Shown: piece after piece, positions 1 to 64,000 of the stretch
How positions within the stretch are numbered: position 1 is the first letter of the stretch
Layout of the letters: each line of letters begins with the position of its first letter
Source of the DNA: a virus
Length of the DNA stretch: 64,000 nucleotides
Virus record (IMG/VR): IMGVR_UViG_3300004886_000001
Coordinates: 1 to 64,000 of that record
Reading direction: 5' to 3' (one strand)
Notes under the pieces: model-generated
Seen by the model: the letters and a program-made list of their open reading frames with translations, nothing else
What the model was told of the DNA's origin: nothing
The model's database searches: none
Program-made: the position numbers and the translations under genes

Positions 1-2636
1 TCAGCGCTATCAAAGTTAACCCTAGCTGTCACATCAGAATTTAGAGTTATGTCGATATTTGCGGCTCGCACATTGGAGAATTTTAGCTCTCCAGTGTAGC
101 TTGCCATAGCATTCGTAAGATTGACGCCGTATAAGCCAGACAACGAAATGTTGTTCGCTTCTGCACCTTCAGCACCAGTTATGTTTTCAAACCAAGCGTT
201 TTCAAAAGATACAGCGCCTGCAGTTTTTCCGGTGCTGTTTTTAACTACATCTTTGCCAACACCCTCAATAACAACACCGTTAAAGGTGTACATTCTCGTA
301 GTAATCGGCCCGGAATTTTCAATATCGAAAAAGTAATCAGGCGCATTAAATCCTGAGCGCGTAAATGACGTTACTGTGGGCTGATCTATCTGATTTGTAG
401 CTTCAACTTTTATAGCCGTCTCAACACCATTCATCTGTATCCGGTCAAGAAATATTCCAACGGAATTACGAATGTATGCGCCTACCTTTGCACCCTCAAT
501 AAAGATGTCTCGAAAGTCAGAGATAACTAAACCATCAGTATCAATAGCAGTATTATGATTTCTAAGATGTAGCTTGCTCATAAAAACATTGCTAACTCTA
601 GCGCCAACTCGCTTGATAAAATCTATAGAGCCACCACCATCTATGCGGGTGAAGAATGCGCTGGAGTTGTTTCCGTGCAGTCCGAAACCAGTTGACGGAA
701 TTTCTAGTGTCGAGGTTTGATCATATGCGCCCGGCTTTAGCCTCATGCCTCTTCGGGTTGACGTTACTACATCAGGCCCGGCAAGCTCCGCGCCTGAAAT
801 ATCACCCGGATCGACAGCAATTGGAACATAGTCATAATCGACTGGCTTTGCCGAACGCCCGGTTTCAGTCCATGCCGTTCCGGCAGCATTGCGCAAATAC
901 TCTACGTCAAAATCGTCAAATCGTCCTGTTGCTTTATCTCCCGGCTCTGCATCATCACCAGTTAGCGCTGCAACTTGAGCAGGTATAGTGTCTACCGCTG
1001 GTGCAGAACCACCTATGATTATAGGGTTAATACTTTGGTCAAATGGATCTACAGAGGACTCAATCAGTGAAACTGTGTCAGCAGCAGACAGCGGTTGGGT
1101 TGTGCTGGTTGAATCACTTGTTATGGTTAACGTGTTTTGGTTAGTGGGCGCTGCTCCACCAACACGCACAAGGTGTGATAGCGCTACGTCATACCCGGTA
1201 AAGATTGTACCGTCCGTGATTGCCTGTAGTAATGCAGCATCACTGAGCTGGTTGAATATAATAGCGTCACCGTTAGAGCCATTCCCATCACGCTCACCAG
1301 CATGGTTAATTCGCAAATGTCGTGTTTCGCTTGCGCTATCGTTAAGAATTTTGACTGTTACAGTGTGAGGCTCTACTTGAGCACCAATATTCAGCACAAA
1401 CTCTGTTGGATCTGCAACTGTGCCCTCGGCCAATGCAGAAAGATCAACTCGCCAGTAATTATCGCCCGGCTCTGGAACAAGAGTTGATCCTGATATTGTG
1501 GTTCCGTTTGAACCGTCGCCCGGTGTAGTAGTAACTACCGTGGTGACTTGTGGTTCTGAGCTACCACCAGCCGGATCGTCCATAATTTGCCAGAACGATG
1601 CTGCTATCTTTTTAATACGGAACGATTCGTTCGTAATCTGTATGCCACCGTCTGCAACTGAATTACCGTCACGATCTTTGATTATGATGGTATTGGCATT
1701 GACGTTCGGAATGTCAGCAATCGAAGGTCTTGAGTAGACAGTGACCGTCGCACCATCGGTAGCCGTGATCGGCATACTTGAACCAACTGGAATGCTGTCA
1801 TCAAGAACCAAATTAGTGTCAGCATTGACGTGGTAGCCGTACACCCCGACATTTTCAAACAGTGAAGCAAGGGCGAAAGTATCAGTGTTGATAGTCTCGT
1901 CGTACTTCAACTGATCAGGTGGCGGTTTTGTTGCTGCCTGCAATGTCCAGTGAAAGTCTTCTGCGCCGTCACCAGATGTAAGCCTGAGCAAAGCCGGCAC
2001 GTCAGTAGGACCGACAACGATGCCGCCGATAGTGCCTGGCATACCCACAATGACGAAATCACCCAGACCAAGCGGCTCACCAGTGTTACCGGTTACTGTG
2101 GCCGGTGTAGGCAATGGAATGCCACCTGTAGGGTCAATAGCACCGCGAGAGTTGGTGTTGTCGATTAGATCAGTGTCGGCAAGCGCGTGATTATAAGCCG
2201 CTGTCAGTTGCGCTACCTGGCCTGGTGTTATCCCTGCCCCTGCAATCTGCGCTAACTGCGACGGTGTAAATGAACCGGCCGGTGTTGAAAAGCCAGCGGT
2301 GAAGTAATCAGGCTCTCTGACTTCCTGCAATTTTACCGTGACGCCCGTAGTCGATGCTGCCAGTTGCCGAACCCGGTACAAGAACCCGCTATACCACATC
2401 ACAGATGCAATCTTACTATCGCTAGTCACTTCCCCGATAGGCATCCAGTTCTGCCCTTCTTGACGCGATATCTCTATTTGTAGATTGACGTTGTCAGGGT
2501 TGAATAAGGCAAGCTCTACCGGTTGATCAGATCCCGAAATGTGATTACTTACACCCGGCGTAAATCCGTCACCATGCTGACCAAAACGACCAACATTTCC
2601 ATCAAATATGTTTACATTGTGAGTTGTAGATAACAC
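1..2636 (-). CDS. Tailspike/tail fibre protein with beta-helix-like repeats; 3' end runs off the left edge (partial)
   Basis: Spot translations at 2570..2636, 1281..1319, 481..599 and 1..119 are all in one minus frame with no stop; the full 1..2636 span was not translated base by base. GTG at 2636 has a TAGTG overlap with the upstream stop and a GAGGTGG RBS. Hand translation gives HLRINHAGERDGN, NHNTAIDTDGLVISDFRDIFIEGAKVG and LTNAMASYTGELKFSNVRAANIDITLNSDV. Absent from the ORF track because no stop lies in the window. Confidence 0.6.
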   Translation of the reverse strand, partial: MLSTTHNVNIFDGNVGRFGQHGDGFTPGVSNHISGSDQPVELALFNPDNVNLQIEISRQEGQNWMPIGEVTSDSKIASVMWYSGFLYRVRQLAASTTGVTVKLQEVREPDYFTAGFSTPAGSFTPSQLAQIAGAGITPGQVAQLTAAYNHALADTDLIDNTNSRGAIDPTGGIPLPTPATVTGNTGEPLGLGDFVIVGMPGTIGGIVVGPTDVPALLRLTSGDGAEDFHWTLQAATKPPPDQLKYDETINTDTFALASLFENVGVYGYHVNADTNLVLDDSIPVGSSMPITATDGATVTVYSRPSIADIPNVNANTIIIKDRDGNSVADGGIQITNESFRIKKIAASFWQIMDDPAGGSSEPQVTTVVTTTPGDGSNGTTISGSTLVPEPGDNYWRVDLSALAEGTVADPTEFVLNIGAQVEPHTVTVKILNDSASETRHLRINHAGERDGNGSNGDAIIFNQLSDAALLQAITDGTIFTGYDVALSHLVRVGGAAPTNQNTLTITSDSTSTTQPLSAADTVSLIESSVDPFDQSINPIIIGGSAPAVDTIPAQVAALTGDDAEPGDKATGRFDDFDVEYLRNAAGTAWTETGRSAKPVDYDYVPIAVDPGDISGAELAGPDVVTSTRRGMRLKPGAYDQTSTLEIPSTGFGLHGNNSSAFFTRIDGGGSIDFIKRVGARVSNVFMSKLHLRNHNTAIDTDGLVISDFRDIFIEGAKVGAYIRNSVGIFLDRIQMNGVETAIKVEATNQIDQPTVTSFTRSGFNAPDYFFDIENSGPITTRMYTFNGVVIEGVGKDVVKNSTGKTAGAVSFENAWFENITGAEGAEANNISLSGLYGVNLTNAMASYTGELKFSNVRAANIDITLNSDVTARVNFDSA

Positions 2637-3790
2637 TACACCACCTCTTTAATCGTGACGCTGCCGGTCAATGTTGTTTCGTGTTCAGACGCACTTTCGT
2701 CAAGACGTCTTACTTTCACTTCAACCCTTACGGGCTCGTTGTTATGCTCGATGCCGCCGTAGCTACCTTTTATCTCCCTGAATACTTTCTCAGGCGATAA
2801 TGCTTCCTCAATCCAGGTTTCAACCACGTCGCCATTAATCAGAAGCGTTACTTCAGCCTTGACGCGGTTTGCATCACTGATTTTTTCAATGGTGATAGTT
2901 TTGGTTTCGTAGACCACCGAGCCGTCAGGCGATTCAAGCCGCAATACAACCTTGGCGACTCCTAAGCCATGCCGGGTGCTGTCAGGCGTGAGAATCAATA
3001 CAGAGCCTTCAATGTCGGCATCTATATCAAGGGCTGTCACTACGACGTGTCGAAAATCAACAGTGCCAAGGTCAACAAACTGGCTTAACGATATTTCATT
3101 GTTCTGGTCGATAAAGACGGTTTGTAGGGGAATGTCCCGGTAAGACGGGAAAGTATCTGCAGGTGCTTCAGCTCCATAGACTCCGACAAATACGGTCGCC
3201 ATGGCAACGGGAACACTGTCCTTGTATAACGAGTAGCCAATGGTATCTATGCCAACAAAGCCTTGGCTTGGCATGTATTCAATACGGTCGCCGTTTTGAT
3301 TTAGACTCTGAACAGAACCGTGGCGCGGCTGCTCGAATATCCGAACCTCGTCATAATCAATTGTGTCGTTGCTAGCTGGCTGAATTTTGGCTGTTAGCAG
3401 ATTGGATATAACTACACCAACATCGTAAGCACCGTCACCGTTATAGTCGTTGCCGTGTCGAGCATTAACCCATTCTGATATTTGGGTACCGCTGGTGATT
3501 TGCGGTAATGATGCATAGGGTATGACTATGTCGACTTCTTCATCACCTTCACCGAAAATAAAGTCGCTGCCGTCACCCGCACCATAAAGCCATAGACCAG
3601 CCGGGTTTGTGTTTCTACCAGAACCATACAGCCAGTCATTAGACAGACCTCTACCGTACAACCAGTCTTCGGTTGCTTTGGGTGCAATCTCGCCGCCTCC
3701 AGTGCTGGCAGGCTCCACGTTAACCGTCACACTGCTTGTGTCTGACGATAAAGGTGGAACGTTAACGGTTACTGTGCTGGTATCAGGCAC
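2636..3790 (-). CDS. Tail fibre/appendage protein
   Basis: 384-aa ORF. N-terminus has tandem TSxVTVNV(P/E)P repeats and three WLYGxG repeats. Lies inside the fibre block and is coupled to both neighbours. Confidence 0.5.
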   Translation of the reverse strand: MPDTSTVTVNVPPLSSDTSSVTVNVEPASTGGGEIAPKATEDWLYGRGLSNDWLYGSGRNTNPAGLWLYGAGDGSDFIFGEGDEEVDIVIPYASLPQITSGTQISEWVNARHGNDYNGDGAYDVGVVISNLLTAKIQPASNDTIDYDEVRIFEQPRHGSVQSLNQNGDRIEYMPSQGFVGIDTIGYSLYKDSVPVAMATVFVGVYGAEAPADTFPSYRDIPLQTVFIDQNNEISLSQFVDLGTVDFRHVVVTALDIDADIEGSVLILTPDSTRHGLGVAKVVLRLESPDGSVVYETKTITIEKISDANRVKAEVTLLINGDVVETWIEEALSPEKVFREIKGSYGGIEHNNEPVRVEVKVRRLDESASEHETTLTGSVTIKEVV

Positions 3791-4942
3791 TTAGACAACC
3801 TCAAACCTGATCGCAAAATCTCCGGGAATATCTCTTATCGACCTTACCCGGTTACCGGTGATTTGAAAGTCCACTGCAGAGCAGTTTACATACTGTGCAA
3901 TTCTCAGTGTGCCGGTGCCGTTCGGGTTAATCATGACAGACGATAAATCTATATCTAATGGCTGACCGATTCTCACACTCGGGCTGGACAGCGCTGCCAG
4001 TGCATCAGAGTCGATAGACTTCACACCGCTACTGGTTGTGCCGCCTCCGGTATTTCCGCCGCCTGTATTGCCACCATTAGATTCAGAGACGATTCTAACT
4101 TTCAGTGATGCAAACGCCACCTGTCCGGTAGAGTCGACTGCAACAACGTTGTATTGGTAGATATCGCCTGGTGTCTCATTACCAGTGGCGTTGTACTGTG
4201 CAATGTTTGTATCGTTCGACAGTCTTTCTAGGGTGCCGTGTGTGCTCGCCACTGCCTCGTTACTACCTTGCGGTGAGTAAGCGTATACAGAATCCGAGTT
4301 AGCCGGGTTGTTGACTGTGGATAGCGTTACTGGTGGTGTGCCGCCTGAGTACAAATCAGTAGCACGGCCAGTTCCGCCAATCACGAATTGTGAAGCGTTT
4401 CCAGCCGCAGTGCCTACAACCCAATCGACAGTTAGATGGCGACCTTCAAAGCCTTGACCGATCTGGAATCGAATTGAACTGAAAATGTTTTCACTAATAC
4501 CCGCTGCAGTGTAGTTGCCCCCTTCGTCCACCCACTCACTACCGTTATGGCGGTAATAATTACCCTGTGAGTATGTGACGTCGCCGTTACTACCGTTCGG
4601 GAGATTGGATGAATCAGGAGAAACACCAATCCAACCGACGATGTCCTTAGCGTGTAAGTCGTAAGTAACTGTGGTGCCGATTGATAGTGCAGACAAAGGC
4701 GTGTAATCGACAGTCACTGCAGAGCGGTCAAATGCAATCATGCCGCCGTCATTTACTGAATTGACAGTTGCTGAAAAGTTGACCGAGTGAAGTACCAAGC
4801 TACCGTTCGGGGTTCCTGAAAATCTTGATTCGTCTGCTGTTGATGCGCTGTTGTCAGTTCCAACGCCTACAAAAAAGCTACTCGTTACACCAGCTTGTGC
4901 CCGTGCATTCTCTCGATTTGTATCGTCTCTTGAAATGGTCAT
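3791..4942 (-). CDS. Tail fibre-like structural protein
   Basis: 383-aa G/N/T/S-rich ORF with a GGNTGGGNTGGG run. Abuts fibre-like genes on both sides. Confidence 0.45.
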   Translation of the reverse strand: MTISRDDTNRENARAQAGVTSSFFVGVGTDNSASTADESRFSGTPNGSLVLHSVNFSATVNSVNDGGMIAFDRSAVTVDYTPLSALSIGTTVTYDLHAKDIVGWIGVSPDSSNLPNGSNGDVTYSQGNYYRHNGSEWVDEGGNYTAAGISENIFSSIRFQIGQGFEGRHLTVDWVVGTAAGNASQFVIGGTGRATDLYSGGTPPVTLSTVNNPANSDSVYAYSPQGSNEAVASTHGTLERLSNDTNIAQYNATGNETPGDIYQYNVVAVDSTGQVAFASLKVRIVSESNGGNTGGGNTGGGTTSSGVKSIDSDALAALSSPSVRIGQPLDIDLSSVMINPNGTGTLRIAQYVNCSAVDFQITGNRVRSIRDIPGDFAIRFEVV

Positions 4943-6774
4943 TATTCGTCCAAATCTACTGTGCCAGACCCTGTTACTTGGGCAGGTAATGAAATTTCAA
5001 GCGAATCACCACTAACAAAGGCATCACCTGGACCCTGTTCGTTAATGTTTCGCTTACCGTTGGTGCCGGGCATCCTTGAAAGATCCAGCGTCGATGATTC
5101 ACCCGGATAGATGTACCGAGGGCTTATAAATGGTGGTATGGCTTCAGGCTCCGGTTGATTAACATCTGCAACGCCACGAACTGTAAAGTTGCCCGTATCA
5201 CCGTTAACCAATCGAAAAGAGATAATCGACTCACCGAGACCATTTGCCTGTATGCGTAGGCGTGGGGCCGTTTCAAGTATCTTGATTGTCGGGTAGCTGG
5301 TTTGCCCTGTGATTTCTGCAATTGCAGCACCCGAGCTATGAATCTGCGTTAAGTCATAAAATCGTTCATCGAGCACCGGGATTTCAAACACGGCACTTTT
5401 AGAAAACCGTGGCGCTTCCGGTAATTCAGGTTGCTCTGGTGTTTCAGGTGTTTCGGGTTCTTCCGGCCCCGGTTCTTCTGGTACTTCTGGTTCTTCCGAC
5501 GGGTTTGTGCCGCCACCTGAATCATCCGGCCGTTCGTTACCACCTTGGGGTATGACAGTTGGGCCTCCGCGAGTCTGATCGCTGTTATCCCATCCGAACA
5601 CACCCTTACCTGGCACGGTGAAAGTCAGCTTCTTAAACTCAACAATCGACTCCCTGCCGTCAGGGTGCGAGTACCACAGCTCTGTGCCGTAGTGAATTCC
5701 GCCTAATACCTGGCCGGGGTTTGGCAGTGGTACTGGTCGCTTACCTCGTGTAGCACCGGGAACCAATGATCCGTTGTTGTACATGGCATTGGCATTAGCG
5801 TTGTTTTGGATAATGCCCGGTAGCACATCCGTCATAAAACGCATGTAAGCGGAAATATTTACCGTCCCTCTGTTTGAGGGGTTGACCATCACTAGACCGA
5901 TGTAATCAAACTCATTTTCACCACGTCGTTCAATCTTGTAGTAAAAGTCATGCTCTTTGTTGTCGATGGTATAACGACCAATCAACACACCACCGGCCCA
6001 GTTGTTATCACTGTCTCTGCCTGCCGGTATATCGTTGGGTATAGGTGGTATGCCCATCCATATATTGACATTCCAGTCTTTAGTGAGGTTGTAGTTAATG
6101 CCGTTGACAGTATCTACAAGCTCCGGCAAAGGTGTGCGGTGTATCTGTCCACCGAGATCACGACCATAACCCGCACCCGGAAAGCCACCCGGTACCCGAG
6201 TAGGATCAGACACGTTGTGCAGGTACATATCAATGAATAGGTTTTCATTGCCACCGTTACGCTCAACGTCATATTCGACAACGATATCTGGAAGGTCAGC
6301 TAAGAATGACGGTAGGCCAACTTGTCGGCGTGGTTCTTCCAAATCCCATACAGGAGATTCGTTTGTATAATTCGGATCGTCAGGACCACCATTGGCCCGG
6401 AACACTCCCTCTGAACCTGCAGCCCTTGGAAAGCCATTACATGCAAGACCACTGGTTTCAAAGCGACCGAACATTGTCCCAAGCATGCCAACAACTGGAA
6501 ACGCTTTAACAGTTCTCTGTGTCGCTTCTTCAGGTGGAATTCTGTACTTAATGAAAACGCTATTGTTCGTTAACCCAGGCTGGCATTCGGCATTTGTGGG
6601 TTGATCGTTATCAACAGTGTTTGTGATTTCAATGTACGAACCTGCAGGAGCATCAACACCCGGCGTAAAGAAGCCAAACCCGTTGGTACCCATCATGAGC
6701 CCATCGGAGTACTGGCGCTTGAACGGGTTGCCGTCGCCTAAGTCAGTCCGAAGTTTTAGTTCTTTAACTGTCAC
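4942..6774 (-). CDS. Tail-associated putative glycan-binding/depolymerase protein, paralog A
   Basis: 610 aa. The N-terminal ~430 aa are paralogous to the 62777..64000 product (shared FxDxYLxxVSxP, NGIxYNxTKxWNxNxW, GIHxGxExW). PE-rich linker EEPEVPEEPGPEEPETPETPEQPELPE. C-terminal Ig-like beta domains. Confidence 0.4.
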   Translation of the reverse strand: MTVKELKLRTDLGDGNPFKRQYSDGLMMGTNGFGFFTPGVDAPAGSYIEITNTVDNDQPTNAECQPGLTNNSVFIKYRIPPEEATQRTVKAFPVVGMLGTMFGRFETSGLACNGFPRAAGSEGVFRANGGPDDPNYTNESPVWDLEEPRRQVGLPSFLADLPDIVVEYDVERNGGNENLFIDMYLHNVSDPTRVPGGFPGAGYGRDLGGQIHRTPLPELVDTVNGINYNLTKDWNVNIWMGIPPIPNDIPAGRDSDNNWAGGVLIGRYTIDNKEHDFYYKIERRGENEFDYIGLVMVNPSNRGTVNISAYMRFMTDVLPGIIQNNANANAMYNNGSLVPGATRGKRPVPLPNPGQVLGGIHYGTELWYSHPDGRESIVEFKKLTFTVPGKGVFGWDNSDQTRGGPTVIPQGGNERPDDSGGGTNPSEEPEVPEEPGPEEPETPETPEQPELPEAPRFSKSAVFEIPVLDERFYDLTQIHSSGAAIAEITGQTSYPTIKILETAPRLRIQANGLGESIISFRLVNGDTGNFTVRGVADVNQPEPEAIPPFISPRYIYPGESSTLDLSRMPGTNGKRNINEQGPGDAFVSGDSLEISLPAQVTGSGTVDLDE

Positions 6775-7139
6775 GCTTCAACAAGACCGTGATTAATTAC
6801 GCGAAGTGGTATTTCTTCTGGAAACTTCTCAAAAGATGCAAACACACCAACTCCGAACGCTTCAAAGCGATACGAGAACCCAGTTCTTAATCGCATAGAA
6901 GTTTGTTGGGTTTTGGTAGAGGGATCACCAAGCGGTGCCCACTTGAAAGGTCTGACATTGTTGTCTGCCCACATTAGCTGCACTGGCACAGAAGACGGGT
7001 TTAGTACCGTCAAGACAATATCGGTATCGTACTTCCCAAGGCCATCGAAAATCGCACTTGAACCCGGTGCTGAACCGTCACTCGGTGTCAGTGTTGGATC
7101 TTCTACAATTCGCTTACCATTGAATAAATTCGTGGGCAT
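6771..7139 (-). CDS. Small tail-module structural protein
   Basis: 122-aa ORF with a 4-nt overlap onto the downstream fibre-block gene. First gene after the giant protein. Confidence 0.45.
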   Translation of the reverse strand: MPTNLFNGKRIVEDPTLTPSDGSAPGSSAIFDGLGKYDTDIVLTVLNPSSVPVQLMWADNNVRPFKWAPLGDPSTKTQQTSMRLRTGFSYRFEAFGVGVFASFEKFPEEIPLRVINHGLVEA

Positions 7140-7339
7140 GAGTACGCTGGGGTATGTTTTCCAGCGATGCTACATAAGCAAAATTGTCAATGTCGGTGCG
7201 AATTTGCTAGTCTGTTGAGACTTGCAGGATTGAAAGGAGCAATACCAGTGCAAAACTTACTAGAGAAGTTCTTTATAATAATCGGAGCTATCATATTGAT
7301 AGCTATTTTCTTAGGCCTGATACGGGATTTTGCCGGGCT

Positions 7340-10300
7340 TTAGTACGTCACTTCTGATATTGCCTGCTTCTTGGTTTTAGTGGTTGCGGAAACGCCAGCA
7401 ACATGTTCGTCGCGTTGCTTTTTGTACGCTCTCCAACTGCGGCTAAAATGCTTACTTTGAATCTTCATGTCAGGAAACTTATCAGAATAGCGCTTTGCCA
7501 TTTCACGCGCTTTTTCCATCTTCTTTTCATCGCCCTTTTCCCTGCCTTGGTTCATGATTCGCATGATCTTGGAGCGCACATCACGTAACTGTTTATCACG
7601 TGCATAGATTGCAGAGTTTTTACTGTAAGCCTCTGTCACATCGGAAGGTGTAAAGCCCATCATTTGCGCCAAGTACTCCCACGGCTCCATTTCATGGATT
7701 AAATCACCATGCTTGTTTTTAACGCCACCCTCATAAGCGTACCGGCCAGAGCGAACCACGTCTTTCATAAACTTTGGCAGTACCTTTTCAGTTGCCTTGA
7801 CATAATCACCAGATGCCAAATCACGGCCAGACAATATTGCATTCTTAACCAGTCCGCCTGTAGGACCAGCCAGGTTTTCAAGCATATTAAAATAAGTACT
7901 CTCGCCCAGTTCATCACCCGGTGACGATTCACGGAAAAACAGACTCGAAGTAGAAACACGATCAGACATTGAGAACGGTGTAAACGTATCCCAAACACCC
8001 CTTGTCATTACTTCACCCATTTTGTTACCGAATACATCTGCTGCAAACTGACGTGTCCAGGCTTCGTACTCTATCTCGTCTTCCTCATCAAGAAAGGTAT
8101 TAACAACCGCTTCCAGTGTGTTACCGAGAATACGCGCGCCCGGCAGACCAATTGCACCAGACAACAAGAACTGAACGCCGAGCATCGACGTGAGCATCTT
8201 CTTAGCTTCGCGCTGCTCCTCTGGTGTAGATTCATACTTGCCAAATGCTTTCTTTAGCGTTGATATGTACAAGTGTGCTATCGAGAACGAGTATTGCTTA
8301 AACTGTAGTGCTATACGAGCGGTTGGTGAGCGCATCACTCTGGCACGGTTGCCGGAACTGTAATCAAACTGGCTGTCCCAAGTAGTCTTGGCTGCTTCGT
8401 CCTGTGATTCTTTCTGGCTCTTGCCAGCTTCACGCGCCAGTCGATAAGTAGTCAGTGCTGTTACTTCACGGTTGAGCTTTTCAGTTACATGGAATGTCCA
8501 GCCGACTACTTTCATTGCCCGAGGTATAAAGTCAGACGTGTTCATGCCTTCTTCGGCCAGTCCTGCCAAATCCGCCATCATTGTTTTGTCGATCACACCG
8601 AGCTTTGCCAGATCATCAAGCATTTTCTTTTCTTCAGTAGTGATATCGGCATCATCAAATCCAGTGGATTTATTCTTAAACGATCCTTTAAGGTAATCGT
8701 TCTGCGCTTTTATCAGTGTAGAAGTAGATTTTGCATTGCCGTACTTTGAGCCAAGCATTGGAATAGTCACCATGTACAACTGAGTTGTATTCAACAGCGC
8801 TGCCGCTGGTGTAATACCGAGAATCATTCCAAACCCGAAGCTATTAACCTTATTGGCAAACGGCGACATTTGCGGGTTAAGTGAGTGCTCCATTGATTTC
8901 TTTAGTTCGTCGATGCCGTTCCGAGCTTTGTATTTGTACTCGTCTTTTATGTACTTGGCATTGGTCAGGTGTTTATCGTGGCTATTGCGAACAGCTTCCA
9001 GATCCATACCTGATCGCAACTGCTTCAAAATGCCGTTCCACATCTTGATTGCTTCGTTAGATGTTTCGTTGTCGCGGATTTCCGTTAATTGAGTCGCTAC
9101 ATCGTCATCACTCATAGTCGCATTGATAGCGTGCTCCAGATCAAGAAATGCATCTTCATACTTCTTACGCATGTCAGGGCGGGTTGCCAGATCATATTCC
9201 AGATCCATACTTTGCACGTGCTGCTGCATCTCCCATGAGTGAGAAAGTCTACCCAAGTGTGATGCTGCATGGAACGAACTGTCAGCAAAAGAGCGCAATG
9301 CATCTTGTTCAAAACCTTTCACCTTACCCCGGCGTATCTCATGACGACGGATTGAGAGTTGTGGCAATGCTTTAAGATACATCTGGTTGATTTCGTCCTT
9401 CATGGCAGACAAATCTTCATTGCCCTCTGAAAGCTCGTCAATCATATCGTTGATAGAGTCTTTCATTGAGTCTGGCATCTGCTCTGCCGCCATCATTTCA
9501 TCAGTCAGCTTACTTGACGCCACATCCTTGCCGCCTGCAGCCTTGGCTTGTTTTTCCCACTTCTGCTGATCGTATGGGCTGTCAAATTGCCTGAACTCAT
9601 AGCTACCATCAGGAAACTTAGCACTGGATGCATACTTGCCAAATCGACTTAGCGGAAAGTATGGAGCGTGTAACTTCATCATTTCCCGCATCTCAGTAAT
9701 AGCGGAGTTGTGCTGCTTCTTTGCTTCCAGTGTTGTGTTGGATGCATCGCTGCGAGTAATCATGGCCTGTGTTTGAGCGTCCCACATCTCAGCGTGGTAG
9801 TCTCTCATTTCCCGGTATAGCTCTTTGGCTTCTTCCGGCAGAGAGTTAAATTCTTTGATCAGCTTTTGCGCTTCTGTTGCACGTTCCTTTTTCGTTTTCT
9901 GCAACTCCCGCATGTACTCAAGATTGGTTTTTTCTGCACCAGTCAACCCGGACTTGGCTTTTTCTTTAACTTTGGTGATACGCTTCTGGATTCGATCATA
10001 CTTAGTGCGATCAGCAGGTATAAATGCACGGTAGCCGTCAGCCCTTGTCACTCTGGCTTGCGCTCTCGCTTTCTTGTCAGCTTCTTTGACCTTCTGACCT
10101 TCCTCCTTCAATTCCGCTTTTAGTGCATCAAGCTCTGCCTGGTCATCATCAGATAATGCCTTTGGCTTTTTACGTTCCAGTTTGCGGATTGCAGCATCAA
10201 GTATTGAATCAGTATTTTTGTAATTGTCAGGATCGGCAGATATCAGGGTTGCGTTGTGCATGATATCGGAGACTTTCGACATAACATCTTTGTTTTTCTG

Positions 10301-13300
10301 CGAGTACGCTCTAGCCTTTTCACCAATCTCACCCGCACGTGCCTGCCATTCGTTTCTGACAGCATCCATGTCTTCAGCCGCTTTAAGGTAGTTCTCCATT
10401 CGAGGGAGCATATGCTTAAAACCACCGACTATTTGACGACGGTTGAGTAGTCCAAGACCTTCCTTGCTGCCCTTGTCGATAATTGCGCTAAGTGCTTGCT
10501 GCAGAGATTCTTTACCGGTTAGCTTTTTTTTAAAGCTGTCCATGTTGATCTTGCGTTTTACACCGCCACTGGCTTTAACCTCGGCTGTCATTGCCTGATC
10601 TATCACCCGGTCAACCTCTACCCCCGGTATCCGGCCAGTCATACCCATTTCGCGCAATGCTCTGGATAGCAGAGATTTCAGCTTACGGAATAGCTGCTTT
10701 ACTTCGTTGTCGGTCGATCTGCGCTCTGCCAGCCGTGCCATCATCTCTCCGTAGAACTCGCTTTCCGGGTAGTTCTCACGCACCTGACGCTTTAGATCGG
10801 ATAAACCCGGCATCGAGTCAATATCAGCTTTAACGTCGCTCCAGCGATCCCCTAAGACCTGCTCAACTCCCATGTGACCGACAATTTCATGCATAAGGGT
10901 TTTGTTAAAGTCCTCACGTGACTTTATCTGCTCTGCATTGACGTACACCTGACCGTTGAAAACACCACCTACATCGCCTGCTGTGGCTTCATAGGGTAGG
11001 TCTGTATGGCTGTCTACCACAGAGACTTTTACGCCGGTTACCTTATCTGCTAGTGCTTGGTATTTTTTAGCGTTGGCTGTGGATGCTGGCTTGTCGTTGC
11101 GGATTTTCCGAAGTGCTACCCCGGTATCAGTTTCAGTGGTCTCAATAACATTGAACAGATTCCGATAGGCGTCACGAATACCGTCGTCCATTTCCTCTTT
11201 TGTCGGATAAGCGCCACCGTCCTCGTCAATATTGGCCAAGTAATCATTACTGATACCCTTAGCATCGAGTTCGTCAACAATATATTTTTCAAATCCACGT
11301 GCTGTTTTTTCAATAATGGTTGAATAATACGGCTTGCTACGACCAGCATCTATGTGTGTTGATCGCTCTGAAAACGTACTGTCCGTTATAGCCTGAACCA
11401 ACCCTTTGACTGCATCGAAGGTTTCTTGTCGCATGTTTTCTGGTGGTTTGCTGCGACTGGCAATACTGGATATAAATTCACCCGATGCCTTGCGACCTTC
11501 AATTTTTCGCTCCTGTCGTGCAAAGTAGTTGTCCATTCCATGGAACCACTCATGAGCAAGTGACCCAGGACCAGCCGTTTTTGTCAGGTTTATAGCAATC
11601 TTATCTGGCTCAAAGTGCGCAACCGCGTCACCACCTCTGCCTCTTGCACCAAACGCCAACCCGAGAGATCCATTTAAGGCCAGTGCTTTCGGTGGTAGGT
11701 CAACTGCTTCTGATAGGTCAATCAGCGCATCGTAAGCATCGTTCAAGTCTTTTTGTCGACGTGGACCCTCAACATAGTTGCCAAACTCAACGCCATAGAA
11801 TCCGAATGATTCAGAAAACTGCTCTGGTTGTATTTTGTCTGTGCGTCGTTCAGGACCAGACCGAACATCGTTGCTAACACGTCTGACATTTGGACCCTTT
11901 TTATGGTCCGCGAGTTGCGCCTCTAACGCTTCTTGATTTTCCTGTATGTACTTTAGGGCATCAGGACCAGTTTCAAAGTCATCCTTCATGTGCAGTAAGC
12001 CACCGGGTGACTTATAACCAACAAATACCTGTCTTGTTCCTCTGTTTCTATACACTGAGAATTCAGGACGTTTTTTAGTTCTAGCCTTCTTTTCTTTTGG
12101 TGCGGCGTAGTTTTCCTTTAAGTACTCAACCGCTTTCTGCGCTGCTTCTTCTTTTGAGGGTGCACTTGTGGCACTTCTCGCACGTCTGTCTTTTGATGAT
12201 GCAAGATAGTAGACGGGCACATCATATTCACCCGTTTTTTCATTCTTTGTATGTGCGTAATCGAAGCGGAACTTAGATTTACCGATAGCCTGAAATGTAG
12301 AAGGCGGTAACTTATGAAGTATGTCCGCCATCTCAAACATTGGTCCTAGCGCTCTGTATTCTCTACCTTTGCCTTTTAAGTCCTCGTAAGATATCTGACC
12401 AGACATGACCATCTGAGATACCTCACGCAACAACACAACTTCATTCACCCATCGGTCAATTGCGTAGTTTTTACGTGGCTTAGTTCTAACCTGACCGCGA
12501 ATCAATGCAACTGTCGCAAGTGCTTTTAAGTCGGCTCCAGATTCCGCTAGCTTTTCATAGTTTGGTGCCGGGAATGATTTCGATAGTGGAGCTGCCTTTA
12601 TATCAACGTCCACAGCCATTCGGTCAAGCCATTCGTGAGTTTGATCTTTCCGAGCGCCGCCAATTTTCTTACCAAAGTCCGTTATTTCTTTCGGTGTTTT
12701 ATCTTCCAGTTCTTCAGCGTCTTCCTTCGCGGCTATCTCGCTTTCTGCTGGCGCTTCAACATGGCTATCGACCGCATCACGCATTTTTTGCTTTGTATAC
12801 GGTCCCTTATAACCAATAGCCTTGGATTTCTCTTTTAGCTGCTTCCAGCTTGCCTCTGGCACTGGCTTAGTTTTATCACCGTCTTTTACCCACGACTTAA
12901 AATCCTGCATAGACATCGGAACAATGGACTCTAAGCCCGGCCAGTTGTCATCGTAGTTTGAAAGGTAACCGATTTCCGCTTCACTCTTGCTGCGGAAGCC
13001 CATCATTATCTTATGTTCATCGAATTTACCGTCAAAAGCCTGGTTAACAACGAATACCTTCTGACTTGATGGATTGTCGCCAATAAACACATCGAGATCA
13101 TCCCCGTCTGCGCCTTTAGTGCCTTTAATATCGCCGTAATGGTGTTTCATGGTCACTGACCACTTCTTACCTTCACTGGTACCGGAGCGTTCTGAACCTT
13201 TCGGATTCTCAATAGCAATGTCAAAGCCGTGTAACTTGATACGACCTTTTTTGTAATTGTCAGCCTCTATCTGTGCCTCTGTCGGATCTGTGTTGGTTTC

Positions 13301-15652
13301 TGCTGCTGCCGTTTCAATATCTGCGGCGGTTGGCTCTACAGTTGACACAGGTGAGGTACGGTCGATGTCTGCGCGAATGTCCGCAACGGCGTCATTAGGG
13401 TTTACATCGTTTTGAACCGTAGGTGTTTCTGGTTTATCCGCTTTTTCTTTGAGTGCATTGCGATCAATGTCCGCACGTAAATCTGCAACCGCATCTTGTG
13501 GTTTTAACTTTTGCCCTTCTGGCTTTTCAGCTTTAGGCTGCTCTGCCGGTTTCTGGTTCCGCTTAACTTCCTCTCGGATATCAGCAACAGCATTCTGTGG
13601 CCTGCCGGTCAGTGCATTGGCTCTGTGCTCAATAGCTGATGCGATAGTATTGGCGCTGGCTGTCTCTGGTAGGCCGTCAACGACGCTATTCCATGCCTCG
13701 GGCGGCAACTTAGCCTTAACCATATCCCGGTACGCTTTCGCAATTCTGCGCTGCTCTTTGGTAGCCATTTGTGAATCAGGACTGATAACGTCTTGCTGCC
13801 TGATTGGTGCAAGTGTTGCCGGTTGCTCTTTACCTTCCACCAGTACTGCCGGTACCGAGTTTTGGAGCCCGGTTTGTAACGATTGGAAGTCATCGAGCCA
13901 TTTACGCTCTTGCTGGAATTGCTGCTCTGTGTCTTCGACTGCCTCTTTTTGTTGCTCAAGTTGTTCTTTCTGGTGAGTTAGTCGAGCAACATGCTGCTTA
14001 CCAATAATTTTATCTACTGGTTTGGTTGCGGCCTTGAGCTTTTCCTGCACATCACTCAATTGCAGATCAAGTTTATGCTCTATCCTGGCTATGTCGTTTT
14101 TGACCACATCAGGACCAACCGACTCGACGCGCTTTGGCGACACCTCTAAGCGGCCAGCCTGCCCGTAATCAACTACCTGACCTTCGAGAGCATCACGCTC
14201 AATTGTTGGGTTGTCGCGGCCTATTTCAGCATCTCGGTCAAGCAATTCACCTTCCAGTGTTTCTACCTGCATTTCTCTGCTGGCAGTTTCACCGTCGATA
14301 GCATCACGTCCAATACCCGTTTTATCACTGCCTATAGGCGTATCTTTATCGAGTAATTCACCCTCAATGGCTGATTCACCCTGCAGTTCACCTGTGTTAA
14401 TTTCTGCCGCATCATTTGTGGTCGAATTTATTAACTCGTCGCGGGTAATGCCCTGGTCTTCCGGGTAATCAATGACACCATCCGAGCGCTGACCGGCCGG
14501 CACCATAGCATTGAATAGTTCTTCTACTTCTGGATCTGCTGTTGGGTCGGCTGGTGGTGGTTCTACTGCAGGCTCACTGGCTGGATTTAAGGCGTCATAA
14601 CCGTTCTGGAGTATGTCAGCATCGGTACCATAGTTGCCAGTCGCACCGGGACCATCACCGAGCCCTTCTGCAGCTCGCATCAGATCGTCAACATTGTTAT
14701 CAGGGCTGTCTGGTTGTGGTTGCTCTGGTTGCACCCCTCTTTCAGCAAGTGCCGCCCTGGTCTGACCAATAGAACTGGCACCACCACCCATAGCACCACC
14801 ACCGAGCATGCCAGCCAAACCGGCAGTCTTCCAGTCACCAATAATATTCTTTAGTTGGTTGATATCGTCAGTGCTCCAATTGTCGATATCAGATCGCACC
14901 ATTTCAACGGCGGTTTGTTCAACTGCAGATTGGAGTATTTCGGTGCCGCCCTCTTTGAGTGACGTTGTTGCGGTTTCTTTTAATACGTTTTTGACGCGAT
15001 TCTTTAGCCCGGACCCTATCCCTGTACCCTTCAGCTTGTCGAGTGCACTAAACACCGGCAGCGTATCAATCACACCGGATATCGTACCGGCAGCGAGCGC
15101 TTTACCGGCGTGAATCTCTCCGGTTTCATCATGCATCTGACCACCGACGCCACCAGTCATCATGCCGACATTAGTACCGGCTGCAACACCCTTAGCGCCA
15201 TATTTTGCTATTGCAGTTTTTGCAAAGTCCTCGGCTGCTTCCTTGCCGCCCATACCGTTGGCCATACGCTTCTGAATGCCCTTTTTAGCTGCTGCTTTTA
15301 CCGCTACAGTCCCAGCACCACCACCGGCTGCCATGGTCGCTATCTGGGGGATCATTTCACCGATCTTACCTACACCGAAATCTACAAACGAACCGATACC
15401 GTCTATTTCATCAGCAGTATTGACGTCTGCGACATTATCCCGCATGTCATCGGCTTGATCGTGATAGCCACGCATACCAGAGCGTTCAAGGTACTCATCA
15501 CCGATAGCAGCACCAGCCGTTGCAGCCAGACCAGCACCCATCTGTTGAACCTGATCAACACCACGAGCGATACCTTTGCGTAACTCGCCTTTTGGTTTTT
15601 TAAGATCGACGCCTACGAGATCGGAGTAATCACCTTCTAGTTTTATATCCAT
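7340..15652 (-). CDS. Giant multi-domain virion (polyvalent / PLxRFG-type) protein
   Basis: Uninterrupted 2,770-aa ORF. Gly/Ala-rich N-terminus, pyrophosphatase-like module (AIENPKGS...YGDIKGTKGADGDDLDVFIG), SLAHEWFHGMDNY, MHEIVGHMG, YFPLSRFGKY, hydrophobic helices in the C-terminal third. All plus-strand ORFs inside look like antisense shadows. Confidence 0.7.
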   Translation of the reverse strand: MDIKLEGDYSDLVGVDLKKPKGELRKGIARGVDQVQQMGAGLAATAGAAIGDEYLERSGMRGYHDQADDMRDNVADVNTADEIDGIGSFVDFGVGKIGEMIPQIATMAAGGGAGTVAVKAAAKKGIQKRMANGMGGKEAAEDFAKTAIAKYGAKGVAAGTNVGMMTGGVGGQMHDETGEIHAGKALAAGTISGVIDTLPVFSALDKLKGTGIGSGLKNRVKNVLKETATTSLKEGGTEILQSAVEQTAVEMVRSDIDNWSTDDINQLKNIIGDWKTAGLAGMLGGGAMGGGASSIGQTRAALAERGVQPEQPQPDSPDNNVDDLMRAAEGLGDGPGATGNYGTDADILQNGYDALNPASEPAVEPPPADPTADPEVEELFNAMVPAGQRSDGVIDYPEDQGITRDELINSTTNDAAEINTGELQGESAIEGELLDKDTPIGSDKTGIGRDAIDGETASREMQVETLEGELLDRDAEIGRDNPTIERDALEGQVVDYGQAGRLEVSPKRVESVGPDVVKNDIARIEHKLDLQLSDVQEKLKAATKPVDKIIGKQHVARLTHQKEQLEQQKEAVEDTEQQFQQERKWLDDFQSLQTGLQNSVPAVLVEGKEQPATLAPIRQQDVISPDSQMATKEQRRIAKAYRDMVKAKLPPEAWNSVVDGLPETASANTIASAIEHRANALTGRPQNAVADIREEVKRNQKPAEQPKAEKPEGQKLKPQDAVADLRADIDRNALKEKADKPETPTVQNDVNPNDAVADIRADIDRTSPVSTVEPTAADIETAAAETNTDPTEAQIEADNYKKGRIKLHGFDIAIENPKGSERSGTSEGKKWSVTMKHHYGDIKGTKGADGDDLDVFIGDNPSSQKVFVVNQAFDGKFDEHKIMMGFRSKSEAEIGYLSNYDDNWPGLESIVPMSMQDFKSWVKDGDKTKPVPEASWKQLKEKSKAIGYKGPYTKQKMRDAVDSHVEAPAESEIAAKEDAEELEDKTPKEITDFGKKIGGARKDQTHEWLDRMAVDVDIKAAPLSKSFPAPNYEKLAESGADLKALATVALIRGQVRTKPRKNYAIDRWVNEVVLLREVSQMVMSGQISYEDLKGKGREYRALGPMFEMADILHKLPPSTFQAIGKSKFRFDYAHTKNEKTGEYDVPVYYLASSKDRRARSATSAPSKEEAAQKAVEYLKENYAAPKEKKARTKKRPEFSVYRNRGTRQVFVGYKSPGGLLHMKDDFETGPDALKYIQENQEALEAQLADHKKGPNVRRVSNDVRSGPERRTDKIQPEQFSESFGFYGVEFGNYVEGPRRQKDLNDAYDALIDLSEAVDLPPKALALNGSLGLAFGARGRGGDAVAHFEPDKIAINLTKTAGPGSLAHEWFHGMDNYFARQERKIEGRKASGEFISSIASRSKPPENMRQETFDAVKGLVQAITDSTFSERSTHIDAGRSKPYYSTIIEKTARGFEKYIVDELDAKGISNDYLANIDEDGGAYPTKEEMDDGIRDAYRNLFNVIETTETDTGVALRKIRNDKPASTANAKKYQALADKVTGVKVSVVDSHTDLPYEATAGDVGGVFNGQVYVNAEQIKSREDFNKTLMHEIVGHMGVEQVLGDRWSDVKADIDSMPGLSDLKRQVRENYPESEFYGEMMARLAERRSTDNEVKQLFRKLKSLLSRALREMGMTGRIPGVEVDRVIDQAMTAEVKASGGVKRKINMDSFKKKLTGKESLQQALSAIIDKGSKEGLGLLNRRQIVGGFKHMLPRMENYLKAAEDMDAVRNEWQARAGEIGEKARAYSQKNKDVMSKVSDIMHNATLISADPDNYKNTDSILDAAIRKLERKKPKALSDDDQAELDALKAELKEEGQKVKEADKKARAQARVTRADGYRAFIPADRTKYDRIQKRITKVKEKAKSGLTGAEKTNLEYMRELQKTKKERATEAQKLIKEFNSLPEEAKELYREMRDYHAEMWDAQTQAMITRSDASNTTLEAKKQHNSAITEMREMMKLHAPYFPLSRFGKYASSAKFPDGSYEFRQFDSPYDQQKWEKQAKAAGGKDVASSKLTDEMMAAEQMPDSMKDSINDMIDELSEGNEDLSAMKDEINQMYLKALPQLSIRRHEIRRGKVKGFEQDALRSFADSSFHAASHLGRLSHSWEMQQHVQSMDLEYDLATRPDMRKKYEDAFLDLEHAINATMSDDDVATQLTEIRDNETSNEAIKMWNGILKQLRSGMDLEAVRNSHDKHLTNAKYIKDEYKYKARNGIDELKKSMEHSLNPQMSPFANKVNSFGFGMILGITPAAALLNTTQLYMVTIPMLGSKYGNAKSTSTLIKAQNDYLKGSFKNKSTGFDDADITTEEKKMLDDLAKLGVIDKTMMADLAGLAEEGMNTSDFIPRAMKVVGWTFHVTEKLNREVTALTTYRLAREAGKSQKESQDEAAKTTWDSQFDYSSGNRARVMRSPTARIALQFKQYSFSIAHLYISTLKKAFGKYESTPEEQREAKKMLTSMLGVQFLLSGAIGLPGARILGNTLEAVVNTFLDEEDEIEYEAWTRQFAADVFGNKMGEVMTRGVWDTFTPFSMSDRVSTSSLFFRESSPGDELGESTYFNMLENLAGPTGGLVKNAILSGRDLASGDYVKATEKVLPKFMKDVVRSGRYAYEGGVKNKHGDLIHEMEPWEYLAQMMGFTPSDVTEAYSKNSAIYARDKQLRDVRSKIMRIMNQGREKGDEKKMEKAREMAKRYSDKFPDMKIQSKHFSRSWRAYKKQRDEHVAGVSATTKTKKQAISEVTY

Positions 15653-17247
15653 TAGTTCTCTTTTTTGAACATCTCTTTAAGTCGTTGGATAGGTGTTTTT
15701 TTGAAAGCCTCGCCTAGACGCTCATCTGTGCGCTTTCTTCCTTCTTCCATGGCTGCATCAATTTTGCTCTGATACTCTTTTTTGTCCTTTACGGATTCGG
15801 CCTTGCGTTTTATTTTATCCAGTGCGTTTTGAACATTGCCGTCTGCTCGCTTAAATTCTTTGCGAAGTGTTTTGTCAATATAACTTTCAATCTCTTTGAG
15901 TTCTGGATTGTTTTCCAGTAGATCGGCTTTAAGTTTCGGGATTCCCTCTCGGTTCTTTTTCTGCTGAACAAGCATCTCTGCAGCCTGTGGCACTTCAACC
16001 TCAAGTTTTTGCGCCAGTTCTTTTGCTTGGCTAACTGCAGCCTTTGATACAATCCCTGCCTCTATAAGTACGTTATGAGCCATCGCACTATCAGGGTCAT
16101 CTTTGAAGCTCTCAGCAAGTATATCAGCGTTTTTCTGCATAAGCGGAGTAGCGTCACCGCCGACAGTAGCTGTACCAGCAGTAGAATCAAGAACAACCTC
16201 GCCAATATTCGGATCATACAATCGGTCTCCAACTTTGATTAAGTCCTTTTCCTCTTTTGGTGGTGGATTAAGTCCATAGGTGTCCTTTATTTTCTGCATA
16301 TTTTTAGCCATAGCAGCATTAGACATTAGCTTTTCAAGTATCTCTGGAGCTGTGAACGCTTCGCCTATATCCTCCGGGTTGCTGCTTTGTCCGTATGTTT
16401 GAAACCCGGTAGAACCGTCTTCCATTTTGAACTTTGGAATGTAGCCTTTTGGTGTTTTAATCATCGCTACAATCTCACTCTTTCTGCCATCAACTGCAGA
16501 CGTGGTCTTGTGCTGTAGGTTCAGTGCTTTAAGCAATTTCGGGTCATCGAGTTTGGTTTTACCGCTAGCAAGGGAATTTGCTGCAACTTCCATTATCTCA
16601 ATGGTTTGGTTCAAGTCCTCATCTTCAAAGCCAGATAGCTTTACGAGCTTTTCGTAAGATGCTGATGCACCTTTAATGTCACCGGCTTTTATAGAAGCCT
16701 CAACCCTTCGCATTTCATCAGCAACGTTCTGGATGTTCTCGGCTCGTTTCTGCTGGTTCATTTCAAAATCTTTTTTGATGCCGTTTTTCTTGGCATTTGA
16801 AATGTTGTGATTCTGCAGTTCTATGTTTAACTTTTGCTGCTTCTTACGGTACCAGTCTTGGTTTTTGTACTCAGTACGCTCGTACTGTTTGAATGCATGA
16901 TCATCTGCGTCACGTTCGCGTTGTGTAGCACGATCTTGAACACCTTCCTTATACATCTCATCTTCACGCCCTTGCAAAACACCTTGACGCGCATGTGCTT
17001 CTGCAGAGCGTTGACGGTTGGTTTCGTCATCAATCAACTGTTGTTCATAAGCCGCATCATTGCGACCCTCTAACACATCCTGACGTGCAAGGTTACGGCT
17101 CCTGTCTTCTTGGCGCTGCTGAAACAACAGTTTTTGCTGATCGCGCTGCTCTGCTTCGGCACCAATGGCTTTAGCGTTTCGGTAATCCCTGAGTGCAGAG
17201 CTGATTAAACCTTGGCCCTGCAGGTGTGAAGTGTCATATACACGCAT
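15652..17247 (-). CDS. Coiled-coil internal virion/ejection-like protein
   Basis: 531 aa, very charged (R/Q/E/K) with repeats RQDVLEGRNDAAYEQQ / RQGVLQGREDEMYKEG. 1-nt overlap with the giant gene start. Confidence 0.4.
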   Translation of the reverse strand: MRVYDTSHLQGQGLISSALRDYRNAKAIGAEAEQRDQQKLLFQQRQEDRSRNLARQDVLEGRNDAAYEQQLIDDETNRQRSAEAHARQGVLQGREDEMYKEGVQDRATQRERDADDHAFKQYERTEYKNQDWYRKKQQKLNIELQNHNISNAKKNGIKKDFEMNQQKRAENIQNVADEMRRVEASIKAGDIKGASASYEKLVKLSGFEDEDLNQTIEIMEVAANSLASGKTKLDDPKLLKALNLQHKTTSAVDGRKSEIVAMIKTPKGYIPKFKMEDGSTGFQTYGQSSNPEDIGEAFTAPEILEKLMSNAAMAKNMQKIKDTYGLNPPPKEEKDLIKVGDRLYDPNIGEVVLDSTAGTATVGGDATPLMQKNADILAESFKDDPDSAMAHNVLIEAGIVSKAAVSQAKELAQKLEVEVPQAAEMLVQQKKNREGIPKLKADLLENNPELKEIESYIDKTLRKEFKRADGNVQNALDKIKRKAESVKDKKEYQSKIDAAMEEGRKRTDERLGEAFKKTPIQRLKEMFKKEN

Positions 17248-17253
17248 GATTAT

Positions 17254-17478
17254 TTACCCGAATAGTAAGCCTAAAGCACCACCAGCCAGCGCACCCCATG
17301 GGCCACCTACCTGAGCGCCCATCGTTGCGCCAGATACAGCACCGCTTACTTTGTTTTTCGCCTTGGTGTGTTTAATGTTGGCGTTCTGTGCGTTTCTTGC
17401 AGACTCAAGCGATGCCAGATGGTTGTAACCACGTCGGCCCGCATCGTTTTTCTGTCTATATGCTGCTGCTAAACTCAT
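17254..17478 (-). CDS. Small Gly-zipper membrane/virion protein
   Basis: 74 aa with C-terminal GAQVGGPWGALAGGALGLLFG. Overlaps the upstream gene by 4 nt. Confidence 0.5.
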   Translation of the reverse strand: MSLAAAYRQKNDAGRRGYNHLASLESARNAQNANIKHTKAKNKVSGAVSGATMGAQVGGPWGALAGGALGLLFG

Positions 17479-17867
17479 AGTAAATCCGTCCTTAAACGAT
17501 CAAAGTAACGACTGGCACCATCAACATTTTGTGCCTTAGATAACTGCTGATGATTTTGCAATCGGCGGTTATCGTTAGCGTCGATCCCATCTCTACCTTG
17601 CATCCGGTTTCGCTCTTGCATTCTCGAACGTGCACGACCGAATGCCGAGTCAGTTTGTTGTGAAACAGACTGCAATAGGTTAGAGCGGTTTTGCTCTGCC
17701 TGCGGCCCTATAAGATGCTCCGCGTAGAGTTCTTCTAGCGGTCTTTGTTCAGTGTTGTAGCGGTCGAGTTGATCGCGTGTAATACCTGCAAATATTTCAT
17801 CTGCAGTATTTTCCTGGCTACTGGAAGAACCACCACCGAGAAGACTTGTTAATAATCCAAGAGGCAT
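17475..17867 (-). CDS. Virion-module protein, unknown function
   Basis: 130-aa ORF, coupled to both neighbours. Confidence 0.55.
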   Translation of the reverse strand: MPLGLLTSLLGGGSSSSQENTADEIFAGITRDQLDRYNTEQRPLEELYAEHLIGPQAEQNRSNLLQSVSQQTDSAFGRARSRMQERNRMQGRDGIDANDNRRLQNHQQLSKAQNVDGASRYFDRLRTDLL

Positions 17868-18538
17868 TATCCGACTCCTATGCCGTTAGGCTGTGTGTAC
17901 GGTTGCTGTTGTCTTGCACGACCTAACAAACCACCCTGACTCGCTGCCACTCCTGCACCTGCAACACTGCCGAGTAAACCGAGTGTATTTGATTGCGTGG
18001 CAAACTGGTTGGCTGCATTAAAGTTAGCCTGCTGTGACTGGTTGTTTGCTAATTGACTCATATCATTAGCGCTCTGCATCTGTGCGCCATGCGCAAGCCC
18101 TGCAGCATTAGCCATAGCACCATAAGCATTCGACACATCACCTTCTGCGGTCTGCCTGACAGCTTGTGATTCATCTTTGGCTTGTGCGATATCACCAACA
18201 TCATCAGATCCTGTCTGCATGTTCGGGTTAACAGGACCACGATTTGATTCATAGGCTTTTGAAATGGCCGCGACTGGTGCACCTGAGTTCACCGTGTTCA
18301 TACGAACCTGACCGTTTGCGTCTAAGTGAGAACGACGCCTGGTAGGATCTGCATCATAACTGCCGGTCTCTGTATTCCATTGCATGCCGAGGGTTTCAGC
18401 AACCCGTTCACGCTCAAGAGGAATGCCTGTCTCCTTGTACCCCTGAATCATGCCTTGCATCAACTCAGCTTCTGCAAGTTCAGCTTGTGACACTTCCGCT
18501 TCTGGCGTACCAAATAGATTGCTAAAAAATCCCATCAT
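17867..18538 (-). CDS. Virion-module protein, Q/A/N-rich
   Basis: 223-aa ORF with a Gly/Ala-rich C-terminus (LGLLGSVAGAGVAASQGGLLG). ATGA overlap with the upstream micro-ORF. Confidence 0.55.
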   Translation of the reverse strand: MMGFFSNLFGTPEAEVSQAELAEAELMQGMIQGYKETGIPLERERVAETLGMQWNTETGSYDADPTRRRSHLDANGQVRMNTVNSGAPVAAISKAYESNRGPVNPNMQTGSDDVGDIAQAKDESQAVRQTAEGDVSNAYGAMANAAGLAHGAQMQSANDMSQLANNQSQQANFNAANQFATQSNTLGLLGSVAGAGVAASQGGLLGRARQQQPYTQPNGIGVG

Positions 18539-18669
18539 CTGCGCTCCAATGTTCTTACACGTTGAGACAAGGCATTTAATTCCTTTCTCAATCTCTCGTT
18601 TTCTTCGTTCAGTTCCTTAATAACTGCTTGCATTTCTGGTGGTAAATTAGGAGGAATTCGGACAGTCAT
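18535..18669 (-). CDS. 44-aa coiled-coil micro-protein (below the ORF-track threshold)
   Basis: ATG shares 1 nt with the upstream TAA (TAATG) and the stop overlaps the next ATG (ATGA). Translation MTVRIPPNLPPEMQAVIKELNEENERLRKELNALSQRVRTLERR. Confidence 0.5.
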   Translation of the reverse strand: MTVRIPPNLPPEMQAVIKELNEENERLRKELNALSQRVRTLERR

Positions 18670-20405
18670 TAGTACAAGTCCTCTGCACGGTGTGCGATTC
18701 TAAACGACTGAATTATCGCTGATGACTCAATTCTAAACGTGGCTTTTCTATCTCTAAACGTCGAATCAATGGCGAATATCCCATCGTCTGTAATATCAAT
18801 CCAATCACCACTATTTACTCTAAATCTGCAGTTGTTGTAGTCTTCTGCGCAAACCCTCAAGTATACGAGTGGTTCGTGCTCTTTAATTTCAAACTCACGC
18901 TCCCAATAGCCAGTAAGTCGAGATCCAGCATTAAACTGGTGCCTTGTAAGCGTTCCACTGATTTCTGTGAATACCTCAAGTGACTCGTTCCCTGTTGACG
19001 AATCCGGGTTTTTAACAAGGTATATGTCATCTGCCTGTATATCCGGCAACTCCATTAACTCGCTATAGCGCACGTTGTATGCGTAGCCTTTCCACAATCC
19101 ACCTTGGCGGAAATAAAAGATATACCGGCCCTGATAAGAGCTTGCCTTAATAGACGTCAACTCTAACTGCTGCCACTCTCTGGTATTGATAACCTCACTG
19201 CCACCATCATGACGGTTGTCCATGGTGAGTACAGTTCCAGAGTAGTTCTGTATTGCACAAATACCGCTGTAGCTGACATAAAGAATGGCAAAGCCCATAT
19301 CAACCACTGATTCAGGCGCTATACACGGCTCTGCAAAAGGAATCTGTTGCTCATAAGGTGTTTCGTAACCTGTAATTACACTCGGTCTGCCATCGGTCAA
19401 AACAAGCACTTCTTCACCAGATCGGATAATCCGAACAATACGTCGGTCGATAGGTATCTCAATCGGCCATGATATCGGATTTCCCTGGTCACTCATGTGC
19501 ACCGTTCGGTTGTTCCAACTAACACCAGCAAGCCGTCCGTTAGATGCATTAATCATGTTTTTAACATTGGCTGGACCGTCTGCATCGAGAGTCAATAACT
19601 CACCCTCTGCATCTGCAGGATCTAATGTAAAAAACGCGGTACCGAGTATGTTTTCACCGTCCAGATTGGTACCGACAATGTTCCCACCCTGGGCAGGAAA
19701 AGCTAGATTTATCGGTTCTTCATGAATCAGTCGGGCCTGACCTTCTATTTCCATATAAATGCGAATCGATTTAATGTTTGTCATCTTGTCGCTGACATTG
19801 ACAAACGCTCTGATGCTATCCGTGTAGTCAAAGCTGAACACTCGCGTTGCAAGGGTTGGCGATGTCTCAAAGCCGTCACGAGTTAATATGGTTGCCAGTA
19901 AGACGGTGTTGTCTATTCTTTCGCCTTGTGGTGGTACCTCTACCGCAACACCCGCCTCGGGCCTAAATGCCAACCCAATAACTCGCGGTGAAATGTACTG
20001 AGATAGCAAATTACCGCCATACGTATCAGCGTCGGTGTATTGCCCCTGTAGAGACACAGCCAGTGCGGTACCCAGATCAGGGTCTATCGGATTACCCATG
20101 GATGCATTAGCAAACACCAGCTCTCGATCATCGGCAGTGTAGTAAGACTCAGCAACGCTGTAGCTATCGACGTGCATGTAGTCATAGCTGCCATCGTTGC
20201 GCCTGATCACCTGGATGGTGTCAAACGGGAATCTCGGTGTTTCTGGCTGATAGTCCAGTCGTAGCAGATCCTGCAGCGGTCGAAACTCTCCAGATGTCAG
20301 CCACAAATTACCGGCTTTACTGGAGTACTCGCTTCTCTGGTTGTAGGGGTGCAGTCCTGGCCGAAACCCTCTAAATTCTCGAATCTCGATCATGGGGCAA
20401 TGCAC
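18669..20405 (-). CDS. Large structural protein (tail/adaptor/nozzle candidate)
   Basis: 578-aa ORF in the morphogenesis block downstream of the capsid genes. No motif recognised. Confidence 0.4.
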   Translation of the reverse strand: MHCPMIEIREFRGFRPGLHPYNQRSEYSSKAGNLWLTSGEFRPLQDLLRLDYQPETPRFPFDTIQVIRRNDGSYDYMHVDSYSVAESYYTADDRELVFANASMGNPIDPDLGTALAVSLQGQYTDADTYGGNLLSQYISPRVIGLAFRPEAGVAVEVPPQGERIDNTVLLATILTRDGFETSPTLATRVFSFDYTDSIRAFVNVSDKMTNIKSIRIYMEIEGQARLIHEEPINLAFPAQGGNIVGTNLDGENILGTAFFTLDPADAEGELLTLDADGPANVKNMINASNGRLAGVSWNNRTVHMSDQGNPISWPIEIPIDRRIVRIIRSGEEVLVLTDGRPSVITGYETPYEQQIPFAEPCIAPESVVDMGFAILYVSYSGICAIQNYSGTVLTMDNRHDGGSEVINTREWQQLELTSIKASSYQGRYIFYFRQGGLWKGYAYNVRYSELMELPDIQADDIYLVKNPDSSTGNESLEVFTEISGTLTRHQFNAGSRLTGYWEREFEIKEHEPLVYLRVCAEDYNNCRFRVNSGDWIDITDDGIFAIDSTFRDRKATFRIESSAIIQSFRIAHRAEDLY

Positions 20406-20971
20406 AGCTCCAGATCTACATCCACCTGGACCGAATTACCGATTTCCGGCGCCGGGCTCACTGCAACCGGGATGGATCCCTCGTGAATTTCGGTCTCAAT
20501 TGCAATGCACTCGGCAAGTATGGTTCTCGGGTATATTCCCGCGCGCGGGCAAATGGTGAGCTCGGCATCAACATCTACCGCGGCTAAACCTCGGCACAGT
20601 GGTACCTGGCTACCGGCTGCCCATTGGCTTACAAATTTGTCGTCAAATAGCAGAATATCCCGAGTTACCACCGATGCAGAGCACGTAAGATCAATACAAA
20701 GCTCGGCATTTATTACTCCGTAAATCTGAGAGTTTGTACACTCAACTTCAAAATATTTGCAGGCAGCAAGTTTGGTAACACCGAATTCGAGGCCTTCAGA
20801 GTGGATAGGGACGTGCTTCGCCTCTTTTTCCCCGGGGCGACAGGCTCTCATGCAATGCTTGTCGTAGTTAATGACCGTTTTGGGGATAGCGACCGACACC
20901 GTATTGCCACAGCAGGTATTGCAGCAGCAGCCGTCCTCGTGGCCCTCAGTTCTATATCTTGGGTTTACCAT
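20390..20971 (-). CDS. Cys-rich structural-module protein
   Basis: 193 aa with about 15 Cys, including an N-terminal GCCCNTCCG cluster. Overlaps both neighbours. Confidence 0.5.
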   Translation of the reverse strand: MVNPRYRTEGHEDGCCCNTCCGNTVSVAIPKTVINYDKHCMRACRPGEKEAKHVPIHSEGLEFGVTKLAACKYFEVECTNSQIYGVINAELCIDLTCSASVVTRDILLFDDKFVSQWAAGSQVPLCRGLAAVDVDAELTICPRAGIYPRTILAECIAIETEIHEGSIPVAVSPAPEIGNSVQVDVDLELCIAP

Positions 20972-21774
20972 CGGTGCAGCCTCCCGTGACGTCTGGATTG
21001 TCCGTTACGCGCTGCTGACATTCGATCACCGTGTGGGCGGCGGCTTGATATATTGGCCGAGTAAAACAGCTTTGCTGCTTCCATAGCCTTGTGTGCCTTT
21101 AAGCTGTACGTTTCTTTAACCCGGTTCGGTGAATATCCTTCAGATGGTGTGGTCCATGGCTTCTGCGGTAACTCCATGGCCTTTTCGACTGCCATGCCAA
21201 TTATGCCGTCGCGGTAGTCTTCCATCAGTGTTTCAGGAACACAGTCGATAGCGTTAAAATCTTTCGGCCAGAAAATGATGACCAGCTCAACCGTGCAATG
21301 CTCTACCGGTTCTGAAAACAAGATTTTGTTGGAGTGCGGCTGATAGAACGCTAATGGTCGGTCGCAGTTACTGCGCCAGTAGCCAATACTTCCCCGGTAG
21401 TTACTGGTTGATCCGTACGAGCCGATTTGCCGGTTTTCATACCCACCGTAGCCATTGTTTCTGTCATCGCTTCGGTTCTGGTCCTTGCGCTCGTAGACGT
21501 CATACTCATCACAGCCATGCATCTGCAGCTTAATAGGGTCCACAAGCCGCGCGCGCAGTCCGTCCGGTATCTCTAAATCAATGTGCTGATCACCACACGA
21601 CAGCTCAACCGTAGCCTGGTAGCGCCACCGGGTGGTTTCTTGAAAAAACTCACGTGCAGCATCACCGAGCAGGCTTTCAGACAACGGGCCCATATCTTGA
21701 ATGATATTGTTAAGCCTGGATTCCAGATTTCTCTTATCAGATCCGGCAGGCAATTTAACCGAGCAGCTACCCAT
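20965..21774 (-). CDS. Structural-module protein
   Basis: 269-aa ORF with a Y/G/S/N-rich segment (GYGGYENRQIGSYGSTSNYRGSIGYW). Confidence 0.5.
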   Translation of the reverse strand: MGSCSVKLPAGSDKRNLESRLNNIIQDMGPLSESLLGDAAREFFQETTRWRYQATVELSCGDQHIDLEIPDGLRARLVDPIKLQMHGCDEYDVYERKDQNRSDDRNNGYGGYENRQIGSYGSTSNYRGSIGYWRSNCDRPLAFYQPHSNKILFSEPVEHCTVELVIIFWPKDFNAIDCVPETLMEDYRDGIIGMAVEKAMELPQKPWTTPSEGYSPNRVKETYSLKAHKAMEAAKLFYSANISSRRPHGDRMSAARNGQSRRHGRLHRW

Positions 21775-22354
21775 TGCTGATCACTCCGCTGTAGATTCGT
21801 AAATGATCCAGTGCCCGGCTGCGGTGAATCTCAGCATTGTGGTTATTGCCATAGGCCTTTTCATACGCATACGACAGCGCGTAGTGCCTGACTATCGGTA
21901 GCAAGTGCTCGGGTGTGCTGTCAGACTGCGCCGTAACTGCAGTAAAGTTAACTTCAACGCCTGCTGGTGGTGCCTGAACTATCCATAGTGCAGTTGGCGA
22001 CTCTGGATCGAGCACGTAGCCAGTTGGGTTTTCACCTTCAATATAATCACAGCCACGCCAACCGCTATTAAGCTGATTTGCATTTTCAACTGTGTATTTT
22101 GTAAGTCCGCAACCATCGTAATTGTCCACCCGGATCACACGGAGAATGTCATCAGTGATAGGTATGCGACTGGTGCCGTCTGTAGTGGCTGTCAGTGACT
22201 CTTGCGAACCATCACCAGTAAAGGTGAATACAGTGGCTTTTGCCAGCCGTATCGCGTGGTCAATGGTTTGAGTAATGAAGTGACGGCCGGGGTCTGATCG
22301 CTCGTTAAGCGTATCTAACATCATGGCTCTGAGTGTGGCGTCGTCCACGGTCAC
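21767..22354 (-). CDS. Structural-module protein (head-tail connector candidate)
   Basis: 195-aa ORF. First gene after the post-capsid terminator. Confidence 0.4.
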   Translation of the reverse strand: MTVDDATLRAMMLDTLNERSDPGRHFITQTIDHAIRLAKATVFTFTGDGSQESLTATTDGTSRIPITDDILRVIRVDNYDGCGLTKYTVENANQLNSGWRGCDYIEGENPTGYVLDPESPTALWIVQAPPAGVEVNFTAVTAQSDSTPEHLLPIVRHYALSYAYEKAYGNNHNAEIHRSRALDHLRIYSGVISNG

Positions 22355-22360
22355 CTCACC

Positions 22361-22391
22361 TTAAATAAATAAAGCAAGGGGCAACCTGCCC
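22361..22391 (-). terminator. Rho-independent terminator after the capsid genes
   Basis: Minus strand reads GGGGCA-GGT-TGCCCC followed by TTGCTTTATTTATTT, directly after the stop of 22416..22940. Confidence 0.7.
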
Positions 22392-22415
22392 CCTGCCATG
22401 TTGGAACCTGCCGGT

Positions 22416-22940
22416 TTAACCGGTAGCGTGGTTCCTGTATTGAGCAACAAGCAATATTTCATCATCTTCAGCCGGAGCTGATGCACAACTGATGGTCATA
22501 TCGAAGTTAAACGCTCGCCAGTCTTTCTGACCGTTGTACTCGTAGTCTTTCATTGATACCGGGAAAGTAATCGCTTCTGCACCTACTGCAGTCGGTGTGA
22601 CTCCGGCAGAGAAGTATTCCAATTCTTCGAACAATGTTTCATCGACATGCGGCACCCTTAATCTCTCATGCTGAACGATGTCATGAGGGTGTGCGCCATC
22701 GAGTTTCCAGCCGATCTTTACCGCACCACCAGCCCAGCTTGCACCGGGTGGTATAAATGCCTTGATGCTGTAAAAAACCATGTTCGGGTGAAACCTTCGC
22801 ACCCTGACTGGCTCATCGGCCGGTACCAAGCTGTCAGGCGTCGGATACTGTGGACGCACTATGAACGGAATTTCCTCCGCTGATAGGTTGGATATCGTTG
22901 ACTGACTAAGGCGCTTATTACCTGAATACATTAAATCCAT
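22416..22940 (-). CDS. Abundant head-associated protein candidate (decoration or accessory)
   Basis: 174-aa ORF immediately downstream of the major capsid gene and followed by a strong terminator. Confidence 0.4.
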   Translation of the reverse strand: MDLMYSGNKRLSQSTISNLSAEEIPFIVRPQYPTPDSLVPADEPVRVRRFHPNMVFYSIKAFIPPGASWAGGAVKIGWKLDGAHPHDIVQHERLRVPHVDETLFEELEYFSAGVTPTAVGAEAITFPVSMKDYEYNGQKDWRAFNFDMTISCASAPAEDDEILLVAQYRNHATG

Positions 22941-22978
22941 GTTTTGTCTCCTGAGACTTTATGCCGTTTACTTATGGC

Positions 22979-24280
22979 TTATGGACGTGAAGGAACAGCG
23001 CCGAAAACCGTGATACAGCCATGGTCGTAAAGAATGCCGTCACGATTTCTCACAACGATTTTCTTCATGCCAGACATACGACCGATACAAATACCGCGCT
23101 TAAAATTGTAGTCGTAGTATTCGGTTTCCATGGTCCACGAGTAGCCGCTTACTGTTCGACCGAATGCATGGGCCAGCATCTGACCACCGATCAAAATACC
23201 TCGATCAATGTCGAATGCCGAAGGTACCTTAGCAACACGCTGGGTGCCATTTCTATCGTCATCTCTGACAGTGACACGGCCACCAGCTTTATGACGTACC
23301 GGAATCGGTGTCTTACATACCAGTATGTCGTCAACCATGATCATATCACCCTGAAATAGTGGGTGATCCCAACCGCCGCAACGCTTCAGTGCATTAGCTG
23401 CAAGCTGCTCATACTGGTCATAGCCAGGCTGAGTGCGCATGGTTTCCCACATCCGAGGAGTAACAACCAGCATGTACATCGGTGTGGTTTTCTTATAACC
23501 ACTCGGTGTCATGTACTCTAACCGTGCCTTCGCAGGAGGGTTAGGCATTTCTTCGATCAACTGCTTCAAGCGTCGAACCGATGCAATGCCGAATGCAGAG
23601 TTGAGTGTCATTGCATTGGCTTGCTTACCTGACGAAAAGCCAAGGGTTGCATCAATACAGTTGACAGTCGCATCCGAACCACAGAAGAACGAGCGGTTAT
23701 CGGTAGGTGGTGATAGTGGGTTGACCATCATCTGGTCGAATGAACTGCCATCGCCGTCACTGTAGCCTTCAAGCGGAAGAATGATATCTTCTGCCATATA
23801 GTCACCACGTGCACCCATCGAATGAAACAGGGCCAGTTCGGTGTCAAGGCGTTCGGACCACTCGCGGATACTACGCTTGGCGCGCTTTACCAGATCCCAT
23901 GGCCTGCGCTGCTGGTCGAGCTTGGAGCCGACTTTGAGCGGGTAACGTGCTACGTCCAGACCAACGGTGTATTGGCTTTCAGTAAGCTCGTCTTCTTTGC
24001 CACGTGCATCCTGGTTGCCCATGATCGGGAAGCCATTCAATCTGTGGTCGATATCAACCTGAACCTCGTCACCATGCATAGTGGTCAAGTCAGTAACTCG
24101 CACACAGGGCGATTCAGGATCGGATTGTTCTTTTACTTTTTTGTTGCCGTTCAGCGTTTTTTCGATGCCGCTGGACATCATACGTGCAAAGTTGAAACGA
24201 CCTTTTTCTAGTCGGGACGTTTCCATCATGAGGACTTTCGACTGTACTGCCGCTCTATCCCCTCGGGTTGTTTGACTCAT
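22979..24280 (-). CDS. Major capsid protein (resembles the N4 gp56/DUF4043-type family)
   Basis: 433 aa, directly after the scaffold-like gene. The N-terminal pattern (F..MM...I....DLT...GDEV.VDI...L.G....G) recalls N4-gp56-family capsid proteins from memory only. Confidence 0.7.
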   Translation of the reverse strand: MSQTTRGDRAAVQSKVLMMETSRLEKGRFNFARMMSSGIEKTLNGNKKVKEQSDPESPCVRVTDLTTMHGDEVQVDIDHRLNGFPIMGNQDARGKEDELTESQYTVGLDVARYPLKVGSKLDQQRRPWDLVKRAKRSIREWSERLDTELALFHSMGARGDYMAEDIILPLEGYSDGDGSSFDQMMVNPLSPPTDNRSFFCGSDATVNCIDATLGFSSGKQANAMTLNSAFGIASVRRLKQLIEEMPNPPAKARLEYMTPSGYKKTTPMYMLVVTPRMWETMRTQPGYDQYEQLAANALKRCGGWDHPLFQGDMIMVDDILVCKTPIPVRHKAGGRVTVRDDDRNGTQRVAKVPSAFDIDRGILIGGQMLAHAFGRTVSGYSWTMETEYYDYNFKRGICIGRMSGMKKIVVRNRDGILYDHGCITVFGAVPSRP

Positions 24281-24304
24281 TTTGCCATTCTCTTAAATGG
24301 CGTG

Positions 24305-25204
24305 TTACAACAATGATGCTTCCATGGCTCGGTCGAGATCGGCCTGACTTGGATTGTCATTGTTTAAAACACGCTGAATTAGATCGGCATCGTTCCTGTC
24401 GTCAACTGCTGTTCCGCCTGTCATATCTCCAATAGATACGGATCTTTCGCGGGGCTTTTCAGTTGTTGTCGGCTTCAGTCCCAATGCCTCAGAGACTTGA
24501 CGTTCGATATACTTATTGCGATCTACAGCAGAGTCGGGATGCAAAATAAGAGCGGCTTTTTCAAGCTCGGCAGCAAGTTCAATTCGTTTATCCATTTCTG
24601 GATCACCGGCTTTCATACCCTCGTACCACTTTCGCAGTTCGGGAGTTTCAGAAAGCGATTCGAGCAATTCTTTTTCTTCGGCTGACTGAGTCAGCTTAGA
24701 ATCAATCCGGTCAATCTTGGCTTGCTGATCAACGGTAATTTTAGCCAGTGCTACAGCGTTATTACGCTCAGTAACGATCTTGGCTGCCAATGCCTCGCCG
24801 TACTCATCCTGAAGATCAGTAATCTCATCTTCTGAATATGGCTCAATACCAATGGCTTCGACTTTCTCTTGCTTATCGGCTTCTGCTAACTTAGCGTTTG
24901 CAGCATCCAACTGGGCTTGAGTGTCGGTATATTTCCGCTTGTACTCGTCTTTCGCCTTACGTTCATCGGTAAGGTGTTGGACGGGTACTTGATGCTCTAC
25001 TTTTTTGTCAGGCTCTGTGGTTACTGCCTCAGTTTGAACCTGTTCCTCTGGAACTTGCGGCTCATCTTGTTGAGTGTCAGTTTCTACATTACCGTCATTG
25101 CCTTCACCTTTTGGTACCTGGGCAACATCTTCATTGTCGATTTGGTCCAACTCTGCTTCCAGAGCATCAATGGCCTCGTCAACGTCTACTGTTTTATCAG
25201 TCAA
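24305..25204 (-). CDS. Scaffolding protein
   Basis: 299 aa, highly acidic and alpha-helical/coiled-coil. Lies between the portal and capsid genes. TTG start. Confidence 0.6.
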   Translation of the reverse strand: MTDKTVDVDEAIDALEAELDQIDNEDVAQVPKGEGNDGNVETDTQQDEPQVPEEQVQTEAVTTEPDKKVEHQVPVQHLTDERKAKDEYKRKYTDTQAQLDAANAKLAEADKQEKVEAIGIEPYSEDEITDLQDEYGEALAAKIVTERNNAVALAKITVDQQAKIDRIDSKLTQSAEEKELLESLSETPELRKWYEGMKAGDPEMDKRIELAAELEKAALILHPDSAVDRNKYIERQVSEALGLKPTTTEKPRERSVSIGDMTGGTAVDDRNDADLIQRVLNNDNPSQADLDRAMEASLL

Positions 25205-25318
25205 TGTTCAATCTCTATCAAGTGCCTGTGTTATCGGTTTCAGGCAAAACGAGATTCGATTGTTAAAAAGATAAAATCAGCAGTAAAGGGGGTTTCTATC
25301 AGACTGACTTATATACAG

Positions 25319-25753
25319 TTAGCCTGACATTTCGTCTTGTTTAGATTTGATCGCTTTCACACAATCATCAAGCTCTGATCTTTTCCACCACCACCGGCCG
25401 TTGTATTTCCCCACTGGTGCACAAAACTTCGAACCGTATATAGTGCCCCTCTCAATGGCCGCCCAAACGGTGCGGCTAGACACATTGAGCCTGGTAGTGA
25501 CTTCTTCAATGTGGATATGGTCCTCGTAGAACTTTTTAATATCATCAATGAATTTCTGAGCATCTTCCCGGCTGTACATTGTATCTCTGCCACGGCATGG
25601 CTTTACAGTCGGCTCCGGTATTTCAAACCCGCACCACGACTGCTTATTGCACACCAGATAAGCAAACATCTGCCGGGTAACACCGATTTCAGTGTAAATA
25701 TCTTTCGACGTATAGAGTTCTTTACGCGGCAATTGAGTTCTCCATTTCAGCAA
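25319..25753 (-). CDS. Double HTH DNA-binding protein inside the head module (regulator or small-terminase candidate)
   Basis: 144 aa. Two MerR/excisionase-like HTH segments (IYTEIGVTRQMFAYLV; VTTRLNVSSRTVWAAIERGTIYG...WWWKRSELD). Overlaps the portal 3' end by 32 nt. Confidence 0.5.
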   Translation of the reverse strand: MLKWRTQLPRKELYTSKDIYTEIGVTRQMFAYLVCNKQSWCGFEIPEPTVKPCRGRDTMYSREDAQKFIDDIKKFYEDHIHIEEVTTRLNVSSRTVWAAIERGTIYGSKFCAPVGKYNGRWWWKRSELDDCVKAIKSKQDEMSG

Positions 25754-27815
25754 GCATGTCGAGTTTTTCCTGTCTCTCGGCTGCTCTGGCTTTCTCCTTC
25801 TCCGCTGCCAGCTTCACCTTTTCAGATTCAAGTTTTATCTGCTCAATCTCAGCTTTAATGGCTTCACTTTGTGGTCCGGTCTCAGTCTGAGCATCAACCA
25901 TCGTTTTCTGAGCTGCAGCCTGGGCCTGTTGTGCATGGCCCTCTGCTTGCGCTGCCTGAGCATTCTTCAGTCTGATGTCGGCCTCAACAGTGGCTTGCTC
26001 CATCTGCTGCTGTGCCTGCTGTGCCTGTTTCTGTGCTTCAACCATCTGCTGTACTTCTTCAGGTGTTTGCGGTGTCTGCTCGATCATGTTGAGTTTTTCG
26101 AGTTCTTCCTTGGCGCCCGGTATATCGCAGTTTTCAAGGTACAGTTTTATAAATATTCTAAGTTCCGCTTCGGCCTGTGGTGGCAACTGCCCCATCATGG
26201 TCTCGATACGATTCTGAGTCTGTGCGCGATAGCCTGCCGACGTTGAGATATCTGCAATCGTGATATGCATCTGAGCTTTCGTCAGGTTGTTACTGATAAC
26301 GCCGTCTGCAGTCATGTGGTTGAGCTTGATCTGTCGAGACCTGCCACCGAGCCCGGACCTGATATCAACATTTAGCTGGTGACTGCCCACATCGTTAATT
26401 TCCAGCTCGTGCAATACTTCAGCGACAATGTATTCAGTTTTGGTTTTATTGCCGAGTAGCACTGCCATGTTGGTGCTGCCGAGTTCGGCCAGGTTTTCAA
26501 TAGCACGGCCTGATTGCTGCCCCTCAGTTTGACCACTAAAAGAATGATAGATACCAGACACATCGCGTATTTCCTGCCGGGCATCCATCTTGATCGACTG
26601 CAGGTTCTGTAGGTTCTCCCACTCACGGATAATCATCACATCGCGTTTGATATCTGCAGTTTTATTAAGAGATATTATCCCGTCGCGGCGTAGTGCCTGT
26701 ATGCGTACTTCTTCCGCTGGATCACCCAACTGCAGCATAGATTGGTGCAGTGAACTCGGCTTAATAATAATCTTACAGGTGTCGAGAATGTGTAATTGCT
26801 CGTTAGTCACCTTGTTGTAAGTGTAAATCGGATCAATCATATCGTGTACGGGACCGTGGAATACGTTGGTACCGCTCTTACGATAACCACACATCGGTAT
26901 AAACGCCGGGTGTGCTGACTCATAGTCCGCGTAGTGGATCTTGATATGACCGAGAAACAACGACTTTTTAATCACGGATACTGGCGCATCGTACATATCA
27001 ACAATACGCTCTTGATCAACATGGCTTCCCGCCTCGACCACCGAACCATCGTCAAGTTCATACAATTCCCGCATTTCAGGTGTGCGTTCATAGACTTCAC
27101 GAACCGATAGCATTTTGCGGTCATCGTTGTAGAAATTGTGGTGCATCTCATAAAGGCTCTCACCCAGCTCATCGAACGACGAGGCTCCGGCCATAGAGTT
27201 GTAGCCACCCTCCAACCGCTCAATCAGCTTTTTATGTTTTGGCAAATAAACCTTCAGGTGCTCTGCTGTATAGAACTGCTCTCGACTTACCCACCGGCAG
27301 TTTTCAAAGCCACCTTTCATTGAATAAGTGTCCCACTTCATTTCCTGCCATGGCACATGCTCAACTACATACTTATGGCCAAGCCGGTTGCCGTTGCGTC
27401 TGACATTCACCCAGCCAATACCTGCTACCAGTTGATCAAGGTGTGCTGTAAGCGCTGCATCAGTGGCTTTAGTCATGCGCCAGTTACGATGTAACAGTGC
27501 ATTGGCTGCCTCTGCTATATCGCGGCTTTCCTCGTTATCAGGGCGTACCAGTTTGTCAGTGCGGAGTTTCTGCGAGTGACCCGCAACTGTCATTATGGTG
27601 GCTTTGCAGACATTGATTTTCTGAGTAGGCTTGCCGAGATTTTCATTGAATTCAATGGAATCAGGGCTCGCAACTTCACCGTCGAACACGTCATAGGCTT
27701 CAATTGCTGCCGCTCGCCACTCGTCATACATAGGCTGATCACGCATCAATTCATCTATCTTAATGCCTTCCTGTATGCCTAAGTGGTATTCAGATTTTGT
27801 AGTCGTTGTCTGCAT
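25722..27815 (-). CDS. Portal protein
   Basis: 697 aa. Position between the terminase and scaffold/capsid genes. C-terminal Q/A-rich coiled coil (QQAQQQMEQATVEADIRLKNAQAAQAEGHAQQAQAAAQ). Confidence 0.7.
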   Translation of the reverse strand: MQTTTTKSEYHLGIQEGIKIDELMRDQPMYDEWRAAAIEAYDVFDGEVASPDSIEFNENLGKPTQKINVCKATIMTVAGHSQKLRTDKLVRPDNEESRDIAEAANALLHRNWRMTKATDAALTAHLDQLVAGIGWVNVRRNGNRLGHKYVVEHVPWQEMKWDTYSMKGGFENCRWVSREQFYTAEHLKVYLPKHKKLIERLEGGYNSMAGASSFDELGESLYEMHHNFYNDDRKMLSVREVYERTPEMRELYELDDGSVVEAGSHVDQERIVDMYDAPVSVIKKSLFLGHIKIHYADYESAHPAFIPMCGYRKSGTNVFHGPVHDMIDPIYTYNKVTNEQLHILDTCKIIIKPSSLHQSMLQLGDPAEEVRIQALRRDGIISLNKTADIKRDVMIIREWENLQNLQSIKMDARQEIRDVSGIYHSFSGQTEGQQSGRAIENLAELGSTNMAVLLGNKTKTEYIVAEVLHELEINDVGSHQLNVDIRSGLGGRSRQIKLNHMTADGVISNNLTKAQMHITIADISTSAGYRAQTQNRIETMMGQLPPQAEAELRIFIKLYLENCDIPGAKEELEKLNMIEQTPQTPEEVQQMVEAQKQAQQAQQQMEQATVEADIRLKNAQAAQAEGHAQQAQAAAQKTMVDAQTETGPQSEAIKAEIEQIKLESEKVKLAAEKEKARAAERQEKLDMLAEMENSIAA

Positions 27816-27843
27816 TGCCTTTTCCCTTCAAACAAAAAGACTT

Positions 27844-28554
27844 TTAGTAATTATCTTTAAGGATTCTTCGGTTTGACTCGTGGTCCCAAACAAGCTGGAC
27901 ACCAGTTACCAGTGTTTGCTTTCCGTCCATAGTGAATATGCCGGTAGTCACATTGCTTGGACCGTTGTTTCCGAACGCCATGTATGTCGCCACACCGTCG
28001 TAACCATCAACGTCAACCGTATACAAAGTGCACGGTTTGAGTGTTTGTCTGGAAAGCACTGATTCTGGAAGTGTGATTGGCTCCTTAGACATCTCAGGTA
28101 TTTTTATGCTTTGAAGCTCGTCCAGTTGTTCGCGAATAGAGTCACGCTCTTGCTTCAACGTGTCATAAGCGTTGGCCTTGCTCTCTGATGATTCAAGGCG
28201 AGCTTTAAGCGACTGCATTTCCTGCATAGTGCTTTGCTGACCGCCTTTTGCAATTTCTTCGTCCTTTTCGCTAACTGCTTTACTGAGTTGCGTTACCTGG
28301 GTGGCTAGTGACTTGTTGTCTTCCTGGAGTTTTTGAATCTTCTCTGCCGACTCTGCTTCTGCCTGCTCCTTAGCAGATTTAGCCTGTGCGTCTGCTGCTT
28401 CCTGCATCTGCTTTTCTGCATTTTCTTTCGCCTGTAGTGCTTCCATTGCTTCGTCTTCGGCTTTTTTCTGTGCCTTTACCGCTTTCGCTGCTGCATCTTC
28501 CGCTGCCGCCTTAGCTTTGTTGGCTTCTTCAAGTTCTTTCTTAGGGTCACTCAT
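27844..28554 (-). CDS. Coiled-coil protein with small C-terminal beta domain, unknown role
   Basis: 236 aa. The first 150 aa are A/E/K/Q coiled coil. 4-nt overlap with the TerL stop. Confidence 0.5.
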   Translation of the reverse strand: MSDPKKELEEANKAKAAAEDAAAKAVKAQKKAEDEAMEALQAKENAEKQMQEAADAQAKSAKEQAEAESAEKIQKLQEDNKSLATQVTQLSKAVSEKDEEIAKGGQQSTMQEMQSLKARLESSESKANAYDTLKQERDSIREQLDELQSIKIPEMSKEPITLPESVLSRQTLKPCTLYTVDVDGYDGVATYMAFGNNGPSNVTTGIFTMDGKQTLVTGVQLVWDHESNRRILKDNY

Positions 28555-30233
28555 ATTGCTGCTCTCGCTTGTTTAGATGGATTCCAATTACTGGTAACTG
28601 TCACATCAGCACGTGACTTAACGTAGGCTGTTGCCTGTGCGCTATAGCCGAATGCATCTGATAAGTTGGATGCCCAGTTGTGTTCCGGTTCAGGCATAAA
28701 CATGCCCTTACTTTCATCGTACTCATGACGATACTGTTGCAGGCTTGTGAGTAGTCCGGGCTTTGTGTACTTGATTGCACCCCGGTAGTCGTCACGATCA
28801 CCTGTGTTGTCCACATCAAAATATGATATGTCCATGTGAATGCGCCCCGCTTCATAGCGGTCTATTGCGCTTGTCTTGTTTAGAACAGACTTGAGTTCGC
28901 CATCACCCTTGCCGCTGTCCTCCATCTCAAAATCTATTCCCCACCCGGCACACATCTCTGCACGTGTTTTACCGCCAGCGGTTAGTTCACGAACACCAAT
29001 GTCATGCGGTGCGAAGTGACTGCCATAGATATATTCCTTCTTTAACACCTGCCTGCAAGTGTCTTTAAGGTCTGAGAATTCTTCATAGAAGTAATCAATG
29101 TATCGGTAATAGAGTCCGTCAAACTGAAAGAACACTATCGACATTGCATTACCTTTCGATCTGCCCAAATCCCAAGCTGTGTGCACTAAATACTGTGGAT
29201 CGTATGGAACCTTGGTCAGTCGCTGCTCTTTACGCATAGACGTTATTTGCTTTGCGTAGATAGCACCTTTGATGATTGCTTTAAATGCTTCCTCTGGGCT
29301 CGACGGATGCTCTTTAAACATCGCCTCGCCTTGCTCCTCAGCTTTTTTGTAGTACCAGAACTTTTGCGGAGTCGTTAACTTGATTTTGTTGACGTCTTCA
29401 AGCTCTTTGAAGTAATCCACCATGTCTGCAGAGAATTGATACTCTTTGCTTGGTGGTGGCTCTGAGTTTCGCTTATCCTGAAACCAACTGAAAAAGAAGA
29501 ATTTACGATCAAACCGCGATAACGGATCGCCACGGAATTGCATCTCTTGTGCAATCTTGCAGGAGTTGTAGAAGTCACCTACCGGACCCTCTGCAGTTGA
29601 CTCAATGAACAGCTTTGAACCGTCGTGAAGCGAATTAAGAGAGCCTGCTTTAACTTCCTCGGCTTTTTGTGGTTGATAAGTGCAAAGGTGGCCGTATTCA
29701 GATATATGTAGATTCTTGAGCGTTCCCGACCGTGCAGAGGTAGTCACAAAAATGTTGCTTAAAAGATCCTCACCTTGGGACGCGCCGTTATTCAGCGATA
29801 GCGTCATTGCATCAGACTTAACCACCTTGGCCTGGTCGAGCATGAACGTGGGCAGGTTGTTAAATGCCAGTTTGATCTTCGAGTTAAAGAACTTACCGGC
29901 ATCCTCCCGCTTGTGCGCTATAACCGCCGAATCCTGCACCATGGCGAACAGTGTGTCGTCAAGAATCCAGATTTGTATAAGTGTCGTTAGTCCGTGTTGC
30001 CTCGATTTTAAGTAGATGTTCTGACTGTGCATGTTCGCAAGAACGATCTCTTGAACATGGTTTGGCTTGAAAGGCACCAGCCGTTGCTGCGCGTCAATTA
30101 TTTTGTACATGCCACTGCGCAACCTGAAATTACGGTCTTTCAGGTGTGATTGAATTATTGCAATGTTTTCTGCGGTGAGTTGCATGTAGTCAGACTGACA
30201 ATAAGCTGATAAGATACCTTTCGAGAATACCAT
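28551..30233 (-). CDS. terL: Terminase large subunit
   Basis: 560 aa. Walker-A-like LKSRQHGLTT, typical terminase size, first gene of the morphogenesis operon. The start may instead be the internal ATG at 30185. Confidence 0.85.
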   Translation of the reverse strand: MVFSKGILSAYCQSDYMQLTAENIAIIQSHLKDRNFRLRSGMYKIIDAQQRLVPFKPNHVQEIVLANMHSQNIYLKSRQHGLTTLIQIWILDDTLFAMVQDSAVIAHKREDAGKFFNSKIKLAFNNLPTFMLDQAKVVKSDAMTLSLNNGASQGEDLLSNIFVTTSARSGTLKNLHISEYGHLCTYQPQKAEEVKAGSLNSLHDGSKLFIESTAEGPVGDFYNSCKIAQEMQFRGDPLSRFDRKFFFFSWFQDKRNSEPPPSKEYQFSADMVDYFKELEDVNKIKLTTPQKFWYYKKAEEQGEAMFKEHPSSPEEAFKAIIKGAIYAKQITSMRKEQRLTKVPYDPQYLVHTAWDLGRSKGNAMSIVFFQFDGLYYRYIDYFYEEFSDLKDTCRQVLKKEYIYGSHFAPHDIGVRELTAGGKTRAEMCAGWGIDFEMEDSGKGDGELKSVLNKTSAIDRYEAGRIHMDISYFDVDNTGDRDDYRGAIKYTKPGLLTSLQQYRHEYDESKGMFMPEPEHNWASNLSDAFGYSAQATAYVKSRADVTVTSNWNPSKQARAAI

Positions 30234-30273
30234 AACGGCTTATTGCCGTTTTCTTACTACTAGGAGAAAAACC

Positions 30274-30471
30274 TTGACTGGCGACACTAATGGCGGCACT
30301 GAGAACGGCGAAGAGACTGAAAAAAAGACCGTTAATAGAAGATCTATTGTCGATGCAGAGAAAGTAATCCGTGGCGAGCTTGAAAATATAGATCGCCAGA
30401 TAAGCGGCTTGGAGTGGCAGAGAAAAGGTCTGCAGACCGCCCTTAAAGCTGTGGAGCTAAAGGATGACTGA
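30274..30471 (+). CDS. Small acidic coiled-coil early protein
   Basis: 65 aa, TTG start 7 nt after AGGAG. Confidence 0.5.
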   Translation: MTGDTNGGTENGEETEKKTVNRRSIVDAEKVIRGELENIDRQISGLEWQRKGLQTALKAVELKDD

Positions 30472-31105
30472 GTCCATCAAGGTTGACGGTAGAGCCCTAC
30501 GCGCTGCTCAGAAATGCCAAGCGACAGACGATATTCGATGGTTCCTGAATGGAATATGCCTGCAGACAGATGGTCGCATAGAAGCCACAAACGGACATGT
30601 TGCGATCCAAATGAAAGATCAGTTTGAACTGACTGAACAGAAGTTGATCAAGTTTTATGAACAGTTTCCTGAAAATATACGGGACGTTGAACTTCAGTTT
30701 TTGACTGATGGGTATGGCGTTGCTATCTGCGAAGTTGAGCACCTTGAGATTGATGAAGAAGCTGAAGAAAACTATGTCGACTGGACTGAACGCAGGGCTG
30801 TTGCGTTTGAAATGGTTACTCCTGAAGCTGAGGGCAAATTTCCTAACATCTCTAACATAATTCCATCAGGCGAGAGCTTGCCAATAAAGAAGTTTTCCTT
30901 CCATTCAAATTATTTAGCGATCATCAAAGATGTTTTTGGTGCTGTTGGCGTTGATATGGAGCTTCATAGAGTAACTGAAGAAGGACCAATGCTCGTTAGT
31001 CCATCGAATCATTCAAATTATATTACTGGTGATGTCGTTGGTAAGGCGTCGTTGGTGATAATGCCGATGCGAATGTATGAGCCAAATGAGGCTATAAATC
31101 CATGA
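30464..31105 (+). CDS. Beta-sliding-clamp (DnaN)-like domain protein, truncated format
   Basis: ATDDIRWFLNGICLQTDGRIEATNGHVAI matches the DnaN pattern D.RYYLNG....(ATDGHRLA). Only 213 aa versus ~366 for DnaN. Confidence 0.5.
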   Translation: MTESIKVDGRALRAAQKCQATDDIRWFLNGICLQTDGRIEATNGHVAIQMKDQFELTEQKLIKFYEQFPENIRDVELQFLTDGYGVAICEVEHLEIDEEAEENYVDWTERRAVAFEMVTPEAEGKFPNISNIIPSGESLPIKKFSFHSNYLAIIKDVFGAVGVDMELHRVTEEGPMLVSPSNHSNYITGDVVGKASLVIMPMRMYEPNEAINP

Positions 31106-31626
31106 TTAGCATCGAACAGCTTTTCGCAGACCAGAAAGCATGGTCGTCTGAAACCTTCGGCGACCACATGGACCCTACCGGCGTTATTGATCACATCCGT
31201 AAGGAACTGGACGAAATTAAGGCAAAGCCTGATGATCCGGAAGAATGGGCTGATATGGCAATACTCGCGCTTGATGGTGCGTGGCGTAGCGGGTTGTCTA
31301 TGGTTGACAGGATGGCAAAAGCCTATAACGGGGTTTTGAATTCAGAGTTGAGCGCTATTGCAGATATGGATAGCGACTCCACCGGGATAGTCGAAAGCCT
31401 GATAGTGATAATCGAAAAAGCAATCGAAGGTCTACCAAAAGAGTCAAATTGGGGAGTTCTTTTAGGTGAGGCTCTAATCGGTTTACAACTGGCAGACCCT
31501 TACAGCAAGCCGCATGTACATATCGCTGCAAAGCAGGCTAAAAACCGCGAACGCAAGTGGCCGGATAAAGCCGATCAAGATCCCACCAAAGCCATTGAAC
31601 ACGTGAGGGATGACGATGAAGGTTGA
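31102..31626 (+). CDS. DUF550/MazG-like nucleotide pyrophosphohydrolase-family protein
   Basis: HIRKELDEIKAKPDDPEEWADMAILALDGAWRSG matches the remembered DUF550 (dATP/dGTP diphosphohydrolase N-terminal) signature. Confidence 0.5.
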   Translation: MISIEQLFADQKAWSSETFGDHMDPTGVIDHIRKELDEIKAKPDDPEEWADMAILALDGAWRSGLSMVDRMAKAYNGVLNSELSAIADMDSDSTGIVESLIVIIEKAIEGLPKESNWGVLLGEALIGLQLADPYSKPHVHIAAKQAKNRERKWPDKADQDPTKAIEHVRDDDEG

Positions 31627-31828
31627 GAGTGACAACGAATTTAATCCAGTTGAGCTGAAGATTACTCTGGAGTCACAGGAAGAGGTTGATCAATTTCATG
31701 CGTTGTTTGATCACGTAGCGATATGCCAAGCCCTATCGAGAATTGATCATGTTGCTATTCGGAATGCTCTATCGGAAAGCGATGACACGCGGGCTTTCGA
31801 TGCGCTCAATAGAGTGGTGAGGGGATAA
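31610..31828 (+). CDS. Small acidic protein with internal DHVAIxxALS repeat
   Basis: 72-aa ORF; repeat DHVAICQALS / DHVAIRNALS. Confidence 0.5.
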   Translation: MTMKVESDNEFNPVELKITLESQEEVDQFHALFDHVAICQALSRIDHVAIRNALSESDDTRAFDALNRVVRG

Positions 31829-31832
31829 AACG

Positions 31833-32297
31833 ATGAGTAAGAATCGACAACCACGTGGCACTCGCGGCATGGTACCCGTTGCCAAGTTGCATGAGCTGGA
31901 ATTGCAACTGGCTGATGCTGAACATGATCTGCAGCAAGCGTTGAATTTGGCAGGTGTTTTTAAGGATTCACGCGATCAAAACAAAAGAATGCTTAATACT
32001 GCAATTGAGCTAAAGAACATGTATGCCGATGCTCTGGATGCTAACCGCTTGCTGCTCGACATGTACCGTGAAGAAATCAGAGAACTTAAACGGGAGCGGC
32101 GACTACAACCAGTCAGCATGGTGCTCAGTGACGGTACAAAGGTTCTCTACTCCTACAATGAAGAAGGAGACTATGAATCTGGCAGTCTGAAGCCTGTTAG
32201 ATACCTGCACAGTGCTATCTATTCAGTGTCGGGATCTGATGTAACCAATCAGAATGACCTTGGCCAGATTGAGAGGCATATGCGTGATGAAATATAA
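31833..32297 (+). CDS. Coiled-coil early protein
   Basis: 154-aa ORF, helical and charged N-terminal half. Confidence 0.55.
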   Translation: MSKNRQPRGTRGMVPVAKLHELELQLADAEHDLQQALNLAGVFKDSRDQNKRMLNTAIELKNMYADALDANRLLLDMYREEIRELKRERRLQPVSMVLSDGTKVLYSYNEEGDYESGSLKPVRYLHSAIYSVSGSDVTNQNDLGQIERHMRDEI

Positions 32298-32874
32298 ATT
32301 TAAGGATGATACTCGGGTTGAGATAGACAATAGATTTCTTGTGATAGTAAATGGAAATATTAGGTATTATTTTCCCAAAAACGAACCAATTGAAATAAAA
32401 CATCTTGAAGAACGCTTGTTGGGTTATTGTTTGGAAGAAGTGCCAGAAGATGAGTCAGTGGCACAAGAAGGTCAGCCGATTCCATTTCATGAAGCTCTTG
32501 CGCACATGCAGGCTGGTGGTTTGTGCCTTAGTCGAGGTGTGCTAATCAGACTTACTGGCGGTAAGCTAGAGTATGGTCAAGCAGATGTTTGGCTTAAACT
32601 GGAATACCCTTTAGGAAAACAATACACCATATCTCACCTTTTGAAAATGGAATGGCGCAAGGCACCCGACAAACCCGATCCCGTCAAAATCTCGTTCGGT
32701 GAAGCCATTGTTTCTATGGAAGCCGGGAACGAATGCATTGCAGGTAAAACTCGGTACAAAATCCGGGATGGGAAGCTGCTGGCTTATATCGAAAAAGTGT
32801 CTGGTGATGCGTGGGTGCACAGTGATATGACTCTCAATAGCCTGGCTATGCGTGAATGGTTTGAGTCGGCGTGA
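32287..32874 (+). CDS. Protein with two tandem ~60-aa modules (possible DUF2829-like)
   Basis: Start moved to ATG 32287 (MKYKFKDD). Modules begin IPFHEALAHMQAGG and ISFGEAIVSMEAGN. Confidence 0.45.
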   Translation: MKYKFKDDTRVEIDNRFLVIVNGNIRYYFPKNEPIEIKHLEERLLGYCLEEVPEDESVAQEGQPIPFHEALAHMQAGGLCLSRGVLIRLTGGKLEYGQADVWLKLEYPLGKQYTISHLLKMEWRKAPDKPDPVKISFGEAIVSMEAGNECIAGKTRYKIRDGKLLAYIEKVSGDAWVHSDMTLNSLAMREWFESA

Positions 32875-33086
32875 AAGACGGTATCGAATGCCCTATTTGC
32901 AAAGGTCAGTCAACCAAGGTGTTGGACGGTAGACCTGCTGTACGTGAGGACCACTATGTGTATAGACGTCGAAGGGTATGCAAGCATGAGCATAGGTTCA
33001 CTACTATTGAAATTCTTGAATCAGATTTGAAGGAATTGCTTGATTTAAGCAAGGCTGTTAAATCGGTGCTGGAGCGATCAACGTGA
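32871..33086 (+). CDS. NrdR-like zinc-ribbon protein without ATP-cone
   Basis: ECPICKGQSTKVLDGRPAV....YRRRRVCKHEHRFTTIE parallels the NrdR N-terminus (CPxC...KV.DSR....RRRR.C..C..RFTT.E). GTGA overlap with the upstream gene. Confidence 0.5.
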   Translation: MKDGIECPICKGQSTKVLDGRPAVREDHYVYRRRRVCKHEHRFTTIEILESDLKELLDLSKAVKSVLERST

Positions 33087-33304
33087 GTAAGGCAATCGAA
33101 ATCGGCTCGCTGCACTTCAAAGTTAAAAGCATTTTCACTATCACTGACGTCAAAGTGGACGGTTTCCGCTTATACCTAAATGTGATAAGCAATAAAGGCG
33201 CAAAGGCTAGAATAAATCTCGGACCAAACGATTACAGCAATAGTGAATCTGCCATGGCTTTTCGGGAAGATGCCGTTAAGCGATGGTTGGAGGCCATGGG
33301 GTGA
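33083..33304 (+). CDS. Hypothetical early protein
   Basis: 73-aa ORF, GTGA-coupled. Confidence 0.55.
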   Translation: MSKAIEIGSLHFKVKSIFTITDVKVDGFRLYLNVISNKGAKARINLGPNDYSNSESAMAFREDAVKRWLEAMG

Positions 33305-33615
33305 TGAATTCTGACCGTATACTAAAGGACGATTGGATCTTTACCGTTGAGTGGCCAAACGAGGAAGACTGGCTTAGTGTGCAACGAGCGTCAGACGGTG
33401 TCATAGTCTCCGTTTATGGCCATGTTCACAACGCCAGCACTATGCAGGGCGAATACTCGGGGAAAATCTACCTGATTGAACAAAAAGCCAACGTAGCGCT
33501 CGGACACGCACCTTTAGATACTGGGTTCAATCTACATCCTGCGCTGGACTGGGCCAACTCACCGGAACACCGAGATTTGAATAATGCTGTTTTTTTTCAG
33601 TTGAATTTTTCTTGA
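33304..33615 (+). CDS. Hypothetical early protein
   Basis: Start set at ATG 33304 (TGATG coupling); 103 aa. Confidence 0.55.
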   Translation: MNSDRILKDDWIFTVEWPNEEDWLSVQRASDGVIVSVYGHVHNASTMQGEYSGKIYLIEQKANVALGHAPLDTGFNLHPALDWANSPEHRDLNNAVFFQLNFS

Positions 33616-33636
33616 GCAGTTGGGACTGAAGGGAAA

Positions 33637-33909
33637 ATGATGGACAAAAACTACAGATTCAGGCTGATGTTTCGCCGACTGACTGGATACACCGGCAAGG
33701 TGCAAATCAAAACTGATTGGCATGAGGTTTACTACGCCTATGACGCATTCGGCAGGATGTTCCCGAAGCTGTCAGGGCGGTCTCCTTACGCTGCCATGCA
33801 AAACCAGCTACACGGAGAATATCGCACCGGTCTTGAGTCTCGGTCTCCTTACGACAGATTGCAGCAGTCTATGTCGGCCACACCAGCCCCAAATCATCCA
33901 CATCGCTGA
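33637..33909 (+). CDS. Hypothetical protein with (G/S)RSPY repeat
   Basis: 90-aa ORF. Its 3' end overlaps the convergent gene by 41 nt. Confidence 0.5.
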   Translation: MMDKNYRFRLMFRRLTGYTGKVQIKTDWHEVYYAYDAFGRMFPKLSGRSPYAAMQNQLHGEYRTGLESRSPYDRLQQSMSATPAPNHPHR

Positions 33910-34171
33910 TCTGACCAATTACCTCACCGTCGAGCAAATACTGAGTCACTTGCAACGGTCGATTCTGAATTGAACTGACTCGGCCGCGCAAACTATCGAC
34001 TGTGTAGTTGCCGGCACCCAGGGCGTCATCCAGAAAACCTCTCACTAGCCGCTCACGGTTGACGTTCATCTGATGCACCGCTGACTTAATCATCTCGTTG
34101 AACTTGGAAATACGGGCCTTATCCGCTTCCGAGAAACCACCAGTCACCTGCTCGTAGTCAAGTTTCGTCAT
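33869..34171 (-). CDS. Hypothetical protein (last gene of the leftward small-gene operon)
   Basis: 100-aa ORF. Confidence 0.55.
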   Translation of the reverse strand: MTKLDYEQVTGGFSEADKARISKFNEMIKSAVHQMNVNRERLVRGFLDDALGAGNYTVDSLRGRVSSIQNRPLQVTQYLLDGEVIGQISDVDDLGLVWPT

Positions 34172-34184
34172 TTTCTGTTCTCCG

Positions 34185-34517
34185 TCAAGTCCATCCGTAC
34201 CGCTGAATCACCTCCTCTTTTGTAAATCCGTCAGAAAGATAAACATTCATCACGGCATTTTTCGTGTTCTTTTCAAGATCATCAAGGGCAATTCTTTTTG
34301 CCAGCCTAGTTGCTCCGTCGGATCCGGATTTCAAAACCTGACCTTGTATTGCTCTTTGCTGGGACAGAGCCGCTGCGTAAATCTGAATAACTGCAATCTC
34401 CTTGCGCCTCGTAAGCTGCCTGGGTACAAAAATATCAACCGCACCCCGAAAGATACCCGTACTATCTAATATTGCAGGGGCTGCTATTAGGCCGGTTAAA
34501 AATGATCTTCTTTTCAT
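34185..34517 (-). CDS. Small protein with twin-arginine-like leader
   Basis: MKRRSFLTGLIAAPAILD... The N-terminus is paralogous to that of 37082..37357. Confidence 0.55.
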   Translation of the reverse strand: MKRRSFLTGLIAAPAILDSTGIFRGAVDIFVPRQLTRRKEIAVIQIYAAALSQQRAIQGQVLKSGSDGATRLAKRIALDDLEKNTKNAVMNVYLSDGFTKEEVIQRYGWT

Positions 34518-34708
34518 AGGTGGCCCGGTTGTCCCCAGTCCTCACTATCAGCAGAACTATTAAAGCATCCCGCCAGCGCTTGCTTCTGCTCATCCGTGAA
34601 TGTGTGCCAAAGCTCTTGCACCTCACTGGTTACATAGTTTTTCCATTCATGTACTTTCCGGCATCGGCCAAAATCTGGATCTTCCCAGTCCGAAGGTAAA
34701 TTGCTCAT
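34514..34708 (-). CDS. Hypothetical small acidic protein
   Basis: 64-aa ORF, 4-nt overlap. Confidence 0.5.
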   Translation of the reverse strand: MSNLPSDWEDPDFGRCRKVHEWKNYVTSEVQELWHTFTDEQKQALAGCFNSSADSEDWGQPGHL

Positions 34709-34709
34709 T

Positions 34710-34976
34710 TTATGAAGCTTGCTTCATATAGTATTCGGCATTGGCCTCTTTAATTACTTCCTCGCTGTTCAATTCCGGCGGGTCCATTTCCTCCGCCTGC
34801 ACATCAATAACAATGTACCTCTTGCAGCCATCGCAAAAGCTGGAATCTATGCCGTCATCAAATGCCAATGCTCGATTACAGTCACAACTCCAATTTCCGT
34901 CAGTCAGCTCGTAAACACTGATACCGCTGTCTTGAGCCTTTTTGCCGGTCTGCAGATCCAAGTACGTTATTTTCAT
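34710..34976 (-). CDS. Small Cys-containing protein (WSCDCNR...CDGCKRY)
   Basis: 88-aa ORF with a CxC...CxxC arrangement. Confidence 0.55.
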   Translation of the reverse strand: MKITYLDLQTGKKAQDSGISVYELTDGNWSCDCNRALAFDDGIDSSFCDGCKRYIVIDVQAEEMDPPELNSEEVIKEANAEYYMKQAS

Positions 34977-35123
34977 CTGTTCTGTTCCATATGCGACAAA
35001 TCAAGAAGATATATCCCCGTATATTTTAGCACTTTGATCTCGCAAAGCCTATTCCTGCGTTGTCATAATGTTCTGGGTGCGACATGGGCGTGAATTTAGA
35101 GCGCATGGATCAAGAAAACAGGC

Positions 35124-35152
35124 ATAAATATAACTCAATGGAAAGGTAGGGG
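35124..35152. repeat. Intergenic motif copy 1: ATAAATATAACTCAATGGAAAGGTAGGGG
   Basis: Near-identical to 35546..35573. The core ATGGAAAGGTAG recurs at 36247..36258. Confidence 0.8.
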
Positions 35153-35162
35153 TGGTGACAAC

Positions 35163-35411
35163 TCAGAGTCTATTGTGTGAAAGATACAACCCGTCATGTC
35201 GATCTTGTCGCTTCCTAGCTTTGGGCTTCCAAGTTTCATAATGCGCCGATATCCGTATGTCGTCATAGTTATCTGACGTTCTGTGTTGCACGGTTCTTTC
35301 GCGATTCGTCTTTACGGTGATTCCATCATCAACAAGTGCTTTTCGGTAGCCTTTAGATCTGGGGTACCTGAACAGCCCTTTTCTTGGTATGTTTCTTTTT
35401 GTTCTGCTCAT
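35163..35411 (-). CDS. Highly basic small protein
   Basis: Start set at ATG 35411 (MSRTKRNIPRKGLFRYPRSKGYRK...); 82 aa. Confidence 0.55.
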   Translation of the reverse strand: MSRTKRNIPRKGLFRYPRSKGYRKALVDDGITVKTNRERTVQHRTSDNYDDIRISAHYETWKPKARKRQDRHDGLYLSHNRL

Positions 35412-35438
35412 CGTCCGCAAACCTCAGTGATGCCCCCT

Positions 35439-35475
35439 AGAAAGCAGAAGGGGCATGATGCTACCACCATGCCCC
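35439..35475 (-). terminator. Intrinsic terminator with an alternative downstream pairing partner
   Basis: Minus RNA reads GGGGCATG-N10-CATGCCCC followed by TTCTGCTTTCT. A further GGGGCAT (plus 35430..35436) can pair with the same CATGCCCC arm. Confidence 0.5.
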
Positions 35476-35545
35476 AGCGCCGATCGGGCAGCCCCAATCC
35501 AATTTGATAATACATTAGCACCTCCACAGCCTGCATGCTTAGGTA

Positions 35546-35573
35546 ATAAAATAACTCGATGGAAAGGTGGGGG
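35546..35573. repeat. Intergenic motif copy 2: ATAAAATAACTCGATGGAAAGGTGGGGG
   Basis: Starts about 4 nt after the stop of 35578..35829, as copy 1 does after 35163..35411. Confidence 0.8.
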
Positions 35574-35577
35574 CGAT

Positions 35578-35829
35578 CTAATGGATTTTGGGTTTACTCA
35601 TCTCAAGAAATTTTTTAACTGTTTCCTCCATTTCGTCAACATCTACCGGTCTTTGAATGTCGGCGCGAGAGTGACAATACGGTAGCAGCTCTTCCAGCAT
35701 TCCAAACAACTTCTCCTTGTTTTGCTCATCAGGTGGCAAGGATTTTTGCCTCTGATCCTCCAGAGCGCATTCTTCAATCCGCCTTTCAAGCTCATCAGGG
35801 TCCATATACTTTGGTGGAATTGATCTCAT
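35578..35829 (-). CDS. Hypothetical protein
   Basis: 83-aa ORF, 4-nt overlap with the upstream AlpA-like gene. Confidence 0.55.
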   Translation of the reverse strand: MRSIPPKYMDPDELERRIEECALEDQRQKSLPPDEQNKEKLFGMLEELLPYCHSRADIQRPVDVDEMEETVKKFLEMSKPKIH

Positions 35830-36011
35830 TTCTCTTCTCCCAGTTCTTTTTCGTATTCAATTATCGCCTCTAACAAATACCTGACTCTACTGCCAAATCT
35901 CTGGTACTTCGGCCCTTTCTTCTGCGTTCGCCAGTTGGCTAGAGTCCTATAATCCAATTGCCAACGTTCAGCGAGCTGGGTGGGAGTTAGAAATACTGCC
36001 TCTGATGACAT
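35826..36011 (-). CDS. AlpA/excisionase-family HTH regulator
   Basis: LTPTQLAERWQLDYRTLANWRTQKKGPKYQRFGSRVRYLLEAI fits the MerR-superfamily Xis/AlpA HTH pattern. First gene after the 840-bp non-coding region. Confidence 0.6.
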   Translation of the reverse strand: MSSEAVFLTPTQLAERWQLDYRTLANWRTQKKGPKYQRFGSRVRYLLEAIIEYEKELGEEK

Positions 36012-36244
36012 GCCGTGCTCCTGGTGTGAGTTTCAATCCATTTAACAGCCCACAGTGGACAGTTTCAATATCAAAATCTAACCCTCGGGAACACAGGGAT
36101 TATGCGTGATTCGTGGTTATCTTAGTGGGCAAAATGTTAATTACATTTAATGGAATATGCGGAGCTTCGCAAGGCCTTTAGGCTCCTACGGGCGAAAATA
36201 GCCCTTATCCCCAACACAATAAAGCCGCTCTGTCAAAGAAGCGG

Positions 36245-36264
36245 AAATGGAAAGGTAGAGTGGG
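36245..36264. repeat. Intergenic motif copy 3 (core ATGGAAAGGTAG)
   Basis: AAATGGAAAGGTAGAGTGGG; a 12-nt core is shared with copy 1. Confidence 0.6.
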
Positions 36265-36423
36265 AAATTTGGGGAAATAATTTTTTGGGGGTGAGGGGCC
36301 GGAGATAATAATAATGAAGTAAGAACTTGATTGCCTGCGACAAAGGTATACCCCCCTCTTAATTATTTGCTACCCGGGTGCCGAATGGGGTGGAGCGAAG
36401 CGATTCTAACTAAGCAGTTGTAG

Positions 36424-36471
36424 TTGACCTGGCTGTTGGTGTTGACGTTGCAGTTGACGTTGTGTGTTGAC
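36424..36471. repeat. GTTGAC iteron cluster (4 copies; GTTGACGTTG twice)
   Basis: GTTGAC at 36424, 36441, 36453 and 36466. Lies inside an 840-bp ORF-poor region next to an AT-rich stretch (36300..36335). Confidence 0.75.
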
Positions 36472-36854
36472 CTTAGACAAACAAGCAAGCAGTCATTAGA
36501 CATCTGTTAAGGGTTTTGTGTTTTGGGTGTGAGGTACCCACCCCCTATAAGCTGTGGCTGCTGAGGGCTTGTGAGGAGCGTACAACGGGCATAGCGCCAC
36601 CCCTTCTAACATGGTCTTACCAAGCCTCTCCTGGGTTTCCAGCGCCTCTGGCAGTCGTGTGTGTGTCGGGCGTTGATAGCTACAAGGAGGTGGTGGGTTT
36701 GCTTTGGGGATTACTTTGAGAGCTAATTTATTCTTGGACGTGTACCTAAATCCCCCCTTTTTCCCCAACAATCCCAGCAGCACCTACAGTCACTCCTTGC
36801 CTTTTCCCATCCAATTCGCGCATTTCCTCTGATTCCGCTACGCGCTACCTGAGG

Positions 36855-37085
36855 TTATTTCGGGTTTATTGGGGTATTTGTATGGCTTTGGTGGGTTTCT
36901 CGCTCTGAATCGCTTATGGTCGAGTCTACTGGTACGCGTATTCTCACGAGGTATTCATTCCCGTTTTTCTCGATGCCTTCGAGGTTTGTGTCTGGTTCTT
37001 TATCCCTGTAGTGGCTCATGACTCTCATTGCGATAATGCCTTGAGCTTCTTCCTCGCTGACGGATGCGGTGATTACTCGCTTCAT
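36855..37085 (-). CDS. Hypothetical protein
   Basis: Start set at ATG 37085 (ATGA overlap with the upstream stop); 76 aa. Confidence 0.55.
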   Translation of the reverse strand: MKRVITASVSEEEAQGIIAMRVMSHYRDKEPDTNLEGIEKNGNEYLVRIRVPVDSTISDSERETHQSHTNTPINPK

Positions 37086-37357
37086 GGCGGTGTCCAGTGC
37101 TTGCCATTCCATATCAGCAATTCGTTGTTATCCAGTACAAGGGCTGTTTCTCCCTTGTGGCGCATTGCCGGGTTTGGCAGGTCGCTGATGGTTGGGAATA
37201 CCCCTGTTTTGATGATTAGAGGCCTTTCCTGAATTACGCGTGGCTTCGCTATCACGGTCACATTGCGCGGAACCATGATATTGCTGGCTTTCACGATGCC
37301 TGGTGCGGCTATCAGTGCAGCGGTGTTCTTTAGGAATGTTCTTCTGGTGATTATCAT
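37082..37357 (-). CDS. Small protein with canonical twin-arginine (Tat) signal-like N-terminus
   Basis: MIITRRTFLKNTAALIAAPGIVKA matches S/T-R-R-x-F-L-K plus an h-region and AxA-like site. Confidence 0.6.
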   Translation of the reverse strand: MIITRRTFLKNTAALIAAPGIVKASNIMVPRNVTVIAKPRVIQERPLIIKTGVFPTISDLPNPAMRHKGETALVLDNNELLIWNGKHWTPP

Positions 37358-37608
37358 TGGACTGGTGTTCCTCTGATTACAGGCTTATCCTGCGCCATCT
37401 CTGGTTTTTTGCTCCCTTTTCTCGGAATTGCTGGATTTGAGCCCGCTGGCTGGATAGTCGCTTCCTCTGCTGCAGTGTCGTGCATTTCGGGTACTTTCAT
37501 GTCGAGAGGCGTCCAATCATCCCCGAGCCTCATCCATACTCTGCCGAGGGCATCAAGTCCGTATAGCAATCCCATGCTTTGGGTTATCTGTACAAATCTC
37601 ACTTCCAT
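37354..37608 (-). CDS. Hypothetical protein
   Basis: 84-aa ORF, overlaps both neighbours. Confidence 0.55.
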   Translation of the reverse strand: MEVRFVQITQSMGLLYGLDALGRVWMRLGDDWTPLDMKVPEMHDTAAEEATIQPAGSNPAIPRKGSKKPEMAQDKPVIRGTPVQ

Positions 37609-37841
37609 TACGCTGTTCTCCGCTGTTTCCGCCAGTTACGCGTCATCTTCTGTGTGAATGTCATCAATGGGGCCATTCTGTTATCAGGTATCCACAGTGG
37701 ACCGTACATTGTCCCGCATTTATTGGGGCATTGCTGATCAGCTTCGCTTAGGAATGGTGGTTCAGGGTTGTTCTTCTGGTTCGGGTTCCAGAAAGCCATG
37801 TACTGGCAGCGGGTACAGTGCATGATTGCCGCGCTGATCAC
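37608..37841 (-). CDS. Zinc-ribbon-like small protein
   Basis: 77 aa, CTRC...CPNKC. GTG start preceded by GAGGGA. Confidence 0.5.
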   Translation of the reverse strand: MISAAIMHCTRCQYMAFWNPNQKNNPEPPFLSEADQQCPNKCGTMYGPLWIPDNRMAPLMTFTQKMTRNWRKQRRTA

Positions 37842-38005
37842 GTGAAGTCCCTCGCACCGCGCGGCAACCGATTACTCTGGTATCTGGCCATCTCTCGAAT
37901 GAAAGCCATTGTGTAGCTGGTATTGCCGTGCTGTCTGGCCTTGAGCATGATATTGGCGAGTAACTGTCGATGCTTTCGCTTTCGGATCCTGGCTACGGTG
38001 CTCAC
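37838..38005 (-). CDS. 55-aa basic micro-protein (below the ORF-track threshold)
   Basis: GTGA overlaps at both ends. Translation MSTVARIRKRKHRQLLANIMLKARQHGNTSYTMAFIREMARYQSNRLPRGARDFT. Confidence 0.5.
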   Translation of the reverse strand: MSTVARIRKRKHRQLLANIMLKARQHGNTSYTMAFIREMARYQSNRLPRGARDFT

Positions 38006-38427
38006 GCCACAGCCTCCCTGTGCTCCAGCACGCTCTTACTGACAGCCAGCACATGTGTGGTGCCGTTGTGGTCGTACTCTACCCTCCAGATGTCGTCGTA
38101 CTCCCGTAGGAGAGTGATATTGCTTGTGTCTGGTAGGCGGGTTGATAGGTAGCGTCTGATTATCGCGTCATCAGTGCTGATCGTATCGTCTGGGTAGGTA
38201 TCCCAGCTCGACGTGTCGCCCATCATTGCAGCTTTAGCAACAGCCATCGCCATGCCCTGTGTGTGCAGGTAATCTTTGCCTCTCCAGATCTTTTCACAGC
38301 CTGGTATCCGGTCTCCGTAGCAAAACAGCTCATCTTCGTACACTGAGTGCTGGTGTTTTTGCCGGATATCTCTCAGACATGCGCTGCAATAGCCAATTAC
38401 CGGGCCTTTGATGATTCTGCCGATCAT
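38002..38427 (-). CDS. Hypothetical Cys-containing protein
   Basis: 141-aa ORF, ATGA-coupled upstream. Confidence 0.6.
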   Translation of the reverse strand: MIGRIIKGPVIGYCSACLRDIRQKHQHSVYEDELFCYGDRIPGCEKIWRGKDYLHTQGMAMAVAKAAMMGDTSSWDTYPDDTISTDDAIIRRYLSTRLPDTSNITLLREYDDIWRVEYDHNGTTHVLAVSKSVLEHREAVA

Positions 38428-38561
38428 TGAATCTCCCCGAATTCACGCTGATAGTGCCGATAGGTCCAATTGATTAGCGCCGATGCAATCCACATTGCCG
38501 GTATTGCCAGTATGTGGAGTAATCCCATTGCTACCAGCAGGAGCATTATCAGGTAGATCAT
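38424..38561 (-). CDS. 45-aa single/double-pass membrane micro-protein
   Basis: Internal ATG 38561 gives MIYLIMLLLVAMGLLHILAIPAMWIASALINWTYRHYQREFGEIQ. The longer track ORF overlaps a better-supported gene. Confidence 0.45.
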   Translation of the reverse strand: MIYLIMLLLVAMGLLHILAIPAMWIASALINWTYRHYQREFGEIQ

Positions 38562-38574
38562 TCTTACCCTGATT

Positions 38575-38763
38575 CTAATCACTGTGACCGACTCCCGGCA
38601 GCGAGTCTTTAATGCATTTCGGTAGATCGTCAAAGATTGTTCGCGGTGGTGGTTGATATGCGCCAAGCCTCGGGAATAGCTTTTCAAACTGCCGATGGTG
38701 TTTGAACATGCCGTAAACCCAGCTATCACTACCTGATGGGGTTGAATAGATTACAACTCTCAC
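38575..38763 (-). CDS. Hypothetical protein
   Basis: 62 aa. GTG start in a GTGA overlap with the upstream stop. Confidence 0.5.
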   Translation of the reverse strand: MRVVIYSTPSGSDSWVYGMFKHHRQFEKLFPRLGAYQPPPRTIFDDLPKCIKDSLPGVGHSD

Positions 38764-38990
38764 GATCCTCTGCCCCAGTGACTACCAAACATCAACGTTG
38801 TTGCTTTGATGCTATTGAAATTCGGTCTCAGCGGTTCAGATACTGCGATAGTCTCCTTTTTCCCACAGTCCGGGCATTCCCAAACGTGAGTACCGGGCTG
38901 CAGATTCATTCGCTCTGCCAGTCCTGGCATGTGGTTTGGTGACTTGCAACGACCATCGTCCTTCGGTGGTTTGTGATCAACAAATGGCAT
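38760..38990 (-). CDS. Zinc-ribbon small protein
   Basis: 76 aa, CKSPNH...CPDCGKKE. Confidence 0.5.
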   Translation of the reverse strand: MPFVDHKPPKDDGRCKSPNHMPGLAERMNLQPGTHVWECPDCGKKETIAVSEPLRPNFNSIKATTLMFGSHWGRGS

Positions 38991-39233
38991 TTACGCTGCC
39001 TCCTTCTGAGCTATAACACTGTCGAACCTGTTAGATAGCTGAACCCAGTTGACCGATTGCCGCTCTCCGGTGGTTTTGCTTTCGATCACCAGTAAATCAG
39101 TACGCCTCAAGGTCACCAAGTGCCCGGCAATCATGTGATTTGGCACCCGGACCTGCCACCCATCACTGAGTGAGAACACCGTTTCTTTGTTGAGAGTGTG
39201 TTTGCGGCCGGTGAATCTGATTTTGATCGTCAC
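38991..39233 (-). CDS. Hypothetical protein
   Basis: 80-aa ORF. Confidence 0.55.
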   Translation of the reverse strand: MTIKIRFTGRKHTLNKETVFSLSDGWQVRVPNHMIAGHLVTLRRTDLLVIESKTTGERQSVNWVQLSNRFDSVIAQKEAA

Positions 39234-39547
39234 TTCGCCATCCCCAGCTTCTTGAACACAATGGCTCGCATGTCCTGCAAATGGTTCTCAGTGGCTTTCA
39301 GGCTGCCAGCAGATCCTGTTCCCTCGGTTGGTCTTATACCGGCATGCCACAAGTCATCCATCAGCACCTGTGCGGCACTTGGCGAGATATTCGTCATTGA
39401 ATCGTGCTGAAGGGCTGGATCTTCAACTGGCTTCATCTCAAGAGAACCAACAGTCTTTTTGCCATCAGCATCAATCTCGTAGATGTACAGACCTATGCTG
39501 TGTCGAAAGTCCTGTGACTCTGCCCTGATGTGTTTGCCTTTCATCAT
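39230..39547 (-). CDS. Hypothetical protein
   Basis: 105-aa ORF, 4-nt overlaps. Confidence 0.6.
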   Translation of the reverse strand: MMKGKHIRAESQDFRHSIGLYIYEIDADGKKTVGSLEMKPVEDPALQHDSMTNISPSAAQVLMDDLWHAGIRPTEGTGSAGSLKATENHLQDMRAIVFKKLGMAK

Positions 39548-40056
39548 GGCTGTACCTCTTCCGACTGATCAACACCAATCAGCTCACGGCTATCTGCCTC
39601 GGCTTGCCGAATTGCCTGGATAATGGTCCCGATACCACTTTCCTTCGCTGCGTCTTCCTTCTCGCGCTCACGCTCTCTCTCTGGATCTATCGGCGCCAGC
39701 TTCCGGTTTGCAAACGGCAGTACTTCTTTGAGCATTGCGTATTCTTTGATCGGGTCTTCTTCCATGATTGCCAGCTCTACCATTCTTGACAGAACATCGA
39801 AGTCTTTAGGCACTGTTGGCCGACCTTGATCCCTCAATCTTTTGTTGGCTCGCTGAACGCCGACAGACACCGCATTTCTCGCATGTCTGCCTTTCAGATT
39901 TTGCACACCAGACCGACTACCTTTCGGCCTGCCACCCTTGTTTACCACTGGCAGTAAATCGCCGGATTTGGCGTCACTTTCTAGTTCTGACACTTGTTCC
40001 ATAGAACTTTGATTCGATTCAGGTTTTGAAAAGTCAGGAATAGGTTGATTTTGCAC
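39544..40056 (-). CDS. GGRPKG-motif protein (DUF5681/terminase-small-subunit-like N-terminus?)
   Basis: 170 aa. NKGGRPKGSRSG motif, basic N-terminal half, acidic tail. First gene of the leftward operon starting at 40.1 kb. Confidence 0.3.
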   Translation of the reverse strand: MQNQPIPDFSKPESNQSSMEQVSELESDAKSGDLLPVVNKGGRPKGSRSGVQNLKGRHARNAVSVGVQRANKRLRDQGRPTVPKDFDVLSRMVELAIMEEDPIKEYAMLKEVLPFANRKLAPIDPEREREREKEDAAKESGIGTIIQAIRQAEADSRELIGVDQSEEVQP

Positions 40057-40149
40057 TAAATTGCAAGTGAATTCGATGATAGCATGGTTATTTGTTGTGC
40101 TGATATTGCTATTTGATGTATTGTCAGTCTACCTACAATTTGGAAGGTC

Positions 40150-40320
40150 ATGAAACGCAAGAGAGAAATGCTGAGGCTGTCGAAAAAACAAGGCTGGTAT
40201 GACGGCAAATCTGGTGTCGAGCGCCGATCTTGGCCTTATGATGACGTCGAGCGAAATATTGCATACGACGACGGATATTACGAAGGTGAAGCCGCCGCAG
40301 AGTCCGACAGAGCAAGATAG
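40150..40320 (+). CDS. 56-aa hypothetical protein (below the ORF-track threshold)
   Basis: ATG 4 nt after GGAAGG. Translation MKRKREMLRLSKKQGWYDGKSGVERRSWPYDDVERNIAYDDGYYEGEAAAESDRAR. A terminator follows. Confidence 0.45.
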   Translation: MKRKREMLRLSKKQGWYDGKSGVERRSWPYDDVERNIAYDDGYYEGEAAAESDRAR

Positions 40321-40431
40321 TTCAGGGACTCGCTACCGGTGAAGCGCCGTGTATCTGCAATGAGAACACTCCGCATTTCATGGACTGTTATTCAAGAAAC
40401 TGCCGGAGGAACCGGTAACAGGCACAAAAAA

Positions 40432-40454
40432 GCCCGGCACATGTCCGGGCTTTT
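40432..40454. terminator. Bidirectional intrinsic terminator
   Basis: AAAAAA-GCCCGG-CACATGT-CCGGGC-TTTT between convergent genes. Confidence 0.75.
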
Positions 40455-40484
40455 ACTTCTCAAACTGCTAATCATCTATTGGTG

Positions 40485-40823
40485 CTAGTTGAACACCAAC
40501 TTATCCGGCAACAGAGTCCGGGCATTCTCACACCCAGACATACCACCAGCACCTATCCCGGTAACTTCGACAATCTGATCAATCGATCCGATGACGGGTG
40601 ATGCCAGGTTTGCCAGTTCAGTTGCTTCATTGTCGATATCAACTGCAAATAGCGGTGCTGTGTATTCAATCGCTTTAACTGGTAGCACAGTGTTCACTGT
40701 ATTACCTGCTTCTGCAATCAGCTCTGTTGCCTGCCCTTCATAACCGACGTCAGCGAGTGCCGGTACCGATAGGCTTGCAAGTGAACCAATTGCGATTGTC
40801 AGCATTAAAATATACGTTTTCAT
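40485..40823 (-). CDS. Secreted small protein (Sec signal peptide), moron-like
   Basis: MKTYILMLTIAIGSLASLSVPALA|DVGY. GAGGA RBS. Lies directly downstream of the tRNA-like gene. Confidence 0.6.
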   Translation of the reverse strand: MKTYILMLTIAIGSLASLSVPALADVGYEGQATELIAEAGNTVNTVLPVKAIEYTAPLFAVDIDNEATELANLASPVIGSIDQIVEVTGIGAGGMSGCENARTLLPDKLVFN

Positions 40824-40849
40824 TGCTTCTCATCCTCAAGGTTTCAAAA

Positions 40850-40932
40850 TGGAGCCCAGTGCCAGACTTGAACTAGCGACCGTTATATGGGCATTTACCG
40901 CATACCTGCTCTACCAACTGAGCTAACCGGGC
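40850..40932 (-). tRNA. tRNA-like gene, atypical (candidate anticodon GGU/Thr; encoded CCA)
   Basis: GCCCGGT/ACTGGGC acceptor stem, TAGCTCAGTTGGTAGAGCA D-arm, GCTAG-TTCAAGT-CTGGC T-arm, 3' TCCA. The anticodon loop GCGGTAA has C at position 33, and the variable region is 12 nt. Confidence 0.6.
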
Positions 40933-40963
40933 TTTAGTGCCGTTTGATAATACCAATATGGCG

Positions 40964-41644
40964 TTATTTTGGAAATGACGAACTAACCACTTCTGCAGCT
41001 CCCCACTGGCTGGCAAATGCTTCAGACCAGCCGGGATATGTCTCACTGCGAAGTTTCCACCGATCAGCCGATGGTGTTAGTTTATTCTGGCCGCTATCGG
41101 TCTGATTGCCCCATCGCTGCACATAGCCGCGACCATCTTTAGACGGCACCAGTCTTGGCGGACAAAATTCAGTCATCACCAACCGTTGCAACCCTTTCAA
41201 CCACAAACAGGTTTTTTTACTGGCATCGTCGCCGTACTCAAAAGGCTGTATGAATTGATCTGGTTCGCGCCACATGGTTGACAATGAACCAACCGGGTTC
41301 TCTATTGCCACCTTTTCAATCGGTGCGTTGTATAGCTCGTCAACAAATTCAATAGCCTCTATTCTTGCCTGACGTCGATCTTCACCAACAAGTGTTCCGG
41401 GTTTTACCTTCTGGTGATATGGACCGTCTTTAAATGCCCACGATGCAGACCCTGTCAGGTACGTGCAATCAGGATGCGCAATCATCATGTCCCAACCATC
41501 GTCAAGTATTTCTCTAACATCGCCTTGGTGGTGTGGTCCGGGTACGTCCGTCGGTAACAGATCACAACTAACAGCATCGTGACCATGTCTCAGAAATGCA
41601 TCGCGTGTTCTGCCACTGGTTTCACATGCGATAAGAACTTTCAT
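40964..41644 (-). CDS. Short C5-cytosine DNA methyltransferase-like protein
   Basis: MKVLIACETSG (motif I-like), HPDCTYLT (PxC motif IV-like), IENPVG (ENV motif VI-like); 226 aa. Confidence 0.5.
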   Translation of the reverse strand: MKVLIACETSGRTRDAFLRHGHDAVSCDLLPTDVPGPHHQGDVREILDDGWDMMIAHPDCTYLTGSASWAFKDGPYHQKVKPGTLVGEDRRQARIEAIEFVDELYNAPIEKVAIENPVGSLSTMWREPDQFIQPFEYGDDASKKTCLWLKGLQRLVMTEFCPPRLVPSKDGRGYVQRWGNQTDSGQNKLTPSADRWKLRSETYPGWSEAFASQWGAAEVVSSSFPK

Positions 41645-41910
41645 GCGGCTGATCTCACGTTCGGAAGTTTCTGTTTTCGTACTTCATAAACGTGTTTTTT
41701 GATAATGACGAAATCCTTCTCCTTGCCCTTAGGTGAATAAAGGCGGCCGTTGTGTGCAATGTATCCAGCCTGGAGCCATTGACTGACCTGCGCCCGAGAT
41801 ACACCGCAGGCACGAGCAAAGGCGGATTGATTTCCGCCATAGTGCTTTTCTATGTAGTCGAGTAGTGGCATTAGTGACGCTGATCTTCTAAGACGCTTCT
41901 CAATTTCCAT
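41641..41910 (-). CDS. Cro/YdaS-like HTH DNA-binding protein
   Basis: GGNQSAFARACGVSRAQVSQWL is a typical HTH. Confidence 0.6.
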   Translation of the reverse strand: MEIEKRLRRSASLMPLLDYIEKHYGGNQSAFARACGVSRAQVSQWLQAGYIAHNGRLYSPKGKEKDFVIIKKHVYEVRKQKLPNVRSAA

Positions 41911-41916
41911 ATGCTC

Positions 41917-42129
41917 TCACCACCACCCATGTCTTTCCAGCAAATCCAAGTCCCGATCCGAGCAATTTTCTTCCATCTTTCCCTGTAAGTGGTTTCTCAA
42001 CTCATCCACCGCATCATCAATATGACCAGCTCGGGCATTCCATGCAAACAACCAGTGGTCGCCTTGGTCTTCGTAGAGCTTCCCGAATTCCAACTTCCAC
42101 TTGCCATCTTTTGAAATTTGCGTTGCCAT
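41917..42129 (-). CDS. Hypothetical protein
   Basis: 70-aa ORF. Confidence 0.55.
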   Translation of the reverse strand: MATQISKDGKWKLEFGKLYEDQGDHWLFAWNARAGHIDDAVDELRNHLQGKMEENCSDRDLDLLERHGWW

Positions 42130-42440
42130 TATTCACACTCCTTTGCTTCTTCAACACTAATTCCCCATGCTGCCGAAACAACTTCGTACATATCAGCATA
42201 CTTAGAAAGCAAAAATACCGAAATGCTATACCGCTGCTTTTTAGTGACGGTGGAACGATTGCTGTTTGGGTTTCTGAGGTTCTCACAAATACCCTTAATT
42301 TTGTCGTCGCCGATTTTTTCGCACAGCTTTACGATTTCCTCAATATTGCTGATGAACTCCAATCCAAGATCTGGCTTTGTTTTGTGCTCTGCACAAACTT
42401 CTTTCACCCAATCAATGTGTGCATTTTCTACGTTAGTCAT
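42129..42440 (-). CDS. Hypothetical protein, first leftward gene of the 42.5-kb control region
   Basis: Start set at ATG 42440 (GGAGAAACGAT ATG). The longer track ORF would run through the operators. Confidence 0.55.
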   Translation of the reverse strand: MTNVENAHIDWVKEVCAEHKTKPDLGLEFISNIEEIVKLCEKIGDDKIKGICENLRNPNSNRSTVTKKQRYSISVFLLSKYADMYEVVSAAWGISVEEAKECE

Positions 42441-42484
42441 ATCGTTTCTCCGCTTAACTTCGGGCCAATCCCTCAGTGCATGTG

Positions 42485-42505
42485 TGTATAGTATAGCACT
42501 ATACA
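42485..42505. promoter_or_regulatory. Palindromic operator O-a: TGTATAGT-ATAGC-ACTATACA
   Basis: Perfect 8-bp inverted arms in a divergent intergenic region. Confidence 0.7.
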
Positions 42506-42510
42506 TTCCG

Positions 42511-42531
42511 TGTATAGTCCCTCCCTATACA
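42511..42531. promoter_or_regulatory. Palindromic operator O-b: TGTATAG-TCCCTCC-CTATACA
   Basis: Perfect 7-bp arms with the same half-site as O-a, 5 bp away. Confidence 0.7.
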
Positions 42532-42673
42532 TTGTAATGTTTCGGCAATGTTCGGCTTGCCTTTATTTCACTAAAGCAATTGGCCCAAAATGCGCTACAG
42601 ATAGTAAGTCCAGTGCAATTACTGGCAACGGATGCAGCCGATTTCTGCAACACGCTCATAAGGAGCAACCAAA

Positions 42674-43066
42674 ATGTCTACCTCTAATATCGTCCGTGAT
42701 TTATTCAACCGTCACGCCGACGCACAAGTCCAGCTCGGACTACTACTCAACGACCCCGCCACACCAGAACATCGCATACAGTTAGCCGCTGTTCGCGTGG
42801 AGATTTGCAACGACCGATTTATAGAAGCAGAATGCCGCTATGTCGAAAATAACCCTTCTTACGAAAAGCAAGGGAGCCTGGATTCAGGTTCTTGGAAAAA
42901 TGCGCTCGAACAAGGAGAACATTGCACCCTTCCTGCACTCCCTGATGACCATGATAGCTACGAATTACCGGGCATGGGATCTCGCCGCAGTACGCGCAAA
43001 ACTACCCCTGATCGGCTGGATGACGTCACGCCTGAATGCTTCTGCAAAGCGGGAGCTGGGCGATGA
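42674..43066 (+). CDS. Hypothetical protein, first rightward gene of the 42.5-kb control region
   Basis: 130-aa ORF with AAGGAG RBS. Its 3' third overlaps a second open frame (42945..43115), so the true end is uncertain. Confidence 0.5.
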   Translation: MSTSNIVRDLFNRHADAQVQLGLLLNDPATPEHRIQLAAVRVEICNDRFIEAECRYVENNPSYEKQGSLDSGSWKNALEQGEHCTLPALPDDHDSYELPGMGSRRSTRKTTPDRLDDVTPECFCKAGAGR

Positions 43067-43145
43067 TTATATTGATCCTGAGCCGTCTGATAATAGCGAT
43101 ATACCTCCCGAGTGATCAGTCGCCAGTGTGCCTGCGGGGTGCACT

Positions 43146-44264
43146 ATGAACAGTCTCGTGCTCTCGATAGTCAAAGGGTTGATTGTTGTCATATCGCTGG
43201 CTGCAATCCGGGTTCAGTACATGCACATGTCGAAAACCTTCGCGGTCGAAATGGCCTGGGTTCTGGTCTGTGGTCTGGCTGCTGGCTACGCTGCAATCGG
43301 TGCTGCCCTGTTTCATTGCTCCGGCCCCCTCCGTGCTGCAGTCCTGGCATTTCTGATTCCATTCGGATGGCTGTCAATCACCAAATCAATACCAGCAAGT
43401 GAACACGTGTTTGTCACTGACACATACGCTCGTATTGAACTGGAAAAGCTGGGACCGAATGCTGTCGTCTATCAGAACTCCGTCAATGGTGAAAACAACC
43501 GGATTGTAGAATTGCAGTCGCAAGGCATTCACTCTGGGCCTGAAATAGATGCTGCTAAGAACTCTCTTAGAGTCGCCCTACGCGATCAACAGGCTGCTAG
43601 TGAGTTGAGTGGCGGCAAGCATGAATCGCAGACAGAGAAAGCGCTCATGAGTGATTACGATGGCTCTCCCGAGGGTTATCAGGACGAACTCGATCAGCGT
43701 ATACGTGACCGTGGTTTTAGTCATGCCGTAGCACTGGAAGTTATCGAGAAATCACTGTCTGGTTTGTCAGGTGTTTTAGCACTGATCGCTGTCGGCGGTT
43801 TGGGTGTTATGTCGGAGACTCGGCCGGTAAAAAAGCCTGACGGTTCCGGGAGCCGATCAAAACCCGCTACGCCCTCCCCTGCTGCTACTGATGCTCAAGT
43901 CGAGCGTGAAAGCAAGGCAGATAAGAAAAGCCGTGAAACCCGCGCCAGTGCTGCCATAGGGACAGTTTCGGAACAGTCCGCAGAGATAATATCACCCAGT
44001 GACATGAAAGCTCTGGAAGCCGCTAACAAGCTGGTGGTGGATCTCATGGCCGGCACCGGAATCGGTCGAGGTGGCAAGCAAATCTACGACCTGATATCGA
44101 CGCGGGATCTGGCTAAATACGCTGGTGGTAAGGAGACTCAAACGAAAGTTATGAACCACCTGTATGACTGGAAGGTAGCAGAGAAACAACCCGGTACCAG
44201 ACCTGCAAAACTGCTGGGTAAATATCGGCACTCGCCACCGGCAAAGCTGGTTGATTTGGAGTAG
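43146..44264 (+). CDS. Membrane-anchored protein (3-4 N-terminal TM helices plus a soluble C-terminal domain)
   Basis: MNSLVLSIVKGLIVVISLAAI..., WVLVCGLAAGYAAIGAALF, AAVLAFLIPFGWLSI. The C-terminal segment DLISTRDLAKYAGGKETQTKVMNHLYDW looks wHTH-like. Confidence 0.6.
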   Translation: MNSLVLSIVKGLIVVISLAAIRVQYMHMSKTFAVEMAWVLVCGLAAGYAAIGAALFHCSGPLRAAVLAFLIPFGWLSITKSIPASEHVFVTDTYARIELEKLGPNAVVYQNSVNGENNRIVELQSQGIHSGPEIDAAKNSLRVALRDQQAASELSGGKHESQTEKALMSDYDGSPEGYQDELDQRIRDRGFSHAVALEVIEKSLSGLSGVLALIAVGGLGVMSETRPVKKPDGSGSRSKPATPSPAATDAQVERESKADKKSRETRASAAIGTVSEQSAEIISPSDMKALEAANKLVVDLMAGTGIGRGGKQIYDLISTRDLAKYAGGKETQTKVMNHLYDWKVAEKQPGTRPAKLLGKYRHSPPAKLVDLE

Positions 44265-44270
44265 GAGAAT

Positions 44271-44297
44271 GGAGCGGCAACCGTGTGCTGCCGCTCC
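44271..44297. other. Perfect 9-bp-stem hairpin between convergent genes
   Basis: GGAGCGGCA-N9-TGCCGCTCC. No U-tract on either side. Confidence 0.6.
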
Positions 44298-44314
44298 GCA
44301 CTGCCAGCTAAAAT

Positions 44315-44542
44315 TTACAACGACGCTCTTACAGCGGCATCTTTACTTTCAAGTAGTTTTCTCAGCGCCACAGTTTTCTCAGCGCTACCATCTATGGTTT
44401 CATTTAGATGTTCAGCCAAGTCGCAATATGGCTTGCTGACTTCCTGTAGTTTTTCGGGCAAATGAGCGTAATCGAAAAACTTCATGATCGGCGGTTTGCC
44501 CTCGGTGTCCTGAGCTGTTTGATGTTTATTTTCGTTTTCCAT
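44315..44542 (-). CDS. Conserved-looking hypothetical protein
   Basis: 75 aa; FDYAHLPEKLQEVSKPYCDLAEHL...ALRKLLESKDAAVRA. Confidence 0.6.
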   Translation of the reverse strand: MENENKHQTAQDTEGKPPIMKFFDYAHLPEKLQEVSKPYCDLAEHLNETIDGSAEKTVALRKLLESKDAAVRASL

Positions 44543-44583
44543 ACTATCTCCAAGTAAACCGCACAGAGGATTCCATGCGGGTG

Positions 44584-44943
44584 TTAATTAACTGCTGTTT
44601 GGCGTTTGTGATCGACCAGCAAACGATAAATCGAGAAACGAACTCCTGCTTTCAATCTAACGGATTCAAGCCACTCGCTAATATTTTCAAATAAACCTTC
44701 GTGCTGCCAGCAAAAGCAATCTGCTACCGCAGTGATTGAGTCACGAACCACAAGGCAATTAACGCAGGTTTTGTACGTGTTGGGGTAACCCTCCCATACC
44801 CCGAAAACTCTTTCGTATCGTTCGCCTTTCTTGATATCACTTGCACACTCAGAACAGCGGTGATCTTTTTTGGCAATCGGTCTGGTCTTGTTGTAGACAG
44901 AGCATTCAATACCCCAGTCGCAATAGCAGGTATCAGCACTCAC
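44584..44943 (-). CDS. Cys-rich small protein
   Basis: GTG 44943 in a GTGA overlap with the upstream stop, preceded by GGAGAA. 119 aa with CYCDWGIEC, CSEC, CVNC and CFC. Confidence 0.55.
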   Translation of the reverse strand: MSADTCYCDWGIECSVYNKTRPIAKKDHRCSECASDIKKGERYERVFGVWEGYPNTYKTCVNCLVVRDSITAVADCFCWQHEGLFENISEWLESVRLKAGVRFSIYRLLVDHKRQTAVN

Positions 44944-45563
44944 GATGTTTTCTCCGGCAGCAAAGTAGCAACCCACTCTATCCGCCTGTTCAGCTCTGCC
45001 ACCGCTGCCTCGTTTTGCTGTCTGGCGATCTTTCGCAGTATCGGCAGCCCGCTCTGTATCGACTCCCAAGCCTCGCCACGTGTCGCTGTCCTGCCCTCGC
45101 AATACCAGTCGGTTGCAATCGGTTCGTCGCCGATATCGAACAAAGGGTTACCGTCGTCGCTGTAGAAAATGGTGTAGTCGCCTTTGATGGTCCAGACACA
45201 GACCGAACCAGGATTCCGGGTAATGGCAGCACTATCGAACTTACCTACTCGCGGCAAGCCTTTAGAATTTCTCTTTGCCGATGGGTTGGATAGGAAAGGG
45301 CAGTGCTTCGCCGCATACGTTGCACACTCGACATGACAAGCCGGGTCGCCGATAGTCTGTGTCACGGCACACATGGGACCGATGCAAAATGCTTTGACTT
45401 CTTCGTGAGGTTGGCCGCACACCCAGCACAGTTGCTGCGCGTATGCATGGATCATCACTTTCTGGTCGATTACCCGGAAGTCTGGCTTACCCTTATCCCA
45501 CGTTGCAAAGTGTGGCACTGGTATGCCGTTGTACTTTGGTAGTGCTTCGATTCGTTCAGTCAT
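44940..45563 (-). CDS. Cys/His-rich conserved phage protein
   Basis: Start set at ATG 45563. CWVCGQ...CIGPMC...DPACHVECATYAAKHCPFL. Confidence 0.6.
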   Translation of the reverse strand: MTERIEALPKYNGIPVPHFATWDKGKPDFRVIDQKVMIHAYAQQLCWVCGQPHEEVKAFCIGPMCAVTQTIGDPACHVECATYAAKHCPFLSNPSAKRNSKGLPRVGKFDSAAITRNPGSVCVWTIKGDYTIFYSDDGNPLFDIGDEPIATDWYCEGRTATRGEAWESIQSGLPILRKIARQQNEAAVAELNRRIEWVATLLPEKTS

Positions 45564-45819
45564 TTCTTCGGTCCACCAAGACTTCAATCACTTGATCAGC
45601 CTCCGTAAAACAATCTGGCTCAATGTCTGGAGAACCACCAGTGCGATATTTGTCGTATTTAATTTCAAAAGCACCATAAGCCTCGTATGTGCTGGGATAG
45701 TCAACGTCTAACTCTGGCAGGCTTTCCAGATCTTGTTCAAATTGCTTTGCCTCAGCCTCCGGTATCCAGTACCAGTGACCGTCGTCATCCTGCAGTCTTT
45801 TAACTCGCTCAATTTTCAC
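45556..45819 (-). CDS. Hypothetical acidic protein
   Basis: 87-aa ORF. Confidence 0.6.
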   Translation of the reverse strand: MKIERVKRLQDDDGHWYWIPEAEAKQFEQDLESLPELDVDYPSTYEAYGAFEIKYDKYRTGGSPDIEPDCFTEADQVIEVLVDRRND

Positions 45820-46243
45820 TGGCTCTCTCCGTTAAATATTTCCGCCGAATCTCCTCGACATACCACTCGCACAATGACGCCATATCTTCAAACCGATTGA
45901 TAACTATCACTGTCCGTTCTTCTCCTGCCTTACACTTGTGCTCGGTGTAGAGCGGTTCGATTGGCTGGTACTTCCTCGAATCGTCTGGTAGTACATCTGC
46001 CGCGACGATCCCATCGATTGCAGCTTTATCGCTAACACCGTGGACGTCGGTTTCGCCTCTCCGATAGCAAATAATTGAGATATGACACAATCGCGTATCA
46101 ACTTCTTGAGCCTTAATTTTTTGCTTAGGTGTAGCGTTACGATTACGTTGTGAGTTGGCAGGGGAAACGGCAGCTCTATCGTTGTGCTTTTTGCCGGTAA
46201 TTTGCTGTAGGTCTGCTTCACTCCAACGCCGTCCTCTTTTCAC
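45809..46243 (-). CDS. Possible RusA-like Holliday-junction resolvase
   Basis: DVHGVSDKAAIDGIVAADVLPDDSRKY loosely resembles the RusA D.DN..K...D.L....V..DD motif; 144 aa. Confidence 0.3.
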   Translation of the reverse strand: MKRGRRWSEADLQQITGKKHNDRAAVSPANSQRNRNATPKQKIKAQEVDTRLCHISIICYRRGETDVHGVSDKAAIDGIVAADVLPDDSRKYQPIEPLYTEHKCKAGEERTVIVINRFEDMASLCEWYVEEIRRKYLTERASEN

Positions 46244-46578
46244 CGCTCTGTCAGTTCTTCCTGAACCTCAATCAGTCGGTGCTCTGCAAACTGCTCGTAA
46301 AGCTCTATACCCTCGTAATAGACAGGCTTGCTACGCTTACCGATCTTAACTACAGACCATTTGAACTTGGTCGATACATTGACTGAGTTGTCTTTGTCGA
46401 GCATGGATATAGGCACCCATACCGCTTCGGTTGGTGAAACCTTGAACAGTGCAGATGCCGGTGTGTTGGTGATCTGTTCACCAGCGAATGTGTACTCAAT
46501 CATCGCTGTTGGATAGCTCCACTGTCCCGTAAAAGCATTTAAACTCACTAAAGTCCCAGTTATCGTAGGACTCGCCAA
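46240..46578 (-). CDS. Hypothetical protein
   Basis: 112-aa ORF, 4-nt overlap. Confidence 0.6.
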   Translation of the reverse strand: MASPTITGTLVSLNAFTGQWSYPTAMIEYTFAGEQITNTPASALFKVSPTEAVWVPISMLDKDNSVNVSTKFKWSVVKIGKRSKPVYYEGIELYEQFAEHRLIEVQEELTER

Positions 46579-46726
46579 TTAATATCGTACAATTCAACAA
46601 CCGGCCATTATGAATAAGAACGCCTTTCTTCTTGTTCTCGAACATAACCACCTGACCGTCCTTGTTTACCATTAGCTTTGGGAAATCATGCCTCTGTTGG
46701 CCGGTTGTTGCCTTAGAATTAATCAT
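46496..46726 (-). CDS. Hypothetical protein
   Basis: Start set at ATG 46726 (MINSKATTGQQ...). Confidence 0.5.
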   Translation of the reverse strand: MINSKATTGQQRHDFPKLMVNKDGQVVMFENKKKGVLIHNGRLLNCTILIGESYDNWDFSEFKCFYGTVELSNSDD

Positions 46727-46730
46727 CGTT

Positions 46731-46871
46731 TCAAGCGATCTGGCAAGCAAGCCGGGTAGTTTTTACCTGTGTTTCGTAAGATATAAAATCTGTGTTGGCG
46801 TGTAGCCATGTAACGCCGAACAAAGTAATTGTTAACGCTACGCACAACCCCATTAGAAATTTAGTAACCAT
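46731..46871 (-). CDS. 46-aa membrane micro-protein (below the ORF-track threshold)
   Basis: MVTKFLMGLCVALTITLFGVTWLHANTDFISYETQVKTTRLACQIA fills the gap between 46877 and 46726. Confidence 0.4.
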   Translation of the reverse strand: MVTKFLMGLCVALTITLFGVTWLHANTDFISYETQVKTTRLACQIA

Positions 46872-46876
46872 CTGTT

Positions 46877-47671
46877 TTATTGCTCCTTTAACCAAGTTTC
46901 CCACTTTGTGGGTGATATGAATGATCGAGATTCAACCTCAAATATTTGACTGAGTTTTTCACCAGTCCAAGCCACCAGATTGCGTGACCTGATTCCCATA
47001 GCCCACCGGATCGCGTCTTTTTCGTTGTCGATTTCAATCGGGTTGCCACGTGACGAGCGGCTGGCCTTGTATATCGCTAGCCACCCATCGGAATGCTGTT
47101 TGGAGTGCCAGTCTTGCTGCATACCGACACCCTGAAATATTGGCTTGTTACTACCGGCGCCTGTACCGCCTGACGTTTTAGCTTCTGCAGTCAGTATGTG
47201 CGCGTAGACGTTCTTGTCATTTGTAGTGTCATCAAACCCACCAGTGACAATGCACGGCTGGTGGCGGCACCACTCTTGCCATTCGTCATCATGTTGAGTG
47301 CCGGATATCTTCTGTAGTAACTCAGTGTTGTAGAACAAACCGTCTTTGATACAGTTGCGCCAGAAATTACCGTGCTCACCTTTCGCCTTTGCTGGTGCTT
47401 TTGGTTTGGCCTGCTCTACTATTGCATCACTGTACGGACTAACTACATTGCCACTGGCATCACGAAAACGCATGTATAACTCTGTTGTCATGCCCTTGCG
47501 TCCACGCAAATAAGCTAAGTCCTCTTTTTCCATCTGGAACTTGCCCCAGCAGCCGGAGCTATCAGACTCACCGAATCCCATAAGCTGGCTATCAATGAAT
47601 ACAAACTGATCTTCGCCACGTGCGCCAACTTCGTGTTCGTCGTCCATTAGGTTGTCGAAATCGTCAGCCAT
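46877..47671 (-). CDS. Hypothetical protein, possibly DUF968-like (Cys/His motif)
   Basis: 264 aa; WCRHQPCIVTG...VYAHI...NKP...WHSKQHSDGW. Confidence 0.3.
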   Translation of the reverse strand: MADDFDNLMDDEHEVGARGEDQFVFIDSQLMGFGESDSSGCWGKFQMEKEDLAYLRGRKGMTTELYMRFRDASGNVVSPYSDAIVEQAKPKAPAKAKGEHGNFWRNCIKDGLFYNTELLQKISGTQHDDEWQEWCRHQPCIVTGGFDDTTNDKNVYAHILTAEAKTSGGTGAGSNKPIFQGVGMQQDWHSKQHSDGWLAIYKASRSSRGNPIEIDNEKDAIRWAMGIRSRNLVAWTGEKLSQIFEVESRSFISPTKWETWLKEQ

Positions 47672-47961
47672 TAGAACGGCGTGTCGTCGTCAAATTTAAC
47701 TGGTGCCGGTGCGCTTCCCTGTGCATTGCCTCCGCCGTTTTTGCGGTCGTTATCGAATATCCCGCACATAACACCACCCTTGCCTTTTGGGTTTAGTATT
47801 CGCTGTTTAAGAGCAACACCAGCGAGATTAACCTCCGGCTTTAGAATCGCGTATTCGCCCTTATCACTCGACAGAATTACACCTATTTCGACATACTCCT
47901 TTTTTTCCTTTCCTTCCCTGTCTTTGTAGGTGCCTACTGCTGCCATTAGCTTTTTAGCCAT
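47671..47961 (-). CDS. Short SSB-like protein with SSB-type acidic tip
   Basis: 96 aa, Gly-rich linker and C-terminal FDDDTPF (compare bacterial SSB DDDIPF). Confidence 0.55.
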   Translation of the reverse strand: MAKKLMAAVGTYKDREGKEKKEYVEIGVILSSDKGEYAILKPEVNLAGVALKQRILNPKGKGGVMCGIFDNDRKNGGGNAQGSAPAPVKFDDDTPF

Positions 47962-48002
47962 TCTAATACCTTGTTGTTGTATTCAGACGTCATAATGACG
48001 TT

Positions 48003-48749
48003 TTATTGTCGTTTAATCAAGTCCATATACGACAGATTTCGCTCTCTATCTTCGCTCATGTTGGGACAAGCGACCCGGATGTTCATATTGTCACCCGATA
48101 ACTGGTGTGCAAGACCGTATGCGAACGACTGCCCGAGGTAATCATCATTAGATGAGCCTATCACAGTGATGTCTGTAACCTTCTCTGGTGGACTCCACGT
48201 CAACAATCGCTCATGGTCAAGACAAGCGACAACACCACCTGTATACCGCTGGTTGAGCTGTAGCCACGCCAGACAATCCCATATAGAAGATCCCACCGCT
48301 ATCTGATGATCTGTACGCTTGCGCAACCATACACCACCACCCTCAATATCTCTCGGTGCCGGTGTTGATCTGTCAGTAGACGCAATGCCTTGGTCGGTAT
48401 CTCTAAGGTATGTTATGTGGTAGGTACATCGCTTGCCGTGTTTGTCGCGTAGATTCCACAGCATGGCCGGAAACTGACCAACATGTTTTTTATTTCCCTG
48501 ACCATCATCTTTATAAAAGTCCACTTCTTTTTTGTATCCAACGTCGGTACCTGGCTCGATGTTAATGCCCTCCTGCCTTAGATACTGCTCACAGATAGTG
48601 CCTGATATCGGGAATACATCTTGGCTCAACTTTTCAATCAGTCGCTCTGCCCTTGCTTCTTCGCTGTTTAATTGCTCCATAAATTTCTTCGCCTGTATGT
48701 AATCGAATGTTGCTTTAATGTGTGGTGGATAGCGTTCAAGCCTACTCAT
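48003..48749 (-). CDS. Toprim-domain (primase-associated) protein
   Basis: IAVGSSIWDCLAWLQL and DITVIGSSNDDYLGQSFAYGLA resemble the two Toprim motifs. 4-nt overlap with the helicase gene. Confidence 0.45.
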   Translation of the reverse strand: MSRLERYPPHIKATFDYIQAKKFMEQLNSEEARAERLIEKLSQDVFPISGTICEQYLRQEGINIEPGTDVGYKKEVDFYKDDGQGNKKHVGQFPAMLWNLRDKHGKRCTYHITYLRDTDQGIASTDRSTPAPRDIEGGGVWLRKRTDHQIAVGSSIWDCLAWLQLNQRYTGGVVACLDHERLLTWSPPEKVTDITVIGSSNDDYLGQSFAYGLAHQLSGDNMNIRVACPNMSEDRERNLSYMDLIKRQ

Positions 48750-50509
48750 GCTGACGCTCGCTGTTGCTTACGATACTCTTTTGCTTTCTGAGCCAGATAT
48801 GCCTTCACGTCTTTGTTCAGACCCTTCGACGGTAATGACGACCAACCACGCGGCGGCCATTCTCCAAACCGTTCTTTGTACACTGCTGCAGCGTAACCAC
48901 CTTTAAAACCTCGGGCCTCGCCGAATCCCTTTAACCGTTGATACACGTCTTTTCTGAACTCCATCTGCTTATGGTGCAAAGTTAGCTTCAGATCCGGCAT
49001 GTCCATCGCTTTCATAGGCACGTCACCATGTACATAAGTGCGCTCTGGCGGTCGCTCATGGCAGAACCCACAGTGAGAACAAACCCGGTCCTGTGACTGG
49101 CTTATGGCTCCACAGTCGGCGCAATTCTTAGGATCGAAGTACTTCGCTCGTTCAAACTGGAAAGCGTAGTCTGTACACCACTGTTTGATTCCTTTTGCAT
49201 CACCAGAGTAATCAATCTCGTTTTTCAGGTTGTCAGTGCATTTAAGATTTACTTCGTCCAACTCTCGCGCAATCACCGATGTCTTGTTACTTAGCCAGTC
49301 GGTCACTGTGTACCTGTATCGCTGCTTTGCTTCAGGATCTGTCTTTTCCTGTTTGGATTTACGCTTGAGCAATACAGGTTCTCTGGCGTCCATCTCGATA
49401 GGCCAACCGACCTTACCGATACATGAGCACATATCCAGTACATAACCGATCTCTTTACCTTCAAAATATCGCATCAGTCTGCCAAGCATCTGCCACAGCC
49501 TGTGTTCTGTTCGTACTGGTCGCGCCAATATTCCGCACTCAACACTCGGGACGTCTACACCTTTGATAAAACGATCAACCGTCACCATGACCTGAATGCC
49601 GTCACCCTTCGGCCAGGTATCGAATGATCTCAGTGAATCCTTATCGCGTGAATCCTTTGCAACCTTGCCCTCATTGTGTACATCGCGTGAGTGATAAGCG
49701 TATGCCTTAAAACCCTGTTGATTAAAATCACTGGCAAGTAACACGGCATCATCAATGGTTGGAACGAATACCAGAGTTTTCTTTTTATCCATCTGCTTTT
49801 CAATCCAGAACGGAATAACGTCACGCGCTATTTGCTTTTTAAAGCTCTCGCTGGCTGATTTGGTAGTTACTTCGCCCTTGTCCTTGCCGCTTCTACTCAT
49901 AACAAGTACACGCTCGTCAAACTCTGCCTCTGGCTCCCATCCAGTCAGACCGACTATCACATCACGGTCGAGCAATTCTTGATAAGTAGCGCCGACCACG
50001 ATGTCAGTGTAAATGTCACCAATACCTTTGACCTGTGGTGTGGCAGTTAGTCCAACCACCATATTGTCGCCCATCAGTTCGTCGGCTGTTTCATACAGAC
50101 AGTGGCACTCGTCATAAATTTGAAACGGGAAGTGAATACCGGACGCCTCGAATACTTCCGAACGGTTAGGCAGTGTCTGAATGCTTGCGACTTGAATCGG
50201 TGCTGACAGATTACGGCGGGTTGAGCCCTGAATAATTCCACAATCTAAACCCAGTTTCATAAATGCCTTATAGGTTTGCTCTACCAGATTGATCTGGTCG
50301 CAGACAAACAGCATTCTTGCGCCCTGCACACCTTTGAACTTTTCGATCATTTCAAGAAACATCACTGATGCTGTACGGGTCTTGCCTGCAGCGGTTGGCA
50401 TCTGTAAAACAGCACGTGGTTTTAATTCAGCTTTTTTAAGCATATCCAGGGTGTCGAATACCTGCTGTGCAGCGCGTGGCTGGTGTTGCCATTTTTCCTC
50501 TGGAGTCAT
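48746..50509 (-). CDS. Superfamily-2 DEAD/DEAH-box DNA helicase
   Basis: PTAAGKTR (Walker A), IYDECH (DExH), LTATP (motif III), QMLGRLMR (motif VI), C-terminal CADCG...CSHCG zinc ribbon. Confidence 0.85.
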
Positions 50510-50712
50510 ACGTCAAGCACTCCCTTTTCAGCCAGTTCATGATTGGCTTTGCCAGCGTTAATACGGTCCTGTATCTCATTGCGGTGTACAGTGACCTCCT
50601 TTGGTGCAGTAACACCTATCCGCACTATGCCGTTACTAATCCCCAACACTGTCACGTGGATGTTTTCGTTGATTACGATTGATTCGGATGTTTTTCTAGT
50701 AAGTATTAACAT
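50506..50712 (-). CDS. csrA: CsrA/RsmA-family RNA-binding translational regulator
   Basis: [47 protein letters not shown] aligns along its length with E. coli CsrA ([47 protein letters not shown]). ATGA overlap with the helicase. Confidence 0.85.
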
Positions 50713-50748
50713 TTGTCTTGCTCCTTTGTGATTTAAAAAGCTGGTTGG

Positions 50749-50955
50749 TTAGGGTGATTCGGCAATTGCTGTATCTATGTCGGAATTTTCTTGCTGTGCT
50801 CTTAGATCTGAAAATTCCTCACTTGTTATAGATCGCATTGCTTGGCATTCAGGATAAGTACACATCGCGTAGTAACCACCGCCGTTATTGTCGTTACAAA
50901 TCTCCCAGTCATGGTCACATTCATGGTTACCGGCGTCGGGTATTGGTTTACTCAT
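50749..50955 (-). CDS. Small Cys/His protein
   Basis: 68 aa; HECDHDWEIC...CTYPEC. Confidence 0.5.
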   Translation of the reverse strand: MSKPIPDAGNHECDHDWEICNDNNGGGYYAMCTYPECQAMRSITSEEFSDLRAQQENSDIDTAIAESP

Positions 50956-51772
50956 AACGTCTTGCTCCGTTGTTTAAAATTTTAGAACCTTCTTTATCAA
51001 CCAAAATGCCGCTCTCAATAAGCCGCTCTCTATGAAATTGATTCAAAATGTCGATAAGGTTGGTCTGTGTTGGTGCTTTTGTGCTAGCAATTGATTGAAT
51101 ATCATTGAGCGGTTTTGAATCACTACGTTTGTCAGAACGAAATTGCAAAACCAGCCACAACCCTCGTTTGAAGTAGTTGTATACGGTCCTCGCAGATCGC
51201 CCTAACCGCTTCGATATCGTTGCAATACCGATCCCCTGCGAACGCATCTCAATAGCCACCAGTGCATTCCTATCTGCCTGTGCACTACGCTTATCTGATG
51301 CTGCTTGGGTTTGTTTGCGCCACTGCTGCGGCGTCTTGTGGTGTCGCTTCACTTTGCGCGAAACGTCGGGCCTGACAATGTCGGTTAAGTGCAGCTCAAT
51401 CGCCTGGTTACCGGTAATTCCAAAATTGTATTGATATCGCCAGCCAGCCCACTTGGTCCGAACATCCCAACCGCCACCTTTACGAACACCGCAACGCATT
51501 TGTGCGAAATGTCGGTTATTCACGATGGTTTGAATGGCTCGGCCGGTCCAGCCAGTCATCTTCCCGTCAAGACACGCGTCGGCTGCGACCTTGCAAAGCT
51601 GGTAGTGCTCGGTGTTGGAACTGGCAAACTGCCCTGCGGCCACAGCGATAGCCTCTAGTGCGAGCGCTCTGTCGGGTGGTGGATACGCTTTGAATAGCGT
51701 GATCAGCTCGCCATAGCGATTCTGGCCCCTGAGAGAGTGACCACCTGACAGCCTTTTGGCTCGGAGGTTCAA
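50948..51772 (-). CDS. DNA-binding protein with C-terminal Hin/resolvase-type HTH (replication or transcription factor candidate)
   Basis: 274 aa; MRSQGIGIATISKRLGRSARTVYNYFKRG. Confidence 0.5.
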   Translation of the reverse strand: MNLRAKRLSGGHSLRGQNRYGELITLFKAYPPPDRALALEAIAVAAGQFASSNTEHYQLCKVAADACLDGKMTGWTGRAIQTIVNNRHFAQMRCGVRKGGGWDVRTKWAGWRYQYNFGITGNQAIELHLTDIVRPDVSRKVKRHHKTPQQWRKQTQAASDKRSAQADRNALVAIEMRSQGIGIATISKRLGRSARTVYNYFKRGLWLVLQFRSDKRSDSKPLNDIQSIASTKAPTQTNLIDILNQFHRERLIESGILVDKEGSKILNNGARRYE

Positions 51773-51773
51773 A

Positions 51774-51995
51774 CTATACGCCTGTATTGCCGTTATTTAA
51801 CGGCTTATTGACGTTTTCCGGAAAAAAAGTTTCAACGGTTTTCTTGCAGTCTGGGCATGTAACGGGAGGCTGATTAACTCTTGCCCAGTGGGTGTGACCG
51901 CAACGAGTTGCCCATAGACGGCCGGTATAACCACCTATGATATCGCTTCTAACGTATAGGTATGTACAGTGCTTAAAACGTGAACGGTTCTGCAT
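51774..51995 (-). CDS. Small zinc-ribbon-like protein
   Basis: Start set at ATG 51995 (GAGGCAACA ATG). HCTY...CGHTHW...CPDCKK. Confidence 0.5.
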   Translation of the reverse strand: MQNRSRFKHCTYLYVRSDIIGGYTGRLWATRCGHTHWARVNQPPVTCPDCKKTVETFFPENVNKPLNNGNTGV

Positions 51996-52040
51996 TGTTG
52001 CCTCGAAATATTTCGGGCTTGCAAAACTTGGAAAAATGGT

Positions 52041-52069
52041 GTTTACGAGGGAATGGATACTGCTATAAT
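52041..52069 (+). promoter_or_regulatory. Sigma70-type promoter with extended -10 (TTTACG-N16-TGcTATAAT)
   Basis: Perfect TATAAT at 52064..52069 preceded by TGc. -35 TTTACG at 52042..52047. Confidence 0.55.
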
Positions 52070-52075
52070 TAAAGC

Positions 52076-52174
52076 ACATGGTTCGTGCTTGTTCCTACAT
52101 TCAATCGTACCGACCATAATCCGAGTTTCGCAAGCTCGGGTCGATTAAGGGCTGGCATCTGCTGGCCCTTTTTT
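52076..52174 (+). ncRNA. Candidate ~100-nt antisense small RNA
   Basis: Predicted TSS about 7 nt after the -10. Internal hairpin CGAC..CCGAG-N9-CTCGG..GTCG (52111..52143). Terminator AAGGGC-N12-GCCCTT plus TTTTTT (52147..52174). Opposite in strand to all neighbouring genes. Confidence 0.4.
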
Positions 52175-52250
52175 GTAAAGGTAGCACAACTTTTTGAATT
52201 GCGCTAACTTCTATATGACGTTATTTCAAGGTTCGTGCCGGGGTGACGTA

Positions 52251-52625
52251 TTAGGCACCACTGTAGATCAACGTAGGCTCTCTCGCTTCCTCATATCTCA
52301 TAAACCCAATAAAGTCGTCTTCTCTATCGCTCCACGGTTTCACGAATTCAAAGAACTGTTCAATTTCACTATCGTAGTTTTTTATATCGCCCTTTCCAAT
52401 CAAACTGTATCGGCCAGATGTTTTGTCCTTTCTAATTTCTCTTGCGCTTGTGTCGGGCGTGTAGTAACTGCCGCTATTGAACATATATGCCCATCTACGC
52501 GGTTTATCTTTCAGGCAGTCTGCATCAGGCTCCATGTCGCACATCGCTTTAAGTACATCTATAACTTCACTTGGCGTGTCTTGCTTCAATTCAATGCTCA
52601 CAAACATTTCTGTATACATGCCCAT
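52251..52625 (-). CDS. Hypothetical protein
   Basis: Start set at ATG 52625 (GAGGA 6 nt upstream); 124 aa. Confidence 0.6.
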   Translation of the reverse strand: MGMYTEMFVSIELKQDTPSEVIDVLKAMCDMEPDADCLKDKPRRWAYMFNSGSYYTPDTSAREIRKDKTSGRYSLIGKGDIKNYDSEIEQFFEFVKPWSDREDDFIGFMRYEEAREPTLIYSGA

Positions 52626-52773
52626 CAAAGATCCTCGTGGCGGCTCTGTTTCACCCATTACTATACCAGTAAGGAGAGAGGGTGGCTTTAGTTTCTGATT
52701 CCGTGGATCGGTGCTTTAGTGAGGTGACGTAAAACTCCGCGTACGGTGATATTGTTCTACAGTGTTATGTGTA

Positions 52774-53331
52774 CTAAGATCGCGCCCATTCTTGAACCCT
52801 GTCAAGCGTTGGCTGCCAATCTGATTGCCACATCCTGTGGTTACTGTCATCGTCCATCGCGCATACGCATAGAACAGTAATAGGTCTGCCGGTATCGGCC
52901 TCCCATTCGTCACACTCGGCGTGCAATGGCCCCTCGCACTCAGGACAGGCTGCTATTTCTTTCGGTATGTCGCAATGGCCGCCCGCATAAAGCAATCGTT
53001 TTAGCTTTAGCTCTTCAGTCTCTCTATTCACGTAGTGCCGCTTTTCTTTTGGGCACCACACATAACCCTCAGCAATCAAGTCTCTAACCTTCACGACAAG
53101 GCCGTTGTTGTCCCTGCATTCAATCGCCATAATCCAGGGTGTCTCTTGCGGGTAATTCCAGTGCAACCAATGACGTACAAAACCACTGTTGGAAAGCCTC
53201 GCCACATGGCGCTGCAAGGTATCCGCACACATAACAACGTCACTGCACGGGACATTAGCCGCGCTGTCTGAATCGTCTTTGTGTGTAGTGTTTTCGTTCA
53301 TTCGTTTTAAGTCCTCGTTGCTAATGCCCAT
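52774..53331 (-). CDS. Hypothetical Cys-rich protein
   Basis: Start set at ATG 53331 to avoid overlap with the upstream gene. CPECEGPLHAECDEW... Confidence 0.5.
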   Translation of the reverse strand: MGISNEDLKRMNENTTHKDDSDSAANVPCSDVVMCADTLQRHVARLSNSGFVRHWLHWNYPQETPWIMAIECRDNNGLVVKVRDLIAEGYVWCPKEKRHYVNRETEELKLKRLLYAGGHCDIPKEIAACPECEGPLHAECDEWEADTGRPITVLCVCAMDDDSNHRMWQSDWQPTLDRVQEWARS

Positions 53332-53341
53332 GAGTGCAAGG

Positions 53342-53542
53342 TTATACGTCTTGGTTGCTTTCAGGTTTTTCCTTCTTTTTCGGTTTGTGAGACCATGAAT
53401 AAGCGTTCTGGCAGATTGCAGCCACAAACAAGAACCAGCCCCAGTTGTGAAGATCCCCGCTGAGAACCAACAAGCCAGCAGTAATAACGCACACTATTGC
53501 AACTGCATTGTTGGCTAGTACAAACATGCTTCGTTCGTTCAT
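53342..53542 (-). CDS. Two-TM small membrane protein
   Basis: Start set at ATG 53542 (GGAG 6 nt upstream). MNERSMFVLANNAVAIVCVITAGLLVLSGDLHNWGWFLFVAAICQNAY... Confidence 0.5.
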   Translation of the reverse strand: MNERSMFVLANNAVAIVCVITAGLLVLSGDLHNWGWFLFVAAICQNAYSWSHKPKKKEKPESNQDV

Positions 53543-53652
53543 ATTCCGCTCCGTGGCTGACATCCCAGCCGTATAACAACGCCAATGCACCGGACGCGGT
53601 ACGCGCTGGCTGGTTCTTTTCGGCGCTACGTCCGCGCTCGGTGATTGCAAGG

Positions 53653-53907
53653 TTAGGCAGCAAGCTGTTTCTTCAACCCGTCGAGGCTAGCCATGATTTT
53701 CTTGCCAACTTTCAAAAAGCGCTCAGGGTCATTGCCTCCGTTATTATCGCAAAATATTTTAAACTCGCGGTAATTCCTGAATCCCATTTTTTTAGCAGTG
53801 AAGTCCAAGGCCTTTGAATGCTTAATCTGTCGGTTTCTTGCAATCAGCTTCGTGAGCTCCTTAAAGCCTCGCATGATATTGAAATCTTCAATCTTGATAT
53901 CACCCAT
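53653..53907 (-). CDS. Hypothetical basic protein downstream of repeat cassette A
   Basis: 84-aa ORF with GGAGACAG RBS. Confidence 0.6.
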   Translation of the reverse strand: MGDIKIEDFNIMRGFKELTKLIARNRQIKHSKALDFTAKKMGFRNYREFKIFCDNNGGNDPERFLKVGKKIMASLDGLKKQLAA

Positions 53908-53938
53908 AACTTCTGTCTCCGTAGTGCCGCTTTCAGCC

Positions 53939-54054
53939 TAACAACACGCTGTTGCCGACATTGGCGTAGCTAGCGATGTTGTTGGTTAGTTAATTTGTTA
54001 AACTCGTTTTCGTTTAAATTCCCGTTTGCCAATGCGACAAAGCTGGGGGTTATG
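53939..54054. repeat. 115-bp regulatory cassette, copy A
   Basis: About 89% identical to 54255..54369 (13 differences by hand alignment). Lies in the 5' region of 53653..53907. Confidence 0.85.
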
Positions 54055-54235
54055 AACCACCAGATTCAGACTTGGTGGCTTTGTAGCTGGCATAGCTCAA
54101 CTTGCCGTAAACAGCTTGCCAGTCAACTTCTTCATCTCCAGGTATTTCACCGTTGTTCTCTAAATGCTGCAACAGTCGCATAATAGAGAAAAGCTCTTTG
54201 CCGGTAAGATCTTCTTCAATTTGGTTGTTCTTCAT
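54050..54235 (-). CDS. Hypothetical acidic protein downstream of repeat cassette B
   Basis: Start set at ATG 54235 (MKNNQIEEDL...). The 40-aa N-terminal extension in the track is encoded by the repeat, which is non-coding in copy A. Confidence 0.5.
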   Translation of the reverse strand: MKNNQIEEDLTGKELFSIMRLLQHLENNGEIPGDEEVDWQAVYGKLSYASYKATKSESGGS

Positions 54236-54254
54236 GTAGACAGTTCTCGGTTCA

Positions 54255-54369
54255 TAACAACACGCTGTCGCCGACATTGGCGTAGCTATCGATGCTGTCG
54301 TTAAGTTAATTGTTAAACTCGGTTTCGTTAAAGTTCCCAGTTGCCAATGCGACAAAGCTGGGAGTTATG
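54255..54369. repeat. 115-bp regulatory cassette, copy B
   Basis: Direct repeat of 53939..54054. Confidence 0.85.
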
Positions 54370-54384
54370 TATCAGACGTAAACT

Positions 54385-54603
54385 TTATGCGGATTCCCCC
54401 GAGCCGTGACACGTCAAGCATCGCTGCTCATTGCTGGAATATCCAAAGCCACTACCATTGCAGGTTGAGCATATGCTTTGTGGCTCCCAGTCGCACGAAT
54501 CGCACCCCCACACACCATTGATGTTGCTTGTGATATTGCCCCCACACTCATCAGGGCACGGGTAAGATTCTTCATTGTCTTCTGATGTTGCATCGAATGT
54601 CAT
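54385..54603 (-). CDS. DnaJ-type CxxCxGxG zinc-finger mini-protein
   Basis: CSTCNGSG and CLTCHGSG plus CPDECGG and CDSCDW; 72 aa. Confidence 0.55.
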   Translation of the reverse strand: MTFDATSEDNEESYPCPDECGGNITSNINGVWGCDSCDWEPQSICSTCNGSGFGYSSNEQRCLTCHGSGESA

Positions 54604-54615
54604 AATTTCCCCGAA

Positions 54616-54762
54616 TCAACGACTCCAAATCACCCAAATCATGGCCGCTGGCCCAACTATTAAAGCCTCTGGTCTTTTGGGTGGCAAAAATATAAACAAC
54701 GCCGCAACAACTGCAATCACCGCTGCTGTGTAGAGTATTCGTTTATTGTATTCGTGAATCAT
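54616..54762 (-). CDS. 48-aa membrane micro-protein (below the ORF-track threshold)
   Basis: ATGA overlap with the upstream stop. MIHEYNKRILYTAAVIAVVAALFIFLPPKRPEALIVGPAAMIWVIWSR. Confidence 0.5.
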   Translation of the reverse strand: MIHEYNKRILYTAAVIAVVAALFIFLPPKRPEALIVGPAAMIWVIWSR

Positions 54763-55067
54763 AATTCTAAAATCCCTGTGTTATCACAAGCGCCGCAATG
54801 ATTCATCATGTCGCCTACCTCTGCAAAATCTTCTGGTGCCAGATAGCAATCAGGACATCTTTTAGCAACCTTCTTCCAGTCTCTGGTCACCAAATGCAAC
54901 ATTGATCCTTCAAGTCCAATTTTAAAAAATACCACCAGTATTGCCGACTCACCAATGGCGGTTAGTAATATTCTCTGTGGTCCATCGCCCTCATCACCTT
55001 GCAAGATGTCGCCTGCTTCCCATCCGTTCTGTCTGCAAAGGGCTGCTGGTGTTAGGTTGTCAGTCAT
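54759..55067 (-). CDS. Hypothetical protein with C-terminal CxxC...CxxC
   Basis: 102-aa ORF; CPDC...CGAC. Confidence 0.6.
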   Translation of the reverse strand: MTDNLTPAALCRQNGWEAGDILQGDEGDGPQRILLTAIGESAILVVFFKIGLEGSMLHLVTRDWKKVAKRCPDCYLAPEDFAEVGDMMNHCGACDNTGILEL

Positions 55068-55326
55068 TGTTCAATACCTTTAAAAGTCCACGCACACCGC
55101 GCCCCTGCTTTCTACTTTGCCTGAATATCCACTTACCAGTACCGGGCCAGAAATCAACCTCACCACCATTAACAATTAAGTGCGCTCCGCCGTTTTTAGA
55201 TTCAAACGGGATGCCTTTGTTTGTGAGTATGGCCGCGCTGCTTTCCCTGTTGTTTGCTCGGCGCTCTTGGCTTTGTTGCTTCATGGACTGGCCGAATTCT
55301 TTCCATGGTATTTGTTTTTCAGGCAT
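55060..55326 (-). CDS. Hypothetical basic protein
   Basis: 88 aa; NGGAHLIVNGGEVDFWPGTGKW. Confidence 0.6.
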   Translation of the reverse strand: MPEKQIPWKEFGQSMKQQSQERRANNRESSAAILTNKGIPFESKNGGAHLIVNGGEVDFWPGTGKWIFRQSRKQGRGVRGLLKVLNND

Positions 55327-55735
55327 TAGTAGCTTTCCTGATGGCTTTCCTTATACCTCTGGCGTCTTCCAGTGCGTTATGCGGCAATTCCGACTCAGCA
55401 TCAATCCGAACGATACTCATTGAAAGTGGCGGTGTTTGAATGCACTGACCAGGACTGGTGATAAGCGCCCTGCAAAACCTCTCTATATCTTCCGGCCAAT
55501 CAGCAATGATATTGATCGAATCAAATTGAGATAAGTATTTTTTTAGACTTTCCGTAAAAGTGTATTTGCTCACTGCAGAGCGATTAAGGACGGGGATAAC
55601 ATTTTCTGCAACCCCCTCGCAGGGGTTCTGACATTTGAGCACTTCGTAAAACTCTTGGTTGTTTTCTGAAACAAGAGCCATTGATATTAGATCGCCGCCA
55701 GTACCGTTCCATTCGCAGTCTATGTAGATGTTCAA
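55319..55735 (-). CDS. DEDDh-family 3'-5' exonuclease (DnaQ/RNase T-like)
   Basis: YIDCEWNG (DxE), ADWPEDI (D), HNALEDA (H-x4-D). Confidence 0.65.
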   Translation of the reverse strand: MNIYIDCEWNGTGGDLISMALVSENNQEFYEVLKCQNPCEGVAENVIPVLNRSAVSKYTFTESLKKYLSQFDSINIIADWPEDIERFCRALITSPGQCIQTPPLSMSIVRIDAESELPHNALEDARGIRKAIRKATNA

Positions 55736-56124
55736 GGCGCTACACCAGCCGCCTCGCGCCTTTCCTTCTCTGGCGGTATCTCCGGCTCCGGCTCTGGATT
55801 AATAATTTCCTCGATCCGAAGCAGCACGGCTGAATTCAGGTTCAATGTAAAGTTAATGCCTTTGTGGAACACACCTAGCACACGGTTTTTACCACTGGTC
55901 ATTTTGTCGTAGACGACCTCATATCGCACGGCATCATGCAATACCTCAACCAGCATTTCGCCGTTCATAAAGTTAAAGCTCTCTTTTGGCTCCGGCTCCA
56001 AATCCTCGGCAATGTCGATAAGTGTCGCAATGGACAAATCATGTTCTTTTGCAGTGTGTAGGACCGACAACACGTCACCGTGGATTATTGATCTTAAAAG
56101 CTGTGCATTCTCTTGCTTATTCAA
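55732..56124 (-). CDS. Hypothetical protein
   Basis: 130 aa, TTG start after GAGAGGAAG. Confidence 0.55.
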   Translation of the reverse strand: MNKQENAQLLRSIIHGDVLSVLHTAKEHDLSIATLIDIAEDLEPEPKESFNFMNGEMLVEVLHDAVRYEVVYDKMTSGKNRVLGVFHKGINFTLNLNSAVLLRIEEIINPEPEPEIPPEKERREAAGVAP

Positions 56125-56202
56125 AAAATTCTTCCTCTCTTGTGCAACACATTACCAACTGGAATTTACATTATTTTTCACTGCTGGTTAATTGAAATTT
56201 GT

Positions 56203-56224
56203 TCTATATCGAATAGCATATAGA
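56203..56224. promoter_or_regulatory. AT-rich palindrome TCTATAT-N8-ATATAGA
   Basis: Perfect 7-bp arms between the cro-like gene and the next gene. Confidence 0.5.
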
Positions 56225-56229
56225 CGTTA

Positions 56230-56508
56230 TTATGTCGTCCGTGATATAAAGGCTTGGAAGGCAGAATGCCGTTTGTTGTAGTAGCCGGGGTGCACGAATG
56301 ATGGCTTATATTTAGTCATGGCGATTAAATCCAGGTAGTACTTTTCTGGTATTTTTCCGTTGCGGCCCCAGCTAAAAACTGTATCTGTTGGAACCCGGAA
56401 TCGCTCACCAACTACTGCAGGACCACCAGCAGCCTTGATTACCTTCTTAACCCGCAGAATATTTTCTGCTTTTTGTTTTTTTTCCGACTCAGTTAACGGT
56501 CTGCCCAT
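56230..56508 (-). CDS. cro: Cro-like HTH regulator
   Basis: 92 aa, AGGPAVVGERFRVPTDTVFSWGRNGKIP. Divergent from the CI-like gene. Confidence 0.55.
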   Translation of the reverse strand: MGRPLTESEKKQKAENILRVKKVIKAAGGPAVVGERFRVPTDTVFSWGRNGKIPEKYYLDLIAMTKYKPSFVHPGYYNKRHSAFQAFISRTT

Positions 56509-56534
56509 CTCAAATCAATATGCTTTAGTAAAAC

Positions 56535-56547
56535 GGCATTATGACGT
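56535..56547. promoter_or_regulatory. Operator site GGCATTATGACGT (overlaps the -10 of the leftward promoter)
   Basis: Inverted copy at 57043..57055 (12/13). A related TGCATTATCAAC lies at 56557..56568. Confidence 0.6.
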
Positions 56548-56567
56548 GAAAAGGAATGCATTATCAA
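56538..56567 (-). promoter_or_regulatory. Leftward early promoter TTGATA-N18-CATAAT
   Basis: Read on the minus strand upstream of the cro-like gene. Confidence 0.5.
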
Positions 56568-56582
56568 CTGGAGATTTAAATT

Positions 56583-57020
56583 GTGGCTAAAAAATACGCA
56601 AAAGAACCTGATATCAGTAAACGCACAAAAGAGGAAATGCGCAAAACTCTGAATGACCTGATTGCACAAGAAGGGCTTGGACAGGCAGAAATAGCAGAGC
56701 TTTGTGGCTGGTACATAAGATCAACCGGCAAGCCAGACCAGGCTAAGGTCAGCTCATACACGACGGGCAAGAAATTCAGCTTTCCCGCGCTGATACACAT
56801 GCTGGACAAGGCGTTCGATATGACTCTGGTACAGTTTATCGCCAGTGCCAGCAATGATGTGTCACTGACCTTGGAGCAGACCGAGATTAACAAGATCATG
56901 GACGGGTTGAGCGATCAGCAAAATGCTGCACTACTCAGTACGGCAAAGTCGATGCAATCGCTGCACACTGAGAATCAGAAACTCAAAACTCGCGTGAAAA
57001 CTCTCCGCAAGAAAACTTAG
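56583..57020 (+). CDS. cI: CI-like repressor (XRE-type HTH)
   Basis: 145 aa, GLGQAEIAELCGW...KVSSYTTGK. GTG start. Flanked on both sides by the same operator sequence. Confidence 0.55.
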   Translation: MAKKYAKEPDISKRTKEEMRKTLNDLIAQEGLGQAEIAELCGWYIRSTGKPDQAKVSSYTTGKKFSFPALIHMLDKAFDMTLVQFIASASNDVSLTLEQTEINKIMDGLSDQQNAALLSTAKSMQSLHTENQKLKTRVKTLRKKT

Positions 57021-57022
57021 CA

Positions 57023-57052
57023 TTGCAAATAGGCGTTAATTGACGTCATAAT
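57023..57052 (+). promoter_or_regulatory. Rightward early promoter TTGCAA-N18-CATAAT
   Basis: Upstream of the ERF gene. The -10 is embedded in the operator ACGTCATAATACC. Confidence 0.5.
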
Positions 57053-57055
57053 ACC
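57043..57055. promoter_or_regulatory. Operator site ACGTCATAATACC
   Basis: Reverse complement matches 56535..56547 at 12 of 13 positions. Confidence 0.6.
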
Positions 57056-57085
57056 GGCTCACTTTCTACGTGGGTCCGGTTTGGT

Positions 57086-57694
57086 ATGGCTGATGATAAA
57101 GAAGAAGTAGCGGAATTAGATATAGATGCTGCAGTGTTCAATGCTCTTTTGAACATCGGCGCTCTGGAGAAAACCGGACACAACAATCACTTTGACACCA
57201 GCTATTCAACGATAGACGATATTCTTAATGCGAGCAGACCGTCATTCCGCGACCAAAAACTTATATTTGGTCAAGTTCTAAAATACAACGACGATCAAAC
57301 TAAAGCTCAACTGATCACGTTTGCCAGAAATATAAACAAAGAAACACACGAATTTGGTTGTGGGCCATGGTTCACACCCAGCGATAATTCACAGCAGTTC
57401 GGATCACAGTTAACGTACATGCGTCGACAGTGTTATCTGCTTGCCTTTAACTTAGGTGGTGAAGATGACGATGGGAACTCCGCGCCCACTGGCTCACCTG
57501 ATGAGCTAGTTGCTATTGCCCAGCAAGAAGAAATTAAAAAGCTGGTGGTTGATGCTGGCATGGATGTCGATAAGTGGAAAATCTACATGACCAAAACCGG
57601 CATGGCCGACCCTGAAGGACAGATTTACTCAAGCAAGTATGAAGCGGCGAAGGAAGCGACTCAGAATACTATTGATGCTAAGGCCAGTAGTTAG
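57086..57694 (+). CDS. erf: ERF-family single-strand annealing protein
   Basis: NHFDTSYSTIDDIL..., THEFGCGPW, QQFGSQLTYMRRQCYLLAFNLGGEDDDGN match the remembered ERF pattern. Confidence 0.65.
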   Translation: MADDKEEVAELDIDAAVFNALLNIGALEKTGHNNHFDTSYSTIDDILNASRPSFRDQKLIFGQVLKYNDDQTKAQLITFARNINKETHEFGCGPWFTPSDNSQQFGSQLTYMRRQCYLLAFNLGGEDDDGNSAPTGSPDELVAIAQQEEIKKLVVDAGMDVDKWKIYMTKTGMADPEGQIYSSKYEAAKEATQNTIDAKASS

Positions 57695-57700
57695 TCGTTA

Positions 57701-58348
57701 ATGATTATCCACGACCTACTAAACGGAACCGAGCTATCACCCAAACGGTTAGGGCTTCCCACTGCCAGTGCGGCATCTAAGCTGATTACTGGTGGTGGTG
57801 CTCCGAGTAAGTCAATGAGTCACTATGCTTATGCGCTCGCTATGGACATCGCTAATGGAAAAACCACAAATCGCTTTAAAGGCACTCCAGATACAGAGGA
57901 TGGTCATAAGTACGAACCGGTTGCTCGCAGTTGGTATTCGTTTTTTACTGGTAATACTTTAACGCCAGTCGGTTTCTGTACTGATGATGATGGTCTCTAT
58001 GGTTGCACACCTGATAACCTGATATATGACAATGGTTTAGCTCAGTACAAGGTGAGAATAAAAGCGCATCTCACCTACATGGACAAGATAGAAAGGGCAG
58101 GCTTCAGTATCTCCGATAAGCCACAACTGCAGTTTGAGTTGCTGGTTACCGGGCGTGAGTGGACCGACTTGGTTAACTACCACCCGAAACTTGAATCGTT
58201 TATCTGCCGACACTACCGAGATGAGCCGTATATTCAGACGCTCAAATCACAGATTGAAAAGTGTATTGAAAAGCGGGATGACTATTTAAAAACCAATAAA
58301 TACGCCGCCAAAGCTATCAATGCGAAGTATCGCAGTGTTGCTGCCTGA
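57701..58348 (+). CDS. YqaJ/lambda-Exo-like recombination exonuclease
   Basis: GHKYEPVARSWY...GCTPDNLIYDNGLAQYKVRIK (PD-(D/E)xK-like). Paired with ERF. Confidence 0.5.
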   Translation: MIIHDLLNGTELSPKRLGLPTASAASKLITGGGAPSKSMSHYAYALAMDIANGKTTNRFKGTPDTEDGHKYEPVARSWYSFFTGNTLTPVGFCTDDDGLYGCTPDNLIYDNGLAQYKVRIKAHLTYMDKIERAGFSISDKPQLQFELLVTGREWTDLVNYHPKLESFICRHYRDEPYIQTLKSQIEKCIEKRDDYLKTNKYAAKAINAKYRSVAA

Positions 58349-58350
58349 AG

Positions 58351-58581
58351 ATGAAATTTAAATATTGTCCAGATTGTGGCAACGAATGGATTTATGTTCC
58401 GAATTCTTTGGTTGCTGGCGAGTATTTTAGTTGCGTTCATTGTGACTCGCTTTACAAATTGTCTGTAACAAAGATAAATCCAGACGAAAATAAATCCGCG
58501 CCAATGAAGCGACTGGCGCTGATACTTCATGCCAGAACAAAAGTAACTTATGAAGAATTAAAATCGCTGGGCAAGTTATGA
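58351..58581 (+). CDS. Zinc-ribbon small protein
   Basis: CPDCGNEW...CVHCDSLY. Confidence 0.55.
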   Translation: MKFKYCPDCGNEWIYVPNSLVAGEYFSCVHCDSLYKLSVTKINPDENKSAPMKRLALILHARTKVTYEELKSLGKL

Positions 58582-58841
58582 GCAGTGAGTTAGACGAATT
58601 AAAACAAAAGCTCGATCAGATACACTCTGCTGTCGTGTCGCCTGATGCAAAAATGATGGATGTTAAAGACATCCAAATACACTTCAAATACAAATCTATC
58701 AAGTCAGCCCGGCGTTTGATTGCAGACCCCAGCTTTCCGCCTCCAATGCGTGAAGTTAAATATCAGGATGGTGATACAACGCGACTGGTGCAGCCCCGGT
58801 GGTTCTCTGATGAAGTCGAACAGTGGGCTCGCGGTCGCTAA
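58578..58841 (+). CDS. xis: Excisionase/AlpA-like DNA-binding protein
   Basis: 87 aa, MMDVKDIQIHFKYKSIKSARRLIADPSFPPP...RWFSDEVEQWA. Lies close to int. Confidence 0.45.
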   Translation: MSSELDELKQKLDQIHSAVVSPDAKMMDVKDIQIHFKYKSIKSARRLIADPSFPPPMREVKYQDGDTTRLVQPRWFSDEVEQWARGR

Positions 58842-59071
58842 TGAGCCGAAGAACCAAGGCACGAAAAAAAGCATGGGCAAAAGAACTGAAATTGAAGAAG
58901 TCAGTTGCCGACTACATGAATGCACGACGTGAGGGTTTAATCGCTGCCATCAACCATGCTGAAATTTCACAAGATGAACGAGATAAAATTATTGCATCCC
59001 TTGGTGCTCCACTTGAAGTTAACCATCTCGGAGAGTTTGTAGATAGTTTTGTTTGGGAGCAGACGAACTAA
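58841..59071 (+). CDS. Small basic protein
   Basis: Start set at ATG 58841 (TAATG coupling). Convergent with int. Confidence 0.5.
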   Translation: MSRRTKARKKAWAKELKLKKSVADYMNARREGLIAAINHAEISQDERDKIIASLGAPLEVNHLGEFVDSFVWEQTN

Positions 59072-60063
59072 AGACGCTCTGCCAGTTCTTCTGCGGTCGG
59101 ATTGTAGTAAACCATGGCCATCTTAACGTCACGCCAACCCATCACCGCGCATAGCTCCAGCACATCATACAGTTTGGCTTTTACCATACGGCTCGCTGCT
59201 TCGTGCCTGGAGTCGTGGAAATTTAATCCAGATATCCCTACCCTGCCGCGAGCGCGGCGAAATAGAGTGTCGACAGTCGCGGCTCTGACTTTAAATAGTC
59301 GGTCGCTTCTACCATCTGCCAAAAGCCGGTTTATTAGTCGAATCGCTTCTGGGTTGAGTGGTACATCTCTGGGATCGCCGTTTTTAGTATCTTCCAAGTG
59401 TACGAATTTACGGTCAATGTGTAGATTCTCGATTTTAACCGCGCAAATCTCACCGCAACGCATACCGGTCTCTATGGCCAGCAACCAAGCAATACCGACC
59501 TCCTGGGATAGCGTTTCTACCGGATCTGAATACGAATCAAGGTTTTTGCAGATCAGATCAATTTCAGCTTGTGTAATGCGTCTACGACGGGGTTTCCCGG
59601 CCTTTGGCTTGTCTACCAGCTCGATAGGGTTATGAGCCATCCAGCGCCATTTACGGGCATATCTGAGAGCCTGAGACAGATCGCCCATCTCTCGCTTAAT
59701 GCTGGAGTCTTTCATCCCCCGATCACGTTCGGATTGAATCCAGTCCTCAATGTCTTCGTGACCAATGGCAGCGAGCTTCAACCTGGCTATCGGATGGCGT
59801 TTCAGTTTTTTTATACGAATGGTGGTTTCGCGTTCGCTTTTTTTACCGGGTACCACTTCGTCAATGTATCGGTCGAGTGCATCAGCGACGGTTTTACCTG
59901 TTGGCTTGCCGCGCTTTTCAGCAATCAGAATCATCTCACGCTGGTATGAATTGGCCTCTCGCAGCGTATCGAATTGTTTGCTACCTAATCGCCTACCTTT
60001 GTAGATCGGCTCGGCTTTGTATTTTATGCCTGACTTGGTTTGCTTGCGGATCGGTTTGGGCAT
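59068..60063 (-). CDS. int: Tyrosine recombinase/integrase
   Basis: ETGMRCGEI (Arg), HDSRHEAASRM (H-x-x-R), GWRDVKMAMVYY (catalytic Tyr); 331 aa. Confidence 0.9.
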   Translation of the reverse strand: MPKPIRKQTKSGIKYKAEPIYKGRRLGSKQFDTLREANSYQREMILIAEKRGKPTGKTVADALDRYIDEVVPGKKSERETTIRIKKLKRHPIARLKLAAIGHEDIEDWIQSERDRGMKDSSIKREMGDLSQALRYARKWRWMAHNPIELVDKPKAGKPRRRRITQAEIDLICKNLDSYSDPVETLSQEVGIAWLLAIETGMRCGEICAVKIENLHIDRKFVHLEDTKNGDPRDVPLNPEAIRLINRLLADGRSDRLFKVRAATVDTLFRRARGRVGISGLNFHDSRHEAASRMVKAKLYDVLELCAVMGWRDVKMAMVYYNPTAEELAERL

Positions 60064-60065
60064 CT

Positions 60066-60089
60066 GGTTGCACGTTTGGTTGCACGTTT
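60066..60089. repeat. Tandem 12-bp repeat GGTTGCACGTTT x2 (arm-type integrase site candidates)
   Basis: Begins 3 bp past the int start codon. A third related copy TTTGGTTGCATGT lies at 60247..60259. Confidence 0.65.
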
Positions 60090-60246
60090 GCGGGAAAAGA
60101 TTGCTATCGTCGTCCTGATTTTAATTTCCCACAAGTGCTAAGTGCCTATTTTGTCTACTAATTTACATTACCGTCCATGTTATGCTATCATTACTGGTAC
60201 CGAGGGGGTTATTCGTACATCCCCTATTTTACTATCTTTTCAGGGT

Positions 60247-60259
60247 TTTGGTTGCATGT
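60247..60259. repeat. Third arm-type site candidate TTTGGTTGCATGT
   Basis: Matches the tandem repeat at 60066..60089 except for one transition. Confidence 0.55.
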
Positions 60260-60275
60260 CAGGTGCACATAATGT

Positions 60276-60461
60276 TTGTATGGGATATCTAACTACGGAG
60301 TACAGGCTTTGAACGATGAAACTACAGCAGGACCAAGTGAAGACTGGGAGCCGGGGGATAACTGCGATCATGAATTTCGACCGGAACTATTTCAAATGGA
60401 CGGCGTTGAAAAACAAAGACCGGTGTGCCAGAAGTGCAGGCAAATTGGTGAGCAGACATGA
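60276..60461 (+). CDS. Small Cys-containing protein
   Basis: 61-aa ORF between attP and the lysis genes. Confidence 0.45.
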   Translation: MYGISNYGVQALNDETTAGPSEDWEPGDNCDHEFRPELFQMDGVEKQRPVCQKCRQIGEQT

Positions 60462-60571
60462 GCGTGGAAGAAACTAGAGAACTATACAAAAATGTAAAAG
60501 ATGACTCGGATATTGAGGCAATGAGAAAGATGCTTTGCAGGGCTAGTGAGGATCACTTGATACAGCCATAA
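60458..60571 (+). CDS. 37-aa micro-protein (below the ORF-track threshold)
   Basis: ATGA overlap with the upstream stop. MSVEETRELYKNVKDDSDIEAMRKMLCRASEDHLIQP. Confidence 0.4.
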   Translation: MSVEETRELYKNVKDDSDIEAMRKMLCRASEDHLIQP

Positions 60572-60609
60572 CAACACCGCCATTGTGGTTGATGATGGTT
60601 GCTACTGCA

Positions 60610-60798
60610 TTAGAAATTGGAACGGCAAAAAATGGGGCTGGAGTTCTCATATTTTCGGCGAAGCCTTGAAGGTGTTAAAAGCATTGCCGGAAGACACCGG
60701 TGAAGCCAAGCGGCTACTGGATGTATAACCCCTTCGCAGTTGCACGAAACGGAAACAAGAATGCCAAGACCACATAGTTTTAAACTGTAAGCAATCAT
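60610..60798 (-). CDS. Outer-membrane spanin (o-spanin) candidate lipoprotein
   Basis: MIAYSLKLCGLGILVSVS|C fits the lipobox consensus as recalled (small/hydrophobic residues then [AGS]-C). 62 aa. Immediately downstream of the i-spanin candidate. Confidence 0.4.
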   Translation of the reverse strand: MIAYSLKLCGLGILVSVSCNCEGVIHPVAAWLHRCLPAMLLTPSRLRRKYENSSPIFCRSNF

Positions 60799-60824
60799 GT
60801 TAATACCACTACCTACCAGCCACC

Positions 60825-61235
60825 CTATAGCTGGGAACAGTCGGGCCAGTCTTTTTCGGTTTCTCTGTCTCTGATTCCTTGGCAGAGTTCCTTATTGAAC
60901 TGATGTAGTCGAGCTGTAGCTGCTTCCAACGCATCCAGTCGCTTGTTTTGGTTTCCGTCAACGGGTAGTGCCTGTATGCCTTCGCAGTTGCTGAGGGGCC
61001 AACACGCGGCGAACTCTGCACCCCTACGCGCATGCTCTGAGACTTCTCTGAACTGTTCGTTGAATAAAGCCCGGTCTGCAACTTCTTGTTCGCGGTCGGC
61101 TTGTATCCCGGATACGAACTTGTAAACAGTAATACCCCCGCTAATAAGAGCAAAGACAACAAGGATACCGCTACCGACAATCCACTTAACAAAGCCTGGT
61201 CTGTTATCTTCTTCATTTTCATTTTTCGGTGGCAT
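60825..61235 (-). CDS. Inner-membrane spanin (i-spanin, Rz-like) candidate
   Basis: N-terminal TM segment FVKWIVGSGILVVFALISGGITVY, then a charged coiled coil; 136 aa. Confidence 0.5.
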   Translation of the reverse strand: MPPKNENEEDNRPGFVKWIVGSGILVVFALISGGITVYKFVSGIQADREQEVADRALFNEQFREVSEHARRGAEFAACWPLSNCEGIQALPVDGNQNKRLDALEAATARLHQFNKELCQGIRDRETEKDWPDCSQL

Positions 61236-61371
61236 GACTATTCATAATCAGTTGACAGGTTATCTTTGTAGTTGTGTACATATTGTGACTTTGTTTAAAA
61301 CTTTCTATAACAAATTATGATAGGTGTAATGTGTTGTCACCGTGAACAGTCGCATCGTTCATGATTGCAAT

Positions 61372-61845
61372 CTATACAGCTCTTAGTCTGTTTGCTAACC
61401 GATCAGCTCTTGAGCCAACTTGCCGAGCATACTTTGAGTCCAGCATTTCAATAGCTGCCAACTGCCAGTCATGATCCTTGGCGGCCGCTACCATCCTTAC
61501 GAATTTTTTAGCCTTTGTAGCTCCGACGTTATATAGGAAATTCACATAAACCTTCTTTACTTCAAACGGAAAGTTTTTCCAGCGGCGTCCGAAAACATTT
61601 TCTCCGTCATGGATAGTTTTGTTACTTAATTCCGCAAAAAATGCCTCAATACATCTAGCTTCAGTAACTACTGTACCTTCTGGCAGTCCGTACTCAGGCA
61701 TACCTTCAATTATCAAAGTACCAAAACCAAACGACGCATAATTTTCGGAATCGAGATATATCGATCTAATTAACCCTTCATCGCTCATGATTTGAGGCAT
61801 TTCACTAACGATTGCTTGTGCTGTGCTGTTTTTTACATAGTGCAT
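61372..61845 (-). CDS. Endolysin, GH24 (T4/lambda-type) lysozyme
   Basis: SDEGLIRSIYLDSENYASFGFGT gives E-x8-D-x5-S. C-terminal KYARQVGSRADRLANRL. Confidence 0.8.
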   Translation of the reverse strand: MHYVKNSTAQAIVSEMPQIMSDEGLIRSIYLDSENYASFGFGTLIIEGMPEYGLPEGTVVTEARCIEAFFAELSNKTIHDGENVFGRRWKNFPFEVKKVYVNFLYNVGATKAKKFVRMVAAAKDHDWQLAAIEMLDSKYARQVGSRADRLANRLRAV

Positions 61846-62301
61846 TTATCTGCCCACGTGATACGGAATACAATTAGGGTCTTGTTCAAGTGCTTTCGGA
61901 TTGTTTCTAAACTGCCCCTCATGGCAGGCAATAGCGTAGTCGATCTCCCTTCTGACCTTCGATATAGACACACCACCTGTATCTTTTGGCATTGCGTCGA
62001 ATCTGGATTCGAGTTCAATTAACTGGCTGTTCAATAATTCAACGTTTGCTTTAAGATCCTCCATATCCTGCTTCTCACCCAGGGCGTCGAGTTTTTTCTG
62101 TAATTCTGGAGTCGGGTTTACTTGGTCGGCTTCAACCTGATTCTTACTAACATCAACAAGGTGTTCAGGCTTGTTTGTTAGGCCAAAGAACAGACCGATA
62201 ATAACGAGTGCACCTGCAACGAACGCCAATGGTTTTCCCCACTTTCTTAAAAAGTCCTGATTCTCTGCCGCTTCCCTTCTTATTGCGTCAATCAAAGCCA
62301 T
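61846..62301 (-). CDS. Lysis-cassette membrane-anchored coiled-coil protein
   Basis: TM segment PLAFVAGALVIIGLFFGL, then a coiled coil. Lies between the holin and the endolysin. Confidence 0.5.
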   Translation of the reverse strand: MALIDAIRREAAENQDFLRKWGKPLAFVAGALVIIGLFFGLTNKPEHLVDVSKNQVEADQVNPTPELQKKLDALGEKQDMEDLKANVELLNSQLIELESRFDAMPKDTGGVSISKVRREIDYAIACHEGQFRNNPKALEQDPNCIPYHVGR

Positions 62302-62681
62302 TATTCTTTTCTCTTGTACTCTTTCATGATTTTCTCGCCGCTACGACCGAGTATGTAGCCACCTATACCAACTTGAACAATTTCCAGCAGTTTTTGCACA
62401 TGGTCTTTATCAAGATTCTCCGGCGTATAGCCGAGCCAGTGAGCACCGATTAGCCCGGCAAACCAAATCATCATCATTGGACGCCAAGTACGCTGCAGCC
62501 AGTTACCCTGTGCTTCTGTCTTGATTACATCTACAGCCCCTTCCAGCTCTGCAGAGTTTTGATTCATGGCAGCAAGTGTTATCTCTGCCTTGATTTTCTC
62601 TGCTTCATCCTTGTTCGTGATGACCTTATCAACGGCACCACCGATCAGGGATATTATGGATGGGAGTAGCTTGGCAAACAT
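62301..62681 (-). CDS. Holin, 3-TM GTA-type (PF11351-like)
   Basis: Amphipathic N-terminus, WRPMMMIWFAGLIGAHWLGY, VGIGGYILGRSGEK. ATG 62681 is coupled (TGATG) to the upstream micro-ORF. Confidence 0.6.
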   Translation of the reverse strand: MFAKLLPSIISLIGGAVDKVITNKDEAEKIKAEITLAAMNQNSAELEGAVDVIKTEAQGNWLQRTWRPMMMIWFAGLIGAHWLGYTPENLDKDHVQKLLEIVQVGIGGYILGRSGEKIMKEYKRKE

Positions 62682-62764
62682 CACAATACACTTAGAGAGA
62701 ACACGGAGCCGAACGCAATGAATAACGCTACAACTAAACCACTAACAATTACCGGCCAGTCCAT
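62681..62764 (-). CDS. 27-aa TM micro-protein heading the lysis cassette
   Basis: AGGAGA RBS 6 nt upstream. MDWPVIVSGLVVALFIAFGSVFSLSVL. Confidence 0.55.
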   Translation of the reverse strand: MDWPVIVSGLVVALFIAFGSVFSLSVL

Positions 62765-62776
62765 GGTCAATCTCCT

Positions 62777-64000
62777 TTATTCGATATTGAGTGTTACTGT
62801 TTTGTCTCCATCCACCGACTGGTAGTGAAGTACGGTTGTTTCACCTGAGCCTTTTGGTTCAGCGACAACCGATAGCTGTTTCCAGGTTCCAGACACCTTG
62901 GCAAGTCCGGGCGGGTCGAATTTCCACTCACCGCCTTTTTTGTAATCGCTGGTGACAGTAAGTGCTTTTTCTACACCTACTTTGATAGGTACAGTCCGAT
63001 CATCACCAACAGAAACATCATCGCAACTACAAATCGCTTCTGATTTTTTTTTTGAATCCGTGTCGGATTTGGCTTTGTTGTTTTCCTCCGGTGCTGGCTC
63101 ATCCGGTTCGACGTTAACTGTTATATTGCTTGTATCGTTCATGTCTTCCTCAGTAGTTAGTTTTGGACCACCAAAGCCGAATTTCTTACCGTCGACAGTT
63201 ATAGAGTACTGGGTGTACTTAATACGGCCCTTTCCCATCCAGACCTCGTTACCTGGCCCATGGATGCCACACAAAACATGGTCCTTGCTGGGGTTGCCAA
63301 AGTCTTCACGTGGAGTCATGCCAGCGGCTTTAATTAGCTGAATCCAGTCCTGCGTATACATGTACTCAAGAAGCGCGGTAACGTCCAAGTGCTCAATGGT
63401 TTGGCGATTCTTAGGGATAACGGCCATTAGATTGAAATCGTTCTCTAAGCCTGCAGTCTCGCGCTTATAGCCGACTGTCAGCTCAACACCGTTAAGAGTG
63501 AATTCGTGGAATACCTTGGCACCAGACCAACCGCCGTCATTACTGGGTTGTGTGCCGGGATTGTCTACATGGGGCAGCTTGAACCAGAAATTTATATTCC
63601 AGGCTTTCGTACCGTTGTAGCTAATACCGTTTATGGTATTTGTGTAGTCGCCTGACAGTCTCGGGTTGCTAACATCGTTCAGATAAAGATCCAGGAATGA
63701 GTTGGCAATTAAGTCGCCTGATAAAACTTCACTCTTTACATGAATGTCGATTTGCGGGAGCTTCGACATAAAACAGGGTATGCCTTGCGTTAGCTTGGCA
63801 ACCTCTGTCATGTCAAACACATCGGTTTTCATGTACCCCTGCCCGCGAGTGCCGGGTAACTTGGGTATCAATCCCTTCGTTTTCATGCCGTTGTGCTCAT
63901 AGCGAGCACCGAACGAACCTAAACCACCGGTTGGGTATAAACGAACACCGTTGAAATTGTGTTTATTTTTCTGTTGCGATACATCGAGAATGTAGTAATC
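62777..64000 (-). CDS. Tail-associated putative glycan-binding/depolymerase protein, paralog B; 5' end beyond the right edge (partial)
   Basis: The frame stays open upstream of the track ATG (63886) to base 64000 (DYYILDVSQQKNKHNFNGVRLYPTGGLGSFGARYEHNG). That extension still aligns with paralog A (FPVVGMLGTMFGRFETSG). Confidence 0.6.
   Translation of the reverse strand, partial: DYYILDVSQQKNKHNFNGVRLYPTGGLGSFGARYEHNGMKTKGLIPKLPGTRGQGYMKTDVFDMTEVAKLTQGIPCFMSKLPQIDIHVKSEVLSGDLIANSFLDLYLNDVSNPRLSGDYTNTINGISYNGTKAWNINFWFKLPHVDNPGTQPSNDGGWSGAKVFHEFTLNGVELTVGYKRETAGLENDFNLMAVIPKNRQTIEHLDVTALLEYMYTQDWIQLIKAAGMTPREDFGNPSKDHVLCGIHGPGNEVWMGKGRIKYTQYSITVDGKKFGFGGPKLTTEEDMNDTSNITVNVEPDEPAPEENNKAKSDTDSKKKSEAICSCDDVSVGDDRTVPIKVGVEKALTVTSDYKKGGEWKFDPPGLAKVSGTWKQLSVVAEPKGSGETTVLHYQSVDGDKTVTLNIE

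Follow-up and report, generated by a model that had tools for sequence, protein, structure and literature searches.

The minus-strand open reading frame at 7340..15652 of the window (the whole 64,000-nucleotide stretch of viral DNA analysed) encodes a giant polyvalent PLxRFG protein of 2,770 residues. With a probability of roughly 0.7, it is read as an internal virion (ejection) protein from a temperate podovirus that belongs to the 'F116 homology group', with enzymatic cargo inserted into a conserved chassis. The constant chassis would consist of an N-terminal Gly/Ala-rich helical module, an LPD39 domain and a ∼780-residue PLxRFG tail; the cargo, ∼1,000 residues between the N-terminal module and LPD39, would comprise an InPase module, LPD5, LPD1 and two zincin metallopeptidases. 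The protein is probably packed in the capsid and injected into the host ahead of the DNA, packaging being drawn from a late-operon position syntenic with that in Vibrio phage douglas 12A4 and from a homologue, H66 gp60, whose record reads 'verified by mass spectrometry as part of the virion'. It is a sequence-divergent member of an already described family and no new kind of system, and the result from this window mostly confirms published comparative genomics.

Reading frame and late-operon context

The frame runs from ATG to TAA without interruption and takes up 13.0% of the window, in agreement with the original prediction of a single 8.3-kb minus-strand frame. A chance origin is excluded, since 2,770 codons pass without a stop at 47% GC. 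Pfam assigns InPase, LPD5, LPD1 and LPD39 to the protein. Among 50,697 phage records, megablast returned nothing that matched the gene, and the exact protein sequence was not found in the public-assembly index.

The motifs quoted in the original prediction all lie where it had placed them: SLAHEWFHGMDNY begins at residue 1364, with HEWFH at 11540..11554; MHEIVGHMG begins at residue 1587, with HEIVGH at 10874..10891; and PLSRFG begins at residue 2000 (9638..9655). MHEIVGHMG is of the H-E-x3-H form that had been claimed for it, but it is not the second of that form, as HEWFH is a canonical H-E-x2-H.

The giant frame is encoded among virion and late genes of a (pro)phage, in the order TerL, portal, major head protein, SU10-type adaptor, tubular-tail-B homologue, small proteins, a 531-residue protein and finally the frame itself, an order shared with phage douglas 12A4. 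The tubular-tail-B homologue (18669..20405, minus strand) matches douglas 00068 with an E-value of 4.8e-16, and that gene is listed as tubular tail protein B (Hardies et al. 2016 Table 2, PMC4819975). Two small, Cys-free, Q/N/G-rich proteins of 130 and 223 residues (17475..18538, minus strand), homologous to douglas 00065/00066 (E 2e-4 to 3e-3), are candidate small internal virion proteins. Immediately upstream of the giant frame lies a candidate ejection protein of 531 residues (15652..17247, minus strand), highly charged, Cys-free and helical-looking. Family searches with this protein gave no match; in position it corresponds to douglas 00063, H66 gp59 and Bcep22 gp74, and JC1 gp68 (510 aa), encoded at that same place, has been identified in virions by mass spectrometry. 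The ATG of the giant frame overlaps the TAA stop of the upstream gene (TAATG), which suggests that the two are translationally coupled. [quoted passage not shown] The frame had been predicted to lie between coiled-coil ejection-like genes and a fibre block; the charged, helical-looking upstream neighbor agrees with the first half of this statement, whereas the downstream 'fibre block' gave a weak Ig-like match and otherwise no family support.

The absence of cysteine from all 2,770 residues has a probability of ∼1e-10 given the neighboring genes. Cysteine is likewise absent from 75 of the 102 homologues, from T7 gp16, phiRIO-1 gp37 and Bcep22 gp75, and from the products of the three genes upstream of the frame. 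This avoidance fits a putative unfolded passage of the protein through the oxidising periplasm.

Terminal modules and their relation to internal virion protein D

The N-terminal Gly/Ala-rich helical module (residues ∼20-300; 14753..15595, minus strand) has no Pfam model, and a Pfam search with it returned nothing at E≤10. Gly and Ala make up 41% of residues 101-200, and Asp and Glu 22-26% of residues 301-500, so the composition agrees with the predicted Gly/Ala-rich N-terminus followed by acidic repeats. The profile of the module matched 11,538 cluster representatives at E≤1e-3 and 1,758 at E≤1e-30; among the best 150 of the 11,538 matches, its position was N-terminal in 150 of 150. An iterated search placed the module at the N-terminus of at least 40 of the 102 homologues. 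E234 and E238, within the motif E-G-x-T-E-x-x-Q, are invariant in the alignment of the module. The AlphaFold2 (AF2) model is confident for residues 20-110 only, which form three long helices, the rest being mostly of low confidence. A Foldseek search of this model against a viral library yielded weak matches only, in which other polyvalent proteins aligned with their initial segments. The profile gave noise only against PDB sequences (prion Gly/Ala segments), and tblastn against isolated phages gave no match.

The module is followed by an acidic low-complexity linker (residues 301-780; 13313..14752, minus strand) that includes a coiled-coil-like stretch and for which Pfam returned sub-threshold coiled-coil noise only. 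The short repeats in this region are real: EGELLD occurs twice (residues 430 and 467) and xAVAD[IL]R three times (residues 688, 721 and 755). BLAST self-comparison of the protein detected no long internal repeats, only such short motifs.

The C-terminal part of the chassis begins with the LPD39 domain (residues 1716-1982; 9707..10507, minus strand; Pfam PF18858, E 1.2e-17, or 7.5e-23 on a tile), which lies directly upstream of the PLxRFG motif and is the sole Pfam domain in minimal family members. It is followed by the PLxRFG 'tail-700' module (residues 1985-2770; 7343..9700, minus strand). NCBIfam NF032893 matches this module at E 8.1e-157, with 523.6 bits against a curated cutoff of 100, so the name 'PLxRFG domain-containing protein' in the original prediction was well chosen. 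In all 62 homologues compared, the tail lies at the very C-terminus, and its conserved motifs are PLSRFG, LPxxSxR...HRKG..GF..DA and FHxxExxNRE; L17, R19 and G21 of the alignment, in the PLxRFG motif at the start of the module, are invariant. The N-terminal module and the tail co-occur, in proteins with a minimal length of ∼1,550-1,900 residues; a minimal chassis of this kind would equal the T7 gp16-class internal virion protein D in size. Within the last ∼700 residues, hydropathy analysis found two segments of moderate hydrophobicity (residues 2269-2295 and 2486-2509; Kyte-Doolittle ≤1.56) but no strong transmembrane candidate, so that the 'several hydrophobic helices' expected there hold only in a weak form.

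The AF2 model of the tail shows a small beta meander and is then all-alpha, with moderate confidence (pLDDT 68). Foldseek found no fold match for it in the PDB (best E 0.66, TM ∼0.1), and the tail profile gave noise only against PDB sequences (alcohol dehydrogenase). Against the viral library, the model matched polyvalent proteins from 6e-32 downwards; further matches were a protein of Vibrio phage ICP2 and, at 6e-6, the 'Internal virion protein D' of Roseobacter phage CRP-4. The family phrog_12003, 'internal virion protein', was matched by 3 of 19 tail members.

A relation of such proteins to IVP-D has been published: douglas 00062, H66 gp60, F116 p60 and PBC5 p23 were reported as IVP-D homologues with an HMM-HMM E-value of 8e-19, and within the 'F116 homology group' the douglas orthologue was classed as an IVP-D of the T7 gp16 type (Hardies et al. 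2016, PMC4819975). The giant protein is orthologous to the F116-group IVP-Ds listed there (douglas 00062, H66 gp60). Its gene lies beyond tubular tail B and the small internal virion proteins, as an IVP-D gene would, and the model of its tail is almost all helix. In hhalign comparisons, the tail profile aligned with the phiRIO-1 gp37 family at P 2.8e-4 over 323 columns and with the T7-like gp16 C-terminus at P 0.005 over 31 columns, against 0.17-0.35 for reversed controls, the gp37 family search having given 8 close relatives only and the gp16 search only sequences at least 94% identical. Comparisons with the single T7 gp16 and phiRIO-1 gp37 sequences were not significant (0.12-0.27). By these profile tests of our own, homology of the tail to IVP-D is only suggestive.

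The strongest competing explanation, although an unlikely one, makes the protein pure cargo: an injected carrier of anti-defence or host-takeover enzymes like P1 DarB, with no conduit role, whose terminal modules merely act as capsid-targeting or export signals. PHROG annotates the tail family as 'DarB-like antirestriction', but this label is based on the shared tail only and is inapplicable to the giant protein, which is without methyltransferase or helicase. Many homologues do carry domains that are typical of counter-defence (methylase, helicase or ART), and Iyer et al. read the class as early-phase effectors (PMC5512222); the chassis-only minimal members (∼1.6-1.9 kaa) are nevertheless hard to square with a delivery tag alone. 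The weakness of the IVP-D profile tests also favors pure cargo; against it stand the placement of the orthologues in IVP-D by Hardies et al. (PMC4819975) and a gene in the IVP-D operon position with no rival of that size as far as the distal genes. In the preferred interpretation as an ejection protein, the constant modules at both ends are the counterpart of the IVP-D of F116-group podoviruses, and the ejection apparatus probably includes the protein as one of its parts. The injected multi-effector of the original prediction needs refining in this respect, the protein being probably not just cargo.

Enzymatic cargo and domain order

The first cargo domain is the InPase module, a family-I pyrophosphatase-like OB fold (residues 792-923; 12884..13279, minus strand; Pfam PF18823, E 1.9e-53). 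This match encloses the pyrophosphatase-like module that had been recognized at 12890..13262. Its catalytic-type residues are E815, R822, Y839, D849, D851, D854, D878, E879 and K881, whose conservation was examined in 41 homologues. The D-x-D-x-x-D metal-binding signature is present, D849-G-D851-D-L-D854 aligning with D65/D67/D70 of the E. coli pyrophosphatase (PPase). The catalytic residues are intact and conserved; hydrolysis of pyrophosphate or nucleotides is a putative activity. Against the PDB, the InPase profile matched the C-terminus of the phage Pa193 portal at 6e-44; beyond Pa193, canonical PPases accounted for 24 of 26 weak matches, aligned on Y-G-Y-I...D-G-D-x-x-D-V. Because the InPase-like C-terminus was left unmodelled in the Pa193 portal structure (9b41), there is no solved structure of the InPase module. 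InPase has been described as phage-specific and fused to portals (Iyer et al. 2017, PMC5512222).

The second part of the cargo combines two LPD domains with two zincin metallopeptidase (MPTase) centres. LPD5 (residues 1142-1281; 11810..12229, minus strand; Pfam PF18799, E 8.5e-23), thought by Iyer et al. 2017 to be possibly enzymatic (PMC5512222), lies within a phrog_616 block (residues 956-1516) that shares 37% identity with large Stx-phage proteins. Metallopeptidase 1 (residues ∼1285-1420; 11393..11800, minus strand) is defined by H1346, H1367-E1368-W-F-H1371, D1374 and E1410; these key residues (motif HEWFHGMD) are 94-100% conserved in 34 homologues. It follows the phage-type MPTase pattern, with a His ending strand 2 and an Asp three residues past HExxH, and the NCBIfam CLCA_X-like model matches it at 2.5e-38, under that model's cutoff. 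LPD1 follows (residues 1435-1505; 11138..11350, minus strand; Pfam PF18796, E 3.1e-13). Metallopeptidase 2 (residues ∼1560-1645; 10718..10975, minus strand) is an HExxxH variant with H1588, E1589, H1593 and E1636, each 100% conserved in 19 homologues. Both the phage-type pattern and the HExxxH variant were described by Iyer et al. 2017, who regard MPTases as candidates for autoprocessing (PMC5512222).

The product carries two MPTase centres and four domains that Pfam lists for polyvalent proteins, and so is, as proposed, a phage protein of the 'polyvalent' class as Iyer et al. 2017 define it; the published criterion is two to 15 distinct conflict-type domains per polypeptide (Iyer, Burroughs, Anand, de Souza, Aravind 2017, PMC5512222). 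The suggestion that its domain order may be new did not survive: the order InPase, LPD5/MPTase/LPD1, HExxxH, LPD39 and PLxRFG tail is collinear in several metagenomic homologues (P0001, P0003, P0004 and P0006). The exact domain set was matched by none among 102 hits. The closest overall architecture is that of P0001 (3,311 aa), which has the same Pfam set and is collinear over InPase, LPD5/MPTase/LPD1, HExxxH with LPD39, and tail, covering 1,842 of the 2,770 residues at 23-46% identity. P0001 differs in an extra LPD3 (PF18798) insert of ∼480 residues between its InPase and LPD5; the N-terminal module was not detected in it by iterated search.

Since enzymatic domains dominate the middle of the protein, it could also be seen as a cytoplasmic polyprotein that is made late and never packaged, such as a host-remodelling or DNA-metabolism enzyme complex. 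This is very improbable, as the start of the gene overlaps the upstream stop within a morphogenesis operon, H66 gp60 is recorded in virions by mass spectrometry, other phages have InPase joined to their portal proteins, and known ejection proteins share the avoidance of cysteine. A tape-measure protein or N4-type virion RNA polymerase, to which the large size, the helical content and a C-terminal domain of N4 gp50 said to be an IVP-D homologue (PMC4819975) might point, can practically be dismissed, given that no such family matched at E≤1, that the N4 mini-vRNAP gave no PDB sequence match and that the context is of podovirus type (SU10 adaptor, tubular-tail-B homologue), with no long-tail genes. 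The lack of T7/N4-type RNA polymerase motifs noted in the original prediction was upheld by this check, in which RNA polymerase and tape-measure families went unmatched; the profile assignment that was to refute the prediction thereby failed to appear.

Proposed mechanism and comparison with known systems

As an ejection protein, the product would enter the capsid in a few copies along with the co-translated upstream proteins. On adsorption, it would pass before the DNA, mostly in unfolded form, along the short tail and across the periplasm. The chassis may help to build or anchor the inner-membrane end of a trans-envelope conduit, although the hydrophobic segments are weak, and the cargo would refold at the cytoplasmic side. 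The metallopeptidases could then cleave the polyprotein into separate units, and the InPase could conceivably hydrolyse pyrophosphate or a nucleotide-derived compound, aiding early phage processes or blunting host signalling. A broader proposal, offered tentatively and with more doubt than confidence, is that the N-terminal module, LPD39 and PLxRFG tail form a widespread, Cys-free 'ejectosome chassis' of a highly divergent gp16 class, into which interchangeable enzyme cassettes have repeatedly been inserted; the N-terminal module might be membrane-engaging or channel-forming, and the invariant polar motif F-H-x-x-E-x-x-N-R-E in the tail might mark a catalytic or DNA-handling site. On this broader proposal, the protein would be a compact natural case for studying the passage of a ∼300-kDa multi-enzyme along a short tail.

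Giant PLxRFG/polyvalent proteins make up 13-22% of the genomes in a large group of ∼60-kb temperate podoviruses that takes in transducing and Shiga-toxin phages and that has no member with a solved structure or demonstrated mechanism. The 2,770-residue example is relatively small and free of the methylase/helicase load, and the constant chassis stands out clearly against its short cargo. If the reading as an ejection protein is right, the routine 'DarB-like antirestriction' or 'DNA methylase' annotation would be misleading for such proteins, and the abundant unnamed N-terminal domain would merit a family model. Cysteine depletion would then also be a simple, testable marker of proteins that phages eject through the periplasm.

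Among isolated phages, the best match is gene 00062 of douglas 12A4 (3,026 aa). Its InPase is 61% and its tail 36% identical, the HExxxH/LPD39 region also aligns, and the Cys-free product is encoded at the same operon position, after the tubular-tail-B homologue and two small proteins. It differs in that tblastn covers only ∼31% of the 2,770-residue protein, the LPD5/MPTase-1/LPD1 block and the N-terminal module were not detected by searches, and the douglas gene module holds an extra 1,348-aa gene. H66 gp60 / F116 p60, a PLxRFG domain-containing protein of 3,787 aa, shares the whole PLxRFG tail including 'YAPLSRFGKY' (hhalign 8.5e-46, 613 columns) and is likewise the last late-operon gene of a temperate, ∼65-kb podovirus. 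It has a SAM-methyltransferase-like segment where the giant protein has the InPase/LPD5/MPTase cargo, and in H66 the lysis cassette directly follows gp60, whereas other genes intervene in the window.

P1 DarB and the 'DarB-like' proteins of Bcep22 and JC1 are also giant proteins that temperate phages carry inside the capsid; mass spectrometry detected JC1 gp69 in virions, and its gene follows that of the ∼510-aa virion protein. The DarB type differs in its methyltransferase and helicase, both absent from the giant protein. A P1 DarB-type antirestriction reading was rejected, with no Pfam or NCBIfam match to an N6-adenine methyltransferase or SF2 helicase at E≤1. BLASTP and hmmsearch between Bcep22 gp75 and the tail were negative and hhalign was weak (P 0.0036); since gp75 is weakly alike at best, the JC1/Bcep22 virion proteomics serves as an analogy only. 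The same holds for PTXU04 gp25, which is essential by CRISPRi-ART and matched neither the N-terminal module nor the tail HMM.

T7 gp16 and phiRIO-1 gp37, the inner-membrane part of the DNA ejectosome, resemble the giant protein in operon position, in being largely alpha-helical and in having no cysteine. T7 gp16 differs in its N-terminal lytic transglycosylase and is without InPase, MPTase or LPD domains. N4 gp50, a virion RNA polymerase of 3,500 aa, has a different cargo, including an RNA polymerase domain that is absent from the giant protein. In outline it is comparable: gp50 is of giant size and is ejected, one terminal module associates with membranes, the core is enzymatic, the C-terminal region includes an MPTase, and the linkers are long and flexible. 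For this ejection protein, with its membrane-anchoring domain and cytoplasmic enzymatic domains, translocation as 'beads on a string' has been proposed (PMC13434306).

Sequence and domain composition of the giant protein

The giant protein is encoded by one uninterrupted minus-strand ORF, from an ATG at 15652 to a TAA at 7340 (2,770 aa, 13% of the window), as originally predicted. Compositional analysis agreed with the predicted Gly/Ala-rich first 300 residues (41% in aa 101-200) and with the acidic stretch that follows (22-26% acidic over residues 300-500). Long internal repeats were looked for in the protein and none was found; short ones are present, AVAD[IL]R occurring three times at a spacing of about 33 aa and EGELLD twice. 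The hydrophobic helices proposed for the last 700 aa were borne out in part: two segments are present, and these are only weakly hydrophobic.

The module first described as pyrophosphatase-like corresponds to Pfam InPase (aa 792-923, 1.9e-53). It is followed by LPD5 (aa 1142-1281, 8.5e-23), LPD1 (aa 1435-1505, 3e-13) and LPD39 (aa 1716-1982, 1e-17), Pfam domains of polyvalent proteins. The C-terminus, with PLSRFG at aa 2000 (9638..9655) as first read, matches NCBIfam NF032893 'PLxRFG domain-containing protein' (8e-157). These domains and NF032893 support the main interpretation, a polyvalent PLxRFG protein, which holds. Searches of Pfam, NCBIfam and PDB sequences found no RNA polymerase domain, consistent with the motifs not recognized at first reading, and no tape-measure, methyltransferase or helicase domain. 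The label 'DarB-like' was rejected for this protein, which has neither a methyltransferase nor a helicase domain.

Two metallopeptidase sites were located. HEWFH lies at aa 1367 (11540..11554), as first read, in a region with a sub-threshold CLCA_X-like NCBIfam match, and its residue set (H1346/H1367/E1368/H1371/D1374/E1410) is conserved in homologue alignments. HEIVGH (aa 1588) was correctly placed at 10874..10891 but is not a second copy, being H-E-x3-H rather than the H-E-x2-H of HEWFH; its set (H1588/E1589/H1593/E1636) is similarly conserved. Both zincin metallopeptidase (MPTase) variants were already described by Iyer et al. 2017, one with a His ending strand 2 and an Asp three residues past HExxH, the other of HExxxH form, and the same authors proposed autoproteolytic processing by such enzymes (PMC5512222).

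The acidic residues of InPase are also conserved in homologue alignments. In the description of Iyer et al. 2017 (PMC5512222), InPase is phage-specific, has no canonical beta-hairpin and in some cases occurs as a portal fusion. The sole sequence match to a solved structure is an InPase-bearing portal, Pa193 gp19 (9b41), whose InPase-like C-terminus has no modelled coordinates. The InPase profile reaches canonical family-I pyrophosphatases at sub-threshold scores, and 24 of 26 such matches align on the Y...D-G-D-x-x-D-V active-site signature.

Relatives and the chassis-plus-cargo anatomy

The giant-protein gene has no megablast match, its exact protein sequence is absent from public assemblies, and the top local identity in the homologue search is 37%. 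The family is nevertheless populated by 102 giant homologues (1.8-4.8 kaa) on phage-sized contigs. The C-terminal PLxRFG part (the tail, aa 1985-2770) is carried by 71 isolated phages of 55-66 kb, including F116/H66/LKA5-like Pseudomonas phages, Klebsiella LASTA/SopranoGao/ZX1, Erwinia PEp14/Pavtok, Sinorhizobium PBC5 and Vibrio phage douglas 12A4 (douglas). The suggestion that the domain order might be new failed, because four metagenomic homologues (P0001, P0003, P0004 and P0006) are collinear with the giant protein in the order InPase, LPD5/MPTase/LPD1, HExxxH, LPD39, tail. P0001 has the same Pfam set with LPD3 in addition; the exact set is unmatched among the homologues listed.

No Pfam model covers the N-terminal Gly/Ala-rich module (N-module, aa ~20-300, 14753..15595), and of the 102 homologues at least 40 carry it at the N-terminus. 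Its profile retrieved 11,538 cluster representatives from 1.84 billion proteins (1,758 at E<=1e-30), N-terminal in 150/150 of the matches listed, and E-G-x-T-E-x-x-Q is nearly invariant. It is a candidate new domain family. The tail forms the extreme C-terminus in 62/62 homologues and is present in 60 of the 91 N-module proteins that are 1,600 aa or longer; in minimal members LPD39 is the only Pfam domain (shortest complete forms ~1,550-1,900 aa). From this placement, co-occurrence and minimal architecture, the family is a constant chassis (N-module, LPD39 and tail) with variable cargo between, about 1,000 aa in the giant protein.

The most conserved motif of the tail (7343..9700) is the polar F-H-x-x-E-x-x-N-R-E (aa 2387-2395), with E, N and R invariant. 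Alignment with Bcep22 gp75 persists over this segment, where an active or binding site could have gone unrecognised.

Genomic context

The ORF belongs to a minus-strand late operon that runs from the large terminase (28551..30233) through the portal (25722..27815), the major head protein (22979..24280), the SU10-type adaptor (21767..22354) and a 578-aa protein (18669..20405) to a pair of small proteins, a 531-aa charged protein and then the giant protein, whose ATG overlaps the upstream stop (TAATG). The gene order is that of douglas, with the 578-aa protein as 00068 (4.8e-16), the small proteins as 00065/00066 and the giant protein as 00062. The PHROGs name of the 578-aa protein, phrog_511 'internal virion protein', may be misleading, since douglas 00068 is tubular tail protein B in Hardies et al. 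2016, Table 2 (PMC4819975). In the tail module, a 193-aa ORF (20390..20971, minus strand) contains 15 cysteines (7.8%) against Cys-free neighbours; it has no family match, and possible explanations are a small structural protein that binds metal and a wrongly called frame.

A tyrosine integrase (59068..60063), a lysis cassette (61372..62684; 3-TM GTA-type holin PF11351, spanin-like ORF, phage lysozyme) and tRNA-Thr(GGT) (40850..40932) together identify the element, on predicted gene content, as a temperate phage or prophage. Helicase, methyltransferase and RusA genes are also present. The window start truncates a minus-strand frame of at least 882 aa (1..2648) that has no Pfam match and probably encodes a large protein of the distal tail or a fibre; part of the phage therefore lies outside the window. 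The 610-aa (4942..6774) and 369-aa (62777..63886) proteins have a similar segment (…WNVNIWMG… / …WNINFWFK…), and the 369-aa and 384-aa (2636..3790) proteins have TVNVEP in common; all three are on the minus strand and may represent receptor-binding modules that are paralogous and lie at either end of the window. In the early/replication region, a ~120-nt segment occurs twice about 315 nt apart (53939..54374, 84-89% identity); the pair may represent either the duplication of a small gene or iteron-like repeats.

A putative internal virion protein D and its known counterparts

Hardies et al. [quoted passage not shown] H66 gp60, a mass spectrometry-verified virion component in its database record, has the whole tail in common with the giant protein (hhalign 8.5e-46, 613 columns). 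The AF2 tail model (pLDDT 68) is almost entirely helical and has no match in the PDB; its matches in a viral library are to polyvalent proteins (from 6e-32), to Roseobacter phage CRP-4 'Internal virion protein D' (6e-6) and to a protein of Vibrio phage ICP2. Of 19 tail members, three match phrog_12003 'internal virion protein'. Furthermore, a 67-sequence tail profile aligned with the phiRIO-1 gp37 family (P 2.8e-4, 323 columns) and with the T7-like gp16 C-terminal profile (P 0.005, one helix), against 0.17-0.35 for reversed controls. These structure and profile comparisons are supportive of the IVP-D link but not decisive. The giant protein is best described as a predicted polyvalent ejection protein of the IVP-D class.

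Cysteine is absent from the giant protein (0/2,770, versus 0.83-1.13% in neighbouring genes; P about 1e-10), from 75 of the 102 homologues and from 101 of 143 N-module proteins. Douglas 00062, Bcep22 gp75, T7 gp16, five gp16 relatives, phiRIO-1 gp37 and PTXU04 gp21-25 are also Cys-free. In the window, four consecutive minus-strand genes (7340..18538; 223, 130, 531 and 2,770 aa, 3,654 aa in total) lack cysteine, whereas the tail-tube, head, portal and terminase genes contain it. This avoidance fits unfolded passage across the oxidising periplasm, as circumstantial support, and may more generally distinguish proteins that phages eject by that route.

In the proposed mechanism, the giant protein would be packaged in the capsid, probably together with the 531-aa, 130-aa and 223-aa upstream proteins, and would be ejected before the DNA. 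It would thread through the tail in a mostly unfolded state, as 'beads on a string', a mode of translocation proposed for N4 gp50 (PMC13434306). The chassis would help form the inner-membrane end of the conduit, and the InPase, LPD5, LPD1 and metallopeptidase domains would refold in the cytoplasm. There the metallopeptidases may separate the cargo domains, and the role of InPase may be to remove pyrophosphate or a nucleotide signal (Iyer et al., PMC5512222).

More useful than the window finding itself are the family-level leads, namely the N-module that has no name yet, the division into chassis and cargo, and cysteine avoidance. The 'DarB-like' proteins JC1 gp69 and Bcep22 gp75 are virion components (PMC9144972), with weak tail similarity to the giant protein and not detectably of one family with it. 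Plaquing of PTXU04 depends on gp25, an essential 2,198-aa polyvalent protein (PMC11879866); it matches neither the N-module nor the tail profile and is an analogy only. The giant protein diverges in sequence but belongs to a known family, of which it is a new member; neither its domain order nor the system is new.

Follow-up and report, generated by a model that had tools for sequence, protein, structure and literature searches.

A CsrA/RsmA-family gene overlapping a helicase gene in the early replication region of a temperate phage

Phage-encoded members of the CsrA/RsmA family were surveyed by Sobrero & Valverde 2020 (PMC7366521) and Campa et al. 2021 (PMC8450108), with examples from P. aeruginosa phages of the F116/D3112 type ('RsmM') and from Vibrio and Providencia phages, and the functions proposed for them are largely untested. 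They are small genes of tailed phages, usually located in early or regulatory regions near repressor, HTH and recombination genes. Knockdown of PTXU04_00028, the csrA homologue of the E. coli phage PTXU04, resulted in small plaques (PMC11879866, 2025), and we found no other functional test of a phage csrA in the literature. PTXU04 and the Bcep22-like phages, including JC1, are podophages that carry csrA together with a giant polyvalent protein. In JC1, csrA (gp47) lies in the structural module between the portal and capsid genes, and its product may be associated with the virion (PMC9144972). The CsrAs of the Bcep22 group and PTXU04 are divergent, with only ~25-36% identity to E. coli CsrA (PMC7366521). 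The best-studied model for a mobile CsrA is the plasmid-encoded RsmQ of P. fluorescens pQBR103, which acts on host mRNAs, takes over host translational control and shifts behaviour, and which is expressed during stable carriage of the plasmid (PMC9928087).

We analyzed a window of 64,000 nucleotides (IMG/VR record IMGVR_UViG_3300004886_000001, positions 1 to 64,000) with a csrA homologue on its minus strand. The locus is a new example of phage-borne CsrA, a type of system that is already documented, and its novelty is low because such genes have been described before (PMC7366521, PMC8450108, PMC11879866). The surveyed phage CsrAs are 49-56% identical to the window protein, and the phage in the window represents another lineage. 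It shares with PTXU04 and the Bcep22-like phages the presence of a polyvalent protein (2770 aa), whereas its csrA is located in the replication rather than the structural module and encodes a canonical rather than a divergent CsrA. No divergent CsrA of the Bcep22 type in the structural module, nor any second CsrA-like ORF, was found by six-frame hmmsearch of the window. Like RsmQ, the window protein is a CsrA-family regulator on a mobile element; in contrast to RsmQ, it is encoded by what is probably an early lytic phage gene. With the chromosomal CsrA, RsmA and RsmE of Gammaproteobacteria it has in common the family, the key residues and the GxxAPKEV loop. It differs from them in its place in a phage early replication operon instead of an alaS-csrA-tRNA locus, in the changes V8G9 to TS, G15N, Y48Q and E45N at usually conserved, non-critical positions, in an unalignable tail of 11 aa, and in that no cognate sponge RNA was found nearby. 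The features of the locus are as follows.

47671..47961, minus strand: 96-aa protein ending in DDDTPF, probably SSB-like (sequence; phrog_37570)
48003..48749, minus strand: primase-like protein with DUF7146 (48.4 bits) and a sub-threshold Toprim_3 match
48746..50509, minus strand: SF2 DNA helicase, 587 aa, with a Cys-rich C-terminal region (ResIII, Helicase_C, DEAD; phrog_16 'DNA helicase')
50506..50530, minus strand: overlap of the csrA stop and helicase start (ATGA) and the helicase Shine-Dalgarno GGGAG, 10 nt before the ATG and inside the 3' end of csrA (sequence)
50506..50712, minus strand: csrA homologue, 68 aa, ATG start (Pfam and NCBIfam scores, PDB alignment)
50713..50748, minus strand: spacer of 36 nt with the csrA Shine-Dalgarno AAGGAG, 8 nt before the ATG, and one GGA (sequence)
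50749..50955, minus strand: Cys/His-rich ORF of 68 aa directly upstream of csrA, a swappable cassette (sequence)
50948..51772, minus strand: 274-aa HTH protein, upstream in the same operon (HTH_23, 24.9 bits)
56230..56567, minus strand: likely start of the leftward early operon, with a promoter-like site and the first gene (layout and promoter scan)

A first-pass annotation of this DNA had assigned the 68-aa product to the CsrA family with an intact RNA-binding surface. The ORF was confirmed from the sequence, and the assignment is borne out by curated thresholds. The Pfam CsrA model PF02599 matched with E=1.7e-22 and 79.5 bits (cut-off 27) over model positions 1-52 of 53, while the NCBIfam equivalogs NF002469 and TIGR00202 scored 80.9 and 80.5 bits against cut-offs of 73 and 70.1, respectively. 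The PHROG family phrog_9500 ('CsrA-like regulator') matched as well (E=6e-25). By these comparisons the family match is far beyond chance. Residues 1-57 align gapless with RsmE (2jpp) and E. coli CsrA (1y00) at E ~3e-15, with 59% and 52.5% identity, respectively, and these matches to solved dimers support a predicted fold of five strands and a C-terminal helix in an interdigitated homodimer. The AF2 model of the monomer, which is of moderate confidence (pLDDT 67.7), shows strands at residues 2-7, 19-26 and 29-35 and a helix at 44-63. L4 in beta1 and R44 in beta5 are reported to be critical for RNA binding (PMC7652899). The alignment was checked for loss of their equivalents and both are conserved, as are L2, R6, K7, V40, V42 and I47. 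When invariant columns were defined from an alignment of 28 sequences, the window CsrA kept all of them (16/16). With L4, R44 and every invariant column present, the RNA-binding surface is predicted to be intact. In a heterologous assay, CsrA homologues with conserved motifs fell into functional classes (PMC13443453), so sequence conservation is no guarantee of the same target range.

The claim that the protein aligns with CsrA along its whole length holds for residues 1-57 and is slightly overstated, since the last ~11 residues align with nothing. These residues had been pointed out as an extension that differs from host CsrA. This is no special feature: the homologues span 57-98 aa with unalignable tails, and the tail of 11 aa is therefore unremarkable and, as judged by alignment, is within the normal variation of the family.

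The phage origin of the gene is well founded, as the window contains TerL, a portal, a major capsid protein and an integrase (59068-60063) in addition to an internal virion protein, ERF, YqaJ and a lysozyme. Sequence searches indicate a temperate phage that belongs to a new, previously unsampled lineage. The phage, E. coli and plasmid collections contained nothing near-identical to the window at the DNA level. Searches with the helicase found no relatives in IMG/VR and the JGI metagenomes; those with the portal found none in GTDB genomes and a single match, 21% identical, in IMG/VR, and the portal is ~27% identical to those of 933W-like phages. The best named match of the integrase, in a Chromatiales bacterium from Bugula neritina, is 57% identical and too distant to name the host. 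The practical value of the locus is limited in that the lineage is known from this contig and two short fragments only. The three top tblastn 'phage' matches were all rejected: H1, which was inspected directly, is a bacterial chromosome contig with the host alaS-thrA-csrA locus, H2 carries the same organism label as H1, and H3 is a 691-kb Salmonella enterica record.

csrA is annotated in dozens of phage records, mostly in early regions, and in Vibrio, Providencia, Pseudomonas and Bacillus phages it lies in such regions near cI/HTH/RecT/YqaJ. The nearest homologues of the window protein (P0019, P0011 and P0002) are in phage-like early, replication or recombination operons. Two metagenome contigs, L001 and L002, are ~97% identical to the window in DNA, including the gene for the 274-aa HTH protein (~97% nt identity), and both keep csrA and its ATGA junction with the helicase gene. 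In these contigs the spacer and the upstream gene are both replaced, with an unrelated 77-aa gene in place of the latter, and the sequences become homologous again precisely at the csrA ATG. The csrA genes of the window and a close relative differ by 4 synonymous and 4 non-synonymous codons, none at an invariant column. The retention of csrA despite the swap of its upstream gene is counted as a sign of selection.

The genes for the HTH protein, the small ORF, csrA, the SF2 helicase, the Toprim primase-like protein and the SSB-like protein follow each other in this order on the same strand, and csrA adjoins and overlaps the helicase gene in the replication module as had been annotated. The start of the primase-like gene in turn overlaps the helicase stop by 4 nt, and the acidic tip DDDTPF of the 96-aa protein resembles that of bacterial SSB. 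The label of replicative helicase has to be revised. The domains of the 587-aa protein are those of SF2 (XPB/RadD-like) and not DnaB/SF4: its nearest PDB entries are XPBII and RadD, its NCBIfam matches are RadD and type I restriction R subunits with all equivalogs far under their cut-offs, and no DnaB-family match was returned from Pfam, NCBIfam or PDB. Nor is csrA the first cistron of the cluster, since the 274-aa HTH gene and the 68-aa ORF, for which neither Pfam nor PHROG gave a family match, precede it on the same strand with a gap of 36 nt and no detected promoter. A simple sigma-70 consensus scan found no promoter for csrA in the 36-nt spacer; nor did it find a promoter, or any minus-strand terminator, between 50.7-54.7 kb. 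Since these scans are crude consensus matches, the absence of a promoter is a weak negative. A promoter-like TTGATA-18-CATAAT with 10/12 consensus matches is present at 56567..56538, facing a divergent rightward ERF/YqaJ operon. We infer that the leftward operon starts here, which would place csrA ~5.8 kb into a long early operon.

We propose, with a rough probability of 0.55, that csrA encodes a functional translational regulator of the CsrA/RsmA family that is expressed early by a temperate phage and whose targets are GGA sites in the mRNAs of the host and perhaps of the phage. Its synthesis would begin with the lytic program, alongside that of the replication proteins. The protein would form a homodimer whose two beta1/beta5 RNA-binding faces contact GGA, typically where the motif overlaps a Shine-Dalgarno sequence. 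It would add to the host pool of CsrA and exceed the buffering capacity of the host sponge RNAs. The expected outcome is a shift to a 'CsrA-high' state, in which stationary-phase, storage, biofilm and some defense mRNAs (e.g. cas) are repressed in characterized hosts; the RNA targets and the physiological outcome in the host of this phage are likewise predicted. Ribosomes terminating on csrA would be delivered onto the helicase start, and since the Shine-Dalgarno sequences of both genes contain GGA, the protein may also, as a secondary effect, restrain the replication genes in a self-limiting manner.

At the junction of csrA and the helicase gene the plus strand reads TCAT at 50506-50509, giving the csrA TGA at 50508..50506 and the helicase ATG at 50509..50507, and the ATGA overlap of the earlier annotation is real. 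The helicase start is fixed because ResIII begins at residue 8 of the ORF. As a distinctive feature the overlap fares less well, since 4-nt overlaps are the commonest gene junction of this phage (19/77 same-strand junctions). Five genuine phage records were inspected and showed no direct 4-nt overlap of csrA with an SF2 helicase gene.

We considered the possibility that the phage CsrA acts mainly on phage mRNAs, providing feedback on the replication module through GGA in the csrA and helicase Shine-Dalgarno sequences. With the two genes overlapping, less translation of csrA would mean less translation of the helicase gene as well. In E. coli, CsrA is an autorepressor of translation that uses a site overlapping its own Shine-Dalgarno, and iraD is a known case of repression by CsrA via translational coupling (PMC7652899). 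The GGA in the helicase Shine-Dalgarno has a second one (ACAGGAC) 46 nt upstream of it, a spacing within the 10-63 nt that one CsrA dimer can bridge (PMC7652899). L001 and L002 show no difference at this junction; since it lies inside coding DNA, this is not independent evidence. Several observations argue against this possibility. The GGA in the two Shine-Dalgarno sequences is uninformative because any AGGAG-type Shine-Dalgarno contains it, csrA has a single GGA at its own start, and the 4-nt overlap is the default here. The sites lie outside predicted hairpin loops: no stable loops were predicted around the GGAs near the helicase start, and the region folds no better than shuffled sequence (z-score +0.55). 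The first-pass annotation had suggested looking for GGA-rich 5' leaders; the translation-initiation regions (-80..+12) of the phage contain 1.46 GGA on average, compared with 1 for csrA and 2 for the helicase gene, which is ordinary. Both this count and the lack of stable loops also weigh against the main proposal above. A role mainly in feedback is unlikely.

It is also conceivable that the extra CsrA represses the translation of host immunity genes, such as those for CRISPR-Cas, early in infection. This is reasoned entirely by analogy with Serratia, where cas mRNAs are targets of RsmA, a repressor of both type I and type III CRISPR-Cas, and phage RsmA homologues have been proposed as possible anti-CRISPRs (PMC8450108). 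Early co-expression with replication genes would suit the timing of such a factor, and mobile global post-transcriptional regulators are a plausible route for phages and plasmids to control host physiology and immunity. On the other hand, no other anti-defense gene was recognized beside csrA with Pfam and PHROG, and anti-defense is a special case of the host reprogramming proposed above rather than a separate mechanism. We consider a dedicated function of this kind to be quite unlikely.

The phage is temperate, as its integrase indicates, and the csrA of Bcep22-like phages has been described as a moron (PMC9144972). Such a gene would be expressed from the prophage and benefit the lysogen through changes in host carbon metabolism, motility or biofilms; the exchangeable cassette directly upstream of csrA fits this. 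However, csrA does not look like a lysogenic-conversion gene. It overlaps the helicase gene deep inside the early lytic operon, and no promoter or terminator was found around 50.5-52.0 kb on the minus strand, a weak negative from a crude scan. The GC content of csrA (44%) is close to that of the phage (47%) and matches its neighbors, giving no hint that the gene was acquired recently. A canonical-looking CsrA hard-wired in the early replication operon of a temperate phage supports a role in lytic development over lysogenic conversion, and makes the latter distinctly doubtful.

A more elaborate version of phage regulation would be a circuit that reads the host Csr state, that is, free CsrA versus sponge RNAs, which tracks nutrition and growth phase, into the dosage of replication genes and possibly the lysis-lysogeny choice. 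Its elements would be the csrA and helicase Shine-Dalgarno sequences and the 80 nt before a gene for a Cro/YdaS-like regulator (41641-41910), which contain 7 GGA, the top count of 103 gene starts. We regard this circuit as very improbable. In a related search, GGA density was scanned by sliding window on both strands for sponge-like RNAs, which had been suspected in the phage and in particular in a ~36-kb non-coding hub; none emerged. An Rfam search of the whole window returned none of CsrB, CsrC, RsmX, RsmY and RsmZ, whether at the gathering threshold or with E<=5, but only the tRNA and noise. The GGA-dense stretches at 36745-36840 and 41920-42000 showed no significant fold, and the 36.7-kb non-coding GGA cluster folds no better than shuffled sequence. 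The densest stretch, 41901-42100, was rejected as a sponge candidate because it is coding.

That csrA is a passenger or decaying gene without a role for the phage is hardly credible: half of its codon differences from the close relative (4/8) are non-synonymous and three of these four are changes to lysine, but they are too few to infer relaxed selection, the frame is intact with all invariant residues and with NCBIfam equivalog scores above threshold, and the gene has been retained with an identical junction while its upstream neighbor was swapped.

The product of csrA (50506..50712, minus strand; 68 aa) is CsrA by all profiles tried. It matched Pfam PF02599 over model positions 1-52 of 53 (E=1.7e-22, 79.5 bits; gathering score 27), exceeded the cut-offs of the NCBIfam equivalogs NF002469 (80.9 bits; cut-off 73) and TIGR00202 (80.5 bits; cut-off 70.1), and matched PHROG phrog_9500 'CsrA-like regulator' at E=6e-25. 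Residues 1-57 aligned without gaps (E ~3e-15) to the solved structures of P. fluorescens RsmE (2jpp; 59% identity) and of E. coli CsrA (1y00; 52.5% identity). The first-pass annotation had the protein aligning over its whole length; this holds for residues 1-57, while the final ~11 residues have no alignable counterpart. It had also drawn attention to this C-terminal extension. Since homologues in the family vary in length from 57 to 98 aa and their tails do not align, the extension is normal family variation and hence unremarkable. L4 and R44, the key residues singled out in that annotation and described as critical for RNA binding in CsrA (PMC7652899), are both retained, as are L2, R6, K7, V40, V42 and I47; of the 16 columns that are invariant among 28 aligned sequences, none is altered. 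The departures from the family (T8S9, N15, N45 and Q48) are all at non-critical positions. The AF2 monomer model is of moderate confidence (pLDDT 67.7), with three strands (2-7, 19-26, 29-35) and a helix (44-63); because members of this family fold as interdigitated dimers, beyond the reach of a monomer model, the fold assignment relies on the sequence matches to solved structures. The GC content of csrA (44%) matches that of the phage (47%), and no second CsrA-like ORF was found within the 64-kb window. The observation made in the first-pass annotation is confirmed, and its interpretation finds partial support.

The best-supported reading is that the gene encodes a functional CsrA-family RNA-binding regulator that would be made together with replication proteins. 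Transcription of the early leftward operon would yield CsrA alongside these proteins; the phage CsrA would bind GGA at ribosome-binding sites of the host, and perhaps of the phage, and would add to host CsrA activity. The sequence analysis itself establishes family membership, the conserved residues, the phage setting, the place in the operon and the retained junction; when the protein is made, which RNAs it binds and what this does to the cell are inferred. A caveat for every reading of this locus is that target range can vary among conserved CsrA homologues (PMC13443453). The genes around csrA, with a more distant HTH gene listed last, are these:

50948..51772, minus strand: HTH protein, 274 aa, upstream of csrA
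50749..50955, minus strand: Cys/His-rich ORF, 68 aa, upstream of csrA
50506..50712, minus strand: csrA, 68 aa
48746..50509, minus strand: superfamily 2 (SF2) helicase, 587 aa, with ResIII, DEAD and Helicase_C domains; phrog_16 'DNA helicase'
48003..48749, minus strand: DUF7146/Toprim_3 primase-like protein, with a 4-nt overlap with the helicase gene
47671..47961, minus strand: 96-aa protein directly after the primase-like gene, with a C-terminus (DDDTPF) resembling the acidic tip of bacterial SSB
41641-41910, minus strand: Cro/YdaS-like HTH gene, with a GGA-dense stretch just upstream

One rival explanation is that the protein serves mainly in phage-internal feedback on the replication genes. 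The csrA start has one GGA, inside its Shine-Dalgarno sequence, and the helicase start has two that are 46 nt apart, one of them inside the Shine-Dalgarno sequence. This spacing falls in the range of 10-63 nt over which one CsrA dimer bridges sites (PMC7652899). The GGA sites at these two starts are not within predicted hairpin loops. Any AGGAG-type Shine-Dalgarno sequence includes GGA. Autoregulation by CsrA is no more than a possibility.

GGA density was scanned on both strands of the window. The highest density over 200 nt, 12 GGA at 41901-42100 on the minus strand, coincides with the 3' end of a 70-aa ORF (41917-42129). In the proposed search for GGA-rich 5' regions, the Cro/YdaS-like gene had 7 GGA in -80..+12, the highest number among 103 gene starts; by a naive Poisson estimate the corrected P is marginal, at ~0.08, and no stable fold was found in the GGA-dense region upstream. 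The cluster at 41895-42020 (minus strand) arises largely from NNG-GAN codon junctions of the 70-aa ORF, and it could be a CsrA-responsive leader. As for sponge RNAs, no match to the CsrB, CsrC or Rsm families of Rfam was seen in the window at gathering thresholds or at E<=5. The non-coding 'hub' named as a place to look (36012-36855) is ~840 bp without a convincing ORF, upstream of an HTH_17 (Xis/AlpA-like) gene. Its minus strand is purine-rich at 36745-36840, with 7 GGA in 95 nt; its fold is no better than that of shuffled sequence (z = 0.4 and 0.0) and it has no Rfam match. The iteron-like GTCAAC/CGTCAAC direct repeats at 36420-36475 make the 'hub' resemble an origin or operator region more closely than a sponge RNA.

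The implied novelty of a phage csrA does not stand. Sobrero & Valverde 2020 catalogued 30 csrA-positive phages (PMC7366521), and Campa et al. 2021 surveyed GenBank and IMG/VR (PMC8450108); phage-borne CsrA is an already known kind, and what is new here is the phage lineage and the particular linkage. The latter authors, noting that cas mRNAs are repressed by RsmA, put forward an anti-CRISPR role (PMC8450108), and a dedicated anti-defence role is a second rival for the protein described here. In E. coli phage PTXU04, knockdown of the csrA homologue led to smaller plaques (Adler et al. 2025, PMC11879866). In Bcep22-like phage JC1, the gene for a divergent CsrA lies between those for portal and capsid, and the protein may be virion-associated (PMC9144972). 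The plasmid homologue RsmQ is described as taking global control of host translation (PMC9928087). What phage CsrA does generally is a wider question, to which the locus in the window contributes positional information only.

By tblastn, CsrA-like genes with identities of 49-56% were found in 88 phage-collection records, chiefly of Pseudomonas and Vibrio phages. Where the records inspected were genuinely of phages, csrA lies in early/regulatory regions, close to cI, HTH, RecT or YqaJ genes. The top 'phage' matches would inflate phage csrA counts: CAKLQH020000034.1 ('Acinetobacter phage MD-2021a') was rejected as a phage, being a bacterial chromosome contig with the host alaS-thrA-csrA locus, CAKLQF020000006.1 has that organism label too, and AGRM01000002.1 is from Salmonella enterica and 691 kb long.

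A third rival is lysogenic conversion, with csrA expressed from the prophage as a 'moron'. Against this, csrA is embedded in a lytic operon and no promoter or terminator of its own was detected by crude consensus scanning of the minus strand from 50.7 to 54.7 kb. The gene had been taken for the first cistron of its cluster, which it is not, since the 68-aa ORF and the 274-aa HTH gene precede it on the same strand. The probable start of the leftward early operon is near 56.5 kb, facing a rightward ERF/YqaJ operon, which would place csrA ~5.8 kb into the operon. In the 36-nt spacer before csrA, AAGGAG forms a strong Shine-Dalgarno sequence 8 nt from the ATG. A candidate small RNA (52042-52182, plus strand) is antisense to a gap between genes of this operon; it has a sigma-70-like promoter (TTTACG-16-TATAAT, TG upstream) followed by ~107 nt in three hairpins, the last a GC-rich stem and then T6; its predicted fold has -39.3 kcal/mol (z = -4.19). 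It was rejected as a CsrA sponge because GGA is absent from its loops.

The reported overlap of the csrA stop with the helicase start is real: the plus strand reads TCAT at 50506-50509, so that the TGA of csrA and the ATG of the 587-aa ORF overlap as ATGA. The start of that ORF is fixed because the ResIII match begins at residue 8. Little weight attaches to the overlap itself, as overlapping junctions are the rule in this phage genome (38 of 77 same-strand junctions in the window, 19 of them of exactly 4 nt). The downstream enzyme had been called a replicative helicase. Its domains and closest solved structures (XPBII and RadD) indicate a superfamily 2 helicase, and a DnaB-type identity was rejected; NCBIfam gave sub-threshold matches only, to RadD and type I restriction R subunits. 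The sole family match of the 96-aa protein was phrog_37570 (function not assigned). With helicase, primase-like and SSB-tip-like genes following csrA, membership of a replication cluster was upheld, and 'replication module' is a fair description of the genes downstream.

The closest relative of the window CsrA is a protein cluster at 94% identity (runner-up <=71%), located on two ENA metagenome contigs, L001 and L002, of ~1.5 kb each. Their DNA is ~97% identical to the window on both sides, and the ATGA junction is kept. Between the HTH gene and csrA they carry an unrelated 77-aa ORF (L001 643-876, L002 554-787) in place of the 68-aa Cys/His-rich ORF, and homology restarts exactly at the csrA ATG, a recombination boundary; csrA and the helicase gene have therefore stayed together as a unit across the exchange of the cassette upstream. 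From this close relative, csrA differs at four synonymous and four non-synonymous codons (I18V, I29K, T35K, N45K), none at an invariant column and too few for a selection test. The last rival is that csrA is a functionless passenger gene. Several next-closest homologues are in phage-like early operons: P0019 lies immediately before an AAA_24 ATPase gene, with DNA polymerase A encoded in that module too, P0011 has a YqaJ exonuclease, a VRR_NUC nuclease and small ORFs around it, and P0002 overlaps both adjoining genes.

The window, part of a contig of 70,681 bp, is from a tailed phage, which also encodes an internal virion protein and a lysozyme. Its marker genes include:

7340-15652, minus strand: polyvalent protein, 2770 aa, with InPase (inorganic pyrophosphatase), LPD1, LPD5 and LPD39, in the structural region
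22979-24280: major head protein
25722-27815: portal
28551-30233: large terminase subunit
59068-60063: tyrosine integrase

Giant proteins comparable to this 2770-aa one occur in PTXU04 and Bcep22-like phages, which likewise have csrA homologues (PMC11879866). The integrase, together with ERF and YqaJ genes, marks the phage as temperate. It represents a new lineage. Megablast of the window against phage, E. coli and plasmid collections returned zero matches, and no relatives were found through the portal or helicase in GTDB genomes, IMG/VR or JGI metagenomes. The portal shares only ~27% identity with its counterparts in 933W-like Stx phages, and the integrase has its best named relative, at 57% identity, in a Bugula neritina-associated Chromatiales bacterium. 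A Trp_leader-like Rfam match at 40424-40504 (minus strand) is below threshold, at 30.8 bits (gathering score 41; E=0.028), and probably reflects no more than a hairpin; it lies ~350 nt downstream of a phage-borne tRNA-Thr(GGT) (40850-40932, minus strand) that is distant from the integrase. A PF04447 dATP/dGTP pyrophosphohydrolase (DUF550/MazZ-like) gene is found at 31102-31626 (plus strand), in the rightward block adjoining the terminase.
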